This document shows positions 1 through 64,000 of a stretch of 64,000 nt of DNA, piece by piece. The notes beneath the pieces are model-generated. The model saw nothing but the letters and a program-made list of their open reading frames with translations, did not search any database and was not told the DNA's origin. Origin of the DNA: Anaerotignaceae bacterium (GTDB taxonomy: Bacteria; Bacillota; Clostridia; Lachnospirales; Anaerotignaceae). The position numbers and the translations under genes are program-made. The stretch lies in contig JBFWMT010000001.1 of the NCBI GenBank assembly GCA_050251415.1, positions 15,358-79,357 on the forward strand, written 5' to 3'. Every line of letters starts with the position of its first letter. The first letter of the stretch is position 1.

Positions 1-611
1 AAACCATATCCATCAATCCACCCACACCGCCCAATGCTCTTTTTTTCAGGTATCCTATAATAATTAATATTTTCTATATCATGAAGATACCGTATTAAGT
101 ATTTTGCATTTTCACTGTTAACGGCTATTCCAGCATTGGCAAGAGATATAATTTTGTTACTGGCCAATGTTTCTTTGTCAGAAATAATGTGCCGCCACGT
201 ACCACCTTTTTTATAGGCAATACGTAGCTTTTCATTATTGGTGTCGATATTAACCAATCTCTGTACAGGCATTATGGGGTGAATGCAGGCTTGCACTTCT
301 CCTAGTTGCCCTAATGCAGTGGAAACACCAAACTCATCACAATACCAACATCCGCTATCAAGTTCTAATTCTTGACCCTCAAAAGCTGTTATATTACCAA
401 CTATCTCGTTGTTGGTGGTTTTCTTTTGTGAAGCACAATATGCCTTAAAAAGCGTCCTAAAGTTGGTTATCTTGCATACCCTTTGCGCATAGTCTGAATA
501 CAGCACCAACATTCTGTTGAGGGTAAATTTGTCCTCTATAAACTTGTATAAATCCTCATATGGCTTATCTGTGCTTAAGAAATCTTCTTTTGTGTATGCA
601 AGTTGTTCCAC
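1..611 (-). CDS. Phage replication-module protein, N-terminal part only (gene runs off the left edge); possibly DUF927-type primase/helicase
   Basis: My own minus-strand translation from GTG 611-609. RBS AGGGGTG lies 7 nt upstream, directly after the stop of the preceding gene. Sequence VEQLAYTKEDFLSTDKPYEDLYKF...RIPEKKSIGRCGWIDGYG is open for all ~203 codons to position 1. It is absent from the ORF track because it has no in-window stop. Confidence 0.45.
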   Translation of the reverse strand, partial: MEQLAYTKEDFLSTDKPYEDLYKFIEDKFTLNRMLVLYSDYAQRVCKITNFRTLFKAYCASQKKTTNNEIVGNITAFEGQELELDSGCWYCDEFGVSTALGQLGEVQACIHPIMPVQRLVNIDTNNEKLRIAYKKGGTWRHIISDKETLASNKIISLANAGIAVNSENAKYLIRYLHDIENINYYRIPEKKSIGRCGWIDGYG

Positions 612-612
612 T

Positions 613-1068
613 TTACTTCACCCCTAATAATTCAGCTATTACCTTGCCAGTGCTGTTTTTATGACAAAAAACGAACTCAATGTTATGCTTGTACTTCCAG
701 CTTGCTAAAATTCTGTACAACGTACGCCCTTCCAATTTTGTGTATGGCGTTCCATCCCTCTTTATGGGACTAACCCAATTATTTATATCTTCTAAGCTAT
801 CCAGTTTTTCTTCTATCAATATGTACATCTTCCCCTTTATGCCATCCAAACGGCATAATTCACGTTTAAAACGCTCGTGCCCTTGGGTTGCATTGTTGGC
901 AAGTTCAAGCACCCCTTGTTTTCTGTCAATCAGCAGTAAACCATTGTCGGCTCTCTGGTAATCCCCTACATATAGCTTGGTAACTGCATATTTAATTCCA
1001 CGTTTGTCAAAATATTCTTTTGTTCTCTTAATTGCCGCAGGCTTCTCCCTGCTATCAATAAATATCAA
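613..1068 (-). CDS. ERCC4/Mus81-type structure-specific nuclease (phage)
   Basis: 151 aa with motifs IDSRE ... VGDYQ ... IDRK, typical of the ERCC4 nuclease domain. Located in the phage recombination module. Confidence 0.6.
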   Translation of the reverse strand: MIFIDSREKPAAIKRTKEYFDKRGIKYAVTKLYVGDYQRADNGLLLIDRKQGVLELANNATQGHERFKRELCRLDGIKGKMYILIEEKLDSLEDINNWVSPIKRDGTPYTKLEGRTLYRILASWKYKHNIEFVFCHKNSTGKVIAELLGVK

Positions 1069-1080
1069 TCTCTCACCGCC

Positions 1081-1506
1081 TTAAAATGGTAAATCTTCAT
1101 CTTCTGGGCTTTCTTCTATGGGATAAAACCCTTCGTTCTCGCCTTTAGATGGAGCAGTTCCGCCCGCTTCGCCCTTCCCTTTTCCCTTGTAATCCCAATC
1201 AAAGGAATTAACCTTAATTTGCCACCCATCCCTGTTGTTGCCGTCTTTATCAACATACTTGTTATTCTGCATTTCCCCTTGAACGCTGATGCCATCCCCC
1301 TTGTGGAAGAATTTATCAATCATTTCCCCCTGCTTGCCAAAGGAAACGCAATTAAAGAAGTCTGCAACATAGTTTCCGTCCTTGTCCTTAAAGGCTCTGT
1401 TCACCGCAACAGAAAACTTGCATACCGATTTATCCCCATTGTAAAAATTTATTTCAGTGTCCCTGGCAAGCCTCCCATGTATAATTATGCAGTTCAGTTC
1501 AATCAC
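1081..1506 (-). CDS. ssb: Single-stranded DNA-binding protein (phage SSB)
   Basis: OB-fold N-terminus (IIHGRLARDTE...), Gly-rich linker and an acidic C-terminal tail ending DEDLPF. Confidence 0.85.
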   Translation of the reverse strand: MIELNCIIIHGRLARDTEINFYNGDKSVCKFSVAVNRAFKDKDGNYVADFFNCVSFGKQGEMIDKFFHKGDGISVQGEMQNNKYVDKDGNNRDGWQIKVNSFDWDYKGKGKGEAGGTAPSKGENEGFYPIEESPEDEDLPF

Positions 1507-2267
1507 TCCATTTCATAAATCAATTCCCTTAAATCAACAACTTGGCTCAATACCTTGGTTGCCTTGCAGTAGTCACAATGACCACAGCGTGTAGGCTCTA
1601 TTAACCCTTTTTTTATGTCCGCATAATGTTTTAATCTGCTTTTAAAATATTTAAGCCTTTCGTCCATAAATTCCTGAGGAACTTTGTACAACGCAATATC
1701 TGGAACAGTTTCTTTTGTAACTCCTGCAATAATAAATGGTTTGTCGCTACCCTCAATTGCCTGATATACCGCACCCTGTAGGTCATAACCCCATGCCTCT
1801 GCAAAGGTAAGCAACTGCTTGTCCTTCCACATAGGTTTAAAGTCTTTCATAACCTTTAAATCCACTATCATTTTAGGGTGCAGTACATCAATTTTTATCT
1901 TTACCGGTATGCCATCAATTTCTCCTGTGCGGATAACCTGCTTATCTCCATCCATAAACCGCATAAAAAACTTGTCTCTTTCAACCCTTGCTATTATTTC
2001 ATCAGCCTGTTTGTATGGGGCTTTCAGTTCTCCTTTTTGAGTAAAAATATCAGCATTTTCAGCCTTAAATAGGTCTAGGCTACCTTCAAAGTAAGCATCT
2101 ACATAGCTACCAACAAGTAAAGCCGTTGTTTTTGGTTGTTGCCATTCGCCTTTTATCTCTGCTAATGCTGCCGCTTCACACTGCTCAAAGGCTTTAAATT
2201 GAGATACTCCCATATATTCCATTTGTGCCTGTAAAGAAAAATAATTATTCCTGTTCAGTTCCATCAT
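1503..2267 (-). CDS. PD-(D/E)XK (RecB/Cas4-like) phage exonuclease with C-terminal Cys cluster
   Basis: 254 aa. Has a D..DLK-type nuclease core (IDVLHPKMIVDLKV), C-terminal CGHCDYC plus an N-terminal Cys (QCEAA). Sits directly downstream of the recombinase gene. Start trimmed to ATG 2267. Confidence 0.6.
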   Translation of the reverse strand: MMELNRNNYFSLQAQMEYMGVSQFKAFEQCEAAALAEIKGEWQQPKTTALLVGSYVDAYFEGSLDLFKAENADIFTQKGELKAPYKQADEIIARVERDKFFMRFMDGDKQVIRTGEIDGIPVKIKIDVLHPKMIVDLKVMKDFKPMWKDKQLLTFAEAWGYDLQGAVYQAIEGSDKPFIIAGVTKETVPDIALYKVPQEFMDERLKYFKSRLKHYADIKKGLIEPTRCGHCDYCKATKVLSQVVDLRELIYEME

Positions 2268-3048
2268 CGTCACCACCCAGTAATTCCTCTGGATTAATTT
2301 CTTCTTTCATTTTGAAGTAATCCTCACGCTTACTTGAACCTTCTTTAATGGCATTGAATACGCCTCTAAGAGTGTTCAAGTCATTTACGTCAAAGTTTTC
2401 AGCGGAGTATCCAATATAGCCCTCAATCATCTTTCGGCTAACCTTGTAATCTTTGTCAAAAGCCTTAAGCATATTTTTAACGCTGTCCTCAAGGTTTTTC
2501 CCTTCACCCTTTTTAATGGTTTCATTGCATACACTTAAAGCCTTGTCTACAATGTCAGCAGGTATAACACCCAAAATACAAGCCCTTACACGTCTTGCCC
2601 CCATATTGGCAGTTATCTCGTAAATATCACGATTATCTGTCAATTCAACTTTTCCGTTTCTTGTATCTCTTTCGTGCTTTACACTAAATATCATTGACCG
2701 CCTTACATTGGTTTCCAAGTCCCAGGCGTAGGCCATCATTTCCGAAAGTCCATCACTGTTGTTTAACTCAATAACCCCATAGTCAATATTTCCCCAGCAC
2801 TGTGCAACGGCTTCTGCAAGCCTTATTGACGGGCCACTCACCTTCTGACCACCTTTGGGATATGTATAACTAGCACCTTTTGCAAGGCTTTCCCTGCCAC
2901 ACATTTTTTCTATTCGTATAGTGGCATCCATAACATCCCTTGGAAATTGCTTTGCCATAAAAATAGCACCCTGCACCTCTTGTGCCTGTCTGGATACAAC
3001 ACTGTTAACAGCTAATCCGTTTTTTGCATTAATAATTTCATTACCCAT
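2245..3048 (-). CDS. Phage single-strand annealing recombinase (RecT/Red-beta-like)
   Basis: 267 aa. Conserved-looking block GPSIRLAEAVAQCWGNIDYG. Synteny with exonuclease + SSB. The family assignment is from memory, not from a search. Confidence 0.55.
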   Translation of the reverse strand: MGNEIINAKNGLAVNSVVSRQAQEVQGAIFMAKQFPRDVMDATIRIEKMCGRESLAKGASYTYPKGGQKVSGPSIRLAEAVAQCWGNIDYGVIELNNSDGLSEMMAYAWDLETNVRRSMIFSVKHERDTRNGKVELTDNRDIYEITANMGARRVRACILGVIPADIVDKALSVCNETIKKGEGKNLEDSVKNMLKAFDKDYKVSRKMIEGYIGYSAENFDVNDLNTLRGVFNAIKEGSSKREDYFKMKEEINPEELLGGDDDGTEQE

Positions 3049-3273
3049 TTAACTCGCCCTCGCAATCTCTTTTTTTAAATCAAGTATCTCCAGCAATCTA
3101 CTAAAACCCATATCCTCCACACAGTCTGCATGGTAATAATCTCCGTCAATTTCAATTAATTCCTCGCCCTCACAAATGCCCAAACCACACTCTGCACATA
3201 TGTAAACTTCCTTTGGTGGCTCTGCATTAGGGCAACGGCAATCACAAGGATTTTGCCTACACTCCATACACAT
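3049..3273 (-). CDS. Small Cys-rich (zinc-ribbon-like) phage protein
   Basis: 74 aa with CxxxxxCxC, CxxC and C..C pairs. Start abuts the next gene. Confidence 0.5.
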   Translation of the reverse strand: MCMECRQNPCDCRCPNAEPPKEVYICAECGLGICEGEELIEIDGDYYHADCVEDMGFSRLLEILDLKKEIARAS

Positions 3274-3276
3274 TTC

Positions 3277-3492
3277 TCAACACTCCTTTGCATCTATTTT
3301 TAATGGCTCCGAAAGGTCTGTTATAGTAATTTCAACTTTTCCAGCAAATTGTTTCGATTGATAATTTTCCTTTTCCATACCAAAGGATTTTGTGAACCTT
3401 TCCAGTAAATTTACGTTATCAACCTCTATATCTCCGTATGAATTCATCACAACATTACCTGTAACTGTTAAAGTATATTTTTTCATTTGCAT
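3277..3492 (-). CDS. Hypothetical phage protein
   Basis: 71-aa ORF with RBS AGGAGG (aggaggaaatgcaaatg), packed in the operon. Confidence 0.5.
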   Translation of the reverse strand: MQMKKYTLTVTGNVVMNSYGDIEVDNVNLLERFTKSFGMEKENYQSKQFAGKVEITITDLSEPLKIDAKEC

Positions 3493-3570
3493 TTCCTCCT
3501 AATTTGTGATATTTTCTAATTGAATATTTTTTCTTTGCCGCCCACGGAATGCCAGTTCCTAAGCGGCTTT

Positions 3571-4047
3571 TTATTTGGTTAATGCTTGTTCAGCTTCTTC
3601 CTTGGTGAGGAATACAGTTTTGCCGAATTCATCAGCGTCAAGCCATATATTGTAAAAAATAGGACTATCTTTGAAATAAATATGGTCTTTATTGCAGAAC
3701 ATATCTCTGCTGAAGTCAGAAATCATCCCTTTAACAACCTTGGTCATTCCGTTCACAAGGGTTACAGTGCGATACACCGTATCCCCAACCTTGAATGGCA
3801 ACTCAACTAACCGCCCTTGCAGTTTTAATTCCGCTAGGTGCATAATTTCATCTGGCTCAAGCTCTGTGTCCTCGTATTCGGCAAGCTTTGTACTTATATC
3901 TAATAGAACTCCGCTTTCCGCTCCATTCCCACACTCTGAACGCTTAGCCAAATCTAAAATATTGTACATTCCTTCGGGGTCGTTCGGATTTACAAAACTA
4001 ATCTCTTCAAGACCTAAATTATCATTTCTAATTGTTAACCGTTCCAT
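3571..4047 (-). CDS. Hypothetical phage protein
   Basis: Start moved to ATG 4047, which overlaps the upstream stop as TGATG (translational coupling). 158 aa. Confidence 0.5.
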   Translation of the reverse strand: MERLTIRNDNLGLEEISFVNPNDPEGMYNILDLAKRSECGNGAESGVLLDISTKLAEYEDTELEPDEIMHLAELKLQGRLVELPFKVGDTVYRTVTLVNGMTKVVKGMISDFSRDMFCNKDHIYFKDSPIFYNIWLDADEFGKTVFLTKEEAEQALTK

Positions 4048-4226
4048 CAAATCACCGTCATCCCTTCTAACTCTTTTAATAACCGATTTCTTTCGATTAG
4101 CCACTCTATGGGAATATCCCAATCCGTTCCAATTCTTGCCGATATAGCTATTTCCAACGCTTTAAACCGTTCTTCTTTCCAAAACTTTTCTTGCATGATA
4201 CCTAAAGGCGGCTTACCATGTCCCAT
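4047..4226 (-). CDS. Hypothetical small phage protein
   Basis: Start moved to ATG 4226, preceded by AGGAGGGG. 59 aa. Confidence 0.45.
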   Translation of the reverse strand: MGHGKPPLGIMQEKFWKEERFKALEIAISARIGTDWDIPIEWLIERNRLLKELEGMTVI

Positions 4227-4237
4227 CGGATCCCCTC

Positions 4238-4639
4238 CTAACTCACAAAAACCGCTATGATAAAACACACCACTATTGCAAAAAGCAATTTTATGTAACC
4301 CTCAAGCCATTTCCGCATATCCCTGTTGTATTGTCTTTCTTTGCGAAGTTTGCTTGATAAATCCCACATGTTGGTTTCCGTTGTTGACATTCTCAACATT
4401 AAGGTTAATATATCTCGATGTGTATCACCTAAATCACCAACCAATTCTGCTACAGCCTGTCCTGTCTGTTTCTGGACTTTTCTGATTGCAATGTTATCTT
4501 CGTCAATGGTTTCTGCCATATCCCTGCATATCCTTACGTCCTCGCTTATTCCCATCATTTTACGTGACATTGTTTTAAATCGGTCGGAACTAAATTCCTT
4601 TTGTATTCTGTGTCCCATTATTTCCCTCCCTGTCAACAT
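4238..4639 (-). CDS. Hypothetical phage protein with C-terminal transmembrane anchor
   Basis: 133 aa with a hydrophobic tail LLFAIVVCFIIAVFV. Confidence 0.45.
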   Translation of the reverse strand: MLTGREIMGHRIQKEFSSDRFKTMSRKMMGISEDVRICRDMAETIDEDNIAIRKVQKQTGQAVAELVGDLGDTHRDILTLMLRMSTTETNMWDLSSKLRKERQYNRDMRKWLEGYIKLLFAIVVCFIIAVFVS

Positions 4640-4654
4640 CTAATTTAATTCACC

Positions 4655-5095
4655 TCATGAAAGTGTTGCATATCTTTCAGCACGTTCCTCTTCTTCAAGT
4701 TTTTCCAAATACGTTCTGTTGTCCTTAACCACACCATTCATTTCATTAAGTTCATCTTGCAATTCTTTGACTGTACCTTTCCACCTGTCTCTGATGTCTT
4801 TGAGGTTCTTTCGGTGCTGTTCAATTAGAGAAAGTTGTTTCTTTCGTTCTTCCATATCCGCTATAAAATCACGGCCCTCATCATATTCAGCAAGCGTTAT
4901 CGCCCCATATCCGTACAGGTCTTGCAACTCCTCAACAGTGGCACAGCCGTGATAGCTTTCATTTCTAATTTTCTCTAAACGATCCTCTGAAGCTTTCAAA
5001 GCTGACTTTGCATATTTTTTATACAGCCGGTCTATATCGGTTGCCATCATCTTGGCAAGCTCGATGCCCTGCTCTATATCTTGCTTTGCTGTCAT
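4655..5095 (-). CDS. Hypothetical coiled-coil phage protein
   Basis: 146 aa, highly charged heptad-like sequence. Confidence 0.45.
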   Translation of the reverse strand: MTAKQDIEQGIELAKMMATDIDRLYKKYAKSALKASEDRLEKIRNESYHGCATVEELQDLYGYGAITLAEYDEGRDFIADMEERKKQLSLIEQHRKNLKDIRDRWKGTVKELQDELNEMNGVVKDNRTYLEKLEEEERAERYATLS

Positions 5096-5182
5096 TTATT
5101 TCCCTCCCTCACTTCACCAACCCCGACATAACGGCAATAATGGCTAGAATGCCTATACCTCTGTAGGGGATTAGAAATCTTT

Positions 5183-5428
5183 TCATTCGTTAGCCCCCTT
5201 TAACAATTCAGTTAATGGTATATGTAGCACCTTCGATACTCTTCTTAACTCCCCTAACGTGAAATTTTCTGGCTTTTTCATACGGTCACTGAATGTTGGC
5301 CTGCAAATATGCACACCCGCTGACAGCTTTGTATCATTAAGGTTGTACTCAGCTTTTCCATGGCGAATTCTTTTAACAAGTGCCTCATTATCGGCTGTGT
5401 ACTCCCCTAAGGGTTTTACCTTTGGCAT
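5183..5428 (-). CDS. Small phage DNA-binding (HTH-like) protein
   Basis: 81 aa. FTLGELRRVSKVLHIPLTELL resembles an HTH recognition region. Second gene of the early operon. Confidence 0.4.
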   Translation of the reverse strand: MPKVKPLGEYTADNEALVKRIRHGKAEYNLNDTKLSAGVHICRPTFSDRMKKPENFTLGELRRVSKVLHIPLTELLKGANE

Positions 5429-5611
5429 ATTTAATTCCTCCTTTATTAAAGAACTTTATAAGTAATTTCATGACCTGGATTTTCAACAATTAACTTTTTC
5501 TTTAGTTCAGAAACCATCATGTTATTGTCTAGTGCTGCCTGAATAACCTCAACGAGTTTCTTTCCATCAAGATACGCCTAAATTTTTTTCTGCTTCATTT
5601 GATTTCACTCC

Positions 5612-5791
5612 TTATGTATTAACAACTCTATTTTCCTCGCAAAACTGCTTTAAATCCTCATCGCTAATGCGTACGGTTTTCGTTCCTCCAATTTTAATAG
5701 CGCCTAGCTTTCCTTTCCTCACCCAGTCACTTACAGTACACTCAGCTACTTTCAAAATACTTGCCACTTCTGCAACAGTATAAAACTTCAT
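5612..5791 (-). CDS. Excisionase-family/MerR-like HTH protein in the Cro position (first early gene)
   Basis: 59-aa ORF below the ORF-track cutoff; my own translation is MKFYTVAEVASILKVAECTVSDWVRKGKLGAIKIGGTKTVRISDEDLKQFCEENRVVNT. Divergent from the CI-like repressor. Confidence 0.65.
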   Translation of the reverse strand: MKFYTVAEVASILKVAECTVSDWVRKGKLGAIKIGGTKTVRISDEDLKQFCEENRVVNT

Positions 5792-5926
5792 AAATTCACC
5801 CCGTTTTCTTGTTGTTTTTTTGTTTTTGTATTGATTTCTTCTGTTTTCCGTGGTATTCTTGATTTACGAGAGAAAAAATAACACGGTTTTACAATTACCC
5901 TACTATGTTTTTGACTAGATTTTCTT

Positions 5927-5945
5927 GCTATAGTTGTATTATAGC
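5927..5945. promoter_or_regulatory. Candidate repressor operator (palindrome GCTATA-N7-TATAGC)
   Basis: Perfect 6-bp arms overlap the -10 of the early promoter. It is flanked by direct repeats TAGATTTT..GCTA at 5916-5930 and 5967-5978. Confidence 0.4.
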
Positions 5946-5965
5946 ATGGTTTTGTTGCTAGTCAA
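5938..5965 (-). promoter_or_regulatory. Putative early (lytic) promoter
   Basis: On the minus strand: -35 TTGACT (5965-5960), 16-nt spacer, -10 TATAAT (5943-5938). Confidence 0.5.
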
Positions 5966-6017
5966 TAGATTTTAGCTAGGTTTTATTGTTATTCTTATAT
6001 TTTGTGAGGTATAGACA

Positions 6018-6662
6018 ATGGATACTAGAGAAAAGATATTGAAACTTATGGAAAATAACCAAATGACAAAGTATAAACTTGCTAAAGAAATTGGAATAAG
6101 CAATGGGATAGTAAGTGATTGGGCTAATGGCAAAAGCTCATCCTATACAAAATACATTGGAGCTATTGCCAGAATATTCAATGTATCTGTAGATTATCTG
6201 TTGGGTACTAGCGAAACAAATGACTCCCATAAACTGCCTAAGGGTGCAATCCCCGTTGATATATCATCTTTTGTTAAAATACCTATTATTGGCTCAATAC
6301 GTTGCGGAGAACCCCTATTTGAAGAAAGCAATATCGAAGGATACGAATATGTGTCCGTTGATGATTTGTGCAAAGGTGAAACTTATTTTTATCTTAGGGC
6401 AAAAGGCGACAGTATGATAAATGCAGGTATTAACCAGGGTGATTTATTGCTGATTCGGGCGCAGTCTGATGTGGATAATGGAGATATAGCAGTAGTTAAT
6501 GTAAATGGGGACGAAGAAACCCTTAAAAGAGTTATAAAAAAAGATAAGGCTATTATTTTACAGCCAGAAAACACAGCTTATGAAACCAAGATATTTATAG
6601 GAAAAGAATTGAGCCTCTTGCACATACAAGGTAGGTTAATGCAAGTTGTAAAGAAATATTAA
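6018..6662 (+). CDS. CI/LexA-like phage repressor (XRE HTH + S24 peptidase domain)
   Basis: N-terminal HTH (MTKYKLAKEIGISNGIVSDWANG). C-terminal S24 signature (GDSM ... TLKRV, i.e. a Ser/Lys dyad). Confidence 0.85.
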   Translation: MDTREKILKLMENNQMTKYKLAKEIGISNGIVSDWANGKSSSYTKYIGAIARIFNVSVDYLLGTSETNDSHKLPKGAIPVDISSFVKIPIIGSIRCGEPLFEESNIEGYEYVSVDDLCKGETYFYLRAKGDSMINAGINQGDLLLIRAQSDVDNGDIAVVNVNGDEETLKRVIKKDKAIILQPENTAYETKIFIGKELSLLHIQGRLMQVVKKY

Positions 6663-6715
6663 AATAAAAAACACCTCAATATTGAATTGTAAATAGATTA
6701 TAAGGAGGACTTTTA

Positions 6716-6946
6716 ATGGAAATGTCAACTAAAGCTAAAGAAAGAAATGAAGCTTTCTTTTCTCTTGATAAGAATAAAATTGAAGCTTACTTAAAGAAAT
6801 ATAATATTCCACGCCCCCAAAATGAACTTGTTTTTTGGGCAGGCATATATAAAGCGATACTTGTTATACCGAGCGCTCCTGATGACTTAGTTCTTAAATC
6901 TAAATGGTGGCTTAAACAGCATAATTTTAAAGAAGGTATTTTCTAA
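6716..6946 (+). CDS. Hypothetical protein in lysogeny/moron region
   Basis: 76-aa ORF with RBS AAGGAGG. Confidence 0.45.
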   Translation: MEMSTKAKERNEAFFSLDKNKIEAYLKKYNIPRPQNELVFWAGIYKAILVIPSAPDDLVLKSKWWLKQHNFKEGIF

Positions 6947-7071
6947 ATAAAAAACCACCCCAATACAGCGAATATTGGAATGGCTAAGTAAGAATTAACG
7001 CCGAGGTGCGAAAACCCTTAATTACATTATAGCATTATGTTAAATAATGTCAAATTAAGGGAGGATTTATT

Positions 7072-7710
7072 ATGAAAAAGTATCTAAAAGTTTTACTATC
7101 TATTTTTGTTTGCTTAATGCTTGCAACTACATCCTTTGCACACAGTGGGCGTACAGATAGTTCTGGCGGGCACAAGGACAATAAAAATGTAAGCGGTTTA
7201 GGATCTTATCATTATCACCATGGATATGGCCCACATCTTCATCCTAATGGAGTTTGCCCATACACAACTAATACCACTAGTTCAACCAACAGTAACAGTA
7301 AAACATCTAATAATACAAAAGTCATAAGCTCAAATGCTACTTCTTTCACAGATATAAGCGCCTACATAAACAGTAATTTTATACCATCCGTAAACTACAA
7401 AGATTATACATACATTGTTGCTGAAGACCTATCCAATTATGGATTTGACGTTGTGTGGAATGGAGACGAAAGAACCTTAAAGATTAAAAGAAATAATTTA
7501 AAAGATATAAAATCAGTTTCATCATCAAATTTGGATGAAACATATGATATCGAAACCTCTGACATAAAAACATATATTTATGATACAACATCGCAGTCAT
7601 ATAAACTCATTAATTCATATAATATTGGCGGAAAAACTATCATAAAATTTGCAGACATTGGGCAGACAACATGGAATAACCAGGCAAGGTCTACGACTAT
7701 ATTAATTTAA
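7072..7710 (+). CDS. Secreted YHYH-motif protein (moron)
   Basis: Signal peptide, then HSGRTDSSGGHKD...YHYHHGYGPHLH (YHYH domain), a Ser/Thr/Asn linker and a C-terminal domain. Confidence 0.6.
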   Translation: MKKYLKVLLSIFVCLMLATTSFAHSGRTDSSGGHKDNKNVSGLGSYHYHHGYGPHLHPNGVCPYTTNTTSSTNSNSKTSNNTKVISSNATSFTDISAYINSNFIPSVNYKDYTYIVAEDLSNYGFDVVWNGDERTLKIKRNNLKDIKSVSSSNLDETYDIETSDIKTYIYDTTSQSYKLINSYNIGGKTIIKFADIGQTTWNNQARSTTILI

Positions 7711-7877
7711 TATATATCAGGATTTAGGTCATTATAAAATAAAAAGCCCCTCCTGCGCTAACAGGAAGGACTTAATATATAGCGGTCATACAAAGTATAA
7801 CACGCTCCAAGCAAGCAAATTATACCATACGACCGCCTTTATTTCTATACCCAAAATAAAAAGGAGGTCATTTTTTT

Positions 7878-8945
7878 ATGGCAAAAGCAAAGAAGTTACC
7901 ATCAGGAGCATGGCGAACATTAGTATATGATTATACTGATGCGCAAAAGAAAAGGCATTATGAATCCTTTACAGCAGAAACAGCTAAGGAAGCAAATTAT
8001 CTTGCAGCCGAATACGCACTTAAAAAGAAATCAAAATCTAAACCAGCAAATATGACTGTGGCTGAAGCAATTGATAATTACATCGAAATAAAGGAAAATG
8101 TTCTTTCGCCATCAACAATTGCCAGCTATAAAAAAATCAAGCGTAACAATCTTCAATCTTTACTCAACATAAAACTTTCAAAGCTTACACAAGAAGATGT
8201 TCAACGTGAGATTAATACTGAGGCAAAAACCTTATCACCCAAAACAGTAACCTGTACCCACGGTCTTTTATCTGCCGTCCTAAAAGAGTTTTACCCTGAT
8301 TTTGTCCTTAGAACAAAGCTACCTCAAAAAGAAAAATATATGCCATCAATACCTTCTACAGAAGATATTGAAAAAATTATGGCTTGTATAGTTGGTGAGG
8401 AAATAGAATTACCCGTACTATTGGCTTTGTGGCTGGGATTGAGAATGTCTGAAATAAGAGGACTAAAATGGGAAAATGTAAAAGACGATTATATATTGAT
8501 AAAAGAAGCAATAGTTGATGCCGATAATATTGCTGTGCTTAAAGGTACAAAATCGTTTGCTGGCACACGTAAAATAATGTTGCCTGGATATATCAAAACT
8601 CTAATTGACCAGCAACCAAAAAATACCGAATTCGTTGTGCCCTTAACTGGCCAAACAATATACAAAAGATTTATACGAATGCTTGAAAAAAACGGAATAC
8701 CTCATTGCCGTTTCCACGACCTTAGGCACGCAAATGCAAGTGTAATGCTACGCTTAAATGTTCCCGATAAATACGCAATGGAAAGATTGGGCCATGCTCA
8801 AAACTCTACTTTAAAAATGATTTATCAGCACACAATGGTAGATGAATCACAAAAGGTAAGCGATTCAGTTAATGAATACTTTGAAAAAATGCAACACGAA
8901 ATGCAACACGGCAATAAAAAAAGCCTTGAAAATCAAGGCTTTTAG
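7878..8945 (+). CDS. int: Tyrosine recombinase, phage integrase
   Basis: 355 aa with an N-terminal SAM-like domain. Catalytic residues are visible: R (LGLRMSE), HDLRH and a C-terminal Y (LKMIYQH). Confidence 0.9.
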   Translation: MAKAKKLPSGAWRTLVYDYTDAQKKRHYESFTAETAKEANYLAAEYALKKKSKSKPANMTVAEAIDNYIEIKENVLSPSTIASYKKIKRNNLQSLLNIKLSKLTQEDVQREINTEAKTLSPKTVTCTHGLLSAVLKEFYPDFVLRTKLPQKEKYMPSIPSTEDIEKIMACIVGEEIELPVLLALWLGLRMSEIRGLKWENVKDDYILIKEAIVDADNIAVLKGTKSFAGTRKIMLPGYIKTLIDQQPKNTEFVVPLTGQTIYKRFIRMLEKNGIPHCRFHDLRHANASVMLRLNVPDKYAMERLGHAQNSTLKMIYQHTMVDESQKVSDSVNEYFEKMQHEMQHGNKKSLENQGF

Positions 8946-8948
8946 GTA

Positions 8949-9298
8949 TGGAGATGAGGAGAATCGAACTCCTGTCCGAAAACCCATCCATAGAAACTTC
9001 TCCCATCACAGTTGCTGTTTTGGTATTTCCCTCAGATAACCGCCCAACAACAGGCTGAAATCCTTGGTAGCTTCATATTTCTTTTTTTACCTCAAAGCTT
9101 TGGCAAAAAAGTTCCCCACAAAGTCGACGCCGGTTACTCTAACTGTGAGAGATTAGAGGCCAACGAGCAGCATTAAGCTGCTAATAAAGAATAATCTTTG
9201 TCGTTTGTTTTAAATTTTTCCGGTTTGATGACGCAGTTACCAGGCCTGCGGATGGCTATTCCTATTTTCAAGACTCCCGTCGAAACCATTACATCCCC
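8949..9298 (-). ncRNA. ssrA: tmRNA (SsrA)
   Basis: - 5' end GGGGATGTAATGGTTTCGACGGG pairs with 3' end ...GGAGTTCGATTCTCCTCATCTCCA, giving an acceptor stem with a G3:U pair and a T-loop GTTCGATTC.
- The internal tag frame ends ...AACGACAAAGATTATTCTTTATTAGCAGCTTAA (NDKDYSLLAA*).
- CCA is not encoded.
- smpB is adjacent. Confidence 0.9.
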
Positions 9299-9356
9299 TT
9301 GAAAATAAATACCGACAAATTCTTCATTTCTAAATAACATCATTAAATAATATTTT

Positions 9357-9839
9357 TTAAAGAGTAAGGTTACGAATCTTAAAGTCCTTGGCAGCCTCAC
9401 GCATTTGGTCGTTTTTTGCCAATGTCTGGCGTTTGTCATAAAGTTTTTTACCTTTTGCAATACCAATATCAATTTTTACAAGGCTTTTATGAAAATATAC
9501 CCTAAGCGGAACAACGGTGTAACCCGTAGCCTGTATTGCCCCTCTTATTTTATTTATTTCGCTTTTATGCAAAAGCAATCGCCTTACACGCAACGGGTCT
9601 TTATTAAAAATATTTCCCTGCTCATACGGACTTATGTGCATGCTATAGATAAATGCCTCTCCGTTTTCAATACGTATGAAGCTTTCTTTAAGGCTGCACT
9701 TGCCTTGCCTAAGACTTTTTACCTCAGTACCTGACAGGGATAATCCAGCCTGAAACGTTTCCTCTATAAAATACTCATGGTATGCTTTTTTATTTTGTGC
9801 TACTAATTTTACAGATGTTTCTTTAGCCAAATCTATCAC
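9357..9839 (-). CDS. smpB: SsrA-binding protein SmpB
   Basis: 160 aa with typical sequence (NKKAYHEYFIEE...GTEVKSLR...LLLHK) and a basic C-terminal tail. Confidence 0.9.
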   Translation of the reverse strand: MIDLAKETSVKLVAQNKKAYHEYFIEETFQAGLSLSGTEVKSLRQGKCSLKESFIRIENGEAFIYSMHISPYEQGNIFNKDPLRVRRLLLHKSEINKIRGAIQATGYTVVPLRVYFHKSLVKIDIGIAKGKKLYDKRQTLAKNDQMREAAKDFKIRNLTL

Positions 9840-9951
9840 CTCACATTACTTTACATCCTAACTCTAGGTATTATAACACATATCATTTAAAAATAGTATT
9901 AAAAAAATATTACAAAAAAGGAGAAGATTTCTCTCCTCCTTATGCATTACA

Positions 9952-10863
9952 TTAGTACCCTGCTTCTATGCCCTTTATAATAAGGTTCATCATGTTGTTC
10001 CAAGGAGTTTCAACACCCAGCTCCTTACCATATCTTATTGCAACGCCTGAAAAATAGTCAACCTCTGTTTTCCTTTTTGCCTCAACATCCTGTGCCATGG
10101 AGGTTTTTCCTTCAGGATTAAAAGCAGGTAACAATTCATCATAGGCATAGGCGTCCTCTTTTGTTATGTTAATTCCTTTTTTCTGCGCCAGAGCAATAAC
10201 CTCCAGCATAACTTGATGCATAGCCTCGTTTATCTGCGGAACATTTAGAAATCCACCATATCCACAACCGATAATAGCTGAAAGTTGATTAGTGCTTACA
10301 TTAATCATCCACTTGCGCCACATAGTTCTAAGCATATCCTCGCAAATTTCGCTTTCTATGCCAGATTTATCAAATACTTCCTTCACTGCCGAAACGTCTG
10401 AGGCAACGGGTACATTTTTCGCATTACCAAATTGAATAACACCATCACTGGAATTAGTAATGCCGTCATCGGTTCTTACAGCATCAATGCCCAAAGCTAT
10501 ACCATAAAGTACATTGTTATTGGGGTACGCACCTTTAAGTTCATCTACTGCAGTAACTCCGTTTAATAAAGGAAGAAGTATTGTATCATCCGTAACCATA
10601 TTTCTAACGTCTTCAATGGCCTCCGCAAGCTGGTAATTTTTTACCGTAAAAATAATCAAATCTGCTTTCCAATCATCATTCTTTGGGCTAACAACCTTAG
10701 GTAAAACCAAGGTGCCGTTAACCTTTACACCAGTGGTCTTTATTCGCTGGCCACGTGCACCGCCTGCAACAACAGTAAAGTCGTTGCAGCCATTTATAAG
10801 TCCTTTGGCATATATACATCCAATTGCTCCAAAACCAACCAACGCAACCTTATTAATTTCCAT
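9952..10863 (-). CDS. panE: 2-dehydropantoate 2-reductase (ketopantoate reductase, ApbA/PanE family)
   Basis: Rossmann motif VGFGAIG at the N-terminus, ~300 aa, ApbA-like C-terminus. Start trimmed to MEINKVALVG. Confidence 0.65.
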   Translation of the reverse strand: MEINKVALVGFGAIGCIYAKGLINGCNDFTVVAGGARGQRIKTTGVKVNGTLVLPKVVSPKNDDWKADLIIFTVKNYQLAEAIEDVRNMVTDDTILLPLLNGVTAVDELKGAYPNNNVLYGIALGIDAVRTDDGITNSSDGVIQFGNAKNVPVASDVSAVKEVFDKSGIESEICEDMLRTMWRKWMINVSTNQLSAIIGCGYGGFLNVPQINEAMHQVMLEVIALAQKKGINITKEDAYAYDELLPAFNPEGKTSMAQDVEAKRKTEVDYFSGVAIRYGKELGVETPWNNMMNLIIKGIEAGY

Positions 10864-13015
10864 CCGTCTGCTCACCACTTTCCTGCGTAAACACAAAATC
10901 TATAGTCCTCTGTTCCTTGTCTGCTTTAGCCACCATAACAGTTACCTTATCGCCAAGCCTATAAATTTTGTTCTTTCTCCGTCCAATAACCTGAAGATTA
11001 ACCTCATCAAAATCATAAAAATCGTCTGTCATGCCATTTAAAGCAACCATTCCCTCAACAGTATTATCAAGCTCTACATAAATACCCCAGCCCGTAACGC
11101 CAGAAATTATGCCGCTAAACACCTGTCCAATTCGTTCACTCATATATTCAACCATTTTCAGCTTGTCAGTTTCTCTTTCTGCTTCTTCCGCAAGCCTTTC
11201 TTTAGATGAACACTGCTTGCAAACAACAGGAAGAATTCTAAAATAGTGCGTTGCTCTATTTTGCTCAAGGTTTCCTTTAAGGTTATCCTTAATTATTCTG
11301 TGTATCTGCAAATCTGGATAACGCCTTATAGGCGATGTAAAATGGCAGTAATATTTAGCCGCCAAGCCAAAATGCCCCAGGTTTTCCTCTTGGTACCTTG
11401 CCTGTTTCATGCTTCTAAGCACAATTCGGCTTATAATATGCTCCTCTGGCTTACCTGCAACTGCATTAAGTATAGCCTGGATTTCTTTTGGATGTACTTC
11501 GTTTTGTCCTTTAATTCTATAGCCGAAAGTACGAAGCAGTTTTTTCATATTTTCAACCTTTTCATCATCTGGTGTTTCGTGATTTCTGTATACAAACGGA
11601 GCTTCCTGCCAGTAATAATCTTCAGCTACAGTTTCATTGCTCACAAGCATAAATTCCTCTATCAGGTTGGTTGCCCAATTTCTATCATATGGTGCTATAT
11701 CCAAAACCTTTCCGTTATTATCCAATACAATCTTAGCCTCTGGAAAATCGAAATTTACACTACCCCTGTGCTGACGCTTTTTACCAAGAATCAATCTAAG
11801 CTTATTCATATCTTTAAGCATAGGTACAAAGTCTTTGTATTCTTCACAAAGTTCAGGGTCATCAAACTGAATTATTTTGTTTACCTTAGTATAAGTAAGG
11901 CGGGCAAAAGAGTGAATAACGCTTTCGCAAATTTTGTGTGCCACAACCTCACCACTTCGGCTTATTTCCATAACACAGCTTAATGTAAGCCTGTCCTCAT
12001 TTGGAATAAGGGAGCATATACCATTGCTAAGCTTATGAGGTATCATAGGAATTACCCTATCAACTAAATAGTAGCTGGTACCTCTGTTGTATGCCTCTTT
12101 GTCTAACGGAGAACCCTCAGTTACATAGTGGCTTACATCCGCAATGTGCACACCAAGCTGGAAATTTCCATTTTCCAAAATATCCAAGCTAACGGCATCA
12201 TCAAAATCCTTGCTATCGTCACCGTCTATGGTAACCGTCATAATATTTCTAAAGTCTTCACGACCTTCAATTTCAGCACTTGTAATATCCAAATTGATTT
12301 TTTCAGTTTGAGCATAGGCCGCTTCATTAAAATCTTGAGGTAAATCGTACTGGCGTATAATAGATAAAATATCCACACCAGGGTCATCTATATGCCCCAA
12401 AATTTCAGTTACAATCCCCTCTGGACTTCTACTGCCATCTGGACGTTTTGTAATTTTAACTACCACCTTGTGCCCGCTTACTGCACCCTTTGTGTTTTCT
12501 TTGGATACAAATATATCCTGGGCAATTTTTTTATCATCGCACGTAACAAAGCCGAACCCCTTTAATAGCTCAAATGTACCAACTAAGTTATCTGTACCCT
12601 TTTCAACAATGCTAACAATCTGTCCCTCAGCACGTTTGCCATTTGAGGCTATAGTGGTTAATCTTACCATAACCCTGTCTTTGTGCATAGCGCCGCCAGT
12701 ATATTCAGCCGGAATAAAAATATCCCTGTCAAAGCCCTCATCCGCAGTAACAAAGCCAAACCCTTTAGCATTCCCTGTAAACACACCAGCCACCATATTA
12801 AGCTCTTTGGGCAGCATAATTTTGCCCTTTTTAGTTTCAATAACCTTACCCTCGCTTAACAATTGGCTGATAATATCTTCAAACTGCTCTCTCTCATCTG
12901 CTGGTACGTCTAAAATCACACTCAGCTCATGTCTTTTAAGTGGAAGATAGTCTTCGCTTTTAATATATTGATAAACTCGTTCCTTGCGTCCGTTCATAAT
13001 CTCGTCATTTTTCAT
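10853..13015 (-). CDS. rnr: Ribonuclease R
   Basis: Cold-shock-like domains (GFGFV twice), RNB catalytic domain (DDAVS...HIADVS...) and a C-terminal S1 domain. Start trimmed to ATG 13015 with RBS AAGGTGGTG. Confidence 0.9.
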   Translation of the reverse strand: MKNDEIMNGRKERVYQYIKSEDYLPLKRHELSVILDVPADEREQFEDIISQLLSEGKVIETKKGKIMLPKELNMVAGVFTGNAKGFGFVTADEGFDRDIFIPAEYTGGAMHKDRVMVRLTTIASNGKRAEGQIVSIVEKGTDNLVGTFELLKGFGFVTCDDKKIAQDIFVSKENTKGAVSGHKVVVKITKRPDGSRSPEGIVTEILGHIDDPGVDILSIIRQYDLPQDFNEAAYAQTEKINLDITSAEIEGREDFRNIMTVTIDGDDSKDFDDAVSLDILENGNFQLGVHIADVSHYVTEGSPLDKEAYNRGTSYYLVDRVIPMIPHKLSNGICSLIPNEDRLTLSCVMEISRSGEVVAHKICESVIHSFARLTYTKVNKIIQFDDPELCEEYKDFVPMLKDMNKLRLILGKKRQHRGSVNFDFPEAKIVLDNNGKVLDIAPYDRNWATNLIEEFMLVSNETVAEDYYWQEAPFVYRNHETPDDEKVENMKKLLRTFGYRIKGQNEVHPKEIQAILNAVAGKPEEHIISRIVLRSMKQARYQEENLGHFGLAAKYYCHFTSPIRRYPDLQIHRIIKDNLKGNLEQNRATHYFRILPVVCKQCSSKERLAEEAERETDKLKMVEYMSERIGQVFSGIISGVTGWGIYVELDNTVEGMVALNGMTDDFYDFDEVNLQVIGRRKNKIYRLGDKVTVMVAKADKEQRTIDFVFTQESGEQTDGN

Positions 13016-13222
13016 AAGTATGCACCACCTTATCCTTATTATACCAAAACCTAGCAATAATATAAAGCATTTGTCTTTTATTATTAACAAATACATGATA
13101 AAATAGTAAAAAATCGGTTGAAAACGCCAATACTTTGGGGAATTTAATTCAAATACCCCTTGTAATATAATTTAAAATTATATTTTTCTTTTCAACTAAA
13201 AAATGATAACGAGGTGTATTGT

Positions 13223-13744
13223 ATGAAATCATTAGTAGGCATAATAATGGGCAGTGATTCCGACCTTCCAGTAATGAGTGAAGCGGCAAAGATACTTGAC
13301 AAGTTTGAAATAAGTTACGAACTTACAATAGTATCTGCCCACAGAACCCCTGACCGCATGTATGACTATGCCAAAGCTGCACATGCAAAAGGCATTAAGG
13401 TAATTATAGCAGGAGCAGGCGGTGCCGCACATCTTCCTGGCATGACGGCGGCCCTAACAAGCATTCCTGTTATAGGTGTGCCTGTTAAAACTTCTACCCT
13501 AAGCGGTGTAGACTCTCTGTATTCTATATGCCAAATGCCGCCAGGAATACCTGTTGCAACAGTTGCAATAAACGGTGCACAAAATGCTGGAATACTTGCA
13601 GCACAAATAATAGGTGCATTTGATGAAGATGTGTACACACGTATTAATGCTTTTAAAGCAGAACTTGAAGAAACCGTTGAGAAAAAGGCTGAAACCCTTG
13701 AAGATATAAAATATTCAGTATATCTTCAAAACATGGGCAAATAA
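13223..13744 (+). CDS. purE: N5-carboxyaminoimidazole ribonucleotide mutase
   Basis: Motifs [19 protein letters not shown] and AGGAAHLPG. Start ATG 13223 lies after GAGGTG. Confidence 0.9.
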
Positions 13745-13759
13745 TTCGGTCTTGATTTC

Positions 13760-13879
13760 TTATTTACGTCTGAATCTTCCTTTGCAGCCGCCGCATCTTC
13801 TGTTGCATCCGCAGCCCCTATTGCAGCAGAAAAGATAATATATTATAGGCACAGAAATTAACACAACTATAACAAACAT
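13760..13879 (-). CDS. Unannotated 39-aa membrane-anchored Cys-rich peptide
   Basis: My own translation: MFVIVVLISVPIIYYLFCCNRGCGCNRRCGGCKGRFRRK. RBS AAGGGGG sits 7 nt upstream. Below the ORF-track length cutoff. Confidence 0.45.
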   Translation of the reverse strand: MFVIVVLISVPIIYYLFCCNRGCGCNRRCGGCKGRFRRK

Positions 13880-13882
13880 ACG

Positions 13883-13923
13883 AAAACCCCCTTTACTTAT
13901 TCTATTCAGTAAAAGGGGGTTTT
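13883..13923. terminator. Strong GC-cored hairpin (purE terminator; also sequesters the RBS of the small minus-strand ORF)
   Basis: aaaaccccctttact-N10-agtaaaagggggtttt, followed by TTTTG on the plus strand. Confidence 0.6.
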
Positions 13924-14132
13924 GACGCTATCTAGTATTTATTATTTCTTTTGATTTTAAACCTTTAAAAATTCAATTTTCTCTTAAATGTAGCTACAAA
14001 AGCCCTTTTATTGGCACATGTTTATGCATTGTTGTGCATTAAAATGGGTTGTAAAGGTTGAATACTTTACGCTGTTGTGTTAATATTAGTCATTATATTA
14101 TAATTTCTTTTATTGAAAGGGGCTTTAAACAC

Positions 14133-15689
14133 ATGGAATCAATTAACGTTGGGTTTTTGTCATTAATTCCGCCAATTATTGCAATTGGTTTGGCACTGGT
14201 GACAAAAGAGGTTATTTCCTCACTGATTATCGGTATCCTTTCTGGAACATTTATCTATTCTGCCTATACAACTACAGGCATAACAGATATACTTGTGGGT
14301 ACAGTGAGTACAACTGTAAATCTTATGAGCAGTAAATTTGCCGATAATGTATCTATTGTAATTTTTCTTTGCCTATTAGGTGCACTTGTTGTTGTTATAA
14401 CAAAGGCAGGTGGCTCTAAAGCCTATGGGGACTGGGCAAGTAAAAAAATCAAATCTCGTGTTGGCGCACAGCTTGCAACAAGTGCATTAGGTGCACTTAT
14501 TTTTATTGACGACTATTTCAACTGCCTTACAGTAGGCACTGTTATGCGTCCCGTAACCGACAAATACAAAATTTCACACGCAAAGCTTGCATACATAATA
14601 GATGCAACAGCAGCGCCTGTTTGTATTATTGCACCAGTGTCTTCGTGGGCAGCATCTGTAATAAGCCAGATGGGTGACACAGGCTTAAACGGTATGGACT
14701 CTTTCATTCAGTCTATTCCTTTTAATCTATACGCAATACTTACGATTATAATGATTATTATTCTTTCGGTTACCGACTTGGAATTTGGACCTATGGAAAA
14801 ATTTGAGGAAGCTGCTATTAATAATGGAGATTTAGACTACGGGCACGCTCCTGCAACAGCAGGCACGGATGCCGAACTTAATAAGTTGGAAATTAACCCT
14901 AATGGCAAAGTTTCAGACCTAGTTATACCTATTGCTGCACTTATTGTTTTCTCTATACTTTCCATGCTTTATGTTGGTGGGTATTTTGAAGGCGGCATGT
15001 CTATTGCAGATGGATTCGGAAACACAGATGCAGGTTCAGCACTTGCTCTTTCAAGCTTTGTTTCCCTTATTGTTGCTTTTCTTCTTTTTGTACCAAGACG
15101 AGCTGTATCTTTTAAAGACTTTATGTCAGGTATTAGTGATGGTGTAAAATCTATGGCTGATGCTATTATTATACTTGTACTTGCTTGGACAATAAGTGGT
15201 GTTTGCCGTAACCTTCTTTCAACAGGAGATTACGTAAGCAGTATTGTTGCCGCTTCCAACATGCCTATTATGCTTATACCTGCAATTATATTCGTTGTTG
15301 CAGCTTTCCTCTCATTTTCAATGGGTACAAGCTGGGGCACATTTGGTATTCTTATACCTATAATTGCAACAATCTGTACCTCTGTTGCCCCACACCTCAC
15401 TATCATTGCCTTATCTGCAACACTTGCAGGTTCTGTGTTTGGAGACCATTGCTCCCCTATTTCAGATACAACAATACTTTCAAGTACAGGTGCGGCATGT
15501 AACCACATAGACCATGTTTCAACACAGATACCTTACGCTTGTGTTGTTGCTGGGTGCTGTATTTTAGGTTACATCGTTGCTGGTTTTACAACAAGCCTTA
15601 TTGCAACATGGATAGTATCGATTGGTGCACTTATAGTTGTTACAATGATACTTCACAAATTATCTGTAAAAAAACAGCCGAATAGCTAA
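14133..15689 (+). CDS. nhaC: Na+/H+ antiporter NhaC-family membrane transporter
   Basis: About 12 TM segments. N-terminus SLIPPIIAIGLALVTKEV and the overall pattern are typical of the NhaC family. Start trimmed to ATG 14133. Confidence 0.7.
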   Translation: MESINVGFLSLIPPIIAIGLALVTKEVISSLIIGILSGTFIYSAYTTTGITDILVGTVSTTVNLMSSKFADNVSIVIFLCLLGALVVVITKAGGSKAYGDWASKKIKSRVGAQLATSALGALIFIDDYFNCLTVGTVMRPVTDKYKISHAKLAYIIDATAAPVCIIAPVSSWAASVISQMGDTGLNGMDSFIQSIPFNLYAILTIIMIIILSVTDLEFGPMEKFEEAAINNGDLDYGHAPATAGTDAELNKLEINPNGKVSDLVIPIAALIVFSILSMLYVGGYFEGGMSIADGFGNTDAGSALALSSFVSLIVAFLLFVPRRAVSFKDFMSGISDGVKSMADAIIILVLAWTISGVCRNLLSTGDYVSSIVAASNMPIMLIPAIIFVVAAFLSFSMGTSWGTFGILIPIIATICTSVAPHLTIIALSATLAGSVFGDHCSPISDTTILSSTGAACNHIDHVSTQIPYACVVAGCCILGYIVAGFTTSLIATWIVSIGALIVVTMILHKLSVKKQPNS

Positions 15690-15712
15690 TGAAACTAAAA
15701 TCTAAAGATTGT

Positions 15713-15750
15713 ACAAAAAAAAGAACCTGTAATTATGGGTTCTTTTTTTG
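15713..15750. terminator. Bidirectional intrinsic terminator
   Basis: aaaaaaaagaacc-N10-ggttcttttttt, between convergent genes. Confidence 0.7.
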
Positions 15751-15755
15751 TACAG

Positions 15756-15989
15756 TTATATTGCCATTACATTATCCTGGCTTTCTTCGTTTGAGTCCAT
15801 TAAAAACAAGTCATTCGGTGTACAATCAAGTAATTTGCAAATTTCTTCTATAACCTCATACCGTATGGACGATGTTTCGTTGTTTACCATTTTGTTAAAA
15901 TTCTGATAACTCATACCCAGTCTTTTGTAAAGCCAGTACTTTGTCTTACCATTATTTTTAAGTAATGTAAGCACGTCTAATTTAACCAT
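15756..15989 (-). CDS. XRE-family helix-turn-helix transcriptional regulator
   Basis: 77 aa. KYWLYKRLGMSYQNFNKMVNNETSSIRYEVIEEICKLLDCTPNDLF is a classic Cro/C1 HTH. Confidence 0.7.
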   Translation of the reverse strand: MVKLDVLTLLKNNGKTKYWLYKRLGMSYQNFNKMVNNETSSIRYEVIEEICKLLDCTPNDLFLMDSNEESQDNVMAI

Positions 15990-16200
15990 TTCTCATACCC
16001 CCATTTAGTTTATTTGTTTTTACACCAAATTAGTAAAAAAATAAGCGAACCTCCCCATGGAAAGTCCGCTTTGACTATACGTATTTATTTAATTATATCT
16101 TTCATATACATTATACACCTATTCTTTTCATTAAACAATACATTTTTTATTTTTTTGCAAACTTAAATCTATAAAATTATAAATGGTAGTTTTCAAACAC

Positions 16201-16451
16201 TTATGCTTTTTTGTTGTTCAGCCTTTGCCGCCCTTCATAGTCCATATAAAAATCCTCTTTATGTATCAGGCTACTTAAAGGCACTATCTCATAACCTTTT
16301 TCCTTTAACCCTTTTATTATAGAATCCAGTGCTTGCGGAGTGTACTTTGCATCATTATGGAAAAGTATGATTGACCCATTACCCAAATGCTTGTGATTTA
16401 GCACTTGATTTACTTCCCTTTCCACACCATACTCTTTCCAATCCAAACTAT
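16201..16451 (-). pseudogene. 3' fragment of a split NodB-family (PdaB-like) polysaccharide deacetylase gene
   Basis: Encodes (D)SLDWKEYGV...GSIILFHND...GYEIVPLSSLI, i.e. NodB motifs 4-5 and the C-terminus. The first ~24 codons of track ORF 16201-16521 come from insert DNA. Confidence 0.8.
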
Positions 16452-16475
16452 CACTGCTGGATACAAGGTAAAACC
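16437..16475. other. Left att junction (gene arm + element arm)
   Basis: ccaatccaaactATCActGCTGGATACAAGGTAAAACC. The 20-nt element arm at 16456-16475 is the inverted repeat of 33179-33198. Confidence 0.65.
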
Positions 16476-16486
16476 TTGTAACACCA

Positions 16487-17626
16487 CTATTCAAGCACAT
16501 TAAAAACGTTTCTATCTTCATTGCCCAGGCTATTCAGTAACGTATACCCTAAAATATCCACAGCCCCATCATCTTTTGTATCGTCTTTTTCAGGATAGTT
16601 TGATAATATCACAACAACAGTTTTATGCTCTTTGTCAATACCTAGAAAACTTGTATAAGATGATGTACCGCCATTGTGCCATATATATCCACTTTCAGGG
16701 TCAATGATCCACCCTAGTCCCATGGAAATTCCGTCATCTTCAAATGTTTCATAAACTTCATGTGATAAAGCAAGATAGTTAGGTGAATCATTTAAGTGCA
16801 TTTCACCATATTTTAACAAATCAGTCACAGTGGATACAATACCTGCCGCAGCAAAGTATGTATCGTCATCATTCCATGCCCAATAACTATTCATATCCCC
16901 TGTTCCATTTCCAAGGCGAGTTTTCATAAGCCCAAGGTCATTTTTAATATAATTTTCAGATAGCGATTTAAATGTAGTACTGTATACATCACCAAGAACA
17001 GTACCCAATACTGCGTATCCGAAATTAGAATATTCCCAACCATAAGATTCTTCTTTCAAAACATGTAATTGTATATCTTCTAATATATCTGCTGCGTTGA
17101 TTCCCTGATATATGTTCTGTTTCTTTTCGTAAAAGTTCTCATTTACCATGTTCAGTTCTTCATCGGATAATGTAGAAGAGTCAAAGGGATATTCCCCATA
17201 CCCTGATGTATGTGTTGCTAGGCTTAGAATATCAGGATAAAATGTGTTAGACTCCAAGCTCAGATATTTTGAAATGCTATCATTTAAATTTATATGGCCA
17301 TCCGCTATTGCTTTGGAAAGCATGGAAGCCGTAAAAGTTTTGGAAATAGAACCAATTTCATATTCGTATTCAACTGGGGTCAATTCTTTGCCATTATAAC
17401 CATATAGCTTATAATTTATTTCATCTGCTTTCAACACACCAATAGTTAATTTTACATCTCTTTTGTCTGTTGTATATGTTTCAATCATGGAAGATATGGA
17501 TGCTGTATTATTTTGATTCGCTGCAAAAAAGCCTTTATCCCAATTATTTAAAAGTAATATTGCACCAGTGAACCCCAATATTACTACACCAATAGTAATT
17601 AATGCTTTCTTCGATTTAATCTTCAT
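16487..17626 (-). CDS. Membrane-anchored serine hydrolase of the beta-lactamase/PBP (class C-like) family
   Basis: N-terminal TM segment, then SxxK (SISKTF), YxN (YSNFGY) and HNGGT motifs. Confidence 0.7.
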   Translation of the reverse strand: MKIKSKKALITIGVVILGFTGAILLLNNWDKGFFAANQNNTASISSMIETYTTDKRDVKLTIGVLKADEINYKLYGYNGKELTPVEYEYEIGSISKTFTASMLSKAIADGHINLNDSISKYLSLESNTFYPDILSLATHTSGYGEYPFDSSTLSDEELNMVNENFYEKKQNIYQGINAADILEDIQLHVLKEESYGWEYSNFGYAVLGTVLGDVYSTTFKSLSENYIKNDLGLMKTRLGNGTGDMNSYWAWNDDDTYFAAAGIVSTVTDLLKYGEMHLNDSPNYLALSHEVYETFEDDGISMGLGWIIDPESGYIWHNGGTSSYTSFLGIDKEHKTVVVILSNYPEKDDTKDDGAVDILGYTLLNSLGNEDRNVFNVLE

Positions 17627-17727
17627 TTCAGCTTCTCCTTTATATTTAATTATCTATTTATAATTCATACTAAAATACATACGAGTGAACAACTATTTTG
17701 TATGAATATATAGCCTAAATAGATAAA

Positions 17728-18585
17728 TTAAAGCAACAAATCGCCTGCTGAAAAAAATGATACATCCCCACGTATAAAAACTTCTGTAATTATTGAAGTT
17801 TGTGTCACCCATCCTTGAATAATGCTTGGCCTATTAACAAATTGACCCTGGTGTATATCTATTATTTCATCATGTTTTTTAAGCCCATGTTTTACAAGAT
17901 ACGCACATAGAGGACCAGCGGCACTGCCAGTTACTACATCTTCAAAAACCCCATTATTATCCCATGTTCGGCATTCAAGGGTAGAAGAATCGAAAACATA
18001 AACAAATTTAGCTTCAAAACCTGCTAAAAAGCTTTCAAATTCGCCCATATTTATTTTTGCTTGAGCCAATCCACTCTTAAGTGGCACTAATAAATAAGGT
18101 AACCCTGTAGAAATAACTTCAACTGGTAATGCATCATCTATATCACATTCTTTTATATTTAGTGCATTTGCAATTTTATTATAATGCTTTCTCTCAATTT
18201 CATTTATAAACTGTGGTGAACCTTGATTCATGGTTACATTATAACTTTTATTCAAATAGCAAGACTGGGCAGTTAACCTTCTTCCAGATAAATCAAGGGA
18301 GATTTCCATGTTATTTTGAGAAGAAAAAAGCAATTTATGAATTACAGCGCAAGCACCAATAATCGGATGTCCAGCGAATTTCAACTCTTCGTCCACTGTA
18401 AATATTCTTACCGGAAAAGAACCCTCTTGATTTTTATCATATATAAAAATCGTTTCAAATTGCTTAAACTCTCTTGCAATGCTCAATAACTCTTTATCGT
18501 CAAGTGACCTGTCGGGGAAAACAACGGTAAGGCCATTCCCGCTCATTGGCTTTAAGGAAAAAACATCTACATGATAATATTTCAT
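17728..18585 (-). CDS. PhzF-family isomerase/epimerase-like protein
   Basis: 285 aa. N-terminus MKYYHVDVFS...GNGLTVVF and the duplicated DapF-like fold pattern are typical of PhzF. Confidence 0.65.
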   Translation of the reverse strand: MKYYHVDVFSLKPMSGNGLTVVFPDRSLDDKELLSIAREFKQFETIFIYDKNQEGSFPVRIFTVDEELKFAGHPIIGACAVIHKLLFSSQNNMEISLDLSGRRLTAQSCYLNKSYNVTMNQGSPQFINEIERKHYNKIANALNIKECDIDDALPVEVISTGLPYLLVPLKSGLAQAKINMGEFESFLAGFEAKFVYVFDSSTLECRTWDNNGVFEDVVTGSAAGPLCAYLVKHGLKKHDEIIDIHQGQFVNRPSIIQGWVTQTSIITEVFIRGDVSFFSAGDLLL

Positions 18586-18638
18586 TCAGAACCCCCCTAT
18601 ATGCTTCCTTATGTTACATGGATTTATTTAACTGCACT

Positions 18639-19166
18639 CTATTTCCTGTTTTTTATAGCCAGCCCTTTTAAAAAATTTCTAGCATATTTATCGCCGCACT
18701 CTTTATAATGTTTATGCCCTTCTTTTCGAAATAAAGCGCTCAATTCTCCTTTCGTTACAACCAATCCTGATGCTTCAAATATATTTAGCATATCTTCACT
18801 TGTTAGTGATAGCGCTATTTTCAGTTTTTTAAGCATAATATTATTAAGATTTGCACTTTTATTTATAGATAGTACTGGTCTTTCAGGTTGGTCTGGTTTT
18901 GCATCTTGATGACCTCTTTTGAAAATTATAAATCCATTTAAAAATGCTTCTAGTGTACTATTTCCGCATTTAATATTTTCTTTCTCTTCATCTTTTTCTT
19001 CATCATCTTCAACTTCGTCGTGGAAACCACCTTTTGATTTTATTAGCATCTTCCCCACTTCTTCTTTTGTCAGCTCAACACCACCAAGTTTAAATATTTC
19101 TACCATGTGGTTATCTTGTATATCTAGTGCATATCTTAATCTAATTAAAATATCATTATTATCCAT
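18639..19166 (-). CDS. DUF1456 (YehS-like) protein
   Basis: Two repeats of the NDILIRLRYALDI / LKKLKIALSLTSEDM type, separated by an acidic insert. Confidence 0.55.
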   Translation of the reverse strand: MDNNDILIRLRYALDIQDNHMVEIFKLGGVELTKEEVGKMLIKSKGGFHDEVEDDEEKDEEKENIKCGNSTLEAFLNGFIIFKRGHQDAKPDQPERPVLSINKSANLNNIMLKKLKIALSLTSEDMLNIFEASGLVVTKGELSALFRKEGHKHYKECGDKYARNFLKGLAIKNRK

Positions 19167-19261
19167 CTATAATCCTCCTATAAGTATCATGTTTTCTTAA
19201 ATTCTCAATTCGCTTTGTATTATAACACAAAATCAGAAAAATAAATTGATTTTATACTGAC

Positions 19262-19313
19262 AATAAAAATGAGTTAAACACACTAGTTAGTAACATTTCT
19301 AGGTGTTTAACTC
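19262..19313 (-). terminator. Intrinsic terminator after the CheX-like gene
   Basis: 11-bp stem gagttaaacac/gtgtttaactc, followed on the minus strand by ATTTTTATTG. Confidence 0.6.
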
Positions 19314-19343
19314 TTAATAATCCAGTCAATGAAAAAATTATAC

Positions 19344-19802
19344 CTACTCTAGTGCAATATTCATCTGTAAATTTATGCCATCTACATCAAAGTCAACACA
19401 AATCACTTCTTTTGTATTCATACTAATTTCTATATTTTCTCCATACATAAGGGCTGGAATAGATATATCTGTATTAATGCCTTGGTTAGAAAAATTTATA
19501 CTTGCGTTAGCAGAAAGCATGTTGGAAAGCTCTGAAACAGCACTTTTTGCCATATCATCAAACTCATCAACAGGCATTCCCATCATCATAGTAGAAGCAA
19601 TTTTTTTGGCACCTTCTAAATCTAATACATATACCACATTACCTTTTTTTTCTCCAACCATGCCTATAGTTAGTGCAACCCCCGACATAGAGATTTTATT
19701 ACCTTTTATACTTAAACCCGTACGTACAATATTTTCAAACCCAAGTTGCGGTAAAACTCCCGTCACGGCTTCTATAAAAGGATTTATGAAAGTTACATCC
19801 AT
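19344..19802 (-). CDS. CheX/CheC-family CheY-P phosphatase-like protein
   Basis: 152 aa. N-terminus FINPFIEAVTGVL. Phosphatase motif S-x3-E-x2-N (SAVSELSN) with a downstream Pro. Confidence 0.65.
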   Translation of the reverse strand: MDVTFINPFIEAVTGVLPQLGFENIVRTGLSIKGNKISMSGVALTIGMVGEKKGNVVYVLDLEGAKKIASTMMMGMPVDEFDDMAKSAVSELSNMLSANASINFSNQGINTDISIPALMYGENIEISMNTKEVICVDFDVDGINLQMNIALE

Positions 19803-20659
19803 TGTACATCCTCCTTTTTAAAACCTACATTCATAAATATTTCTCCAAAATCTGTTTTAATTGCAAACGACCTACTTTCCACTCCGGAAATGCTTACTGT
19901 TAAATCATTTCCATGAAATACCATTGGAGGCGATACACGAAGCCCAAGTGACCGATTTACGCCATTTAACAAGGAACAAGCATTACCTGATATGATGTTT
20001 GCACATTCACTTAAAAACATAACAGCATCATCAACTGAGTCACTTTCTCCAAAAGACACAATCTTTGTTATTTCTACCGCAGTATCTTCAGACATGTCCA
20101 CAATAAACCTGCCACTGTGTCTTCCTATAATACCTACAGCAACGGTAATTCCCAATGATTTTTTTGAAGATACATTATGAGCTTCAATCTCTTCAAAAAT
20201 CGCATCTCCGCCCAGCGTTCTTTTTAGATAATTAAACATAGATTCTTTAAACGCTGATGTATAGTTTTTCTTTAGAATCTCATATAATTCTTCCCCAGCA
20301 AATAATCTTTCAATTGCTGAATCCAACTCATCCTCATCAATTGGTTTTTGTATATAAGCTTTTATTCCAACTTGCTCTGCTCTTTTCATTATTTCTTTAT
20401 CCATCATAGAGCTAATAGCTATAATCTTAATACTCTTTTCATTATTTAATATTGCCTTGGAACACTCAATCCCGTCCCCATCAGGCAATGTCATATCCAT
20501 TGTAACTAAGTCTGGTTTTAATTCCTTTGCTAATTCTATGGCATCTTTTACATTTAATGCTGACCCTACTACCTCAAGTCCCTTTTTTTCAAGCATTCTT
20601 TTTAGAACTGCTGTTGAAAAACTAGAATCGTCTACTAACATTACTCTTATATTTTTCAT
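19793..20659 (-). CDS. Response-regulator receiver fused to a CheC/CheX-like domain
   Basis: REC domain (VMLVDDS ... DLVTMDMTLPDGDG ... KPI), then a CheC-like region with E-x2-N (SECAN) and a downstream Pro. Overlaps the next gene by 10 nt. Confidence 0.7.
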   Translation of the reverse strand: MKNIRVMLVDDSSFSTAVLKRMLEKKGLEVVGSALNVKDAIELAKELKPDLVTMDMTLPDGDGIECSKAILNNEKSIKIIAISSMMDKEIMKRAEQVGIKAYIQKPIDEDELDSAIERLFAGEELYEILKKNYTSAFKESMFNYLKRTLGGDAIFEEIEAHNVSSKKSLGITVAVGIIGRHSGRFIVDMSEDTAVEITKIVSFGESDSVDDAVMFLSECANIISGNACSLLNGVNRSLGLRVSPPMVFHGNDLTVSISGVESRSFAIKTDFGEIFMNVGFKKEDVQWM

Positions 20660-20862
20660 ATAAACACCGCCTTCAAATTAGAATATGTGACACATTTACC
20701 CGTCAATTGAAACCTAAATTAAATTTTAACAGTTTTTAAGTTTCTCACTACTATAATATCATTAATAGGTGTGTTTATTCAATCAATTTTTTATTGAAAA
20801 CCATTTTTTCTACTTTTTTCTCTAAATTTTCTAATATTATTAATCCACCGCTTAAGCCATTT

Positions 20863-20907
20863 GCAACAAAAAAGGAATGAACCTCTAATGCCCATTCCTT
20901 TTGTTGC
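20863..20907 (-). terminator. Hairpin terminator after the repeat-lipoprotein gene
   Basis: gcaacaaaaaaggaatg-N13-cattccttttgttgc. Confidence 0.55.
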
Positions 20908-20910
20908 AGC

Positions 20911-21537
20911 CTACTTTTCTTTTTTATCTGTAGCGTTACCGCCCATTACCTGCAATTCTATAATCTTATCTTCACCATCATATGTAATCTTTACAACAGT
21001 GTCTACTGTAAGGTCTTCAATCGTTCCTTCTACCAACTTACCATCTTGAACGACCTTAATGGTTACACTGCTGTCAATTTCAGTATTAATTTCTTCATCA
21101 CTTGCTGTAAATGAACTTTCATTTTTGCCATTGCCCATGTCACCGCCCTGTGGAGCTTCTCCTGTTGGAGCTTCTCCCATTGGCGCTTCACCTGTTGGAG
21201 CCTCTCCGGTTGGTGCTTCACCTGTTGGAGCTTCTCCTGTTGGAGCTTCTCCCTTTACCATATCCATTGTACCAAGTGCCAGTGTAACTTCTGTTCCCGA
21301 AACTGCCGTTATTTTACCATAAATTCCTTCTGCTTCTTTTGCTTCAACATCTTTTCCTGTTTGTTCTGCTGGGGCTTCAGCCTTTTCTTCTGTTGCAGGC
21401 GTTGCCGCCGTTGTTGTAGTACTTGAGCCAGAACAACCAGCCAAAGATAAAGATAATACACATATTGCCACTGCAGTTACAGCTAATTTTACATGTTTTT
21501 TCAAAATAATTAGTCCCTTCTCTTTAAGAGAGGACAC
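20911..21537 (-). CDS. Lipoprotein with (GEAPT)n repeats
   Basis: Lipobox LSLAGC, seven GEAP(T/M/Q) repeats and a C-terminal beta-rich domain. The likely true start is TTG 21504 (LKKHVKLAV...). Confidence 0.6.
   Translation of the reverse strand: MSSLKEKGLIILKKHVKLAVTAVAICVLSLSLAGCSGSSTTTTAATPATEEKAEAPAEQTGKDVEAKEAEGIYGKITAVSGTEVTLALGTMDMVKGEAPTGEAPTGEAPTGEAPTGEAPMGEAPTGEAPQGGDMGNGKNESSFTASDEEINTEIDSSVTIKVVQDGKLVEGTIEDLTVDTVVKITYDGEDKIIELQVMGGNATDKKEK
21151..21255. repeat. 7 x 15-bp in-frame tandem repeat (GEAPT coding)
   Basis: Units tggagcttctcctgt / tggagcttctcccat / tggcgcttcacctgt / tggagcctctccggt / tggtgcttcacctgt / tggagcttctcctgt / tggagcttctccctt. Confidence 0.9.
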
Positions 21538-21569
21538 CCATTAGGATGCCCAACTCACTGCGTTAAATT

Positions 21570-22169
21570 TTATTCTGTTGCACAATCAGTCGTTGGCTTT
21601 TCAGGTTTTTCACCTTTAAAATTTCCGCCACCCTGTGGCATTTCATCACTACGTATAGATATAGATGTTATTGTTTCTCCATCATCAGCATATTCTATCA
21701 TCAACACATCATCAACTTCAATGTCGTCATAGCTAAGTTCAACCATTTCACCATCTTCCACGGTTTTTACAGTAATATCATCAGTAATGGTAATAACAGC
21801 TTCTTCACCATCAAATGTCATTTCTCTGCCACCTCTTTTACCTTCTGATGTATCTGTTGAATCAGTTGAATCTGGCTTTTCAGGCGGTGCTGTTTTTTCA
21901 GTTGTATCCGTTGTATCAGGCTTTTCAGGAGGCGCTGTTTTTTCAGTTGTATCAGTTTCATCAGGCTCTGCTTGAATTGTAACTGTTATTTTCTTTCCAT
22001 CAACAGCAGTTACCTTTGCCATTTTGCCATTTCTTTCAGGTCTTTCACCTTTAGTAGTTGCTGCCTCTGTATTTGTAGTTGCCACCGTGCTACTTGCCAT
22101 TGCACTAACACCCATTACAGAAGTCATAGACATAGCTAACACCAACATAGTTATAATTTTCTTTTTCAT
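21570..22169 (-). CDS. Secreted repeat protein, paralogous in architecture to 20911-21537
   Basis: Signal peptide, a KVTAVDGKKITVTI segment, two TDTTEKTAPPEKPD repeats and a C-terminal domain ITVKTVEDGEMVELSYDDIEVDDVLMIEY. Compare TIKVVQDGKLVEGTIEDLTVDTVVKITY in the neighbour. Confidence 0.6.
   Translation of the reverse strand: MKKKIITMLVLAMSMTSVMGVSAMASSTVATTNTEAATTKGERPERNGKMAKVTAVDGKKITVTIQAEPDETDTTEKTAPPEKPDTTDTTEKTAPPEKPDSTDSTDTSEGKRGGREMTFDGEEAVITITDDITVKTVEDGEMVELSYDDIEVDDVLMIEYADDGETITSISIRSDEMPQGGGNFKGEKPEKPTTDCATE
21871..21960. repeat. 2 x 45-bp in-frame tandem repeat
   Basis: Copies at 21871-21915 and 21916-21960, about 39/45 identical. Confidence 0.85.
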
Positions 22170-22433
22170 TTTTAATCAATCCTCTCTTCATATAAGTTTT
22201 TAGATAATAATTTTCAGTTAATGTCCTGCCCCCTTTGCTCTTTATATTTCCAAATTATAGAATTACAAAGTTAATTTGCGGTTAACCAAATATTAAGTTT
22301 TTTTGAACAAATTGGTTTCATCATACTGTGATATTGAAATATTTATTATGTTTAAAAACATAATAAATGCCCCCAAAATGTCATAAACAATTACAACATT
22401 TAGGAGGCAAAAATTATTCATCTATGCTTTTAA

Positions 22434-23762
22434 TTAACCAATAAACTCGTTATCCACAATAGTAAGAACTTCATCAAGTTTTAAAAGCTCCTCTGTCAAC
22501 TGCTCTTCTGTAATTATAAGTGGAGGACAAATAAATACCATATTTTCATGAGTATAGGTCATAAATTTTTTCTCTTTTAACTTACCTAATACTTTTCCCA
22601 TAATTCCATCTGGGTCTTTTCCATAAGGGACTAAAGGCTCTTTTGTTGCTTTATCTTTAACCAATTCCACAGCAGAGAATAAGCCTATGTATCGTACATC
22701 ACCAACGCATGGATGTGCAGTCTTCATTTCCTCTAATTTCTGCCCTAAAACTTTGCCTACTTTATTTACATTTTCAAGAATATTTGCTTCCTGGTAGTAG
22801 TTAACACAAGCGACGCCAGCAGCGCATGCCAATGGATGTCCGCTGTATGTTAAACCGCAGGATAACATGTTATCATCAAAATGTTCCGCAATCTCCTTGC
22901 TTACAACCACACCACCAAGTGGAACATAACCACAGGTCACACCCTTTGCAAATGTTACAATGTCTGGCTTAACATCGAAATTCTGGAATCCAAACATCTT
23001 ACCAGTTCTTCCCCATCCAGCCATAACCTCATCGCATATCATCATAATACCGAATTCATCACATATTTCTCTTACTCCTGGTAAATAACCTTTTGGTGGA
23101 ATAATAATGCCGTTAGAACCTGTTACAGTTTCCAATACGATAGCTGCAACACTATCATAGCCTTCATAAGAAATTTGTTCTCTAAGCTTTGTTAAATAAT
23201 ATTTTGTAGCAGCTTCTTCGGATTCAAATTCAATTGCTTCTCTGTAAATATAAGGGTCAAAAAACTTAACAAACCCTGGAATTCCTGGCTCTAACGCATA
23301 GCGTCTTGGCTCACCAGTTAAATTGCCTGCACCGAATGAAGACCCATGGTAGCTGCGGTATCTGCTGAAAACCTTATACTTGCCTGTAAACATACGAGCA
23401 ATTTTAATAGCATTTTCATTGGATTCTGCACCAGCATTTGTAAAAAACACCTTACCCATGTTGTCTGGCATAAGGTCAATTATCATTTTAGCTAGCGTTG
23501 CTCTAGTTTCTGAGCCATAAGAAGGACCGATAAAGCAAAATTTATCTACTTGTTCCTTAATTGCTTCATTGATTGCCTTATTTCCAAACCCCACATTCAG
23601 GTTAACCAACTGTGATGACATATCCGTATATCTATTGCCATCATAATCCCAAAAATAAATTCCATCCGCTTTTTCAACAGGAATTGGATTAATACCTTTT
23701 TGTTTGCTCCATGATTGTAAATTGTATTGCTTTGATGTGCTTTTAATTTCTTCACCTGTCAC
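22434..23762 (-). CDS. Class-III (omega) PLP aminotransferase
   Basis: 442 aa with the class-III pattern (GSESNE-like AGAESNENAIK; DEVMAGWGRTG; FAKG Lys). GTG start after AAGGAG. Confidence 0.75.
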   Translation of the reverse strand: MTGEEIKSTSKQYNLQSWSKQKGINPIPVEKADGIYFWDYDGNRYTDMSSQLVNLNVGFGNKAINEAIKEQVDKFCFIGPSYGSETRATLAKMIIDLMPDNMGKVFFTNAGAESNENAIKIARMFTGKYKVFSRYRSYHGSSFGAGNLTGEPRRYALEPGIPGFVKFFDPYIYREAIEFESEEAATKYYLTKLREQISYEGYDSVAAIVLETVTGSNGIIIPPKGYLPGVREICDEFGIMMICDEVMAGWGRTGKMFGFQNFDVKPDIVTFAKGVTCGYVPLGGVVVSKEIAEHFDDNMLSCGLTYSGHPLACAAGVACVNYYQEANILENVNKVGKVLGQKLEEMKTAHPCVGDVRYIGLFSAVELVKDKATKEPLVPYGKDPDGIMGKVLGKLKEKKFMTYTHENMVFICPPLIITEEQLTEELLKLDEVLTIVDNEFIG

Positions 23763-23939
23763 AAAATCATCTCCTTGTTCTTTATAAAAGAAAACGGGGG
23801 CATGTTCTACTGAACAAGCCTCCTTGCAGTTTAACGGTTATAATAACTATTATAATGAATACCTTTTTATTATTCAATCACATATTGAACATATTTTCAT
23901 GTTCATATGCACAATAAAATCATCTTATGTCAATCACTT

Positions 23940-25130
23940 TTATAATATGTCTTTAATTAAAAATCCAACACTGCATCTTACTTTTTCATCCAGATTAAGC
24001 AGGTTATATCCCGTAATTTTTTCTATTTTCTTAATTTGGTTATTTACCGTATTGCGATGAATGAATTGCTGTTCACTAACCAATTGAGGGCTTCCGTTAT
24101 TTTCTAAATAAGACTGTAAAAAACCCATTAAGTCCGTATCATTTTCCATATCATACTGCTCTAATTTTCCAAATACGTCATAATAAAATTCATAAAGGTT
24201 TTTTTTATCTTTAACAGCCATAAGCACTTTATATATATCCAAATCATCATAATAGTTTACACGTGCGTTTTTCTTTTTTGCCATTTCATTTGCATCAATA
24301 GCCCTATCAAAATTGGTATCCTGATTAGTGAAACCCTGCATAATAGAGCTTACACCAATGTAGATTAAAAATGCAGATTTCTCAGTTCCAACTAAATTCA
24401 TTAGTTTATCAACAAATTTACGAACATTTTCCATTTCACTTTCAGATAAAACCACTACCAAATTGTATTGATATGTAAATGAAATAAATAATTGCTGCCT
24501 TGTTCTTGCAATTTGTTCCACATACAATTTTAGTTTTTCCATGTTTACACTTTCATGGTCCCCATATATATTATCCAAAGAAATGTTTACAAAACAAAAA
24601 TAACTTTCCCGTGTAAACCCGTAACGCTCCATTTGCTGTATCTGTGTATCCAAATCTCCTATTTTAAAAATAATATCTTTTATGGTAGTAGAAATGCTTG
24701 CTTCAACATTTTGGTTGTGAATAATTCTGCCACAGAAATCTCTTGTCATATCAACCATTCTTGTCTTCCAAGGAATAGTGAATAATGGTAAGTTTACCTT
24801 ATTACAAAAATCAATAACCTCTATTGGAATAATTTTTATATAGGGGCCAATATTAATAACTAAAGCACTTGCCTTGGCTTCATAAATGTTTTTAGCAAAC
24901 CTAATTAACCATTCATTGTCCCTGCACATGTATCCAGCAATAAAAATTAGTTCGTGCCCATGCAAAAATGATGAAACCTCTTCATCTTCAACAATATGCA
25001 CCCATTCAACTAAATTATTAAGCCCTTTATTCCCTGCTAAAAGCTTCATCTGGTAAAGCGCACCACTGTTACTATAAAGCTTGCTTACCGCTAATGCCAT
25101 AAAATCACCCACTTTATTAAAGTTGTACAT
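23940..25130 (-). CDS. PucR/CdaR-family transcriptional regulator
   Basis: About 390 aa. C-terminal PucR HTH (IHRNTVNNQIKKIEKITG). The start may be the internal MALAVSKLY (25100). Confidence 0.7.
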   Translation of the reverse strand: MYNFNKVGDFMALAVSKLYSNSGALYQMKLLAGNKGLNNLVEWVHIVEDEEVSSFLHGHELIFIAGYMCRDNEWLIRFAKNIYEAKASALVINIGPYIKIIPIEVIDFCNKVNLPLFTIPWKTRMVDMTRDFCGRIIHNQNVEASISTTIKDIIFKIGDLDTQIQQMERYGFTRESYFCFVNISLDNIYGDHESVNMEKLKLYVEQIARTRQQLFISFTYQYNLVVVLSESEMENVRKFVDKLMNLVGTEKSAFLIYIGVSSIMQGFTNQDTNFDRAIDANEMAKKKNARVNYYDDLDIYKVLMAVKDKKNLYEFYYDVFGKLEQYDMENDTDLMGFLQSYLENNGSPQLVSEQQFIHRNTVNNQIKKIEKITGYNLLNLDEKVRCSVGFLIKDIL

Positions 25131-25240
25131 ATAAATTTTAACATAAAAAAAAGAACAATACCATTGCTATTGTAAACATGCGATATGTCTTTATTAGAGT
25201 ATTTCTTTATATACCAATTATTTGTTAGCCATTTAAACAT

Positions 25241-25292
25241 AAAAATACCCCTTTAGTTATTTTCAGTATTAAATACTGCCTAACTAAAGGGG
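25241..25292 (-). terminator. Intrinsic terminator ending the ABC/aminotransferase/ADH operon
   Basis: 12-bp stem cccctttagtta/taactaaagggg, followed on the minus strand by TATTTTTATGTTT. Confidence 0.65.
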
Positions 25293-25352
25293 TGCTCTGA
25301 ATTCTTGCAATATCAAACAACTTCATTCCATTGGTTTAACTTCGAACAAACT

Positions 25353-26504
25353 TTACCATAACCTCTTGTAAATTTCAATTAGATCTTCCTTTGTAACTTC
25401 TTTAATTGTATTGGATGGGCTTCCGCTAGTCATAGCGTCACCAGCCATTTTATCCATCAAAGCATAAAATTCATCTTTGTTAATGCCATACTCTGCTAAG
25501 GTTGGAATTTTGCAAATTTTACATATCTTAACTAATTCTTGTAAAAATGCTTTTGCAGCTTCTTCATCGGGTGTACTTTCATCTGCCGCACCAATTGCTC
25601 TTGCAATGGTAGCAAATCTATCATAACAGCCATCTAATACATATGCCAAACATTCTTTTATTAACATAGCGTTTGAAATTCCATGTGCTACATGGAATAA
25701 AGCTCCAATTGGTCTGCTCATACCGTGAACAAGGGTTACAGAGGCATTATTAATGCAAACACCAGCTTCAAAGGCAGCTATGGACATTTCTTCTCTTGCC
25801 TTTTCATCATTGCCATCATTGTAAGCTATTGGAAGGTACTTAAAAATACGCTTAATAGCAGAAAGGGCAAACATATCTGTTAAAGTGTTTCCCTTCCTGG
25901 AAGTATAAGACTCAACAGCATGTGTTAAGGCATCCATACCAGTAGCGGCAGTAGTATTTTTAGGAGATGTTTTAGTAAATGTAGGGTCAACAATTGCCAA
26001 CTTAGGCAATAATACATCTCCTTTTAAAAGCATTTTAACTTGCTTTTCTTCATCTGTAATAATTGTAAATTTAGTTGCCTCCGAGCCTGTGCCTGCAGTT
26101 GTTGGGATTAAAACCATTGGAGGTAAATCTCCTACTATTTCACGGCCCATATAGTCTGAAAGGTTCCCTTCAAGAACAGCCATGGCAGCAATTGCCTTTA
26201 CACTGTCAAGTGGGCTTCCTCCGCCTATGCCAATAAGAAAATCACATCCTGTTTCCTTATATGCTTTAACACCAGCTTCAATCATTTTATCTGTAGGCTC
26301 GCCTACTATGTCATTAAATACTTCATATTTAATATTCCAACTATCAAGATAATCTGTAAGTGTTTTAACCATACCTGTTTTTGTTACTATTTTACCAGTA
26401 ACTATAAACGCTTTTGCTCCAAGTTTTTTTACCACTGCTTCACTTTCTGCCAAAGCATTTGCTCCAATTAGTGTTTGTCCTGGTAATATAAATTTACATG
26501 CCAT
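25353..26504 (-). CDS. Iron-containing (group III) alcohol dehydrogenase, 4-hydroxybutyrate/succinate-semialdehyde reductase-like
   Basis: 383 aa. GGGSPLDSVKA NAD-binding motif and His-rich metal site (THAVES..., HGMSRPIG..FHVAHG). Confidence 0.7.
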   Translation of the reverse strand: MACKFILPGQTLIGANALAESEAVVKKLGAKAFIVTGKIVTKTGMVKTLTDYLDSWNIKYEVFNDIVGEPTDKMIEAGVKAYKETGCDFLIGIGGGSPLDSVKAIAAMAVLEGNLSDYMGREIVGDLPPMVLIPTTAGTGSEATKFTIITDEEKQVKMLLKGDVLLPKLAIVDPTFTKTSPKNTTAATGMDALTHAVESYTSRKGNTLTDMFALSAIKRIFKYLPIAYNDGNDEKAREEMSIAAFEAGVCINNASVTLVHGMSRPIGALFHVAHGISNAMLIKECLAYVLDGCYDRFATIARAIGAADESTPDEEAAKAFLQELVKICKICKIPTLAEYGINKDEFYALMDKMAGDAMTSGSPSNTIKEVTKEDLIEIYKRLW

Positions 26505-26524
26505 TTTACATCTTCTCCTTCATA

Positions 26525-27877
26525 TTAGATACATTCTCTTATGGCATTTTCTAATATTTCAAAGCCAGCATTTAACTGTTCATCCGTTATTACAAGCGGT
26601 GCAAGGAAACGAATAACATTTCCGCTCATGCCGGCATTCTCTATAATTAACCCATGTTGGGCACAAATTGCCATAAGCCTGTTAACAATTTCGCCATTTG
26701 GCTCTTTTGTTGTTTTGTCTTTTACAAATTCTATGCCAATCATGGCACCTAGTCCACGCACATCTCCAATGACTTCGTATTTGTCTTTCCATACACTAAA
26801 AGCTTCCATACATTTTTTACCTATTTGTGCAGAACGCTCCACAAGATGCTCTCTTTCCATTATCTCTAAAACCTTTAAACCTGCCGCACATGCCAAGGCA
26901 TTGCCACCATAAGTTCCGCCTAGTGTACCAACCGGCACTGCGTCCATAACCTCCGTGCTGGCAATAATTGCACTTAAAGGAATTCCTCCAGCTATAGATT
27001 TTGCGGCAGTAATAATATCTGGAGCACAATCCACCTCTGCCCAATACTGAGTTGCAAAAAATTTGCCTGTACGCCCAAAACCAGACTGAACTTCATCTGC
27101 TACCAAAAGGATTCCATTTTCGTCACAAATTTTCCGAACAGCTTTTACCCATTCAATTGGGGCAGGTATAAACCCGCCTTCTCCCTGTAAAGGTTCTAAT
27201 ACAATAGCCGCAACATATTCAGCGGGAGATGCATTTTCAAATACCATTTTCAAACTCTCTATGTAAAAATCTATGGCTTCCTTCTCGGTCATCCCTGTAG
27301 GTCTGCGGTATAAATAAGGATATTCTGCACGGTAAACGCCATCAGGAAAAGGCCCCATACCAACTGCATAAGCTTTTTTTGCGGTCATTGTCATTGCAAG
27401 CATGGTTCTTCCATGAAAAGCTCCTGAAAATACAATGATATTAGGGCGTTTCGTACAACCTTTTGCAATCTTTACCGCATTCTCATTTGCTTCTGCCCCA
27501 CTGTTGGCGAACATTACTTTTTTTGTGTTCCCTCTTACCGGTGCAATTGCTGCAAGCTTTTCTGCTAAACTGATATACCCTTCATGGGTTACAATATTAA
27601 CCATACCATGGAAGAACTTACTGGCTTGTTCATTCACAGCCGCTACTAATTCTGGGTGTGCATGCCCCACATTAAGAACCCCTACACCTCCTACCCAATC
27701 CAAAAAAATATTTCCATCTACATCTTCTATCATAGCACCTTCAGCACGTTCTATAACGCAAGGATAAATACAACGAATTGCATTTGGAACTACATTTTTT
27801 CTACGTTCAATAATTGCCGCCGCCTTTGGTCCAGGTAATTGTTCTGTAGAAATTTTAGGTAAAGCATATTTTAACAT
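26525..27877 (-). CDS. gabT: 4-aminobutyrate aminotransferase-like class-III aminotransferase
   Basis: 450 aa with GPKAAAIIERR, VGHAHPELVAAV, DEVQSGFGRTG and AKSIAGG (Lys). Confidence 0.7.
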   Translation of the reverse strand: MLKYALPKISTEQLPGPKAAAIIERRKNVVPNAIRCIYPCVIERAEGAMIEDVDGNIFLDWVGGVGVLNVGHAHPELVAAVNEQASKFFHGMVNIVTHEGYISLAEKLAAIAPVRGNTKKVMFANSGAEANENAVKIAKGCTKRPNIIVFSGAFHGRTMLAMTMTAKKAYAVGMGPFPDGVYRAEYPYLYRRPTGMTEKEAIDFYIESLKMVFENASPAEYVAAIVLEPLQGEGGFIPAPIEWVKAVRKICDENGILLVADEVQSGFGRTGKFFATQYWAEVDCAPDIITAAKSIAGGIPLSAIIASTEVMDAVPVGTLGGTYGGNALACAAGLKVLEIMEREHLVERSAQIGKKCMEAFSVWKDKYEVIGDVRGLGAMIGIEFVKDKTTKEPNGEIVNRLMAICAQHGLIIENAGMSGNVIRFLAPLVITDEQLNAGFEILENAIRECI

Positions 27878-27902
27878 AATAATAATCTCCCTTCGTTAAC
27901 TT

Positions 27903-28502
27903 TTAAGAAAATAAAATACGTACAGCTTCACATATTAAATCCACGCTTCCTTCTATACCATAAGCGCTTACATCAAACATAACATGCTTACCCGATCGAT
28001 CTCCACGACTTTTCCCTGTAACATATTCATAATAGTTATGGCGCTGATTGTCAATCCTTTTTATCATTTTTTCTGCATTTTTTTCTGTAAGGTCATAATG
28101 TTTTGCTATATGCTCAATTCTCTTTTCTAGCGGAGCATAGAAAAAAAAGTTAATTACGTTTGGATATTCTCTTAAAATGTAATCCGAGCAACGTCCAAAC
28201 ATGATACAAGATTCTTTTCTTTCTGCAATCTCACGTATCACATCAGCCTGTGCAGCAATGGCTTTTTCGGAATAGAATGAGTTAGACGAACCGTACACAA
28301 ATTCAGAAAATAAACGGTTTTGCTTATTTAATATTTCATCAGATTCTTTAACAATATCTATATTAATACCTGCTTTTGATGCTGTTAAATCCACCAAATC
28401 TTTATCATAAAATGGAACCCCCAACTTGCTGGCAAGGTTACGTCCAATTTCACGTGCGTTACATCCAAACTCTCTACTTATGGTTATAATATATTTTTTC
28501 AT
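27903..28502 (-). CDS. Cytidylate-kinase-like family protein (P-loop-less CMK2 type)
   Basis: N-terminus ITISREFGCNAREIGRNLASKLGVPFYDKDL is typical of Cytidylate_kin2 proteins. Confidence 0.55.
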   Translation of the reverse strand: MKKYIITISREFGCNAREIGRNLASKLGVPFYDKDLVDLTASKAGINIDIVKESDEILNKQNRLFSEFVYGSSNSFYSEKAIAAQADVIREIAERKESCIMFGRCSDYILREYPNVINFFFYAPLEKRIEHIAKHYDLTEKNAEKMIKRIDNQRHNYYEYVTGKSRGDRSGKHVMFDVSAYGIEGSVDLICEAVRILFS

Positions 28503-28545
28503 ATTTAATTCCTCCTAAACTTAAGCTAAAGGAAGACGTTTTTAA

Positions 28546-29271
28546 CTAACGTCTTCCTTTATTTAATTTTCTTTCTAAAAATCGAATTGCAAATGATAAA
28601 GGAATGCAAATAACCAAGTAAACCCCAGCCAATATTGTGTAGGATTCAATAGTTAAAAATGTTTGTGCAGTATATGCCTTTGTCGTCATCAAAAATTCTT
28701 GTGCAGTAATATAAGCCATTAAAGAAGTATCCTTAACCATCATTACTAAATAATTTCCGAATACTGGAACCGAGTTTCTAAATGCCTGGGGTATAACAAT
28801 TCTAAACATTGCCTGATGATTAGAAAATCCTAACGCCAATGCCGCTTCTTTTTGTCCGTTATCTATAGAAATAATAGCAGAACGAATCACTTCTGATATA
28901 TATGTTCCATAGTTAATGGCAAGGCCAATAATACCTGCGGTCATAGAACCCATTGAAACCTTAAAATCTGATATACCAATAATTGCTGCAAAAATTTCTA
29001 TAAACAAAGGCATTACATAATAGATGTATACCATCTGAACCAATAATGGTGTTCCTCTAATAAATTCTTGAAAAATAATAATGACATGATTCAGTGCTTT
29101 CTTTTTTGAGACTCTTCCCAAAGCAAGAATAAAACCAAAAACAATTGCAAATAAAAAACCTACTATAGTTGTAATAACAACAATTTGTAAGGCCTCACCT
29201 AACAATTTTGGAAGCAATTCTACTATAGCTTTAGAAAAATTTAAATTTTCAAGTACTTTCATACCTGCCAC
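28546..29271 (-). CDS. Amino-acid ABC transporter permease
   Basis: HisM/GlnP-like. EAA-type loop (AALALGFSNHQAMFRIVIPQA). Confidence 0.8.
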   Translation of the reverse strand: MAGMKVLENLNFSKAIVELLPKLLGEALQIVVITTIVGFLFAIVFGFILALGRVSKKKALNHVIIIFQEFIRGTPLLVQMVYIYYVMPLFIEIFAAIIGISDFKVSMGSMTAGIIGLAINYGTYISEVIRSAIISIDNGQKEAALALGFSNHQAMFRIVIPQAFRNSVPVFGNYLVMMVKDTSLMAYITAQEFLMTTKAYTAQTFLTIESYTILAGVYLVICIPLSFAIRFLERKLNKGRR

Positions 29272-29281
29272 CTCCTAATTG

Positions 29282-30025
29282 TTATTTATTTAAAACACGT
29301 GCCAAAAATTCTTTAGTTCTATCATTTTTAGGATTCGTAAACATTTCAACAGGAGAGCTGTCTTCTACTACATATCCAGAATCCATAAATATAACTCTGT
29401 CTGCAACATCCTTCGCAAAACCCATTTCATGGGTAACTACCGCCATTGTCATTCCTTCATCTGCCAATTCTCTCATTACATTTAAAACATCCCCTACTAA
29501 TTCAGGGTCAAGGGCAGAGGTAGGTTCATCGAATAACATAATTCTAGGTTCCATTGCAAGTGCACGAGCAATAGCTACACGCTGTCTTTGCCCACCTGAT
29601 AGTGTTTCAGGATAAACTTTTGCTTTGTCTGCAAGGCCAACCTTCTTTAAAAGTTGCATTCCTTTTTCGTGTGCTTCTTCTTTATTCTTTTTTAATATGT
29701 GTATAGGCGCATAAGTTACATTATCAATTACCGTCATAAACGGAAAAAGATTAAAATTCTGAAAACACATACCTACACTTTGCCTATAGGTTCTAACATT
29801 AAATTTATGTTTTAAAATGTTTTCTCCATTATAAATAATTTCTCCGTCTGTTGGCACTTCCAGCAAATTTAAGCATCTAAGTAGTGTACTTTTACCAGAC
29901 CCAGAAGGGCCTATAAGAACAAGAACCTCACCCTCTTCAATGGAAATATTAATATTTTTTAAAACCTCAAGGTCGCCAAATTTCTTTTGTAATTTTTTAA
30001 CTTCTAATAGTGGCATTATAATCAC
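29282..30025 (-). CDS. Amino-acid ABC transporter ATP-binding protein
   Basis: Walker [10 protein letters not shown], signature LSGGQRQR and Walker [11 protein letters not shown]. Confidence 0.9.
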
Positions 30026-30053
30026 TTCCTTTAATTTTGTAAGCAGTTACCTT

Positions 30054-30250
30054 AAAAATAAATACTGCAGGTATTTATGAAGGAAATGCTGATTTAATGT
30101 ACTCAAAATCAATTTGCAAAAAATTTGTCGTTTCATAGCATTTTATTGCATTAAATGCCCTTTACACTCCATTTTTTGCCGCTAAACCTAAATTTATTTT
30201 TTGATATTTGAATTAATCAGCATTTCCCTAGATCACCTGCAGTATTTTTG
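30054..30250. repeat. ~197-bp intercistronic element with ~37-nt terminal inverted repeats
   Basis: AAATACTGCAGGT..GGAAATGCTGATTTAAT (30059-30097) versus ATTAATCAGCATTTCC..ACCTGCAGTATTT (30213-30246). Lies between the SBP gene and the ATPase gene. Confidence 0.7.
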
Positions 30251-30264
30251 ATGTAATTTGCTAA

Positions 30265-31245
30265 TTACTCAGTCTTTGTGTTAATATCATGGGTACGTTC
30301 CTCATTTGTAATCATATGAAGCTTTGGATCTAATTTGTAATCTTCAAAAACTTTATCAATAAAACCTTCATCTCTAAGTTTAGCCACAACAGCATCTACT
30401 TCTTTCATAAACTCAATATCATCAAAATTAACTGATGGTGCAATTCTTCCAATTGTTGATTCATCATCTGTATAATTTTCTGCCATCTTTAATCCTTTTA
30501 CAGCATCTGGAGTATTTGCAAAAAGATTTTCCAGAACGGTGGAATCAGTTAAAAATCCGTTTATCTTGCCATTTTGTAAAGCAACTATGGATTCTGACTG
30601 GTCTCCAGTTGCACGAGCTTCTTTAATTAACCCCTGTTCCTTCCAGCCTTCTACAGATGTTTGCCAAACAGTACCTGGTGTATAACCAATAACCGTTGAA
30701 CTTGAGTCAAAATCTTCTATGCCATTAATTGATCCCTCAGATGGAACCAAAAGACCACCGCCCTGTGTATACCAAATTTCGCCGAAGTAAATTTTTTCTG
30801 CACGGTCTGCTCTAATATACATACAGTCAGCAATAATATCTATTTTGTCTGAATTCAAATTTAAAATCAGTTCAGAAAAAGGAATAAGCTCCATTTGTGT
30901 CTTTTCAATGCCAAGCCTTTTTGAAACTTCTTTAATAATTTCGGCATCAACGCCTGAAAATTCTCCGGTAGCCTGGTCAATGTAAGCAAAGGGTGCATCC
31001 CCTGATGAACCAACTAATAAAGTACCTTTTTCTCTTAATTCGGTTAGCTTTTCACTTGGAACACCATCTTTAGAAAATGAATTATCATATTGTTTTTCTG
31101 CTGAAGCGGCACTACTTTCTTCTTTGGCTGGAGTTGCAGAAGCTTCCTTTTTTTCTGCACCACATCCACTTAACATTGCAATTGATAGAACTATTGATAT
31201 TCCTAAAGATAACATCCTAACCTTTTTACAATTAAATTTTTTCAT
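30265..31245 (-). CDS. Amino-acid ABC transporter substrate-binding lipoprotein
   Basis: Lipobox MLSGC and a family-3 SBP pattern (GSSGDAPFAYID...). Start trimmed to MKKFNCKK (ATG 31245) with RBS AGGGGG. Confidence 0.75.
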   Translation of the reverse strand: MKKFNCKKVRMLSLGISIVLSIAMLSGCGAEKKEASATPAKEESSAASAEKQYDNSFSKDGVPSEKLTELREKGTLLVGSSGDAPFAYIDQATGEFSGVDAEIIKEVSKRLGIEKTQMELIPFSELILNLNSDKIDIIADCMYIRADRAEKIYFGEIWYTQGGGLLVPSEGSINGIEDFDSSSTVIGYTPGTVWQTSVEGWKEQGLIKEARATGDQSESIVALQNGKINGFLTDSTVLENLFANTPDAVKGLKMAENYTDDESTIGRIAPSVNFDDIEFMKEVDAVVAKLRDEGFIDKVFEDYKLDPKLHMITNEERTHDINTKTE

Positions 31246-31270
31246 ACCATTTCCCCCTTTTTTTGTTAAT

Positions 31271-31305
31271 ACAAAAAGGAGCACAACGTAATAACGTGTG
31301 CCCCT
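31271..31305 (-). terminator. Leader (attenuator-type) intrinsic terminator upstream of the ABC operon
   Basis: Minus-strand RNA AGGGGCACACG-UUAUUA-CGUUGUGCUCCU followed by UUUUUGU, about 25 nt before the RBS. Confidence 0.55.
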
Positions 31306-31416
31306 TTGCATTATTAATTTTTGCTATAATTTTTTAGTAGTAAGCAGAAAGACAAACTAGTGTGCATTCGCATAAGCTACGTCATTTATGCCTTTCTGTT
31401 GTTTACTATGTTAGTG

Positions 31417-31445
31417 ATTCTAGCAGATGTGTTTACATTTAGCAA
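31417..31445 (-). promoter_or_regulatory. Putative sigmaA promoter of the ABC/catabolic operon
   Basis: Minus strand: TTGCTA (31445-31440), 17 nt, TAGAAT (31422-31417). Confidence 0.5.
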
Positions 31446-31501
31446 TAGGCTAAAAAACACATTTCGATGTTCACTTGCACAATTCAAAGATTTTATATGT
31501 T

Positions 31502-32953
31502 TTAAATTTTCCACCGAACCTCTGCTTTGTCGTAACCCACCAGAATTTTTTCGATGACTTCTGCGGCAACTTTTTTCTTTTCCTCAAAAGCAAGAGATTC
31601 AAAATCAAACTGTTTTTGTTGAAAATCCGTTTTATTTTCCCCGATTTCTGCTAAGCACAAATTTTTTTCTTCTTGGAGCTTTTTTATTTTTTCATTCAAA
31701 TATTGTATCGGTATATCATCACTTTGGGTAATTGCTTCAATCAATCTGGAAATTTTCTTTTCAATTTCTAAAACCTTTTCACTTAAATCTAACTCCTTTT
31801 CCTCTGCACTATGCTCGCAAATTTGCATTTTAGGAAACATTCTTTCTATTTCTTTCTTTACTTCTAATTCCAGATATTGGATGGACACCCCAATTTTTTC
31901 ATTGCAAATATGATAGTTCGTTCTTCCGCTGCATATAAGGTATTTTTTCCCTTTAGCAAATACTATTTTTAAACTATAACCACAATTACTGCACTTTAAC
32001 AAACCAGAAAGCCAAGTGTACTTACCCTTTCCCTTATTAGGAACTTGCTTATTTTCATCAAGCTTTTCATTACATCTAAGCCAAAGTTGTGATGATATAA
32101 CCCCTTCATGAAGAGAAATTGCAAAAAATTGTTTATCTTCTTGATGATATTTTTCTCCTCCCCTATCTCGTTTTCCCACAAGCATCCCGCCGTGTATTCC
32201 GTCAAATTCTGTATATGGGCTTTTTATTTTAATTCCTTTTGTGAGTATATATGAGTACAAATCAAAATCACACCGTGCATAAATTGGGTTATGTAATATG
32301 CGAGAAACCGAAACGCTATCCCAAGCTCTTCTTTTACCGCAAGGAATTTTTTCTTCAGTCAGGCATTTTGCTATGTCCCCTAAACTTTTGCCTTCTTCCA
32401 AATATAGTGGATAAATTTTCTTTACTATTTCAACATCTTCATTTGCTTGAAGCGTGGATATCTTTTTACCGTTTAATATATCCTTTTTTATAGAAAATCC
32501 AAAGGGTGCTGGGCCTCCTACCCACGTACCATTTTGCAACCGTGCATAATAGTTATCCTTAATGCGTTCAGCTATTGTTTCCCTTTCTAACTGTGCAAAA
32601 CTCATTACAATGTAAAGCATTGCTCTTCCAATAGGTGTACTGGTGTCAAACTTTTCATTTATGGATACAAATTCTACTCCATACTCTTTTAAAATTTCCC
32701 ATACCGCACCAAAGTCTGCAATGGAACGGCTAAAACGGTCTATGCGGTAAACCACAATTTTTTCTATCTTTCCAGCCCTTACTTGTTCCATCATACGCTG
32801 AAATTCGGGACGCTTAATATTTTTCCCCGAAAAGCCTTTATCAATATAAACATTAACTGTATTATCTGTTTCAGCCTTGCATTTTTCAATTTGTGTTTCT
32901 ATAGAAATGCTGTCCTTTTTATCTACCGACTGTCTGGCATAGATAGCAACCAT
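31502..32953 (-). CDS. Large serine recombinase (SpoIVCA/SprA/phiC31-type)
   Basis: N-terminal resolvase domain with catalytic Ser (AIYARQSVDKKDSISIETQ; VYRIDRFSRS), a recombinase domain, a Zn-ribbon (CSNCGYS...CSGRTNYHIC) and a C-terminal coiled coil. Confidence 0.9.
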   Translation of the reverse strand: MVAIYARQSVDKKDSISIETQIEKCKAETDNTVNVYIDKGFSGKNIKRPEFQRMMEQVRAGKIEKIVVYRIDRFSRSIADFGAVWEILKEYGVEFVSINEKFDTSTPIGRAMLYIVMSFAQLERETIAERIKDNYYARLQNGTWVGGPAPFGFSIKKDILNGKKISTLQANEDVEIVKKIYPLYLEEGKSLGDIAKCLTEEKIPCGKRRAWDSVSVSRILHNPIYARCDFDLYSYILTKGIKIKSPYTEFDGIHGGMLVGKRDRGGEKYHQEDKQFFAISLHEGVISSQLWLRCNEKLDENKQVPNKGKGKYTWLSGLLKCSNCGYSLKIVFAKGKKYLICSGRTNYHICNEKIGVSIQYLELEVKKEIERMFPKMQICEHSAEEKELDLSEKVLEIEKKISRLIEAITQSDDIPIQYLNEKIKKLQEEKNLCLAEIGENKTDFQQKQFDFESLAFEEKKKVAAEVIEKILVGYDKAEVRWKI

Positions 32954-33081
32954 TACCTACACCTCTTGCTTTTATTTCTTTCTACTGCAAGTTTTCTACA
33001 AATTCTATGTAATGTTTCATTAATTACTTTCTCTTCTAATTCCTCATTTTCATAATTTGGTCTTATGTGTTTAATCTTCAT
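32953..33081 (-). CDS. 42-aa ORF translationally coupled to the recombinase (candidate accessory/directionality factor)
   Basis: My own translation: MKIKHIRPNYENEELEEKVINETLHRICRKLAVERNKSKRCR. RBS AAAGGGTG is present. The stop overlaps the recombinase ATG as TAATG. Confidence 0.4.
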   Translation of the reverse strand: MKIKHIRPNYENEELEEKVINETLHRICRKLAVERNKSKRCR

Positions 33082-33178
33082 AAAATCACACCCTTTAACA
33101 TTTTATGAAACAGAAAACTTTATTACCACTTTTTCACCTATTCTTGCATGTATCATCTACTGCAATATTAAAAAGCTA

Positions 33179-33215
33179 GGTTTTACATCATATCCAGCCC
33201 ATCAACGTCCCATTG
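33179..33215. other. Right att junction (element arm + gene arm)
   Basis: GGTTTTACATCATATCCAGCccATCAacgtcccattg. Confidence 0.65.
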
Positions 33216-33746
33216 AACTGTATAGTATCCTACATCCTGGGCAGCTTCAATAACTTTGTTTTCATATTCGCCAAAGGGCGGTCTAAACAACTCCATTTCA
33301 TACCCTGTAAGGGCAAATACCTTTTCATGCGTATCTTTAATTTCCTTTTCTATCTGCTCCTTGCTAAGCTGGCTCATATGAGGGTGTGTAGAAGAGTGGT
33401 TGCCCAAATCATGCCCAGCCATGGCTATTTTCATAACCTCTTCGGGGTAATCATCCACCCAATAACCACACATAAAAAATGTGGTTTTAACTTCATTTTC
33501 TTTAAGAATACGCAATAATTCGTCAGTGTCATCCGCACCCCATGCCGCATCAAAGCTTATTGCCACCTGCTTATTTTCTGTTTCAACGCAGTAGATTGGC
33601 AGCTTCCGCTCCGTTGCCGCAAATACCGAAAACACAGTCTTTGCCGTAGGTTTTACGCATGACATAAGTGCAAAAATGCCAACCACTGCCGCTACAGCAA
33701 TGCATACCTTTCTTTTGTCTTTAAATATATTTTTCAAATTAATCAC
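33203..33746 (-). pseudogene. 5' fragment of the split NodB-family (PdaB-like) polysaccharide deacetylase gene
   Basis: TM/signal anchor, motif 1 SFDAAWG, motif 2 HSSTHPH, motif 3 FRPPFG, then ...QWDVD at the junction. The track ORF runs 2 codons into insert DNA (..GLDMM*). The likely start is TTG 33737 after GAGGTG. Confidence 0.8.
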
Positions 33747-33812
33747 CTCAGCTTATGTATATTCACCCAAGGGTTTTCCTATTTCCCAAAAATCCCTTTA
33801 TTATTATAAAGT

Positions 33813-33841
33813 TTGACTTACCAATTTTTTCCCCTTATAAT
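33813..33841 (+). promoter_or_regulatory. Consensus sigmaA promoter for the 33874 gene
   Basis: TTGACT (33813-33818), 17 nt, TATAAT (33836-33841). Confidence 0.6.
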
Positions 33842-33873
33842 ATTATTAAAAATAGACAAAAGAGAACTTTCAT

Positions 33874-34378
33874 ATGAAAAATTTAAAATTTTTACGTAAA
33901 ATATCGTCTATTGCAATGGTTTTCGTCATTATTTCAGCAACAATAGAACCTGCATTTGGCAACACAATATATAAAAGTGAGACTATACATAACATATCCG
34001 TAATTAAAACAATATTAGCTAATCGTGCTGAAAAACAAAAAGAAATTAACCTTAATGCTCTTTATTTAAAGGCTGTAGAAGACTCAAAAACCATTGAGCC
34101 AGAAGAGATTTTGCCTGTTGTTCCCATTTGCCGATGTTCTTCGACCTGCATATACATACGATATATCGGACGCCAGTATTACAGATGTTTTTTTGACACA
34201 GGCTAATGATGAATACCTCAGCTGGTTTAACAGTAATACACATGGTCCTATGAAGATTCTGCTTTTCCATGGACAAGACTGGGCAGATAACGGTACAGAA
34301 TACGGTATTTCGGAATCTATTATAAAAAAAGGCTCGGATGCAGAGGTGGCATACACCCTTACATCCGAGGAATTTTAA
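33874..34378 (+). pseudogene. Secreted small protein gene with an apparent frameshift near 34120-34135
   Basis: Frame 1 (33874-34206) carries the signal peptide. Frame 2 (34094-34378) carries a well-behaved C-terminal sequence. The frames overlap around gttcccatttgcc. Confidence 0.5.
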
Positions 34379-34410
34379 AATCCATAACAAAATAATATCT
34401 ATAGGGGCTA

Positions 34411-35184
34411 TTAAATATCGTCCCTATTTTTTTGTTGTTTAATAATATAGTCTACAATCTCGTCAGAAAACATCTTATCACTTTCCACCACTAATCCATT
34501 TTTATCACAAGCCAAAAACTGTTTAAGCTTATGTGGAAAAATGGCAATATCCGCCTCTTTAAGCATAGGTAAATCAAAATCACTATCTCCTGCGGCAAAA
34601 ATAATTTCTGGATTTTTAAGCTTTCTTATTCGTTGTAATGCTGTTCCCTTATTAAGTTTTTCTGGAAATATGTATACCTTACTTCCGTTGTTAAAAACAC
34701 TTACTACTGACAAATCCAAGCTAGTCTCTAGCATATTTCTTGTTGAAGGAACATCGTTGCTTTTCGTAAAAACGAACAGCCCATCAACCTTTCTCACCTC
34801 AAAATATGTATTTGCGTCATTTTCAAGTAGTTGCATTCCAAGGGCTAGTTGTTCTTGGGCATTTTCAATTATTACTAATGACTCATTATACCAATCTTCA
34901 TCAATTTTGTTGTTACGAAGCAATATCCCTCCGTTTGCCACTAATGCACATTCAACCCTCCATTTTTCACTAAAGCATATTCGTCTGTATTGTTCCAGCG
35001 ACCTTGTTGTAAGGGGAATAAACTCCATTTCATCTTTTATTTTCTCTAAAAGCATATGTGCTTTTGATGTCATAAAGGATAATTCCTTACCATCTTTTGT
35101 TTCCACCAAAACAATATCTTTTCCAATATTATGCTTATAGGAATAAATAAGTGTATTATCTAAGTCTGATAAAAATATTTTCAT
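34411..35184 (-). CDS. HAD-superfamily (IIB-like) phosphatase, Ter-associated biosynthetic module
   Basis: Motif I FLSDLDNTL and motif IV AAGDSDFDLPM. Last gene of the ter operon. Confidence 0.7.
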   Translation of the reverse strand: MKIFLSDLDNTLIYSYKHNIGKDIVLVETKDGKELSFMTSKAHMLLEKIKDEMEFIPLTTRSLEQYRRICFSEKWRVECALVANGGILLRNNKIDEDWYNESLVIIENAQEQLALGMQLLENDANTYFEVRKVDGLFVFTKSNDVPSTRNMLETSLDLSVVSVFNNGSKVYIFPEKLNKGTALQRIRKLKNPEIIFAAGDSDFDLPMLKEADIAIFPHKLKQFLACDKNGLVVESDKMFSDEIVDYIIKQQKNRDDI

Positions 35185-35247
35185 ACTATCTCCTTATAAA
35201 AAACAAGTTCCTAACCAATTATATGGCAGGAACTTGTGTGTTTAATT

Positions 35248-37905
35248 TTATTTTTTGCCTACAATTGCCTTACGGATAATATCTACAGGAATAATTGTAA
35301 ATGCAAGTAAAACAACTACAATCCATTCGTTTGCAACCAAACCGTAGCATCTAAGTATATCGCCGCCAAAATCTGTCATAATTACCTGTACAACAATAAT
35401 AAGCAATATAACCTTCCAGAAGCCATGGTTTTTGCTGATATTGTCAAACAAATTAATTTTGTCAGTTCTTGCATTAAAGGCGTTAAATGCCGCAATAAAA
35501 ATATAGAAAGTAAAGTACCCAGTAAGCAAATACTTTGAAGTCTCGTCTCCTCTAAACCAGCTATTGCTAATGGGTGAAAGCAATAAGAAAAGGCTTAACG
35601 CAAATATCCATAAACTTCCTGTTAAAATGGAACTCATCATTTCCTTACTGATAATGCTTTCATCACGCTTTTTAGGCTTTTCACGCATAAAACGCTTTAA
35701 AGCCGGTTCGCCGCCAAATGCCAGTGCTGCCAGAGTGTCCATAACAAGGTTTACCCATAAAATCTGAATAATTGAAAGAGGACTCTCCATACCCAAAAGC
35801 GGTGCGGCAAAAGAAATAAGCACTGCACTTACATTGATTGTAAGCTGGAAAATAATAAATTTTCTTATGCTGTTAAAAATAGTTCTGCCATAAAGTATCG
35901 CTTTATCAATGGAGCTAAAGTTATCATCCATAATAACAATATCACTGGCTTCCTTAGCAACCTCTGTTCCACCACCCATTGCAAAGCCCACGTCAGCTTT
36001 CTTTAATGCAGGAGAATCGTTAACACCATCGCCTGTCATCCCTACTACCAAACCTTGTTCCTGTGCAAGCCTAACAAGTCTGCTTTTGTCACTTGGCAGC
36101 GCTCTGGAAACCACTCTTATGCTTTCAATTTTGCTCTTAATTTCGTCATCACTCATGGCGCCAAGTTCATCAGATGTAAGCACAATGTCGTTTTCGCCTT
36201 GAATAATTCCGGCTTCCTTGGCAATGGCAACCGCTGTATCCTTTCGGTCTCCTGTTATCATAACAACCTGAATGCCTGCATCCTGCACTTCTTTGATTGC
36301 AATAGCAGATTCAGGTCTTACCTCGTCACGTATACCTATTACGCCAACCAAAGTCCATTCCCCTTCTGGCAGTGCGTCATCTTTAATATGCTCTTTTGAA
36401 ACAGCCAACGCAAGAACACGTATTGCTCTTGCGGCAAGCTCGTTAATTCTCTCTTCAATGGCAACTTTATTTGTAAGGGCAACGGCATTACCGTTTTCAT
36501 CATAATATTTTGTACATTTTTCAATGATTTTTTCAGGTGCACCCTTAATTAATGTTAATTTTTGTTCTCCCTCAAGCTCTACCGAGGTAGCAGAATATTT
36601 ATTTGAGCTGTTAAATGGTATAGATGAAATTTGGGCAACATTTGTTGTTGAAGCATGGCGTGATTTTGCAGCATAAGATAAGACTGCTCTTTCTGTTGCG
36701 TTTCCGCCAATTATCTTCATTTCATTGCCCTGGCCTGAAACCACAGCATCACTGTTGTTTTGAATGCTCATGGAAAGTACTTTGCCAAGTTCACCTACAA
36801 CCTTATCGTAACTGTCATACATATCCGCTTTTCCATCCACAAAGATAACTGCTTCAAGCTGACCTTTTGTAATTGTTCCAGTTTTATCACTAAAAAGAAT
36901 ATTTAAACTGCCTGCGGTTTCTATACCAGATATTTTTCTTACAAGCACGTTATCTTTAAGCATTTTGCCCATGTTAAGTGCGGATACAAGGGCTATCATA
37001 AGGGGTAAACCCTCTGGCACAGCCATTACAATAATAATAACCGCCAGCATAACCGCCTCTACAAGGTCGTTAACTATAGTCATCCAGTTAGAGCAATACG
37101 CCGCTATCTGCACCATATCAAAGCCATTGTGTATTACAATGCGCTGAAACAAAAATGCAATGGCAATTGCAACGCCACCAATATAGCCAAACTTGCTTAT
37201 TCCGCCCGCAAGACTACTAAGCTTTACCTTTAACGGTGAATCTCTTTCATCCTCGCATTGTAACTCGCTGGCTATCTGCCCGTAAACTGATTTATCACCT
37301 ACGGTAGAAACCTGCATAATTGCGTTCCCACCACATACAACCGAACCCCTAAACACCTTGTAGTTATTCAAAAAATCCATGGAAGAGTTCTGGTCAATAT
37401 AATCATCCGGCATAACACTTTTGCTTGCCTCTTTGCTTTCGCCGTTAAGCACAGACTGGTCAACCTTAATGTTGCCGTCAACAATAATACCGTCTGCCGG
37501 AATTTTATCTCCCAACTGCAAAAGAATGCAGTCATCAACTACAATATCATTTATTGGAATTTCAGCAATGTCTCCGTTCCTATACACCTTGCAGTATATT
37601 CTTGATGCTTCCTCTTGAAGCTTTTGGAAAGCATTTTCATTTCGATATTCAGAAAAAGTTGAAACAAATGTTGCTAAAATTACCGCAACGGCAATTCCTA
37701 GAGACTCATACCATTCCGTTTGGCCAAGGAATGCAAATATTATATTAATTATAAGTGCCACACACAAAATTTTTATCATCGGGTCGCCAAAGTTACCCAA
37801 TAGTTTGCTCCAAAAACTCTCTGTTTCATGCTCCGTAAGGCAATTATCCCCGTATTTTTCTTTTGATGCCTGTACCTGTGCATCTGTCAATCCAAAATTT
37901 TTCAT
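35248..37905 (-). CDS. Calcium-translocating P-type ATPase (PMCA/SERCA-like, P2 type)
   Basis: DKTGTIT phosphorylation site, TGES-like LNGES, MITGDRKDTA, TGDGVNDSPALKKADVG, about 10 TM segments, and PEGLP in M4. Confidence 0.85.
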   Translation of the reverse strand: MKNFGLTDAQVQASKEKYGDNCLTEHETESFWSKLLGNFGDPMIKILCVALIINIIFAFLGQTEWYESLGIAVAVILATFVSTFSEYRNENAFQKLQEEASRIYCKVYRNGDIAEIPINDIVVDDCILLQLGDKIPADGIIVDGNIKVDQSVLNGESKEASKSVMPDDYIDQNSSMDFLNNYKVFRGSVVCGGNAIMQVSTVGDKSVYGQIASELQCEDERDSPLKVKLSSLAGGISKFGYIGGVAIAIAFLFQRIVIHNGFDMVQIAAYCSNWMTIVNDLVEAVMLAVIIIVMAVPEGLPLMIALVSALNMGKMLKDNVLVRKISGIETAGSLNILFSDKTGTITKGQLEAVIFVDGKADMYDSYDKVVGELGKVLSMSIQNNSDAVVSGQGNEMKIIGGNATERAVLSYAAKSRHASTTNVAQISSIPFNSSNKYSATSVELEGEQKLTLIKGAPEKIIEKCTKYYDENGNAVALTNKVAIEERINELAARAIRVLALAVSKEHIKDDALPEGEWTLVGVIGIRDEVRPESAIAIKEVQDAGIQVVMITGDRKDTAVAIAKEAGIIQGENDIVLTSDELGAMSDDEIKSKIESIRVVSRALPSDKSRLVRLAQEQGLVVGMTGDGVNDSPALKKADVGFAMGGGTEVAKEASDIVIMDDNFSSIDKAILYGRTIFNSIRKFIIFQLTINVSAVLISFAAPLLGMESPLSIIQILWVNLVMDTLAALAFGGEPALKRFMREKPKKRDESIISKEMMSSILTGSLWIFALSLFLLLSPISNSWFRGDETSKYLLTGYFTFYIFIAAFNAFNARTDKINLFDNISKNHGFWKVILLIIVVQVIMTDFGGDILRCYGLVANEWIVVVLLAFTIIPVDIIRKAIVGKK

Positions 37906-37986
37906 ACATACTCCTCTTAATTAAAACAGCAATACCGTTATGGGCAAGGTTTAAAACCAAGCCCATTCGGTTGCCGTTTATACTGT

Positions 37987-38589
37987 TTATTGGTATCTTG
38001 CTGCAAGCTGACCAATTCCTATATCAGTTGTACCTTGACCAATAGCGTTAAATTTCCACTCGCCATTATGTTTATATATTTCGCCAAAAATCATAGCTGT
38101 CATGCCACTGTAGTTTTCTGTTAAATTGTACTTTAATAACTCAGTGTTATTTCTTGCATCAACTAAACGGCAAAATGCATTGCCAATCATACCAAAATGC
38201 TGTTTTCTCTTATCTGCCTGATAAATATTAACAACAATTATAACCTTGTCATACTGTGATGGAATATTAGCCAAGTCAACTACAATCTGCTCATCATCAC
38301 CGTCACCAGCGCCTGTTAAATTGTCGCCCATATGTATAACGGTGTCACTTTTGTGTCTTAAATTTCCAAAATAAACGATATCCTCTTTCCCTGTAAACTT
38401 TCCGTCCTTTAACAGTATTGCAGACGCATCACAGTCAACATCTGCCTGCTTAGAACCAAAAAGGCCTGAAAGCATACCACCACCTGATTGCTTAACCTCA
38501 TCCCAGCCAAGACCAACTATAACACGGCTTAAACCTGCATTTTCTTTTGTTAAACTAACCTTCTGTCCTTTTTGTAAGCTAATAGACAT
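37987..38589 (-). CDS. terD: TerD-family stress protein (paralogue 3)
   Basis: [13 protein letters not shown]..., [15 protein letters not shown] and [11 protein letters not shown]. Confidence 0.9.
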   Translation of the reverse strand: MSISLQKGQKVSLTKENAGLSRVIVGLGWDEVKQSGGGMLSGLFGSKQADVDCDASAILLKDGKFTGKEDIVYFGNLRHKSDTVIHMGDNLTGAGDGDDEQIVVDLANIPSQYDKVIIVVNIYQADKRKQHFGMIGNAFCRLVDARNNTELLKYNLTENYSGMTAMIFGEIYKHNGEWKFNAIGQGTTDIGIGQLAARYQ

Positions 38590-38606
38590 TACGCCTCGTC
38601 CTCTCT

Positions 38607-39188
38607 TTAGTCGGTTTCAACACCATAATTTGCACAAAGTGCGGCTAACCCGCCTTGGTACCCACTGCCAATGGCGTTAAATTTCCACTCTCCGTTGCTT
38701 TTGTAAAGCTCGCCAAATACAGCCGCAGTTTCAATAGAAAAATCCTCGCCAAGGTCGTACCTTACAAGTTCTTCTCCCTTTGCTTCGTCAACAATACGAA
38801 CAAATGCATTGGAAATCTGTCCAAAATTTTGTCTGCGTGTTTCAGCATCGTAAATAGTGACTGCAAAAACTATTTTTTCAATGTTATCTGGCACCTTTGA
38901 TAAATCAATTTTAATCTGCTCGTCATCGCCATCGCCTGCACCTGTAAGGTTATCCCCTAAATGCTGTACCGAACCACTTGGATGCACTAAATTACCGAAA
39001 AACACAAAATCTTCAGGCTTGCTTACCTTGCCATTTTCTGTAATTAAGAAAGCTGCAGAGTCCAAGTCGAAACTTCCGCCTGTATCAAAACGATTAATGT
39101 CCCAGCCTATACCAACAACCAATTTTTGTAATCCTGGATTTCCTTTAGTTAAACTAACTTTTTGACCCTTTTGTAAACTAATCGGCAT
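38607..39188 (-). CDS. terD: TerD-family stress protein (paralogue 2)
   Basis: [13 protein letters not shown]..., [15 protein letters not shown] and [11 protein letters not shown]. Confidence 0.9.
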
Positions 39189-39214
39189 TTTTTATCCCAC
39201 CTATCTCAAATTTT

Positions 39215-39796
39215 TTAACCTACATTTACGCCATAATTTCTGCATAATGCCGCAAGTCCGCCTTGGAAACCACTGCCAATAGCATTAAATTTCCACTCTG
39301 TGCCATGCTTATATAATTCACCAACAACTACCGCTGTTTCAATTGAGAAATCTTCCCCCAAATCGTACCTTATAAGCTCTGTGTTTGTTGATTCATCCAT
39401 AATACGAATATATGCGTTAGAAACCTGACCAAAATTCTGTCTTCGAACTTCTGCATCATAAATAGTTACAGTGAATGCAATTTTAGTTATGTTTGCAGGA
39501 ACTTTTGCAAGCTCAACCATTATCTGTTCATCATCCCCGTCGCCCTCGCCTGTAAGGTTGTCCCCCATTTGAACTACTGCTTCGCTGTTATGTTTCAAAT
39601 TGCCATAGAAAACAAAGTCTGTATCAATTCCAACCTTTCCACTATCGGTAATCAAAAAAGCTGCTGCATCAAGGTCAAAATCTGCTCCGCCGTCATATTT
39701 GTTTGTATCCCAGCCAAGGCCAACCATCAATTTCTTTAATCCTGGGTTTCCTTTAGTTAAATCCACTTTCTGTCCTTTTTGTAAGTTAATAGGCAT
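39215..39796 (-). CDS. terD: TerD-family stress protein (paralogue 1)
   Basis: [13 protein letters not shown]..., [15 protein letters not shown]. Start trimmed to ATG 39796, 7 nt after GGAGGG. Confidence 0.9.
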
Positions 39797-39839
39797 ATTA
39801 TTTCCCTCCATTTTGGTTTTTATAATAATTATTTACATT

Positions 39840-40985
39840 TTATCTTTTAGCTATACCATTTTCATTGTACAGCTTATCAAACTCTTGTTTAATTGCATTA
39901 AGTCTTAATTTATCATCTTCTCTTTGCTTCTTTGCATTTTCCTGTATCTGCTTAGTCTCTTCAATGCCGGTAACAATAGTTCTCCAAGTTGTTTCAAGGG
40001 TTTCTATCTTCACGGAACTTCCTGAAGCAAGCTGTGCCGTCATTTTAGACTGCAAAGCAGTGTTTTGAGCATTTTTAATCAACATTTCGTTAGTTTTTGC
40101 ATCAAGAGCCGCCATAGCTTCCGCCTGAACACGCTGCCTTTTAAGTAAAATTGCCTGTGATAACGCCTGTTTAAATATAGGTAATGTAATAATAAATGCG
40201 GAATTTATTTTACGCACAAGGTTAAGGTTACTAAACTGCATTGTTTTAATCATTGGGATTGACTGCAACGCAACATTTTCTGCAACACGTAAATCCTGCA
40301 CTCTAAGCTCCAACATTGTTTTTGCTTGCTCCAAACCACTTACTTCAAACTGAATTGAATTATCCCCTGTGGTTTCAAGTTCTGTTCTTCGCTGTTCAAT
40401 GTAGTTATCCAGCTCTCCAATGCCTTGTTCCCCTGCCAAAATATAGCTAACCAAAAGGTGGTAATATCTTACGTTTGTTTGAAACATTTCCTCAAGCTTA
40501 CGGTTAGACTGTTTTATTTCATCCTCATACTGCTTAAGCTTAACATATATTTTGTCTACTTCTTCGCCCATGGTATGATATTTAGCTAATATTTGATCTA
40601 GCTGTTTTTTCATATTACTAAAAAGTTTTTTAAATAAGCCAGGGTTTTCTTTTATTTCTTCTATATCAAACTTGTCCATAATTTTTCCAAGCATTACAAG
40701 CATTTCGCCAGAATCATTAATCTGGCTCATGTTCATACTGTTAAGAATAACGTCTGAGCATTTTGATATTTCCTCTGCCGCTTCCCCTCCAAAGGATACT
40801 ATTGTCTCAGGGTCGCTTACGCAAATTGTACTTACCAAGGCATCAACCTCTGCAGAGTTTACAAGCTGCGCAACCATTTGTTCTCTATCTGTCTTAATAT
40901 TGTAGTTATCTACTACCTCAACTTGATTTGAATCTGCCGTCGCTTCCTGTGTTGCAGATGCATTTTTGCTAAAATCTAATCCCAC
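39840..40985 (-). CDS. telA: TelA/YceH-like toxic-anion-resistance family protein
   Basis: 381 aa, long helical, with the TelA pattern (..FGGEAAEEISK.., ..YHLLVSYILAGEQ..). GTG start. Confidence 0.75.
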   Translation of the reverse strand: MGLDFSKNASATQEATADSNQVEVVDNYNIKTDREQMVAQLVNSAEVDALVSTICVSDPETIVSFGGEAAEEISKCSDVILNSMNMSQINDSGEMLVMLGKIMDKFDIEEIKENPGLFKKLFSNMKKQLDQILAKYHTMGEEVDKIYVKLKQYEDEIKQSNRKLEEMFQTNVRYYHLLVSYILAGEQGIGELDNYIEQRRTELETTGDNSIQFEVSGLEQAKTMLELRVQDLRVAENVALQSIPMIKTMQFSNLNLVRKINSAFIITLPIFKQALSQAILLKRQRVQAEAMAALDAKTNEMLIKNAQNTALQSKMTAQLASGSSVKIETLETTWRTIVTGIEETKQIQENAKKQREDDKLRLNAIKQEFDKLYNENGIAKR

Positions 40986-40987
40986 TT

Positions 40988-43243
40988 CTATCTTCCCCTC
41001 CTAAACAATTTACCAGCAATACTTTCTGCCTGTTTTTTTACTGATTTGAACTCGGGTACATTCAAATCGTATATATATTCACCTATTTGATGTTCAACAA
41101 ACAGTGAATTCTCAAAATATCTTTCTGCCCCTTGATAACCTGTTGGAATAAACATAGCAATGTCAAACCCAAGTATATTCAGGTATGCTACCAAAATGCT
41201 ATCCTCGATGGTGCACATACTTTCCGTTGTATTTATAATAATTACCTTTGGCACATCCTTGGTAAAGTCCATTTTCTGTATCAGTCTAAGCAAATGTTTG
41301 TCCAAATTAAGTGCAGTTGCAACTATTGTGTACTCTGCACCATTTGTAAATGTTCCTCTTATTATTCTACTGTCAATAAGTTCTTGCAGTTTGTCCAGCA
41401 TATAATCCTGCATATCCTCACGCATAAACGAATACTGGTAGGAAGGATGGCCTTTAATTTTCTGCGCTAAAAGCTTCCCATTTTTTAAAAATAAAGGTGC
41501 ATGTTGCTTAACTGGGTTAAAATCAGTTCCCTGAATATACGGAAAACTTTTTATAACAAAAGTGTCATCGTTAATCAAACTTGAAATTTCATTCCAATAA
41601 GCGTCCTTACCATTAGGCACACCACTGATTTTAGAAAAAATAACAGGCATCATCACCCTGTCATCAAGGGTTTCAAAGTTAGGTCTGTATTTAGCCTCCT
41701 GCGGCCACAAAATTTTAATTTCCTCATAGGTAGTTTGTAATGAAATTGGCATGGCTTTTATAAACTGCCTGTTTCTGTACACACCTGTATCTTGATACAG
41801 TATGGTGTCAAGTTCACGCTCTGCATTATATGCAACCGTTCCAAAACGCACGCTGCTAATTTCCGTTGGAAAATCCTCCTGCGGCAGAGAATTTTCAAAT
41901 TTTTTCTCATATAAAAACTTATCTGTAACACTGCATTGTGTTGCTAAATCGGGGCAAATTATAAGCACATCTACAGGCAGTTTTGCCATAAGACGTATAA
42001 AGTATGCTTCATTTACACCCTTGCAACCACCATAATGTACCAGTGTTGGTGTACTATGAACCTGCCAGCTTTCAAAAAGTTTAGGCACATACCTATTTAT
42101 CCAACAAAGAAAAATAACCGCCCTGTTGCTAAGCTTTTGCAATGACGTTTCCTTATCCTCTTCCATAATGCTTATAAAGGATAACCTTGCATATTTTTCG
42201 AGTTCCTTGTTTCGTTGGAAATTAATATTTTCCACCATATCTTTAAGCATTTGTGCTGTATTTAAATAATTTTTTCTCTTAATGCTTTGCACCTCAAGGG
42301 CATCTGGCATAGCAATACCATTTTCAATGATTACAACAACCCTGTTTTTACTTTCAAGCTTAAGCTTCCATTTTAAAAGTTCATTGTAATAGGTTGCCTT
42401 CTCCTCTGCACCCATAACCCTTGCAAACAGGTTATACAAAAATCTGCTGTCTGTTCCACGTTCGTTCTGGCTTTTAACAGAATCTGAAAATACGTCACCA
42501 AAAAGCCATGTATTTGTATTCACTGTTTTTTGTGGCTTTTCAACTTCAATTTTAGGTAGCGACTGTTCTTCATTTTTTCTTTGCTGCATTTGAGAAACAG
42601 AAAAGTTTGCCGGAAATCTGCTACCTTTAATATTAATCAAGGTGGAAATTTCTGATTTCGGGTCTAGCTTTAAGTATGCGCTATCCCCATCACATTGCAA
42701 CAAAAGTATGTCGCACCCGGCCCTAGATAAAATGCTTAAAACCTTTAACTCGTAAACGGATACAATTCCCTCGTACAATATTTTAGGAAACTTTTCCTTG
42801 CCAAGTTGATTTAATATACGCTCAAATTTATAATAAAACCAGCACATAAACTTTATGTAGGCATTTTTAAGCATATTCTCTGTTTTACCTTGCAGTTTCA
42901 TTTGGTCAAGTTCGTTATGCATTGCCTCTGCAATGCATCGCCTTTGCCCCGCATCAAGCCTTGGCAACCATTTTTTTATAGAATTTTCAAAAAAAAGCCT
43001 GTCCATCGTAAAATTTAAGCCCATAATTTCCTCATAATAGGAAAGCTGTCGCTCATCTGGGTTCGGTATCTTACCCTTTATATATAACCCATTCTTCACC
43101 ACTTCCTGCAAATATGTACGCAAGAAATTGTCAATTTCCTCATTAAACGTTACTAATCTGCAAAAATATGTCGCATTATTATTACGTAGTGCCCCATCTA
43201 CAAAGTATTCATCTGTTTTGTTCAATTCCGCACGCCCAAACAT
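40988..43243 (-). CDS. YceG-like protein (component of the Ter-associated biosynthetic module), function unknown
   Basis: 751 aa. Positioned between the rhomboid and TelA genes, as in the B. subtilis yceC-H arrangement. The family call is from synteny and memory of the YceG_bac family. Confidence 0.5.
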   Translation of the reverse strand: MFGRAELNKTDEYFVDGALRNNNATYFCRLVTFNEEIDNFLRTYLQEVVKNGLYIKGKIPNPDERQLSYYEEIMGLNFTMDRLFFENSIKKWLPRLDAGQRRCIAEAMHNELDQMKLQGKTENMLKNAYIKFMCWFYYKFERILNQLGKEKFPKILYEGIVSVYELKVLSILSRAGCDILLLQCDGDSAYLKLDPKSEISTLINIKGSRFPANFSVSQMQQRKNEEQSLPKIEVEKPQKTVNTNTWLFGDVFSDSVKSQNERGTDSRFLYNLFARVMGAEEKATYYNELLKWKLKLESKNRVVVIIENGIAMPDALEVQSIKRKNYLNTAQMLKDMVENINFQRNKELEKYARLSFISIMEEDKETSLQKLSNRAVIFLCWINRYVPKLFESWQVHSTPTLVHYGGCKGVNEAYFIRLMAKLPVDVLIICPDLATQCSVTDKFLYEKKFENSLPQEDFPTEISSVRFGTVAYNAERELDTILYQDTGVYRNRQFIKAMPISLQTTYEEIKILWPQEAKYRPNFETLDDRVMMPVIFSKISGVPNGKDAYWNEISSLINDDTFVIKSFPYIQGTDFNPVKQHAPLFLKNGKLLAQKIKGHPSYQYSFMREDMQDYMLDKLQELIDSRIIRGTFTNGAEYTIVATALNLDKHLLRLIQKMDFTKDVPKVIIINTTESMCTIEDSILVAYLNILGFDIAMFIPTGYQGAERYFENSLFVEHQIGEYIYDLNVPEFKSVKKQAESIAGKLFRRGR

Positions 43244-43263
43244 AGTTTTTTATTCTCACTTTC

Positions 43264-43842
43264 CTATATTTTTCTGCCAAAATTTCGGTTTAGTGCATAG
43301 CCAAACATACATCCAAGTATTCCACCAATCATATGTGATAAATTGGATATGTTGTCCTGAACGAATACACCGCTATAAAGCTGACCACCTATATATATTA
43401 TTGCCACAATAACAAAAGTAAGTGGTATTTTTCCGTTTTTCATACTTGTAATTGATGAAAGAAGTATAAGGGCAAACACCACACCACTTGCCCCAAGTAA
43501 CCCTGTTGAAAACATAATAACATTAACAATGCCTGTAATAATTGCTGTAAAAAATATTATAACTGCCATATTCCAACTGCCATATTTCTCCTCCAGCAAC
43601 GGGCCAACAAGCAAAATAAAAATTATATTTCCGCTAAAGTGACTCCAATTTGCATGACCAAAAACATGACATATAAGTCGTATGTAGAACAAAGGGTTTG
43701 TCATTGATGAACGGTATACGCTAAAAATCAGACTATTGCTTCTTCCGCCCGTAAATATATTCAGCGCATAGGCAATAAAAGAAATAATAACAAAGGTTAA
43801 AATTACAGGTGAATTAAAATGAAATTTACTGGTTATTTTCAT
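43264..43842 (-). CDS. Rhomboid-family intramembrane serine protease
   Basis: Six TM segments. HANWSHFSGN motif, catalytic GASG and a downstream His (SHMIGGILG). Confidence 0.75.
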   Translation of the reverse strand: MKITSKFHFNSPVILTFVIISFIAYALNIFTGGRSNSLIFSVYRSSMTNPLFYIRLICHVFGHANWSHFSGNIIFILLVGPLLEEKYGSWNMAVIIFFTAIITGIVNVIMFSTGLLGASGVVFALILLSSITSMKNGKIPLTFVIVAIIYIGGQLYSGVFVQDNISNLSHMIGGILGCMFGYALNRNFGRKI

Positions 43843-44101
43843 CTTTCATACCCCAATCATATCATAATTTATTGCAACTAAGAACCACTGATTTAATATA
43901 ATCAAAAAATCAATCCATATTTCCAAAATTAAAAAATCCTTTTTCCTATGTTTACATTATAACATATTACTGGCATTTGTCATCATTTATTGCCCTATTA
44001 TGACAATATTAAAAGATTCTTAAGCTTTTCTTTTTAACAATATTTATTGTATAATAGTATGTATAATTACTTAACAAATATTTTGTATCAATTTTTCAAA
44101 C

Positions 44102-44130
44102 TATACACCGATACAAAAAAATGGTATAAT
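44102..44130 (+). promoter_or_regulatory. Putative extended -10 promoter of the C-C lyase/PRTase operon
   Basis: TATACA (44102-44107), 17 nt, TGgTATAAT (44122-44130). The inverted repeat TTGTATC (44083-44089) / GATACAA (44110-44116) overlaps the spacer. Confidence 0.45.
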
Positions 44131-44165
44131 ATTAAGATTACACTAAACTTGAAGGGTGACTATAG

Positions 44166-45191
44166 ATGTATAATATTTCGGCTGAATTTAATAAAAAACA
44201 CCACTGTTCCCATATTATAAACTCAGAAAATGCTGCACCCTATACCGTTGGTGCACTGTTATATTGCCCAGCTTTAAACATAAAAGTAATAGATATGCTG
44301 CTACACAAATCTGTAGCGCACCCCTTTTCATTGGCACTTTGCCTTGAGGATTCTATCAGCGACAGTGCAGTGTGTGCAGCAGAAGAGCAAATTGTGCATA
44401 CATTTAGAAAAATTTTTCAGTTATTGGCAAGTGAGCAACTTATAAAATCTGCGCTTCCACAAATTTTTATTCGTGTACGCAGTGCGGCTCAAGCAATAAC
44501 TCTTTTTAACAAAATAAAACCTTATCAAAGCCTTTTATCTGGGTTCATACTGCCAAAATATTCTTTAAACTGTGCTGCGGAATACAACAAAAGCATTTTG
44601 GAAATAAACAGTATGGCTAATAAAAAGATATATATGTTACCCATTATAGAAAGCAGTGACGTGATAAACCTTAGCACCAGACACAAAACACTTACTCGTA
44701 TTAAAAACCATGTAGATACCATGGCGGATTATGTTTTAAATGTACGAATTGGCGGCAATGACTTTTGCAAACATTTCGGCATACGCCGTAGTTTCGATGA
44801 AACCATTTATGATATATTACCAATAAGTAATATTTTAAGTGATATACTAACTGTATTTTCTATGGATTACGTAGTTTCTGGACCTGTGTGGGAGTATTTT
44901 GACAGCCCTAATGGTGAGTGGTCAGATGGATTAAAAAGAGAAATAAAACGGGACAAGCTTAATGGGTTCATTGGCAAAACTGTGATTCACCCAAACCAAA
45001 TTGAAATTGTAAACAATTGCCTTAAAGTAGAAAAATCAGATTTTGAAGATGCTATCAGCATACTTAACTTTAAAAGTGACCATCTTTTGGTTGCAAAAAG
45101 CAATGACGGTAAACGTATGAACGAGATTAAAACCCACACTAAGTGGGCACAAAAAACTGTTGTATTAGCGAACATTTACGGAGTAAAATAA
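44166..45191 (+). CDS. HpcH/HpaI/CitE-like TIM-barrel C-C bond lyase (Ter-associated)
   Basis: CLEDS (metal Glu), IIESS, GGNDF and KTVIHPNQIEIVN motifs. Confidence 0.65.
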   Translation: MYNISAEFNKKHHCSHIINSENAAPYTVGALLYCPALNIKVIDMLLHKSVAHPFSLALCLEDSISDSAVCAAEEQIVHTFRKIFQLLASEQLIKSALPQIFIRVRSAAQAITLFNKIKPYQSLLSGFILPKYSLNCAAEYNKSILEINSMANKKIYMLPIIESSDVINLSTRHKTLTRIKNHVDTMADYVLNVRIGGNDFCKHFGIRRSFDETIYDILPISNILSDILTVFSMDYVVSGPVWEYFDSPNGEWSDGLKREIKRDKLNGFIGKTVIHPNQIEIVNNCLKVEKSDFEDAISILNFKSDHLLVAKSNDGKRMNEIKTHTKWAQKTVVLANIYGVK

Positions 45192-46321
45192 TGAAAATTT
45201 ATGATAAAAATCAGCTTGTAAGTTTAGCAAAACGTGATAATAATACAAAGCGCACATACCTTTTGGTTAACCCTCTTCAAGGCAAGCACATACCTGTTTC
45301 TCCTAAAAATGCTTTTGATGTTTTTAAAGATTTAGCCCAAAGGCTTTATGCGAAATATCCAAATGAAAGACTTCTGCTAATAGGCTTTGCGGAAACTGCA
45401 ACCGCAATTTGTGCAGCAGTTGCAACCTTTGCACCAACAGATATTTATTTTTTACAGACCACACGTGAGTTTTTTCACAACACCGAATTTCTATATTTTT
45501 CCGAAACCCACAGCCATGCTGTGGAGCAAAAACTAGTTAAAACTAATTTCGAAAAGTATTTGAATTCCAGTGACCGAATAATTTTTGTTGAAGATGAAGT
45601 AACCACAGGCAACACCATATTAAATGCCATAAATGCAATTAAAGCAGAATATAAAAACAAACCCCTTAAATTCGGGATTGCGTCCATATTAAACAGTATT
45701 TCTGATGAACGCACTGCCCAGTTTAAGGCTTGTGATATTGAGTTTACATATCTGCTTAGCATTACTGATACAGACTACACAGAGAAACTTGATAATTTTA
45801 ATTTTAACCAAAATGCTCAGCACTCATTTGAAAAAGCTCCGTTTTCCTCCATGACTGAATGGGAAATTGCAAACAAGGCAGACCCTCGCATAGGCACTTT
45901 AAATACTGATTTTATAGATAAATGCAGTTTCCTTGCATCTAAAATTTTAAGTGACCTTGGGTCTAGTGGGAAAAATAAAACCGTACTTGTTTTAGGTTCC
46001 GAAGAATTTATGTTCCCTGCTCTTTTCACTGCAAGGAAAATTGAAGAATACTGCAATTGCTCTGAAGTGAAATTTCATGCAACCACACGCAGTCCTATTT
46101 TACCCAGCGAAGATGATAACTACCCTCTTTTTTCAAGGTATCAGCTTAAAAGCTTATACGATGATGAACGAACTATATATGTATACAACCTAAAAAAATA
46201 TGATAAAGTTATTGTTATACATGATTCGCCAACAACTAATAGTGAAGGTATAAATAGCCTTGTTGCCGCACTTCGTGCTAACCAATGCAACGATATTACA
46301 ATTTATAAGTGGAGTGATTAA
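45191..46321 (+). CDS. Phosphoribosyltransferase-domain protein (PRTase + C-terminal TRSP-like region)
   Basis: PRPP-binding loop IIFVEDEVTTGNT. ATG overlaps the upstream stop (TAATG). Confidence 0.7.
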   Translation: MKIYDKNQLVSLAKRDNNTKRTYLLVNPLQGKHIPVSPKNAFDVFKDLAQRLYAKYPNERLLLIGFAETATAICAAVATFAPTDIYFLQTTREFFHNTEFLYFSETHSHAVEQKLVKTNFEKYLNSSDRIIFVEDEVTTGNTILNAINAIKAEYKNKPLKFGIASILNSISDERTAQFKACDIEFTYLLSITDTDYTEKLDNFNFNQNAQHSFEKAPFSSMTEWEIANKADPRIGTLNTDFIDKCSFLASKILSDLGSSGKNKTVLVLGSEEFMFPALFTARKIEEYCNCSEVKFHATTRSPILPSEDDNYPLFSRYQLKSLYDDERTIYVYNLKKYDKVIVIHDSPTTNSEGINSLVAALRANQCNDITIYKWSD

Positions 46322-47371
46322 ATGCAAAGCTCATATAGTACAAATGATGTAACCCTGTTACTTAAAGATATAACAGGCATGGTAACACCTCTTGAAACAA
46401 AGCAAAGGGAGGCTCTAATACAAAAGGGTACTCACTACTGCGAAATGCTTCCTTTGGAATACCGTCCGTCACCAAAATATATTGAAGCCTACAATATTTC
46501 CCTTGAAAGTTATGCAAATCCCACTGCAAATGCAGTTTGTCAGGTATCGGAAAAAATATATAGGCTTAAAGGGAAAAGTACCGTTATTGTATCTCTTGCC
46601 CGTGCAGGCATACCAATAGGAATCCTTATTAAGCACTATCTTGATAAAAAATATAATCTGTGTGTACCTCATTATTCAATATCCATAATACGGGAACGTG
46701 GAATAGACACAAATGCCATAGATTATATATTAGAACGCCACACCCCCACAGACATACAGTTTGTTGACGGCTGGATTGGCAAGGGTGCTATTCAAAACGA
46801 ATTACGTGAGACACTTAAAGCCTATCCCCAAATCAATTCTGACCTTGCCGTACTTGCAGACCCTGCGAATATAACCGACCTGTGTGGTACCCACGAGGAT
46901 ATTTTAATTCCCAGTTCCTGCCTAAATTCTACGGTTTCGGGTCTTATAAGCCGAACTTTTTTGCGTGATGATATAATATCCCCATCCGATTTCCACGGTG
47001 CGGCATTTTATCCACAATTTAGTAATGAGGATGTATCTTATGAATTTATTAACGCTATAGAAAAACACTTTGATTTTTCCGCAATAGCACAAGACATACC
47101 CCGTGGAGTGTTGGGCATAACTGAGGTTGAAAATATTGCCTCCAATTTTGGCATAAACAATATAAATTTTGTTAAACCAGGCATAGGGGAAGCAACACGA
47201 GTGCTTCTAAGACGTGTACCATGGAAACTGCTTATAGCCCAAAAATGCCAAAACGACCCATTACTGACTCATCTTTTGCATTTAGCGGCCGAAAAAAATG
47301 TGCCAACGGAAGTTTATCCATTGCATAGCTATAAGGCATGTGGAATAATCAAAAATATGGCAGATATTTAA
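46322..47371 (+). CDS. StiP-like protein (PRTase-like N-domain + PELOTA/L7Ae-like C-domain)
   Basis: Motifs VIVSLARAGIPIG and FVDGWIGKGAI. ATG follows the upstream TAA immediately. Confidence 0.55.
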   Translation: MQSSYSTNDVTLLLKDITGMVTPLETKQREALIQKGTHYCEMLPLEYRPSPKYIEAYNISLESYANPTANAVCQVSEKIYRLKGKSTVIVSLARAGIPIGILIKHYLDKKYNLCVPHYSISIIRERGIDTNAIDYILERHTPTDIQFVDGWIGKGAIQNELRETLKAYPQINSDLAVLADPANITDLCGTHEDILIPSSCLNSTVSGLISRTFLRDDIISPSDFHGAAFYPQFSNEDVSYEFINAIEKHFDFSAIAQDIPRGVLGITEVENIASNFGINNINFVKPGIGEATRVLLRRVPWKLLIAQKCQNDPLLTHLLHLAAEKNVPTEVYPLHSYKACGIIKNMADI

Positions 47372-47602
47372 ATATTTTTTTAGTCACTATGCTACTTATT
47401 TAGCCAATATTTTTATTTATATTTTCCTTCATTACTTACTATTTTTTGTAAATATGCTAAATTTTCTTTGTTCCGGGTATGCAATATTCCAAAAAACCTC
47501 ATAATAGTAATAATTTACAGTTTCCTTAAATGTATTGCTTTTTGTGGTAAATCATAATAAAATTTAGTTAGGTAATAAACCTTGCCTAAAGGAGGTAATA
47601 TT

Positions 47603-48097
47603 ATGAAAAAATATATAAGAACTATAGTAATTGCAACTGTTGTTTGCCTTTCACTTGGGCTAATTACAGCCTGCAATAACAAAAAAGAAGAAACCTCTGC
47701 TCCTGTGGCTTCAGCAGAAACTAAAACTGAAACGAAGACTGAAGAAAAAGAAAATAAAGAGGACGTAACAAAGCCTGAAGATTCCACCACTGAACAGACA
47801 ACTGAAAAGGAAAGCCTTGCAGTTGAGCTGGGTAATGACATGGGGCACAATCTTTCTGCCCTTTGGATACGTGCCACAGAAGAAGACGAATGGACGGAAA
47901 TTGCATTGGAGAACAATATTTGGCAAACAGGCTACCTTATTCCAATCAAACTTGAAGCAGAAAGCATACCTAAACCCGAAAATGGGTGGCAGGTAAAGGT
48001 AGAATTCGCTGATGACAATACAACTCATATTTTTGAAAATGTTCTGCTTAACACAAAATCCTCTATTGTGCTTACAGAAGAGGGACCCGTATACTAA
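47603..48097 (+). CDS. Lipoprotein of unknown function
   Basis: Lipobox LITAC. RBS AAAGGAGG lies 7 nt upstream of ATG 47603. Has an acidic linker. Confidence 0.6.
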   Translation: MKKYIRTIVIATVVCLSLGLITACNNKKEETSAPVASAETKTETKTEEKENKEDVTKPEDSTTEQTTEKESLAVELGNDMGHNLSALWIRATEEDEWTEIALENNIWQTGYLIPIKLEAESIPKPENGWQVKVEFADDNTTHIFENVLLNTKSSIVLTEEGPVY

Positions 48098-48104
48098 ATA
48101 CAAA

Positions 48105-48138
48105 AAGACCGTGAGAAATTCAAAACTCCCACGGTCTT
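48105..48138. terminator. Bidirectional terminator between convergent genes
   Basis: aagaccgtg-N16-cacggtctt. Confidence 0.6.
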
Positions 48139-48147
48139 AATCTTTGT

Positions 48148-50604
48148 TTACATTTCTGTTTTCACTGGCTCAATATTCCAAATTTCTTTTGCGTATTCTG
48201 CAATAGTTCTGTCACTGCTGAATTTTCCGCTTTTTGCAGTATTTATAATAGCCATCTTTGCCCATCTTTCTTTATCCTTATAAGCTTTATCCACCTCTGC
48301 CTGAGCTTTAGCGTAGGAAGCAAAATCTGCAAGAACAAAATACTCATCCGCGCGGCTTCCTCCCGTGCCATTAAGTAAAGAGTCATACAATTCCCTGAAC
48401 ATATCCATATTTTGAGAGAAAGCTCCATTAATAAACTGGGTAAGTACAAGCCTTACGTTTTGGTTCAGGTTGTAAATCATCCATGGGTCATAATTCCCTT
48501 CTTCATACTTATCTATTACTTCTTTGGCTTTCATACCGAAAATAAATATGTTATCTTCCCCAACCTCTTCACAAATTTCCACATTAGCACCATCAAGAGT
48601 CCCTACTGTTAACGCTCCGTTTAGCATAAACTTCATGTTACCTGTACCAGACGCCTCCTTACTTGCAGTAGAAATCTGTTCACTTACATCGGCAGCAGGT
48701 ATAAGCTTTTCTGCCAGCGAAACCCGATAGTTCTCCATAAACACAACTTTAATTTTTCCCTTTATGCTCTCGTCTTTATTAATAACCTCTGCCACATTAT
48801 TTATAAGTTTAATAATAAGCTTTGCTTTCCAGTAGCTTGCGGCACTTTTTGCACCAAAAATAAAAGTTCTTGGGGCAATGTCAAGGCTAGGATTATTCTT
48901 TAAGCGATTGTAAAGATCCATGATGTGCATAACATTTAACAACTGTCGCTTATATTCGTGTAGACGCTTTACTTGAATATCAAAAATTGATGTCGGGTCT
49001 ATTTCAATACCATTTGTTTCCTTAATATATTTAGCCAAAGCCTCTTTGTTGCGATGCTTAACCGCCATAAATTCCTTTTGAAATTCAGTGTCCAGGGCAT
49101 AAGGCATCAGTTTTTCAAGCTCTGAAAGATTTGTTGTCCATTTATTTCCAATTTTAGATGTAATTAAATCTGCAAGCTGACTATTTGCATGTAAAAGCCA
49201 TCTTCGCTGGGTTATGCCATTAGTTTTGTTATTGAATTTTTCAGGAAAAAAGTCATAAAAATCCTTCAACTCCTGTTTTTTAAGTATCTCAGTATGCAAT
49301 GCCGCAACACCGTTTACGCTATGACTTCCTGCAATAGCAAGATAGGCCATCCTCACATATCCATCTGCAACAATTGCCATCTTTCTTATTTTGCTACTGT
49401 CATCACCGTATTTTTCCATAAGTTCAATGCAAAAACGTCGATTAATTTCCTCAACTATCTGATAAATACGCGGAAGAAGTTTGCTAAAAAGCTCAATAGG
49501 CCATTTTTCCAGTGCTTCGCTCATAATTGTATGGTTTGTGTAAGCACAAACCTTAGTAGTTATATCCCATGCCTCATCCCATGGCAAGTCATTTTCGTCT
49601 ATAAGCACACGCATAAGCTCCGCAACTGCCACAGTTGGATGGGTGTCATTAAGCTGAAACGCAACTTTTTGCGGCAACAGACTAAAATCTGTATGCATTT
49701 GCTTAAATCGCTGTATAACTCTTTGCACTGTTGCAGAAATAAAGAAATACTGCTGACGAAGGCGAAGTTCCTTGCCTGAATAATGTTCATCTGCAGGATA
49801 AAGCACGTCTGTCAGTGTATGTGCAAGCATTTGCTCCTCAAGTGCTTTTTGATAGTTGCCCTCATTAAAAGACTGTAAATCAAACTTGTTTATAGGCCTT
49901 GCATCCCATAAACGCAGTGTATTAACAGTGTTGTTTCCATAGCCAATAACAGGATAATCGTAAGGTACAGCCAACACTGACTGATAATTTTCCTGTTCAA
50001 AACGGTACTCACCATTTCCCTTTGCCACAGCCTTTACATTCCCACCAAATTTAACCTCCACAGCATATTCGGTACGTCTTATGCTCCATGGGTCACCGTT
50101 TTCAAGCCAGTTGTCGGGCTTTTCAATTTGGTTGCCATCATCAATTTTCTGCTCAAAAATACCATAGTGGTAACGAATACCACAACCATATCCAGGCAAA
50201 CCCATTGTAGAAAGGGAATCCAGAAAGCACGCTGCAAGACGACCCAATCCACCATTGCCAAGGCCTGGGTCAGGCTCTGCCTCTTCAATGCTATTGTAGT
50301 TAATACCAAGTTCTTCAAATGCTTGCTTAACTGGTTCTAAAACCGAAAGATTTATTATGGCATTGCCAAAAAATCTTCCCAGCAAAAATTCCATAGAAAG
50401 ATAATAAACCATTTTCACATCTTTTTCATAATATCCATCGTGGGTTTTAATCCAAATATCGTTTACTAATTCTCGTATTGAGAAAACGGCAGCCTGATAA
50501 ATTTCGTTTTCAGAAGCATTTTCAAGTGTTTTCCTGTAAATAGTTTTAAGGTTTTCTGCAATCATGCTTTTAAATTGGTCTTTAGTAAAATCGAGTCTGT
50601 TCAT
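48148..50604 (-). CDS. glgP: Glycogen/maltodextrin phosphorylase
   Basis: 818 aa. PLP-lysine motif EASGTGNMKFMLNGA and LGNGGLGRLAACFLDS. Confidence 0.95.
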   Translation of the reverse strand: MNRLDFTKDQFKSMIAENLKTIYRKTLENASENEIYQAAVFSIRELVNDIWIKTHDGYYEKDVKMVYYLSMEFLLGRFFGNAIINLSVLEPVKQAFEELGINYNSIEEAEPDPGLGNGGLGRLAACFLDSLSTMGLPGYGCGIRYHYGIFEQKIDDGNQIEKPDNWLENGDPWSIRRTEYAVEVKFGGNVKAVAKGNGEYRFEQENYQSVLAVPYDYPVIGYGNNTVNTLRLWDARPINKFDLQSFNEGNYQKALEEQMLAHTLTDVLYPADEHYSGKELRLRQQYFFISATVQRVIQRFKQMHTDFSLLPQKVAFQLNDTHPTVAVAELMRVLIDENDLPWDEAWDITTKVCAYTNHTIMSEALEKWPIELFSKLLPRIYQIVEEINRRFCIELMEKYGDDSSKIRKMAIVADGYVRMAYLAIAGSHSVNGVAALHTEILKKQELKDFYDFFPEKFNNKTNGITQRRWLLHANSQLADLITSKIGNKWTTNLSELEKLMPYALDTEFQKEFMAVKHRNKEALAKYIKETNGIEIDPTSIFDIQVKRLHEYKRQLLNVMHIMDLYNRLKNNPSLDIAPRTFIFGAKSAASYWKAKLIIKLINNVAEVINKDESIKGKIKVVFMENYRVSLAEKLIPAADVSEQISTASKEASGTGNMKFMLNGALTVGTLDGANVEICEEVGEDNIFIFGMKAKEVIDKYEEGNYDPWMIYNLNQNVRLVLTQFINGAFSQNMDMFRELYDSLLNGTGGSRADEYFVLADFASYAKAQAEVDKAYKDKERWAKMAIINTAKSGKFSSDRTIAEYAKEIWNIEPVKTEM

Positions 50605-50650
50605 ATTACCATCGCCCTTTCATTTGTTCCATATTTTTGAAAACTTATGC

Positions 50651-51220
50651 TTAAAACTTCAGGGCTACGCCCACTGCTGCCGAAATTGCAATATAAAATA
50701 ACGGATGCTTTTTGTATTTATTTGTTAAAAATACAAGTAACGCAAACCAAATTATCTGCTTATATCTAAGAACTTCTGATAGAAGTCCACTGATAGCATA
50801 TGTGTCAAAGTCAAATATTTCCCCGATTATAAGGGTAATAGCAACTGCACCAAGCATACCCGATACTGCGGGGCGCAGGGTTGAAAAAAGATTTTGAACC
50901 ATAACACTTTCAGAAAATTTTTTAAGAAAGTTTGCCACAATTATGATTATAATTATTGATGGTGTAATAAGCCCAAGGGTTGCCACCACCGCACCAATAA
51001 TCCCGTAGTTTTGAAACCCTGCATACGTTGCCATATTTACCCCTATCGGCCCAGGGGTAGATTCTGATATGGCAATCATATCACCAACCATTTTATCTGT
51101 AAACCATGTATATTTATCTGACAGCTTAAAAAGGAATGGAAGCGTTGCCAGTCCTCCTCCTACAGCGAAAAGCCCTACCTTAAAAAATTCAAAATACAAC
51201 AGTAGTAATTCACCTATCAT
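50651..51220 (-). CDS. chrA: Chromate transporter family protein (short-chain CHR, subunit 2)
   Basis: Motif GLFAVGGGLATLPF. 189 aa. Start overlaps the partner gene stop. Confidence 0.8.
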   Translation of the reverse strand: MIGELLLLYFEFFKVGLFAVGGGLATLPFLFKLSDKYTWFTDKMVGDMIAISESTPGPIGVNMATYAGFQNYGIIGAVVATLGLITPSIIIIIIVANFLKKFSESVMVQNLFSTLRPAVSGMLGAVAITLIIGEIFDFDTYAISGLLSEVLRYKQIIWFALLVFLTNKYKKHPLFYIAISAAVGVALKF

Positions 51221-51798
51221 TTTCCCTTCGCCCCCTTTATTGCGGGTAATAAAATACCTATTCCTCCACCAATAATAACAATGATTATAGGTGAAACCTT
51301 AAGGAATAAGGATGCTATTGAAGCTGATATTCCAACTGCAATGCTAAGCTTATCTTTAACTGTAGATTTCCACATTTTAATAACGGTGCTTAAAACCATA
51401 GCCGCAACAGCAACTCTAACTGCCGCAAATGCATTTTGAACAACTGCCATATCCGCAAATGTTGTAAGAAAGGTTGCAATTATAGAAATAATTATAAGGC
51501 TTGGAGTCACAAGCCCAAGGGTTGCAATTATACCGCCTGATATACCTTTCTTTTTATAGCCAATAAAAGTAGCTGTGTTTACAGCAATCACTCCTGGTGT
51601 ACATTGACCAATCGCATAATAATTTAAAAGTTCATCCTCGGCTACCCATTTTTTTTTGTCAACCACCTCTGCTTGCAAAATAGGCAGCATTGTAAGCCCA
51701 CCGCCAAAGGTACAAACGCCTATACGTGCAAAGGTAAAATATAAATCAAATAATAAATTCAAATAAATACGCCCTCTTCTTTGTTTTATGTAAAACAT
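51217..51798 (-). CDS. chrA: Chromate transporter family protein (short-chain CHR, subunit 1)
   Basis: Motif GVCTFGGGLTMLPIL. 193 aa. Confidence 0.8.
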   Translation of the reverse strand: MFYIKQRRGRIYLNLLFDLYFTFARIGVCTFGGGLTMLPILQAEVVDKKKWVAEDELLNYYAIGQCTPGVIAVNTATFIGYKKKGISGGIIATLGLVTPSLIIISIIATFLTTFADMAVVQNAFAAVRVAVAAMVLSTVIKMWKSTVKDKLSIAVGISASIASLFLKVSPIIIVIIGGGIGILLPAIKGAKGK

Positions 51799-51806
51799 TT
51801 AAGATA

Positions 51807-51847
51807 ATGACCTATGAATTATGCAAAATAGGCACCTCATAGGTCAT
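51807..51847 (-). terminator. Hairpin after prfA
   Basis: 11-bp stem atgacctatga/tcataggtcat. Confidence 0.5.
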
Positions 51848-51866
51848 TTTATGTTTAATTTTGCAG

Positions 51867-52940
51867 TTATTCCTCATCCTGACCTTGCATTTTGTTTGCC
51901 TGTTCGTTGGTAATAAGTGGGTCAACAAACACGTCTAAATCGCCATTAAGAACCGCATCAATTCTATAAACACTAAGTTTTATTCTGTGGTCGGTAACAC
52001 GCCCATCAGGGAAATTGTATGTTCTTATCTTGTCACTTCTGTCGCCACTGCCAACCTGTGCTTTTCTTTCTGCTGATATTTCGCTGTCGTGCTTTGCCTG
52101 TTCCAACTCGTATAGCCTTGCAAGCAAAACCTTAAGCCCTTTTTCCTTATTTTTCAGCTGGCTTTTTTCATCCTGACAGCTTACTACAAGACCTGTTGGC
52201 ACATGAGTTATACGCACTGCTGAATCTGTTGTATTTACACACTGACCACCGTTACCAGATGCACGGAAAACGTCAATACGCACATCGTTCATATTAAGGT
52301 TAACATCGACCTCTTCTGCCTCTGGAAGTACTGCGACAGTTACGGCAGAAGTATGTATTCTTCCACCACTTTCTGTCGCAGGCACACGCTGAACCCTATG
52401 CCCGCCTCTTTCAAATTTAAGCCTGCTATATGCACCCTGTCCGCTTATCATGAAAGTGATTTCCTTATACCCTCCAATACCGTTTTCATTGGAGCTTATC
52501 ATTTCCGTTTTCCATTTTTTACCCTCTGCATAGCGTGCATACATTCTAAAAAGTTCCGCTGCAAAAAGTGCCGCCTCATCACCGCCAACACCTGCACGTA
52601 TTTCCATAATAACATTTTTTTCATCATTAGGGTCTCTAGGCAAAAGCAATATCTTTATTTCATGTTTAAGTTCTTCAATTTTTGCTTTGTTTTCATTAAG
52701 CTCTTCCTTCACCATCTGTTTAAAATCGTCGTCAAGGCTTTCTCCAAGCATTTCTATAGCATCTGCAACTGCCTGCTTCGCATCTTTGTACTCTCTGTAT
52801 TTTTCCACAACAGGCGTAATATCGCTGTACTCTTTCATAAGCTTACGCCACTGCGTTTGGTCTGCTATAATATCTGGGTCATTAACTCTGTCGCCCAAAT
52901 CTCTGTATTTCATTTCAAGTTCTTCAATTTTTTCAAACAT
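51867..52940 (-). CDS. prfA: Peptide chain release factor 1
   Basis: GGQ motif (SGNGGQCVN) and PAT-type tripeptide region (RVPATES). Start MFEKIEELE after GAGGT. Confidence 0.95.
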
Positions 52941-52953
52941 TTGTTTACCTCGC

Positions 52954-53814
52954 TTACACAATTTTCCCTAATACAACTCTGTCAAGACCCGCAAGGTCTT
53001 TTATAACTTCTATTTTCTCAAATCCCTCTGCCTTAAGTAAATTACTAACTGCAACCCCTTGGTCGTAACCTATTTCAAAAAACATCCATCCCCTTGCAGA
53101 AAGATATTTTTTCCCTTGAGGTATTATCTTTTTATAAAAATCTAAACCGTCATCGCCTCCATCTAAGGCAATCATAGGCTCATAATCCTTTACTTCAGAC
53201 ATAAGACCTTTAATTACGTTTTTCGCTATATAAGGTGGGTTTGACACTATTACATCAAATTGTCCATAATACTCTTCGCCTAATACCTCAAATAGATTGC
53301 TGTTTATAAACTTAATTCTGTCCAAAACTTTGTTTAGTGCCGCATTTTTCTTTGCCACTTCAATGGCATCATCACTTATATCCACCGCAATTGCATTGTT
53401 TATGCCATAATGCAAAAGGCTTATGAGTATGCACCCACTGCCCGTTCCTATATCCATAATACTGTTTATTTCGTTACTTTTTTTATATTCCAGTATCGTT
53501 TCCACCAAAATCTCAGTATCTGACCGTGGAATAAGCACCGCTTGTGACACCAAAAAATCCAGCCCCATAAACTGGCAACTGCCAATAATATACTGAGTTG
53601 GTATTCTTTTGGCTCTTTTATTAACCATATCCCAAAACTCTTCTGCCTCATTGTTATTAAGACAGTAATCGTTTTTGGTAAAAAGCTGAACCTTGGTAAA
53701 TCCTGTTGCTTTCATCATAAAAAGCTTGGCATCTAGTTGATATTCGCCCGCACCTTCATTTTTAAGTTTCTGGCTTGCCTGCACCAACAAATCCTCTAAT
53801 TTATTCTGGCTCAT
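52954..53814 (-). CDS. prmC: Release-factor glutamine N5-methyltransferase
   Basis: SAM motif DIGTGSG and catalytic NPPY. Confidence 0.9.
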
Positions 53815-54721
53815 CCTCAAGCACTCCCTTCATTGCAGCAATAGCCGCTTCTATTTGGGAGCCGTCAGGCTCGGCTGTAGTAATCTTTTGCAGACACAGC
53901 CCCGGTGCACTAACAATTGGCACAAGTTTGCTTTCGCTTCTGCCTGCCCACTGTATAATTTCATAAGAAATGCCAGCTACAAACGGAACAAGTATAATTC
54001 TGCTTATAAGCCTTAATACAAGGCTATCTGTACGCACAAAAAAGAAAACAACCATGCTTATTACCATAACTATCAGTAAAAAGCTAGTGCCGCAACGTTT
54101 GTGCAGTCTTGTATGTTTCATTACATTTTCCACAATTAGTTCTTCATCATGTTCAAAGCAATTTATTGTTTTGTGCTCGGCACCATGGTACTGAAAAACT
54201 CTTTTAATTTCATTCATACGTGATATAAGAAATATATAAAGCAAGAATATTGCAATTCTTGCCAATCCCTCAACAATACCCAAAGCCCAATTACCAGGAA
54301 GATAGCTTTTAAAGAAACTACCAATAACTACTGGCAGCAAGAAAAACACTACCACCGAAAAAATAAGACTAAGGCAAACACTGAAATAAATAAGATAATC
54401 CGCAAGCTTATCACCGCACTTATCCTCAAGCCATTTTTCAAACTTTCCCTTTTCTTCTTCTTCTGTTTCTTCTTCAAGGCCGGCAAGCTGCGCCGAACGC
54501 ATTATAATTTTAACGCCCATAATCATAGACTCTATAAAAGCTGCTATTCCTCTGAACACAGGAAATTTAAAAATACCAGCCCTGCTAAATACACTGTCAA
54601 CTTTCTTTTTTTCTACACATATTTCTCCATCAGGCGTGCGCACAGCAAGGGCATACATCTTTTTACCACGCATCATAACGCCCTCAATAACTGCTTGACC
54701 GCCTATGTTAGTTCTTCTCAT
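53801..54721 (-). CDS. DUF1385 (YqhQ-like) membrane protein
   Basis: IGGQAVIEGVMMRG and YHGAEHK motifs. Start ATG 54721 after GGGAGGG. Confidence 0.75.
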   Translation of the reverse strand: MRRTNIGGQAVIEGVMMRGKKMYALAVRTPDGEICVEKKKVDSVFSRAGIFKFPVFRGIAAFIESMIMGVKIIMRSAQLAGLEEETEEEEKGKFEKWLEDKCGDKLADYLIYFSVCLSLIFSVVVFFLLPVVIGSFFKSYLPGNWALGIVEGLARIAIFLLYIFLISRMNEIKRVFQYHGAEHKTINCFEHDEELIVENVMKHTRLHKRCGTSFLLIVMVISMVVFFFVRTDSLVLRLISRIILVPFVAGISYEIIQWAGRSESKLVPIVSAPGLCLQKITTAEPDGSQIEAAIAAMKGVLEDEPE

Positions 54722-54821
54722 TATTTCCCTCCCAACCAAATAAAATCAAGCTTTATGCCTATTTCAAATGGCACAAACTTACATTGTAAAAGTATTTTTT
54801 GCAAATTTTTATGTTTTAAAG

Positions 54822-54858
54822 AAAAAAAAGGGCTGGATAAAATAACATACCCAACCCC
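54822..54858 (-). terminator. Intrinsic terminator of rpmE
   Basis: Minus-strand RNA GGGGUUGGG-loop-CCAGCCC followed by U8. Confidence 0.75.
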
Positions 54859-54871
54859 TTCAGCTTTTATT

Positions 54872-55075
54872 TTATTTTCTGCCGTATTTTTTGTTGAATT
54901 TTTCAACTCTACCGCCTGCTTCAAGTAAAAGCTTCTGGCTGCCTGTGTAGAATGGATGGCATTTTGAGCAAACTTCAACTTTAATTTCGCTTTTTGTTGA
55001 ACCTGTTACAAACTCATTTCCACAGTTACATTTTACAGGGCACTGATGGTACTCTGGATGTATTCCTTCTCTCAT
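54872..55075 (-). CDS. rpmE: 50S ribosomal protein L31 (Zn-binding type)
   Basis: MREGIHPEY..., CNCG ... [10 protein letters not shown]. Start trimmed to ATG 55075 after GAGGTG. Confidence 0.95.
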
Positions 55076-55188
55076 TTTTTTCACCTCTTCTAATAGTCTG
55101 TTGATCAATAATTAATCAATTATTTATAGACAACGTGGACATTATATCACAATATTATTCACGTTGCAATAGCTCATGTTTGAAAAAA

Positions 55189-56643
55189 CTAATTATTTCT
55201 ACCCTTACCACCTGTTTTTAACATAGGAACTGTTTTAACAAATTCTTCATTATCCTTGGTTTTTTTCATTAATTCAATTAAACTTTCAGCAGTTTCAACT
55301 GTAGACGTATTTGCAGTGATGCGCCTTAATACATATACTGCCTCCATCTCCTCTTTAGTCAGCAGCTTGTCATCACGTCTTGTACCCGACTTATTTACAT
55401 CAATAGCGGGATAAATGCGTCTTTCGGAAAGTTTTCTGTCCAATACAAGTTCCATATTGCCTGTGCCTTTAAATTCCTCAAAAACCACATCGTCCATTTT
55501 GCTCCCCGTTTCAACCAAAGCAGTTGCAAGTATTGTAAGGCTTCCGCCGTTTTCAATATTTCTTGCAGCACCAAAAAACTTCTTTGGCATATATAACGCT
55601 GCTGGGTCAAGACCTCCCGAAAGAGTTCTTCCGCTTGGTGCAGTTGTAAGATTATATGCCCTTGCAAGCCTTGTAATGCTATCTAACAAAATAACTAAAT
55701 CTTTACCCTGCTCAACAAGTCTTTTAGCTCTTTCCAAAACCATTTCCGCAACCCTTTTGTGGTGCTCTGGTTGTTCGTCAAAGGTAGAGTATACAATTTC
55801 AACATTTTCGCCCTCTATAGAACGCTGAATGTCCGTAACCTCCTCGGGTCTTTCATCAATTAAAAGCATAATAAGGTTAACATCCGAGTGATTTTTAGTT
55901 ATGGCATTTGCCATTTGAGATAAAAGAATAGTTTTTCCAACCTTTGGAGGCGCAACAATCATACCTCGCTGTCCTTTGCCAATAGGTGAAATAAGGTCAA
56001 TTATTCGGGTTGAAACTTCACTTTGGGTTGTTTCAAGGGTAAGGCGCTGTGTAGGATAAATTGGGGTTAAATCCTCAAAGTTAGGTCTTCTTTTTGCATC
56101 TTCAGGGTTATCACCATTTACGCTTTTTACATAAAGAAGCGCATTGAATTTTTCGTTATCTCTTGATGGCCTTATATTACCTCGTACGCAATCCCCAGTT
56201 TTTAGGTTAAAACGTCGTATTTGCGATGGCGAGATATAAATATCACCTACCCCGGGCAAAAAGTTTTCGGCCCTAAGAAAGCCAAATCCATCAGGCATAA
56301 CCTCTAATATTCCCTCTTCAATCTTATCGCTTTCAAGGTTCTTTTGCAATTGCCCTTCTGCTTTAGTTTTTGCTGCTTCGCCACTGCCTTCTTCCAGCTT
56401 GTGAACTTGTGTATTGACTGGCTGCAGCTTAACTTCATTGGGTTTATCAATATTTTTCTTCACGGGTTGTAATTCATGTTGGTGATGGATTTCTTCAACT
56501 TCTTTGACAGGTACTGCTTCCACATTTTTTTCTATTTTCTCAATAAGTTCTGCCTTTTTCAAGGCACTTATGTTTTTTATACCAAGCTTCTTTGCAGTTT
56601 CTCTAAGCTCGGCAAGAGTCTTTCCAGATATATTTTCCTGCAT
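55189..56643 (-). CDS. rho: Transcription termination factor Rho (with N-terminal insertion)
   Basis: Rho_N ([13 protein letters not shown]), a CSD-like RNA-binding domain, P-loop APPKVGKT and [11 protein letters not shown]. Confidence 0.95.
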
Positions 56644-56671
56644 AAAAGCCTCCGTATAATCCCATTATTAT

Positions 56672-57775
56672 TTATTGTTTTGGTATTTTTAACACTTCGC
56701 CAGGTTTAATTTTGTCGTTCTCCTGTAAATTGTTAAAATCCAGAATTTTTTGATAAAGCGCACCATTGCCATAAACCTCATCGGCAATTATCCAGTAATT
56801 ATCACCGTCTTTTACTGTGTATGTATCAAATTCGCCTGTTGGGGTTTGCCCAGCTTCAGCAATTTTTTCATCAGCATTTGCATCAACCGTGTCTGTTGGC
56901 ATTGCATCTTCTTCACCACTTTTAAGTTTTCCAACTTCTTCTTCAAGGGTAAGTACATTAAGCTTAAGCTCCTCGTTCTTAGCCTGTATATCTTCATATT
57001 CTTCAATTTGTGTTTCAGCCTTATTAAGTTTTCCAGTGAGGGAAATTGTTTTAACAAAAAGCACTGCAAAAATCAAAACAATAACAATTCCACCAACCAT
57101 AATAATATTTTTAGCTTTTATTTTCTTTTCATCGTGGTCATACTCATAATTATCGTTATCACCAAAAAAGCTATCCAATATACTTATCTTATCCTTCACA
57201 ATTTCGTCGTTATCATCATCAAATATTTTTTTTCTTTCAGGCATCCTTGAGTTCTCCGTTGTTTCTCTTTCTTCTGCTTCATTAAACGGACTTTCTTTTT
57301 TAATACTTGGCCGTGGTGTTTTTTCAACCTTTACAGTTCTTTCAATTTCTTCAAACTGAGCTGTTGCTTTTGTAGAGAAGCCTTTTGCATAGCCTTTTTT
57401 ACGACTTTTGTGCCTAACAAGCTGAACCATATCGTCGTCATCGTCGTCAAGAATAACAGCCATAGTTTGGTTAAAATCCGGCTGTTCAACTTCTTCTGTT
57501 TGTATCGTCTGCTTTTCTACCATTTCATGCCTTTTAGCTTTAGCTTCACTTTCAGCATTAGTGTATTCCTTCTTTGCCTCATCAAGCCTATGCTTTCTTG
57601 CTGCGCGTATTTCCTCACGGCTAGACATTGTTGAAAACTCATTGTCTTGCTCATCTGCTTTCATGGGATGTGTCTTCATCAAAAGATGAACTATTTCCTT
57701 AGGGAAATCTTCATAAACACCATTGTCGCCATTTTTTTGAACATTTATATTATTGTCAATTTTTTCTCCGTCCAT
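56672..57775 (-). CDS. LysM-domain membrane protein
   Basis: Acidic/basic N-region, a single TM segment, a coiled coil and a C-terminal LysM (YTVKDGDNYWIIADEVYG...KPGEVLKIP). Confidence 0.75.
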   Translation of the reverse strand: MDGEKIDNNINVQKNGDNGVYEDFPKEIVHLLMKTHPMKADEQDNEFSTMSSREEIRAARKHRLDEAKKEYTNAESEAKAKRHEMVEKQTIQTEEVEQPDFNQTMAVILDDDDDDMVQLVRHKSRKKGYAKGFSTKATAQFEEIERTVKVEKTPRPSIKKESPFNEAEERETTENSRMPERKKIFDDDNDEIVKDKISILDSFFGDNDNYEYDHDEKKIKAKNIIMVGGIVIVLIFAVLFVKTISLTGKLNKAETQIEEYEDIQAKNEELKLNVLTLEEEVGKLKSGEEDAMPTDTVDANADEKIAEAGQTPTGEFDTYTVKDGDNYWIIADEVYGNGALYQKILDFNNLQENDKIKPGEVLKIPKQ

Positions 57776-57984
57776 ACAGAACCTCCTTTGTGCATCATAA
57801 GGGTATAAAAATAAAATAATTAATCAATTTTTTCCACGCATAAATACCCTATCTTAAGTATTTTACATTCTACACCCAAAAGTGTCAACTAAGTTTAAAA
57901 TTCTTATGGGCTTTTTAAGCTAATTAGCAATCTTTACATAAAAAATGGCCTTGGAACTATTGCCCCAAGGTCGTTAGTTGTTTT

Positions 57985-59238
57985 TTATACGGTCAGTAAC
58001 CCGCAATCGTCAAAATCTATTTTAACATCTTCCTCAACAAGGTCCACCTTGTCTTTAATGTCGTTATAAATGCTTTCCGAAACAAGAACTGTGCCAAGAT
58101 GAAGTGTATTTTCAATAACCATAACCCTTACTTTAGCTGGGTCAACATTGCCAATGGTTCTAAAAGCAACATCCACTGCCTCTTTTTCCGTATCAAAATG
58201 CACAGGCACTTTACCTCTTTCAAGAAAAGTTGTTGTAACTAAGTTAGAGTACATAGCCTCATAATCTATAGCGTCCACCAATTTTTTTACAGTGATGTCA
58301 GCAAGACCAATGCCTAAAGCATTTCCATAAGAATCCTTGGAAAGTCGAAGTGTAACCAACTTTTTAGCACGTGGTGCAACAGGTTCTTTCTCACCAATGA
58401 TTTTCATTCTGCCAATAGTTTTTGTGTCCATGCCTGTACCGCTGTATTGCTTACCCATTTCTTTAACAATAAGTATATCAATATCATCGTAGGGAAGCTT
58501 TGGTACTTGTCCATAGCTAATTTTAAGTAATCTGGCATCCTCTTCAATAAAGTTTTCAGGCTGAACCCCTTGCAATATATAGGTATCGTCCTTTGTGTTT
58601 TCCACAATACCAATACCAGCTATAATAGGTGCGTTTTTAATAATAACTTTGGCCGTTGCTGGTATGGTTTTGCCAAGTCCATTATCATGCATTGCACTTG
58701 CACCTTTTTGCTTTCCAAGGCCAACAGATAGCATCTTTACAATACCGCTTTCGTTATCGGCAGTAAAGTCTGTATGTGGCTTAACACGGTTAACTACAAT
58801 AACGCCATCGCTTTCAAATGCAATTTTATCAAAATATACAGGTGTACCAAATTCTGTATCCTCAAACTGAACAGTTTCCATAGAGGAACGTATTTCACAA
58901 CCCATAGCCTCTTCACTTATGCCAAATTTTTCAGATACGTGCTTTTGTCCATCAGCAGTTGCTCCGCCGTGACTTCCCATGGCAGGCACAATAAACGGCT
59001 TTGCATTGCAACTTCTTACATAGTCACAAACTGCACGCACTATCACTGCTATATTATTAATTCCACGGCTGCCACTGCAAACACCTATTTGTGCATCTGG
59101 CTTAATGGTTTCTCTTAAGCCTATTGAATCAAGCTGATTAAAAACTTCCGCTGGAATATCTGTTATTTTTTCATCATTCATATGCTGTTTAATTCGGTAC
59201 ATTTTGGGGTACACAGCATTCTCAACTAAATAGCTCAT
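57985..59238 (-). CDS. LarA-like (DUF2088, lactate-racemase N-terminal domain) protein
   Basis: 417 aa. VPAMGSHGGAT and the overall pattern are as in DUF2088 proteins. Assigned from memory. Confidence 0.5.
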   Translation of the reverse strand: MSYLVENAVYPKMYRIKQHMNDEKITDIPAEVFNQLDSIGLRETIKPDAQIGVCSGSRGINNIAVIVRAVCDYVRSCNAKPFIVPAMGSHGGATADGQKHVSEKFGISEEAMGCEIRSSMETVQFEDTEFGTPVYFDKIAFESDGVIVVNRVKPHTDFTADNESGIVKMLSVGLGKQKGASAMHDNGLGKTIPATAKVIIKNAPIIAGIGIVENTKDDTYILQGVQPENFIEEDARLLKISYGQVPKLPYDDIDILIVKEMGKQYSGTGMDTKTIGRMKIIGEKEPVAPRAKKLVTLRLSKDSYGNALGIGLADITVKKLVDAIDYEAMYSNLVTTTFLERGKVPVHFDTEKEAVDVAFRTIGNVDPAKVRVMVIENTLHLGTVLVSESIYNDIKDKVDLVEEDVKIDFDDCGLLTV

Positions 59239-59280
59239 TTTGCACCTCCCATAAAAATTTAAAGCAATATAAATTTATTG

Positions 59281-59796
59281 TTAAAACCCATATTTTGCCT
59301 TAACAGCCTCCATCATTGCCTTGTTTATACCTTCAAGGTCTGTTTCATCCTTAGAATATGCTGTTTTAAACGCACCTATGGCCGCTTTTGCTTCATCAAA
59401 GGGACCAGGCACATTTATAACAAGGGTATCTCCAATTTTGCCTATTACGAGCTTGCACCACATATGTCCATTTTTACCGTACATCTCCTGTGAAAATTTG
59501 TTTTCCAAAATCTGCTCTAAGGATGAATGTGTGTAGTCCTTACCCAAGGTATTGCTGTAGCGATGCCCGCCACCGCTTCCGCCTATCATAACAATAAGGT
59601 CACTGCCATTGCTGGCAATGCCTTTTATTTTATCTATTATAAGGTTTTCTTTATCAACAACAGGAGCAAGGCGTGCTATCTGTGCACCGCCGTTAATTGC
59701 AAGTAGTGTCTGCATAAGCATAGGGCTGTCTGTATCCAGTACAATGCCCACGTTCAGCTCATCCCCTGTAGGTATTATGGTGGCATTTTTAAACAT
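59281..59796 (-). CDS. MoaB/MogA/CinA-like molybdopterin-binding-fold (MoCF_biosynth) protein
   Basis: Motifs IIPTGDEL and MIGGSGGG. Confidence 0.5.
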   Translation of the reverse strand: MFKNATIIPTGDELNVGIVLDTDSPMLMQTLLAINGGAQIARLAPVVDKENLIIDKIKGIASNGSDLIVMIGGSGGGHRYSNTLGKDYTHSSLEQILENKFSQEMYGKNGHMWCKLVIGKIGDTLVINVPGPFDEAKAAIGAFKTAYSKDETDLEGINKAMMEAVKAKYGF

Positions 59797-60148
59797 TAAG
59801 CCATCGCTCCTTCATACATGTCCCCTCGTGATACTCTGGCAAATTATTAAAGTCCACACTTTTTATTTTTTCAACTGAGGAAATCTGGGAAACATCTGAA
59901 ATTGTAATGCCATCAGCAACGGCAATAGCCTTTATAAGACCATTCTCCTCTTTAAGCACGTCCTCTTCTTCAATACCATAAACATCCATCTCAATGGACT
60001 CGCCTGTAACGCCAATAATACGTACAACACTTTTCAATTTATCAAGTATTATTTTTTCTAGCTCCTGTATGTTAAGCCCCTTAACCTGTAGGCCAGTTAT
60101 TTTAATAACAGTTTTGTCCACTTGAACAATTACCTTGTTATCTTCCAT
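59789..60148 (-). CDS. Hypothetical protein
   Basis: 119-aa ORF overlapping the downstream start by 8 nt. Confidence 0.45.
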   Translation of the reverse strand: MEDNKVIVQVDKTVIKITGLQVKGLNIQELEKIILDKLKSVVRIIGVTGESIEMDVYGIEEEDVLKEENGLIKAIAVADGITISDVSQISSVEKIKSVDFNNLPEYHEGTCMKERWLNV

Positions 60149-60165
60149 CTCAACATCTCCAAACC

Positions 60166-61188
60166 TTAAACTTCTACAGATACCACCTGTACAAGGTCTT
60201 CAGCCTTAAATTTAGATGCATCCTCTATACCAGGTATAATTTCGTCTGCCCTAAGCATAATTTCTTCCGGAGTCAGTATTTCTACCTTTTCCTTCATCCA
60301 TTCCTTTGTAACGCCAATGCTTTCAAGCTCTTCATATGCTTTTTCAGTAATATTTTCAAAGTCTGGAGCAATACCCATGTATTTTGCCACAGCAAGCACC
60401 GCTGGTGATGCACCTACGGTTCTGCCAGGAATACAACCAGCCTGTAATGCTCTTATAATATATTTTGCAAGGATAGACTTATCTGCTACTATACATGGAA
60501 TATGTGCCTTAAGTGTCTGCGCATAAATTCCGCTTCCATGTGCTGTTTCGCCTGCTGGGAACTGTCTTGTAGGGAATACTCGTCCATACATTTCAGGCAT
60601 AATCATACCAATACCAACGGAAATTGTGCCGCCTGTAAGGCCAAGAACAACATTTCCGTTTTCAATAATCTGCTGCTGTCCAAGAATAGGAAGAAGAATT
60701 TCCTCCATAGTAACAATATTCATCATCTCTGTTGCAGAATTGTTATTACTTGCACGGCCTGAAATACAAACATTGTGTACAGGGATTAATTTAGTATGAG
60801 GGTCTGGACCTCTAAAAAGCTTTTTGCCCTTATAGTTTGCATCCCACTGCAAAAGGTGAGGTTCTTCTTCAATAAGTTTTTCGCTATAAGGCATTTCAAC
60901 CATTTCAAGGTAACCAAAATCTTTATTGATAATTCCTCGATCGGCTGCTGCCATAAATACAGTAGTACCGTCTACCATAACGCCATCGCTTGTTGTAGTA
61001 ACACAGTCAGGGTCAAAAATATTCATACCAACAGGGCCTTCCACTGTTTTTGCAACTGCCTCAAAAGCCTCTTTTGGTGTAATGCCACAAGCCTTTACAT
61101 CGTTTAAGTTAATAAACGCAATATTTAAAGGTATATATTTGCCTTTAAGCATACCTTCTGGAATCATTTTATATGTTAATTTAGCCAT
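60166..61188 (-). CDS. Conserved uncharacterised protein, possibly GGGtGRT family
   Basis: 340 aa with Gly-rich segments GLTGGTISVGIG and AGCIPGRTVGA. The family name is tentative. Confidence 0.35.
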   Translation of the reverse strand: MAKLTYKMIPEGMLKGKYIPLNIAFINLNDVKACGITPKEAFEAVAKTVEGPVGMNIFDPDCVTTTSDGVMVDGTTVFMAAADRGIINKDFGYLEMVEMPYSEKLIEEEPHLLQWDANYKGKKLFRGPDPHTKLIPVHNVCISGRASNNNSATEMMNIVTMEEILLPILGQQQIIENGNVVLGLTGGTISVGIGMIMPEMYGRVFPTRQFPAGETAHGSGIYAQTLKAHIPCIVADKSILAKYIIRALQAGCIPGRTVGASPAVLAVAKYMGIAPDFENITEKAYEELESIGVTKEWMKEKVEILTPEEIMLRADEIIPGIEDASKFKAEDLVQVVSVEV

Positions 61189-61204
61189 TGTTATTCCCTC
61201 CTAA

Positions 61205-61585
61205 TTAGTGTCTGCCAATTCCTGGTCTTCTGTCTTCAACATCTGCGCAGCCCATAAGTTCTGCTTCCTCTGTAGGATGAATGATGTTTACCAGTTCCAG
61301 TATTGCGCTTTTTACATTACCGTCTTTATCCATGCCTTTAATTATAACTGTGTGCATAGTTTCAGGTACACGTGGAATAACAACGAAATCTATTTTTTCT
61401 ACGCCATCTCTAAGTGTCATTTCCCCAACAGCATGTTCAATTCTGCCAGTTCTAAGTGATTGCATCTTTGCAGATGTAAGATTTTCAAGCCCTCTTATTG
61501 TAATTTCTTTTGGACAATTGCTTTCAGTTGCGGCAACCTTCATTTTTTTTAAAAACTCTGGTAACTTCGTATGCATTAATTTCAT
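61205..61585 (-). CDS. Hypothetical protein, first gene of the operon
   Basis: Start moved to ATG 61585 (MKLMHTKLPEF) with RBS AAAGGG 8 nt upstream. The track start at 61651 is a TTG with no RBS. Confidence 0.45.
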   Translation of the reverse strand: MKLMHTKLPEFLKKMKVAATESNCPKEITIRGLENLTSAKMQSLRTGRIEHAVGEMTLRDGVEKIDFVVIPRVPETMHTVIIKGMDKDGNVKSAILELVNIIHPTEEAELMGCADVEDRRPGIGRH

Positions 61586-61699
61586 ATTAATCGCCCTTTC
61601 TGCTGTTCTCAGCAAATACCTTTTTCGTATGGTGTTATATTGGTTTTTCAAAACTTAGTCCGTATATGCGAACCGCGTTTCTTAATTAAGTCACTTCTA

Positions 61700-61728
61700 A
61701 TACTACCAAAGGTATCACCAAACGTCAA
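61700..61728 (-). promoter_or_regulatory. Putative sigmaA promoter of the LarA-like operon
   Basis: Minus strand: TTGACG (61728-61723), 17 nt, TAGTAT (61705-61700). Confidence 0.45.
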
Positions 61729-62010
61729 TACTAAAACGCTATAAATTCAAGGTTTTCAGCCATTATTTTTTGCTTAAAACTTTTAATTGTTAAATATATA
61801 TCAAATTTTATTTTTTAAAATTAAGCAAAATTATATGGCCTTACCTGTCAGACCGCACAAATAATCATCGCATTTTTTGTTCCTTTTTTCGTCATAAATT
61901 TTAATTTATACTACCATGTTACACTCATGGTCTGACCATTATTCAACTGTTGCAAGCATTTATAAACAAAAAAGCTGTTACCCTCTCTATAGGATAACAA
62001 CTTTTTATAT

Positions 62011-62739
62011 TTATATTCCATCTTTGTATTTTTCGTTCAATCGTTCCCTGCGTTCTTTCCAGTCTGACATATATTTATCAATCAACGCATAAAAGTCTTT
62101 GCCATGATTAGCGTGTTTAAAATGCATAAGTTCATGCAACACAACATGGTCAATGCATTCCCGGTCTGCTTTCATCAATTGCAAATTAAGGGTTATTTTC
62201 TGACTTCTTGGGTTACAGCTTCCCCAGCGCGTTTTCATATTTCTTATACTAACTGTTGGCATAGGAATATTTTCTTTTACTGCAAGGCTTTGCATACGCA
62301 TAACACTATCATTAAAAACCGCAATTGCCTCTTTTTTTAGCCAACCCAAATATTGCAACTTAACACCATTGCTTTCGTTTGGTTGTTTTGAAAAAACAGT
62401 AATAACATTTTCCCCTTCTGTAACAAAATCCACATCACTTTGCTTTATATCTACCACATATGCTTCGCCCAAATAGTAGCATTTTTTACCTACATATATC
62501 TCACTATCTGGCTTTGCCATGTTGTACCTTTCAACAGCCGCTAAAGTTCTTATTATCCACTCTGCCTTACTTTCTATAAACCCATTTATTTCTTCCACAG
62601 GCAACCCGCTCCTTGCCGAAACAAGTATTTCGCCTTTTTCATTAATTCTTACATTCATATTTTTTACGGGCTTTCTGGTAAGGGTATATTCAATGGGTAT
62701 ACCGCAGTATTGTATTGTTTTTTTGCTCAACTTACTCAC
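62011..62739 (-). CDS. YgjP-like (DUF45/M48-related) metal-dependent hydrolase
   Basis: HExxH (VLHELMHFKHANHG). About 240 aa. Confidence 0.75.
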   Translation of the reverse strand: MSKLSKKTIQYCGIPIEYTLTRKPVKNMNVRINEKGEILVSARSGLPVEEINGFIESKAEWIIRTLAAVERYNMAKPDSEIYVGKKCYYLGEAYVVDIKQSDVDFVTEGENVITVFSKQPNESNGVKLQYLGWLKKEAIAVFNDSVMRMQSLAVKENIPMPTVSIRNMKTRWGSCNPRSQKITLNLQLMKADRECIDHVVLHELMHFKHANHGKDFYALIDKYMSDWKERRERLNEKYKDGI

Positions 62740-62789
62740 CTTTGCTTTTTAGCACTTGGAAACACTGATGTAATGTAATCAAAAATTAA

Positions 62790-64000
62790 TTAATCAATAT
62801 TTCGCTTGTTATAAAGTTTCCTTGTTTGCTGATAAAGTGCTTTATTTTCATTAATTTTTGTTTCACTGCCAAAGGTGCAAATTGCTCCTTTTTTCATAAC
62901 TGCATTGAAAAGTTCAGCATATTCTTTAACGTCTTTTTCAGTTACAGAAAGAATTTCATCTCTTTCCCTTTGAACATCTTCCCTTGTTAAACCATTATAA
63001 TACCTTGCCACCATAAGTTCAAGCCTGTCCGACTTACTTTTTGGTCTGTCTATCACATTTATTGCCCCAAGGGTATATTTTGTAATTTCCCTCTCTGTAA
63101 GGCTAATGTTACTAAGGAAATTGCCAATATTGTCAAAATTGTTAAAGGTTTCTTTCACGTTAGGGTCTCGGTATGAATAAGTGTACACATTTCCGTTACG
63201 GCTGAAGTTACAGCCACAGCCATATGCACCGCCCTTAACACGCACCTCATTCCACAAATACTGGGTATTAATAATATTTTTAATAACACTCATTTTCCCG
63301 CTGTATTTAAAGCCTTCTTTAATGAAGTTTGCCGCCTTTGCATTGTAAACAACTTTTGCACCGTTTTCCACAGCCTCTGCCCCTAGGTTTTTAACAAGGC
63401 TTACATTTTCCTTTTTAGCCGTAGATTTTGGTAATTTTTCCTCTATTGAATAAAGCATTTTTCTCACTTCTTCAATATTATTTTCCTTAGCCGCTACAGA
63501 AATCAAAAGATTTTCTTTGGCAAATATAAGTTCAGAAACTTTTTTCAGCCCTTCTGCTGTTTCTTTAATGTTATCTCCTGCTTTTAGCAAAAAGTCGTTA
63601 AAGGCAATTCCTGCTGTTGCATCTTTGTATGCCCCAGCTTCATCAAAAAGTGCAAAACATCTGGTTATTGCCGAAAGATGTCCGTTGTTATCAAAATGTC
63701 TTTCGTATTCAGCTTTCAAATCCAGTATTATTTTCGAAAGACTGCACTGCATATCGAATTTAGTTTCAAAAATTATCTGCTGAATAATCTCAACCATCTT
63801 GTCCATATTACGCATAAGCGCCTTGGCATTAATACATAGAACTGGCATTACATCATTGCTATTATTATACACCTCAAGCCTTCCGTAAATTCCGCCTGTA
63901 AACATATCAGTTTGGGTTGATAGTTTTTCATAATCAAATTTTTCGGTATCCAATTTGCCCAATACCCTGCCCAAAAGTCCAACATAAGGCACAAGTTCTG
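62790..64000 (-). CDS. M16C (PreP/insulinase-like) peptidase, C-terminal part; gene continues beyond the right edge
   Basis: The frame stays open to the window end. The sequence (..GGIYGRLEV.., ..VRVKGGAYGCG..) is typical of the C-terminal halves of ~970-aa M16C peptidases. Confidence 0.65.
   Translation of the reverse strand, partial: ELVPYVGLLGRVLGKLDTEKFDYEKLSTQTDMFTGGIYGRLEVYNNSNDVMPVLCINAKALMRNMDKMVEIIQQIIFETKFDMQCSLSKIILDLKAEYERHFDNNGHLSAITRCFALFDEAGAYKDATAGIAFNDFLLKAGDNIKETAEGLKKVSELIFAKENLLISVAAKENNIEEVRKMLYSIEEKLPKSTAKKENVSLVKNLGAEAVENGAKVVYNAKAANFIKEGFKYSGKMSVIKNIINTQYLWNEVRVKGGAYGCGCNFSRNGNVYTYSYRDPNVKETFNNFDNIGNFLSNISLTEREITKYTLGAINVIDRPKSKSDRLELMVARYYNGLTREDVQRERDEILSVTEKDVKEYAELFNAVMKKGAICTFGSETKINENKALYQQTRKLYNKRNID

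What the first reader, a model, noticed from the sequence alone, without database searches (positions are those of the whole stretch)
16437..16479. Junction sequences reconstruct a 48-bp dyad-symmetric attP centred on a shared ATCA (non-palindromic TC core)
**Junctions (plus strand)**
- Left junction: ccaatccaaactATCActGCTGGATACAAGGTAAAACC (16437-16475).
- Right junction: GGTTTTACATCATATCCAGCccATCAacgtcccattg (33179-33215).
- Both carry ATCCA-N4-ATCA (16441-16453 and 33192-33204).

**Deduced sites after exchange at ATCA**
- attP is GGTTTTACATCATATCCAGC-CCATCACT-GCTGGATACAAGGTAAAACC. It has two 20-nt inverted arms matching at 17/20 positions. The centre of the 8-bp spacer falls exactly on the T|C of the shared ATCA.
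- attB is ccaatccaaactATCAacgtcccattg. It has only weak symmetry (CAAT...ATTG).

**Interpretation**
- This is as expected for large serine integrases: an attP of ~50 bp with imperfect dyad symmetry, a less symmetric attB, and a 2-bp asymmetric crossover.
- The exchange restores the reading frame.
Basis: seen in the sequence. Interest (0 to 1): 0.7.

Follow-up and report, generated by a model that had tools for sequence, protein, structure and literature searches.

The report
Recombinase-bounded island splitting a sporulation gene
The two short sequences are the real ends of a 16.75-kb DNA island that a large serine recombinase has inserted into a spore-cortex gene (pdaB-like). Cutting it out at a 2-base TC core rebuilds the gene exactly, a known kind of arrangement in a target gene not reported in the papers searched.

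Summary

- **Arms and core.** The 20-nt arms lie at 16456-16475 and 33179-33198 and match at 17/20 positions. The dyad axis falls on T|C of the shared ATCA. The arm motif occurs nowhere else in the window.
- **Restored gene.** Joining the flanks at ATCA restores a 264-aa PdaB-like polysaccharide deacetylase. It is colinear with 42 intact homologues.
- **Other genomes.** Homologues in 32 other species representatives are split at the same Asp codon. Six attP sites were reconstructed from both junctions, with three unrelated arm sequences. All six have their best dyad axis on the same G|A (TC on the window + strand). Only GA is always shared between host and element sides.
- **The element.** It spans 16453-33202 and is not a prophage or a conjugative element. 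It carries a 483-aa large serine recombinase, a conserved 42-aa ORF overlapping the recombinase start, and metabolic cargo.
- **Inheritance.** In four related species the element has diverged in step with the host flanks. Both gene halves stay under strong purifying selection (dN/dS 0.02-0.12).
- **Best explanation.** This is a vertically kept gene-intervening element that is excised precisely, most likely in the sporulating mother cell as for skin and gin. Excision itself is inferred, not shown.
- **Novelty.** It is a new member of a known kind.

The parts
16438..16475 (.). Host half-site is ccaatccaaactAT. The element half-site CActGCTGGATACAAGGTAAAACC contains the 20-nt arm at 16456-16475.
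16451..16452 (.). Crossover dinucleotide TC at the left junction (GA on the gene's sense strand; first two bases of the Asp182 codon).
   Evidence: Dyad axis in six reconstructed attP sites. GA is the only base pair always shared between host and element sides.
33179..33215 (.). Right junction (attR). Element half-site is GGTTTTACATCATATCCAGCccAT (arm at 33179-33198). Host half-site is CAacgtcccattg.
33202..33203 (.). Crossover dinucleotide TC at the right junction. It has the same orientation as at the left junction, so recombination gives excision rather than inversion.
16453..33202 (-). The intervening element: 16,751 bp between equivalent core positions. All of its genes are on the minus strand.
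31502..32953 (-). Large serine recombinase, 483 aa, with the YARQS nucleophile motif at residues 5-9.
   Evidence: Pfam PF00239, PF07508 and PF13408. AF2 model and Foldseek hits to SPbeta, Bxb1, phiC31 and LI integrases. Orthologues of 75-83% identity lie in the same split gene.
32953..33081 (-). Conserved 42-aa ORF (MKIKHIRPNYENEELEEKVINETLHRICRKLAVERNKSKRCR). Its stop overlaps the recombinase ATG (TAATG). It is a candidate excision cofactor (RDF); this role is inferred.
   Evidence: Alignments A1 and A2. pN/pS is 0.08-0.47. Also present upstream of recombinases 60% and 53% identical. No Pfam or PHROG family.
33100..33128 (-). Promoter-like block TGGTAAT-N14-CATAAAAT upstream of the 42-aa ORF. 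It is conserved in six orthologous loci while the neighbouring spacer varies.
   Evidence: Alignment A1, columns 103-134. Resemblance to the sigmaE consensus rests on my recollection of that consensus and was not tested.
33205..33746 (-). 5' fragment of the PdaB-like deacetylase gene (residues 1-182). The ORF runs on into the element and stops at 33183, inside the GTAAAA arm motif.
16201..16449 (-). 3' fragment of the PdaB-like gene (residues 183-264, SLDWKEYG...).
16487..31311 (-). Cargo genes: SBP/ABC/permease transporter, cytidylate-kinase-like, two class-III aminotransferases, Fe-ADH, PucR regulator, two repeat proteins, response regulator-CheX, CheX, DUF1456, PhzF-like and a beta-lactamase-fold hydrolase.
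   Evidence: The core cargo is 81-98% identical in orthologous elements.

Best explanation
**What it is.** The two sequences are the attL and attR junctions of a 16.75-kb element that carries its own large serine recombinase (LSR). The element is inserted in the Asp182 codon of a PdaB-like spore polysaccharide-deacetylase gene, within the conserved NodB-type motif QWDVD|SLDW.

**How it works.**
- LSR dimers bind the element half-sites. These have two conserved blocks, CTGGATA and GTAAAAC, separated by a variable 4 nt. The LSR also binds the weaker host half-sites.
- The LSR cuts both junctions with a 2-nt stagger at the non-palindromic TC.
- After subunit rotation it religates. This gives a circular element carrying the 48-bp dyad attP and a seamless pdaB.

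**Why I think it is excised regularly.** The element is not a phage or a conjugative element. It has been inherited vertically, with both gene halves kept intact. The excision is therefore most likely a regular, programmed event confined to the terminal mother cell during sporulation, as for skin, SPbeta, gin and yin. It probably needs a directionality factor, for which the 42-aa ORF fused to the LSR start is the candidate.

**Shown versus inferred.**
- Shown: the junctions, the dyad, the frame restoration, conservation of the site and axis, co-divergence with the host, and purifying selection.
- Inferred: that excision happens, its timing, and the RDF role.
For: **Att sites**
- Arms match 17/20 with the axis on T|C.
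- The arm motif is unique in the window: 2 hits against 0.04 expected.
- Random-pair control: P = 1.45e-4.
- Six attP sites reconstructed from both junctions all place the best axis on the same G|A. They are the window, L003, L072+L074, L042+L076, L044+L079 and L073. Scores are 17, 15, 17, 13 (tied with one other axis), 15 and 17 of 24. The arms fall into three unrelated families.
- L072/L074 changed GGTTTTAC/GTAAAACC to GGGTTTAC/GTAAACCC in both arms.
- Only GA is always shared between host and element sides.

**Enzyme**
- LSR domain set.
- AF2 model with pLDDT 81 and a long helical hairpin at 383-439. Top structural hits are full-length LSRs.

**Gene restoration**
- The restored protein is 264 aa and covers TIGR02764 PdaB over 1-191/191.
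- It is colinear with 42 intact homologues.

**Long-term maintenance**
- Orthologous elements (LSR 80-83% identical, same cargo core, same host flanks) occur in three further loci (L002, L003, L004), taken here as separate species.
- Synonymous divergence of element genes (pS 0.24-0.61) equals that of the host flanks (0.36-0.72), with the same ranking of species pairs.
- dN/dS of the two gene fragments between split genomes is 0.02-0.12.
- All 8 members of the 90%-identity cluster that contains the window's N-terminal fragment are truncated.

**Not a phage or ICE**
- No structural, lysis, packaging, relaxase or T4SS families were found.
- No attP match and no close LSR relative in IMG/VR.

**Precedent**
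- B. subtilis pdaB (spoVIE) is in the sigmaE mother-cell regulon, and its mutant sporulates at 5% (PMC4703394).
- LSR-excised intervening elements are known in mother-cell genes, including the non-prophage gin (PMC4191935, PMC5595907, PMC5025042).

**Arrangement**
- The pdaB 5' fragment, the 42-aa ORF and the LSR are co-oriented with no terminator-like site between them.
Against: - No excision product was seen. There is no intact same-species protein among 5.8 billion clusters; the best intact homologue is 79% identical.
- No attP junction was found in JGI metagenome contigs. The single hit was a chance match inside a response-regulator gene.
- The restored protein scores 226 bits, just under the PdaB equivalog cut-off of 237.
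- The host is an uncultured Anaerotignaceae MAG. Its sporulation was not shown, and the ten other window genes scanned were all housekeeping or unassigned.
- Some genomes carry a second, intact paralogue (L030 and L082 come from one MAG). Loss of one copy might therefore be tolerated.
- Elements at this site in other lineages carry mobile-looking cargo such as toxin-antitoxin, Fic and repressor genes. The class as a whole is, or was, horizontally mobile.
- The sigmaE-like reading of the promoter block rests on a recalled consensus.
Confidence: 0.7

Rival explanations
1. The att sites are correct, but the element is simply an integrated genomic island that inactivated a dispensable pdaB paralogue. 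There is no programmed excision and no role in development.
For: - Cargo at this site differs widely between lineages: efflux pump, MoxR-VWA system, TA/Fic/repressors, HD-GYP.
- At least five LSR lineages of 36-60% identity use the site, which points to a history of horizontal insertion.
- One MAG has both a split and an intact paralogue (L030/L082).
- No excision product was found in any collection.
Against: - A dead gene should decay. Both fragments remain open and under dN/dS 0.02-0.12 across split genomes, with synonymous sites near saturation.
- The element diverged in step with the host, so the gene has been split for that whole time.
- The LSR, the small ORF and both att arms are conserved too.
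Confidence: 0.17
2. The sites are right, but strand exchange occurs at another dinucleotide of the shared ATCA (AT or CA) rather than TC.
For: Within the window alone the identity block is 4 bp. AT, TC and CA all give the same products.
Against: - CA (TG on the sense strand) lies within the TGA overlap of the identity blocks. AT lies outside it.
- The dyad axis of all six reconstructed attP sites lies between G and A.
- 15 of 32 N-junctions have A after GA, and 9 of 32 have G or A before GA where all 12 C-junctions have T. Only GA is therefore common to both partners.
Confidence: 0.06
3. The two gene halves work as separate polypeptides (a permanently split enzyme), which would explain purifying selection without any excision.
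For: Both halves are under purifying selection. In the window an in-frame ATG lies 24 codons upstream of the 3' fragment (ORF 16201-16521).
Against: - That upstream start lies in element DNA and is not conserved. In L003 the called gene starts inside the fragment.
- The split falls inside the conserved motif QWDVD|SLDW, which I take to be NodB motif 4.
- This model does not explain conservation of the LSR and of symmetric att arms.
Confidence: 0.04
4. The inverted repeat is a chance match or belongs to a prophage or transposon unrelated to the recombinase.
For: In a 19-kb AT-rich region many longer but poorer inverted repeats exist. The pair is not among the 25 longest listed.
Against: - Its position at a frame-restoring junction.
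- The motif is unique in the window, and the random-pair P is 1.45e-4.
- The same architecture recurs at the same codon in 32 species.
- The element has no phage genes.
Confidence: 0.01

Closest known systems
skin elements in sigK (B. subtilis SpoIVCA; C. difficile CD1231 with RDF CD1234)
   Same: An LSR-bounded element interrupts a mother-cell sporulation gene. Precise excision restores the ORF. In C. difficile a small (72-aa) sigmaE/SpoIIID-controlled RDF confines excision to the mother cell (PMC5025042).
   Different: - The target is a PdaB-like deacetylase, not sigK.
- The cargo is metabolic and not prophage-like.
- The candidate cofactor is 42 aa and translationally coupled to the LSR.
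- No experimental excision data exist.
gin element in gerE (GirC/GirX) of Bacillus cereus ATCC 10987
   Same: A non-prophage gene-intervening element with a serine recombinase. Its att sites have an imperfect inverted repeat around central dinucleotides, and it needs an extra factor (PMC5595907).
   Different: I recall gin as small and essentially cargo-free. This element is 16.75 kb with a conserved catabolic-looking operon, and it is shared by several species with co-divergence.
SPbeta prophage in spsM (SprA/SprB), vfbin in spoVFB, vrin in spoVR, yin in yabG
   Same: LSR-mediated, sporulation-linked reconstitution of mother-cell genes (PMC4191935, PMC5499854, PMC10747680). The AF2 model's best structural match is the SPbeta integrase (9dxd).
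   Different: Those elements are prophages or prophage remnants. Here no phage genes are present. Sequence identity to phage integrases is 35% or less.
Phage serine integrase att-site architecture (A118/LI integrase 4KIS, Bxb1, phiC31)
   Same: - attP of about 48 bp with an imperfect dyad.
- Two conserved blocks per half-site, as expected for recombinase-domain and zinc-ribbon-domain contacts.
- A less symmetric attB.
- A non-palindromic 2-bp core.
   Different: - The arm sequences are unrelated.
- The expected 5-bp inward shift of the outer motif in attB could not be recognised here.
- One attB half-site (TGGAT at +7 to +11) mimics the attP half-sites, and the other hardly does.
Computationally predicted LSR/attB/attP sets (Durrant et al. 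2022, PMC10083194)
   Same: The logic is the same: infer att sites from element boundaries. That work also shows that distant LSR clusters can share one target gene cluster.
   Different: That paper's main text does not mention deacetylase targets. Whether this LSR is in its database was not checked.

Membership tests
Large serine recombinase (serine integrase) | N-terminal resolvase-type catalytic domain with the serine nucleophile | tested here: met
   PF00239 E = 1.9e-38 over residues 2-143. In the YARQS motif, R7, Q8 and S9 are nearly invariant in 29 homologues.
Large serine recombinase (serine integrase) | C-terminal recombinase domain plus zinc-ribbon domain with an inserted coiled coil | tested here: met
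   PF07508 and PF13408. The AF2 model has helices at 383-410 and 416-439. Foldseek gives full-length matches to the SPbeta, Bxb1, phiC31 and LI integrases, E = 4e-19 to 1e-12.
Large serine recombinase (serine integrase) | attP of about 40-50 bp with an imperfect dyad around a non-palindromic central dinucleotide; attB less symmetric | tested here: met
   attP 17/24 against attB 11/26. The axis is on T|C in six independent reconstructions. Controls.
Large serine recombinase (serine integrase) | Catalyses attP x attB integration alone and attL x attR excision with an RDF | not testable with these tools
   Needs an in vitro or two-plasmid assay.
Sporulation gene-intervening element (skin, SPbeta, vfbin, vrin, gin, yin) | Interrupts the coding sequence of a mother-cell-expressed sporulation gene | tested here: inconclusive
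   The restored protein covers the whole PdaB equivalog model but scores 226.4 bits against a cut-off of 237.4. B. subtilis pdaB is in the sigmaE regulon (PMC4703394). Expression in this host is unknown.
Sporulation gene-intervening element (skin, SPbeta, vfbin, vrin, gin, yin) | Own site-specific recombinase next to one end; in-silico excision restores an uninterrupted ORF | tested here: met
   The LSR start is 249 bp from the crossover. The restored ORF is colinear with 42 intact homologues.
Sporulation gene-intervening element (skin, SPbeta, vfbin, vrin, gin, yin) | Excision occurs during sporulation, in the mother cell only, so the element stays in the germ line | not testable with these tools
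   Indirect support only: vertical co-divergence, purifying selection on both fragments, and no empty site in the species cluster.
Sporulation gene-intervening element (skin, SPbeta, vfbin, vrin, gin, yin) | A small recombination directionality factor controls excision | tested here: inconclusive
   A conserved 42-aa ORF overlaps the LSR start and is under purifying selection. It has no family match. Interaction was not tested.
Temperate prophage | Capsid, tail, terminase, lysis or replication genes | tested here: not met
   None in Pfam or PHROGs apart from the integrase. The beta-lactamase-fold protein shares only a hydrolase domain with a tail-lysin PHROG. No relatives in IMG/VR.
Integrative conjugative or mobilisable element | Relaxase, coupling protein or type IV secretion genes | tested here: not met
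   No such Pfam families among the 16 element proteins.
XisF-type heterocyst excision recombinase | Score above the NF041201 equivalog cut-off | tested here: not met
   160 bits against a cut-off of 375. The resemblance is functional only.

The most novel reading that the evidence does not exclude
**A recurrent, evolutionarily stable landing site.** In about 40% of the related Clostridia species representatives retrieved (32 of 74), the pdaB-type gene is split at the same GA. At least five LSR lineages are involved. Their attP arms are unrelated, apart from a short CTnGA block also present in attB, and their cargo is non-phage (amino-acid catabolism, RND efflux, MoxR-VWA, HD-GYP).

**A second site.** Some genomes also carry a second LSR element at codon ~66, leaving the gene in three pieces.

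**The proposed mechanism.** In the window's lineage the element would be a vertically inherited part of the chromosome. Its excision would be timed by the interrupted gene itself: the pdaB promoter, or the conserved CATAAAAT promoter just downstream, would drive a 42-aa micro-RDF translationally coupled to the recombinase. The mother cell would then rebuild pdaB while the germ line keeps the island.
Probability: 0.3. Interest if true: 0.7.

Novelty: new member of a known kind. Interest (0 to 1): 0.55.

Why it matters
- It would add a cortex-maturation gene (pdaB) to the short list of sporulation genes known to be rebuilt by DNA excision. It would also show the phenomenon to be common in gut-associated Clostridia (Anaerotignaceae, Lachnospiraceae and relatives), not only in Bacillus and Clostridium model species.
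- The set of 26 distinct element half-sites, all recombining with one conserved attB and one GA core, is a natural specificity series for large serine recombinases. It could guide the design of orthogonal integrase/att pairs.
- The micro-ORF fused to the recombinase start is a testable candidate for an unusually small directionality factor.
- For genome annotation, these 'truncated deacetylase' calls are halves of one functional gene.

Tried and rejected
- **attP in JGI metagenome contigs.** A degenerate attP core pattern gave one hit (L085). On reading, it lies inside a response-regulator gene of a GC-rich contig and has no arms, so it is a chance match.
- **attP and recombinase in IMG/VR.** A 42-nt degenerate attP pattern gave no match. 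No close relative of the recombinase was found. No phage origin could be shown.
- **Same-species empty site.** The best intact homologue is 79% identical. All 8 members of the 90%-identity cluster containing the window's N-fragment are truncated.
- **The exact recombinase elsewhere.** It occurs on one other 2.9-kb Logan contig, which stops 86 bp short of the junction and is uninformative.
- **Sporulation genes in the window.** Ten large window ORFs outside the element were scanned to show that the host sporulates. Only housekeeping genes were found: RNase R, Rho, PrfA and glycogen phosphorylase.
- **Outer attP motif in attB.** I looked for GTAAAAC shifted about 5 bp inward in attB, as in the LI integrase model. 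Only 3-4 of 7 positions match, so this is not convincing.
- **Promoter upstream of pdaB.** A sigmaE-type promoter upstream of pdaB itself is only weakly matched by eye and was dropped.
- **Family B elements (L042/L076).** The junctions lie on different contigs, and housekeeping-like genes follow about 3.6 kb after the N-junction. The structure of these elements was left unresolved.

Full report
**1. The observation**

Both junction strings are in the window as quoted.
- The left one runs 16438-16475. ATCA is at 16450-16453 and the 20-nt arm GCTGGATACAAGGTAAAACC at 16456-16475.
- The right one runs 33179-33215. The arm GGTTTTACATCATATCCAGC is at 33179-33198 and ATCA at 33201-33204.
- The arms are complementary at 17/20 positions. 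The three mismatches all fall in one 4-nt block.
- ATCCA-N4-ATCA is present at both stated positions.

Two controls show this is more than chance.
- The arm motif with its 4 variable positions masked, allowing 2 mismatches, occurs only at these two places in 64 kb. The expected number is 0.04.
- For 200,000 random pairs of window positions joined in the same way, a dyad score of 17/24 or more at any of 17 nearby axes has P = 1.45e-4. Here the axis is exactly at the junction.

The general repeat finder did not list this pair among its 25 longest inverted repeats. Its significance comes from where it lies, not from its length.

**2. What is interrupted**

- Joining the flanks at ATCA gives a 264-aa ORF on the minus strand reading ...YYTVQWDVD|SLDWKEYG....
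- It is a polysaccharide deacetylase (PF01522, E = 4e-36).
- It covers the sporulation PdaB equivalog TIGR02764 end to end at 226 bits. This is just under the 237-bit cut-off and well above its scores for PdaA, YlxY or PgdA.
- The break falls in the Asp182 codon of the conserved motif QWDVDSLDW, which I take to be NodB motif 4 (my identification, not a tool result).
- 42 intact homologues read QW(D/S)(V/I)(D/N)SLDW with no indel at that point. The inferred breakpoint therefore agrees with natural uninterrupted sites.
- The closest intact protein is only 79% identical. These are sister-taxon sites, not same-species empty sites.

**3. The element**

Positions 16453-33202 (16,751 bp) carry 16 genes, all on the minus strand.
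- Nearest the right junction lies a 483-aa large serine recombinase.
- Next come an SBP/ABC/permease transporter, a cytidylate-kinase-like protein, two class-III aminotransferases, an Fe-alcohol dehydrogenase and a PucR regulator.
- Then come two repeat-rich exported proteins, a response regulator-CheX fusion, CheX, DUF1456, a PhzF-like protein and a beta-lactamase-fold hydrolase.
- No phage structural, lysis or packaging genes and no conjugation genes were found in Pfam or PHROGs.
- IMG/VR holds neither the attP nor a close recombinase relative.

The recombinase has the YARQS nucleophile motif and the Resolvase, Recombinase and Zn_ribbon domains.
- Its AF2 model (pLDDT 81) shows the long helical hairpin expected of the coiled coil.
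- Its best structural matches are full-length SPbeta, Bxb1, phiC31 and LI integrases.
- The nearest phage integrases are about 35% identical.

**4. Comparative evidence for the att sites and the crossover**

Orthologous recombinases of 75-83% identity exist. Their loci were fetched.
- L002, L003 and L004 show the same split gene, the same host flanks (TerD, TelA, cation ATPase) and the same cargo core.

A scan of one genome per species with the restored protein returned 79 loci.
- 26 species representatives have an N-terminal junction at codon 182.
- 6 more have only the C-terminal junction.
- 42 are intact there.

Both junctions are available for six elements: the window, L003, L072+L074, L042+L076, L044+L079 and L073 (Anaerovorax odorimutans DSM 5092).
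- In all six reconstructed attP sites the best dyad axis lies exactly between G and A of the sense-strand TGA, which is T|C on the window + strand. In L042+L076 one other axis ties at 13/24.
- The arms fall into three unrelated sequence families: GGTTTTAC..TATCCAGC, TTTTTGTTTCTAA and GTTGTATTT.
- In L072/L074 the outer motif changed in both arms together, from GGTTTTAC/GTAAAACC to GGGTTTAC/GTAAACCC. This is the pattern expected if one protein domain reads both arms.

Three observations leave GA as the only bases always common to both partners.
- The identity block between junctions is TGAT in the window and TTGA in L073.
- 15 of 32 N-junctions read GAA, where host genes have GAT or GAC.
- All 12 C-junctions have T before GA, where host genes vary.

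Within family A, the conserved blocks of the element half-site are CTGGATA (+6 to +12) and GTAAAAC (+17 to +23), with a variable 4 nt between them. The arrangement fits two DNA-binding domains per subunit, as in the LI integrase-DNA structure; this comparison is from my knowledge of the family, not a test. The host half-site on the 3' side shares TGGAT at +7 to +11 with the element half-sites.

**5. Is the split gene still in use?**

- For the window, L002, L003 and L072, synonymous divergence of element genes (pS 0.24-0.61) matches that of host flanking genes (0.36-0.72).
- The ranking of species pairs is the same for both: L002-L072 is closest and L003 most distant.
- The element was therefore present in their common ancestor, and the gene has been split throughout.
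- Over that time both fragments stayed open, with dN/dS of 0.02-0.12.
- The recombinase (pN/pS about 0.2), the 42-aa ORF (0.08-0.47) and the att arms were also kept.
- All eight members of the 90%-identity cluster that holds the window's N-fragment are truncated.

A gene that is permanently broken would not behave this way. Regular, precise reconstitution is the simplest explanation.

**6. Mechanism proposed**

- The shown facts fit LSR-catalysed excision at TC. The cores are in direct orientation, so the outcome is deletion, not inversion.
- The timing is inferred by analogy. B. subtilis pdaB (spoVIE) belongs to the sigmaE mother-cell regulon and its loss cuts sporulation to 5% (PMC4703394).
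- All characterised LSR intervening elements sit in mother-cell genes and excise only there (PMC4191935, PMC5025042, PMC5595907).
- A germ-line-preserving excision also explains why the element is never lost.

Three local features suit this model.
- The gene's 5' fragment, a conserved 42-aa ORF and the recombinase are co-oriented, with no terminator-like site between them.
- The 42-aa ORF overlaps the recombinase start (TAATG). It recurs, with the N-terminal motif M-x-I-x-H-x-x-P-x-Y, upstream of recombinases 60% and 53% identical, the latter at a different target.
- A block TGGTAAT-N14-CATAAAAT upstream of it is nearly invariant in six loci. It resembles the sigmaE consensus as I recall it, which is a lead and not a test.

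I propose the small protein as the directionality factor. RDFs are known to be small and structurally diverse (PMC12286644).

**7. Comparison with what is known**

- The kind is known: sporulation gene-intervening elements (skin, SPbeta, vfbin, vrin, gin, yin) and serine-integrase att architecture.
- Att-site inference from element boundaries has been done at scale (PMC10083194).
- pdaB as a target appears to be new. No paper in the held library combines pdaB with serine recombinase, and the intervening-element papers do not mention a deacetylase.
- Also apparently new are the breadth of the phenomenon, the vertically inherited metabolic cargo and the coupled micro-ORF.
- I therefore file it as a new member of a known kind.

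**8. Limits**

- No excision product, no expression data and no biochemical test are available.
- The host is an uncultured MAG (Anaerotignaceae).
- The PdaB assignment is just below the equivalog threshold.
- The species counts depend on which loci the peptide patterns retrieved.

Noticed in passing
L019, L026, L027, L029, L031, L032, L061, L066, L067, L068, L070, L071 (start of the PdaB match); L091:10190-10230: **A second interruption site in the same gene.**
- Homology starts abruptly at residue 67 (|TGGGGTGCAGATGA, W-G-A-D-D), preceded by unrelated AT-rich DNA.
- L019 and L071 have a DUF4368-type large serine recombinase running up to this break.
- Six loci carry both breaks, so pdaB is in three pieces.
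- A close relative of the window's organism (L091, same TerD/ATPase flanks) has the matching upstream junction GCATGGGGTGCAG|gtatttattg.
- The window itself is intact at this site.
   Followed up: partly
window 32953-33081 (-); L086:5851-5991; L088:5867-6004: A 42-46-aa ORF overlaps the recombinase start codon. It is conserved down to recombinases only 53% identical, including one (L088) that is not next to a deacetylase gene. It has no family match.
   Followed up: partly
window 33100-33128 (-): The block TGGTAAT-N14-CATAAAAT is nearly invariant across six orthologous loci, inside an otherwise variable spacer between the junction and the small ORF.
   Followed up: partly
window 22434-31311 (-): The cargo core comprises an SBP/ABC/permease transporter, a cytidylate-kinase-like protein, two class-III aminotransferases, an Fe-ADH and a PucR regulator. 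It is 81-98% identical across species. It looks like an uptake-transamination-reduction module for an omega-amino acid such as GABA or beta-alanine; the substrate is my guess.
   Followed up: no
window 16487-19166 versus L003:19296-19846, L074:8504-10004, L002/L004:17694-20831: The end of the element far from the recombinase varies between species.
- The PhzF-like and beta-lactamase-fold genes are found only in the window.
- DUF1456 occurs in the window and L003 but not in L074.
- A ZnuABC transporter is inserted in L002 and L004.
   Followed up: partly
window 20911-21537 and 21570-22169 (-); repeats at 21136-21270 and 21845-21979: Two adjacent exported or lipoprotein-like proteins contain tandem peptide repeats: (TGEAP)n from a 15-nt DNA period, and TTEKTAPPEKPD units. 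The second has a 79%-identical homologue in L074. Neither has a meaningful family match.
   Followed up: no
L047, L057, L066, L073 (10 kb after the N-junction): Elements at the same codon in other lineages carry quite different cargo.
- L047: MarR plus an RND efflux pump and an M20 peptidase.
- L057: HEPN/MNT toxin-antitoxin, Fic and repressors.
- L066: a SWIM/HEAT/MoxR/DUF5682/VWA gene set.
- L073: DUF2992, an HD-GYP-like protein and a PNPOx-like protein, in a 5.2-kb element.
   Followed up: partly
L042:10549-20564 and L076:3253: In MAG AnMBR.bin497 the two junctions lie on different contigs. Only about 3.6 kb of element-like genes (recombinase, LysR, membrane protein) follow the N-junction before housekeeping-type genes appear (judged from their sequences, not scanned: L28, ribulose-phosphate epimerase, RsgA). 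This may be a rearrangement or a mis-assembly.
   Followed up: no
window 33183-33185: The stop codon that ends the truncated 5' fragment (TAA) lies inside the conserved GTAAAA arm motif. In the window-type (GTAAAA-arm) elements the broken ORF therefore ends within a few codons of the junction.
   Followed up: no
window 33738-33746: The listed GTG start of the deacetylase gene lies inside a likely ribosome-binding site (GAGGTGA). Homologous proteins begin MKNIFKD, so the TTG two codons downstream is probably the true start.
   Followed up: no
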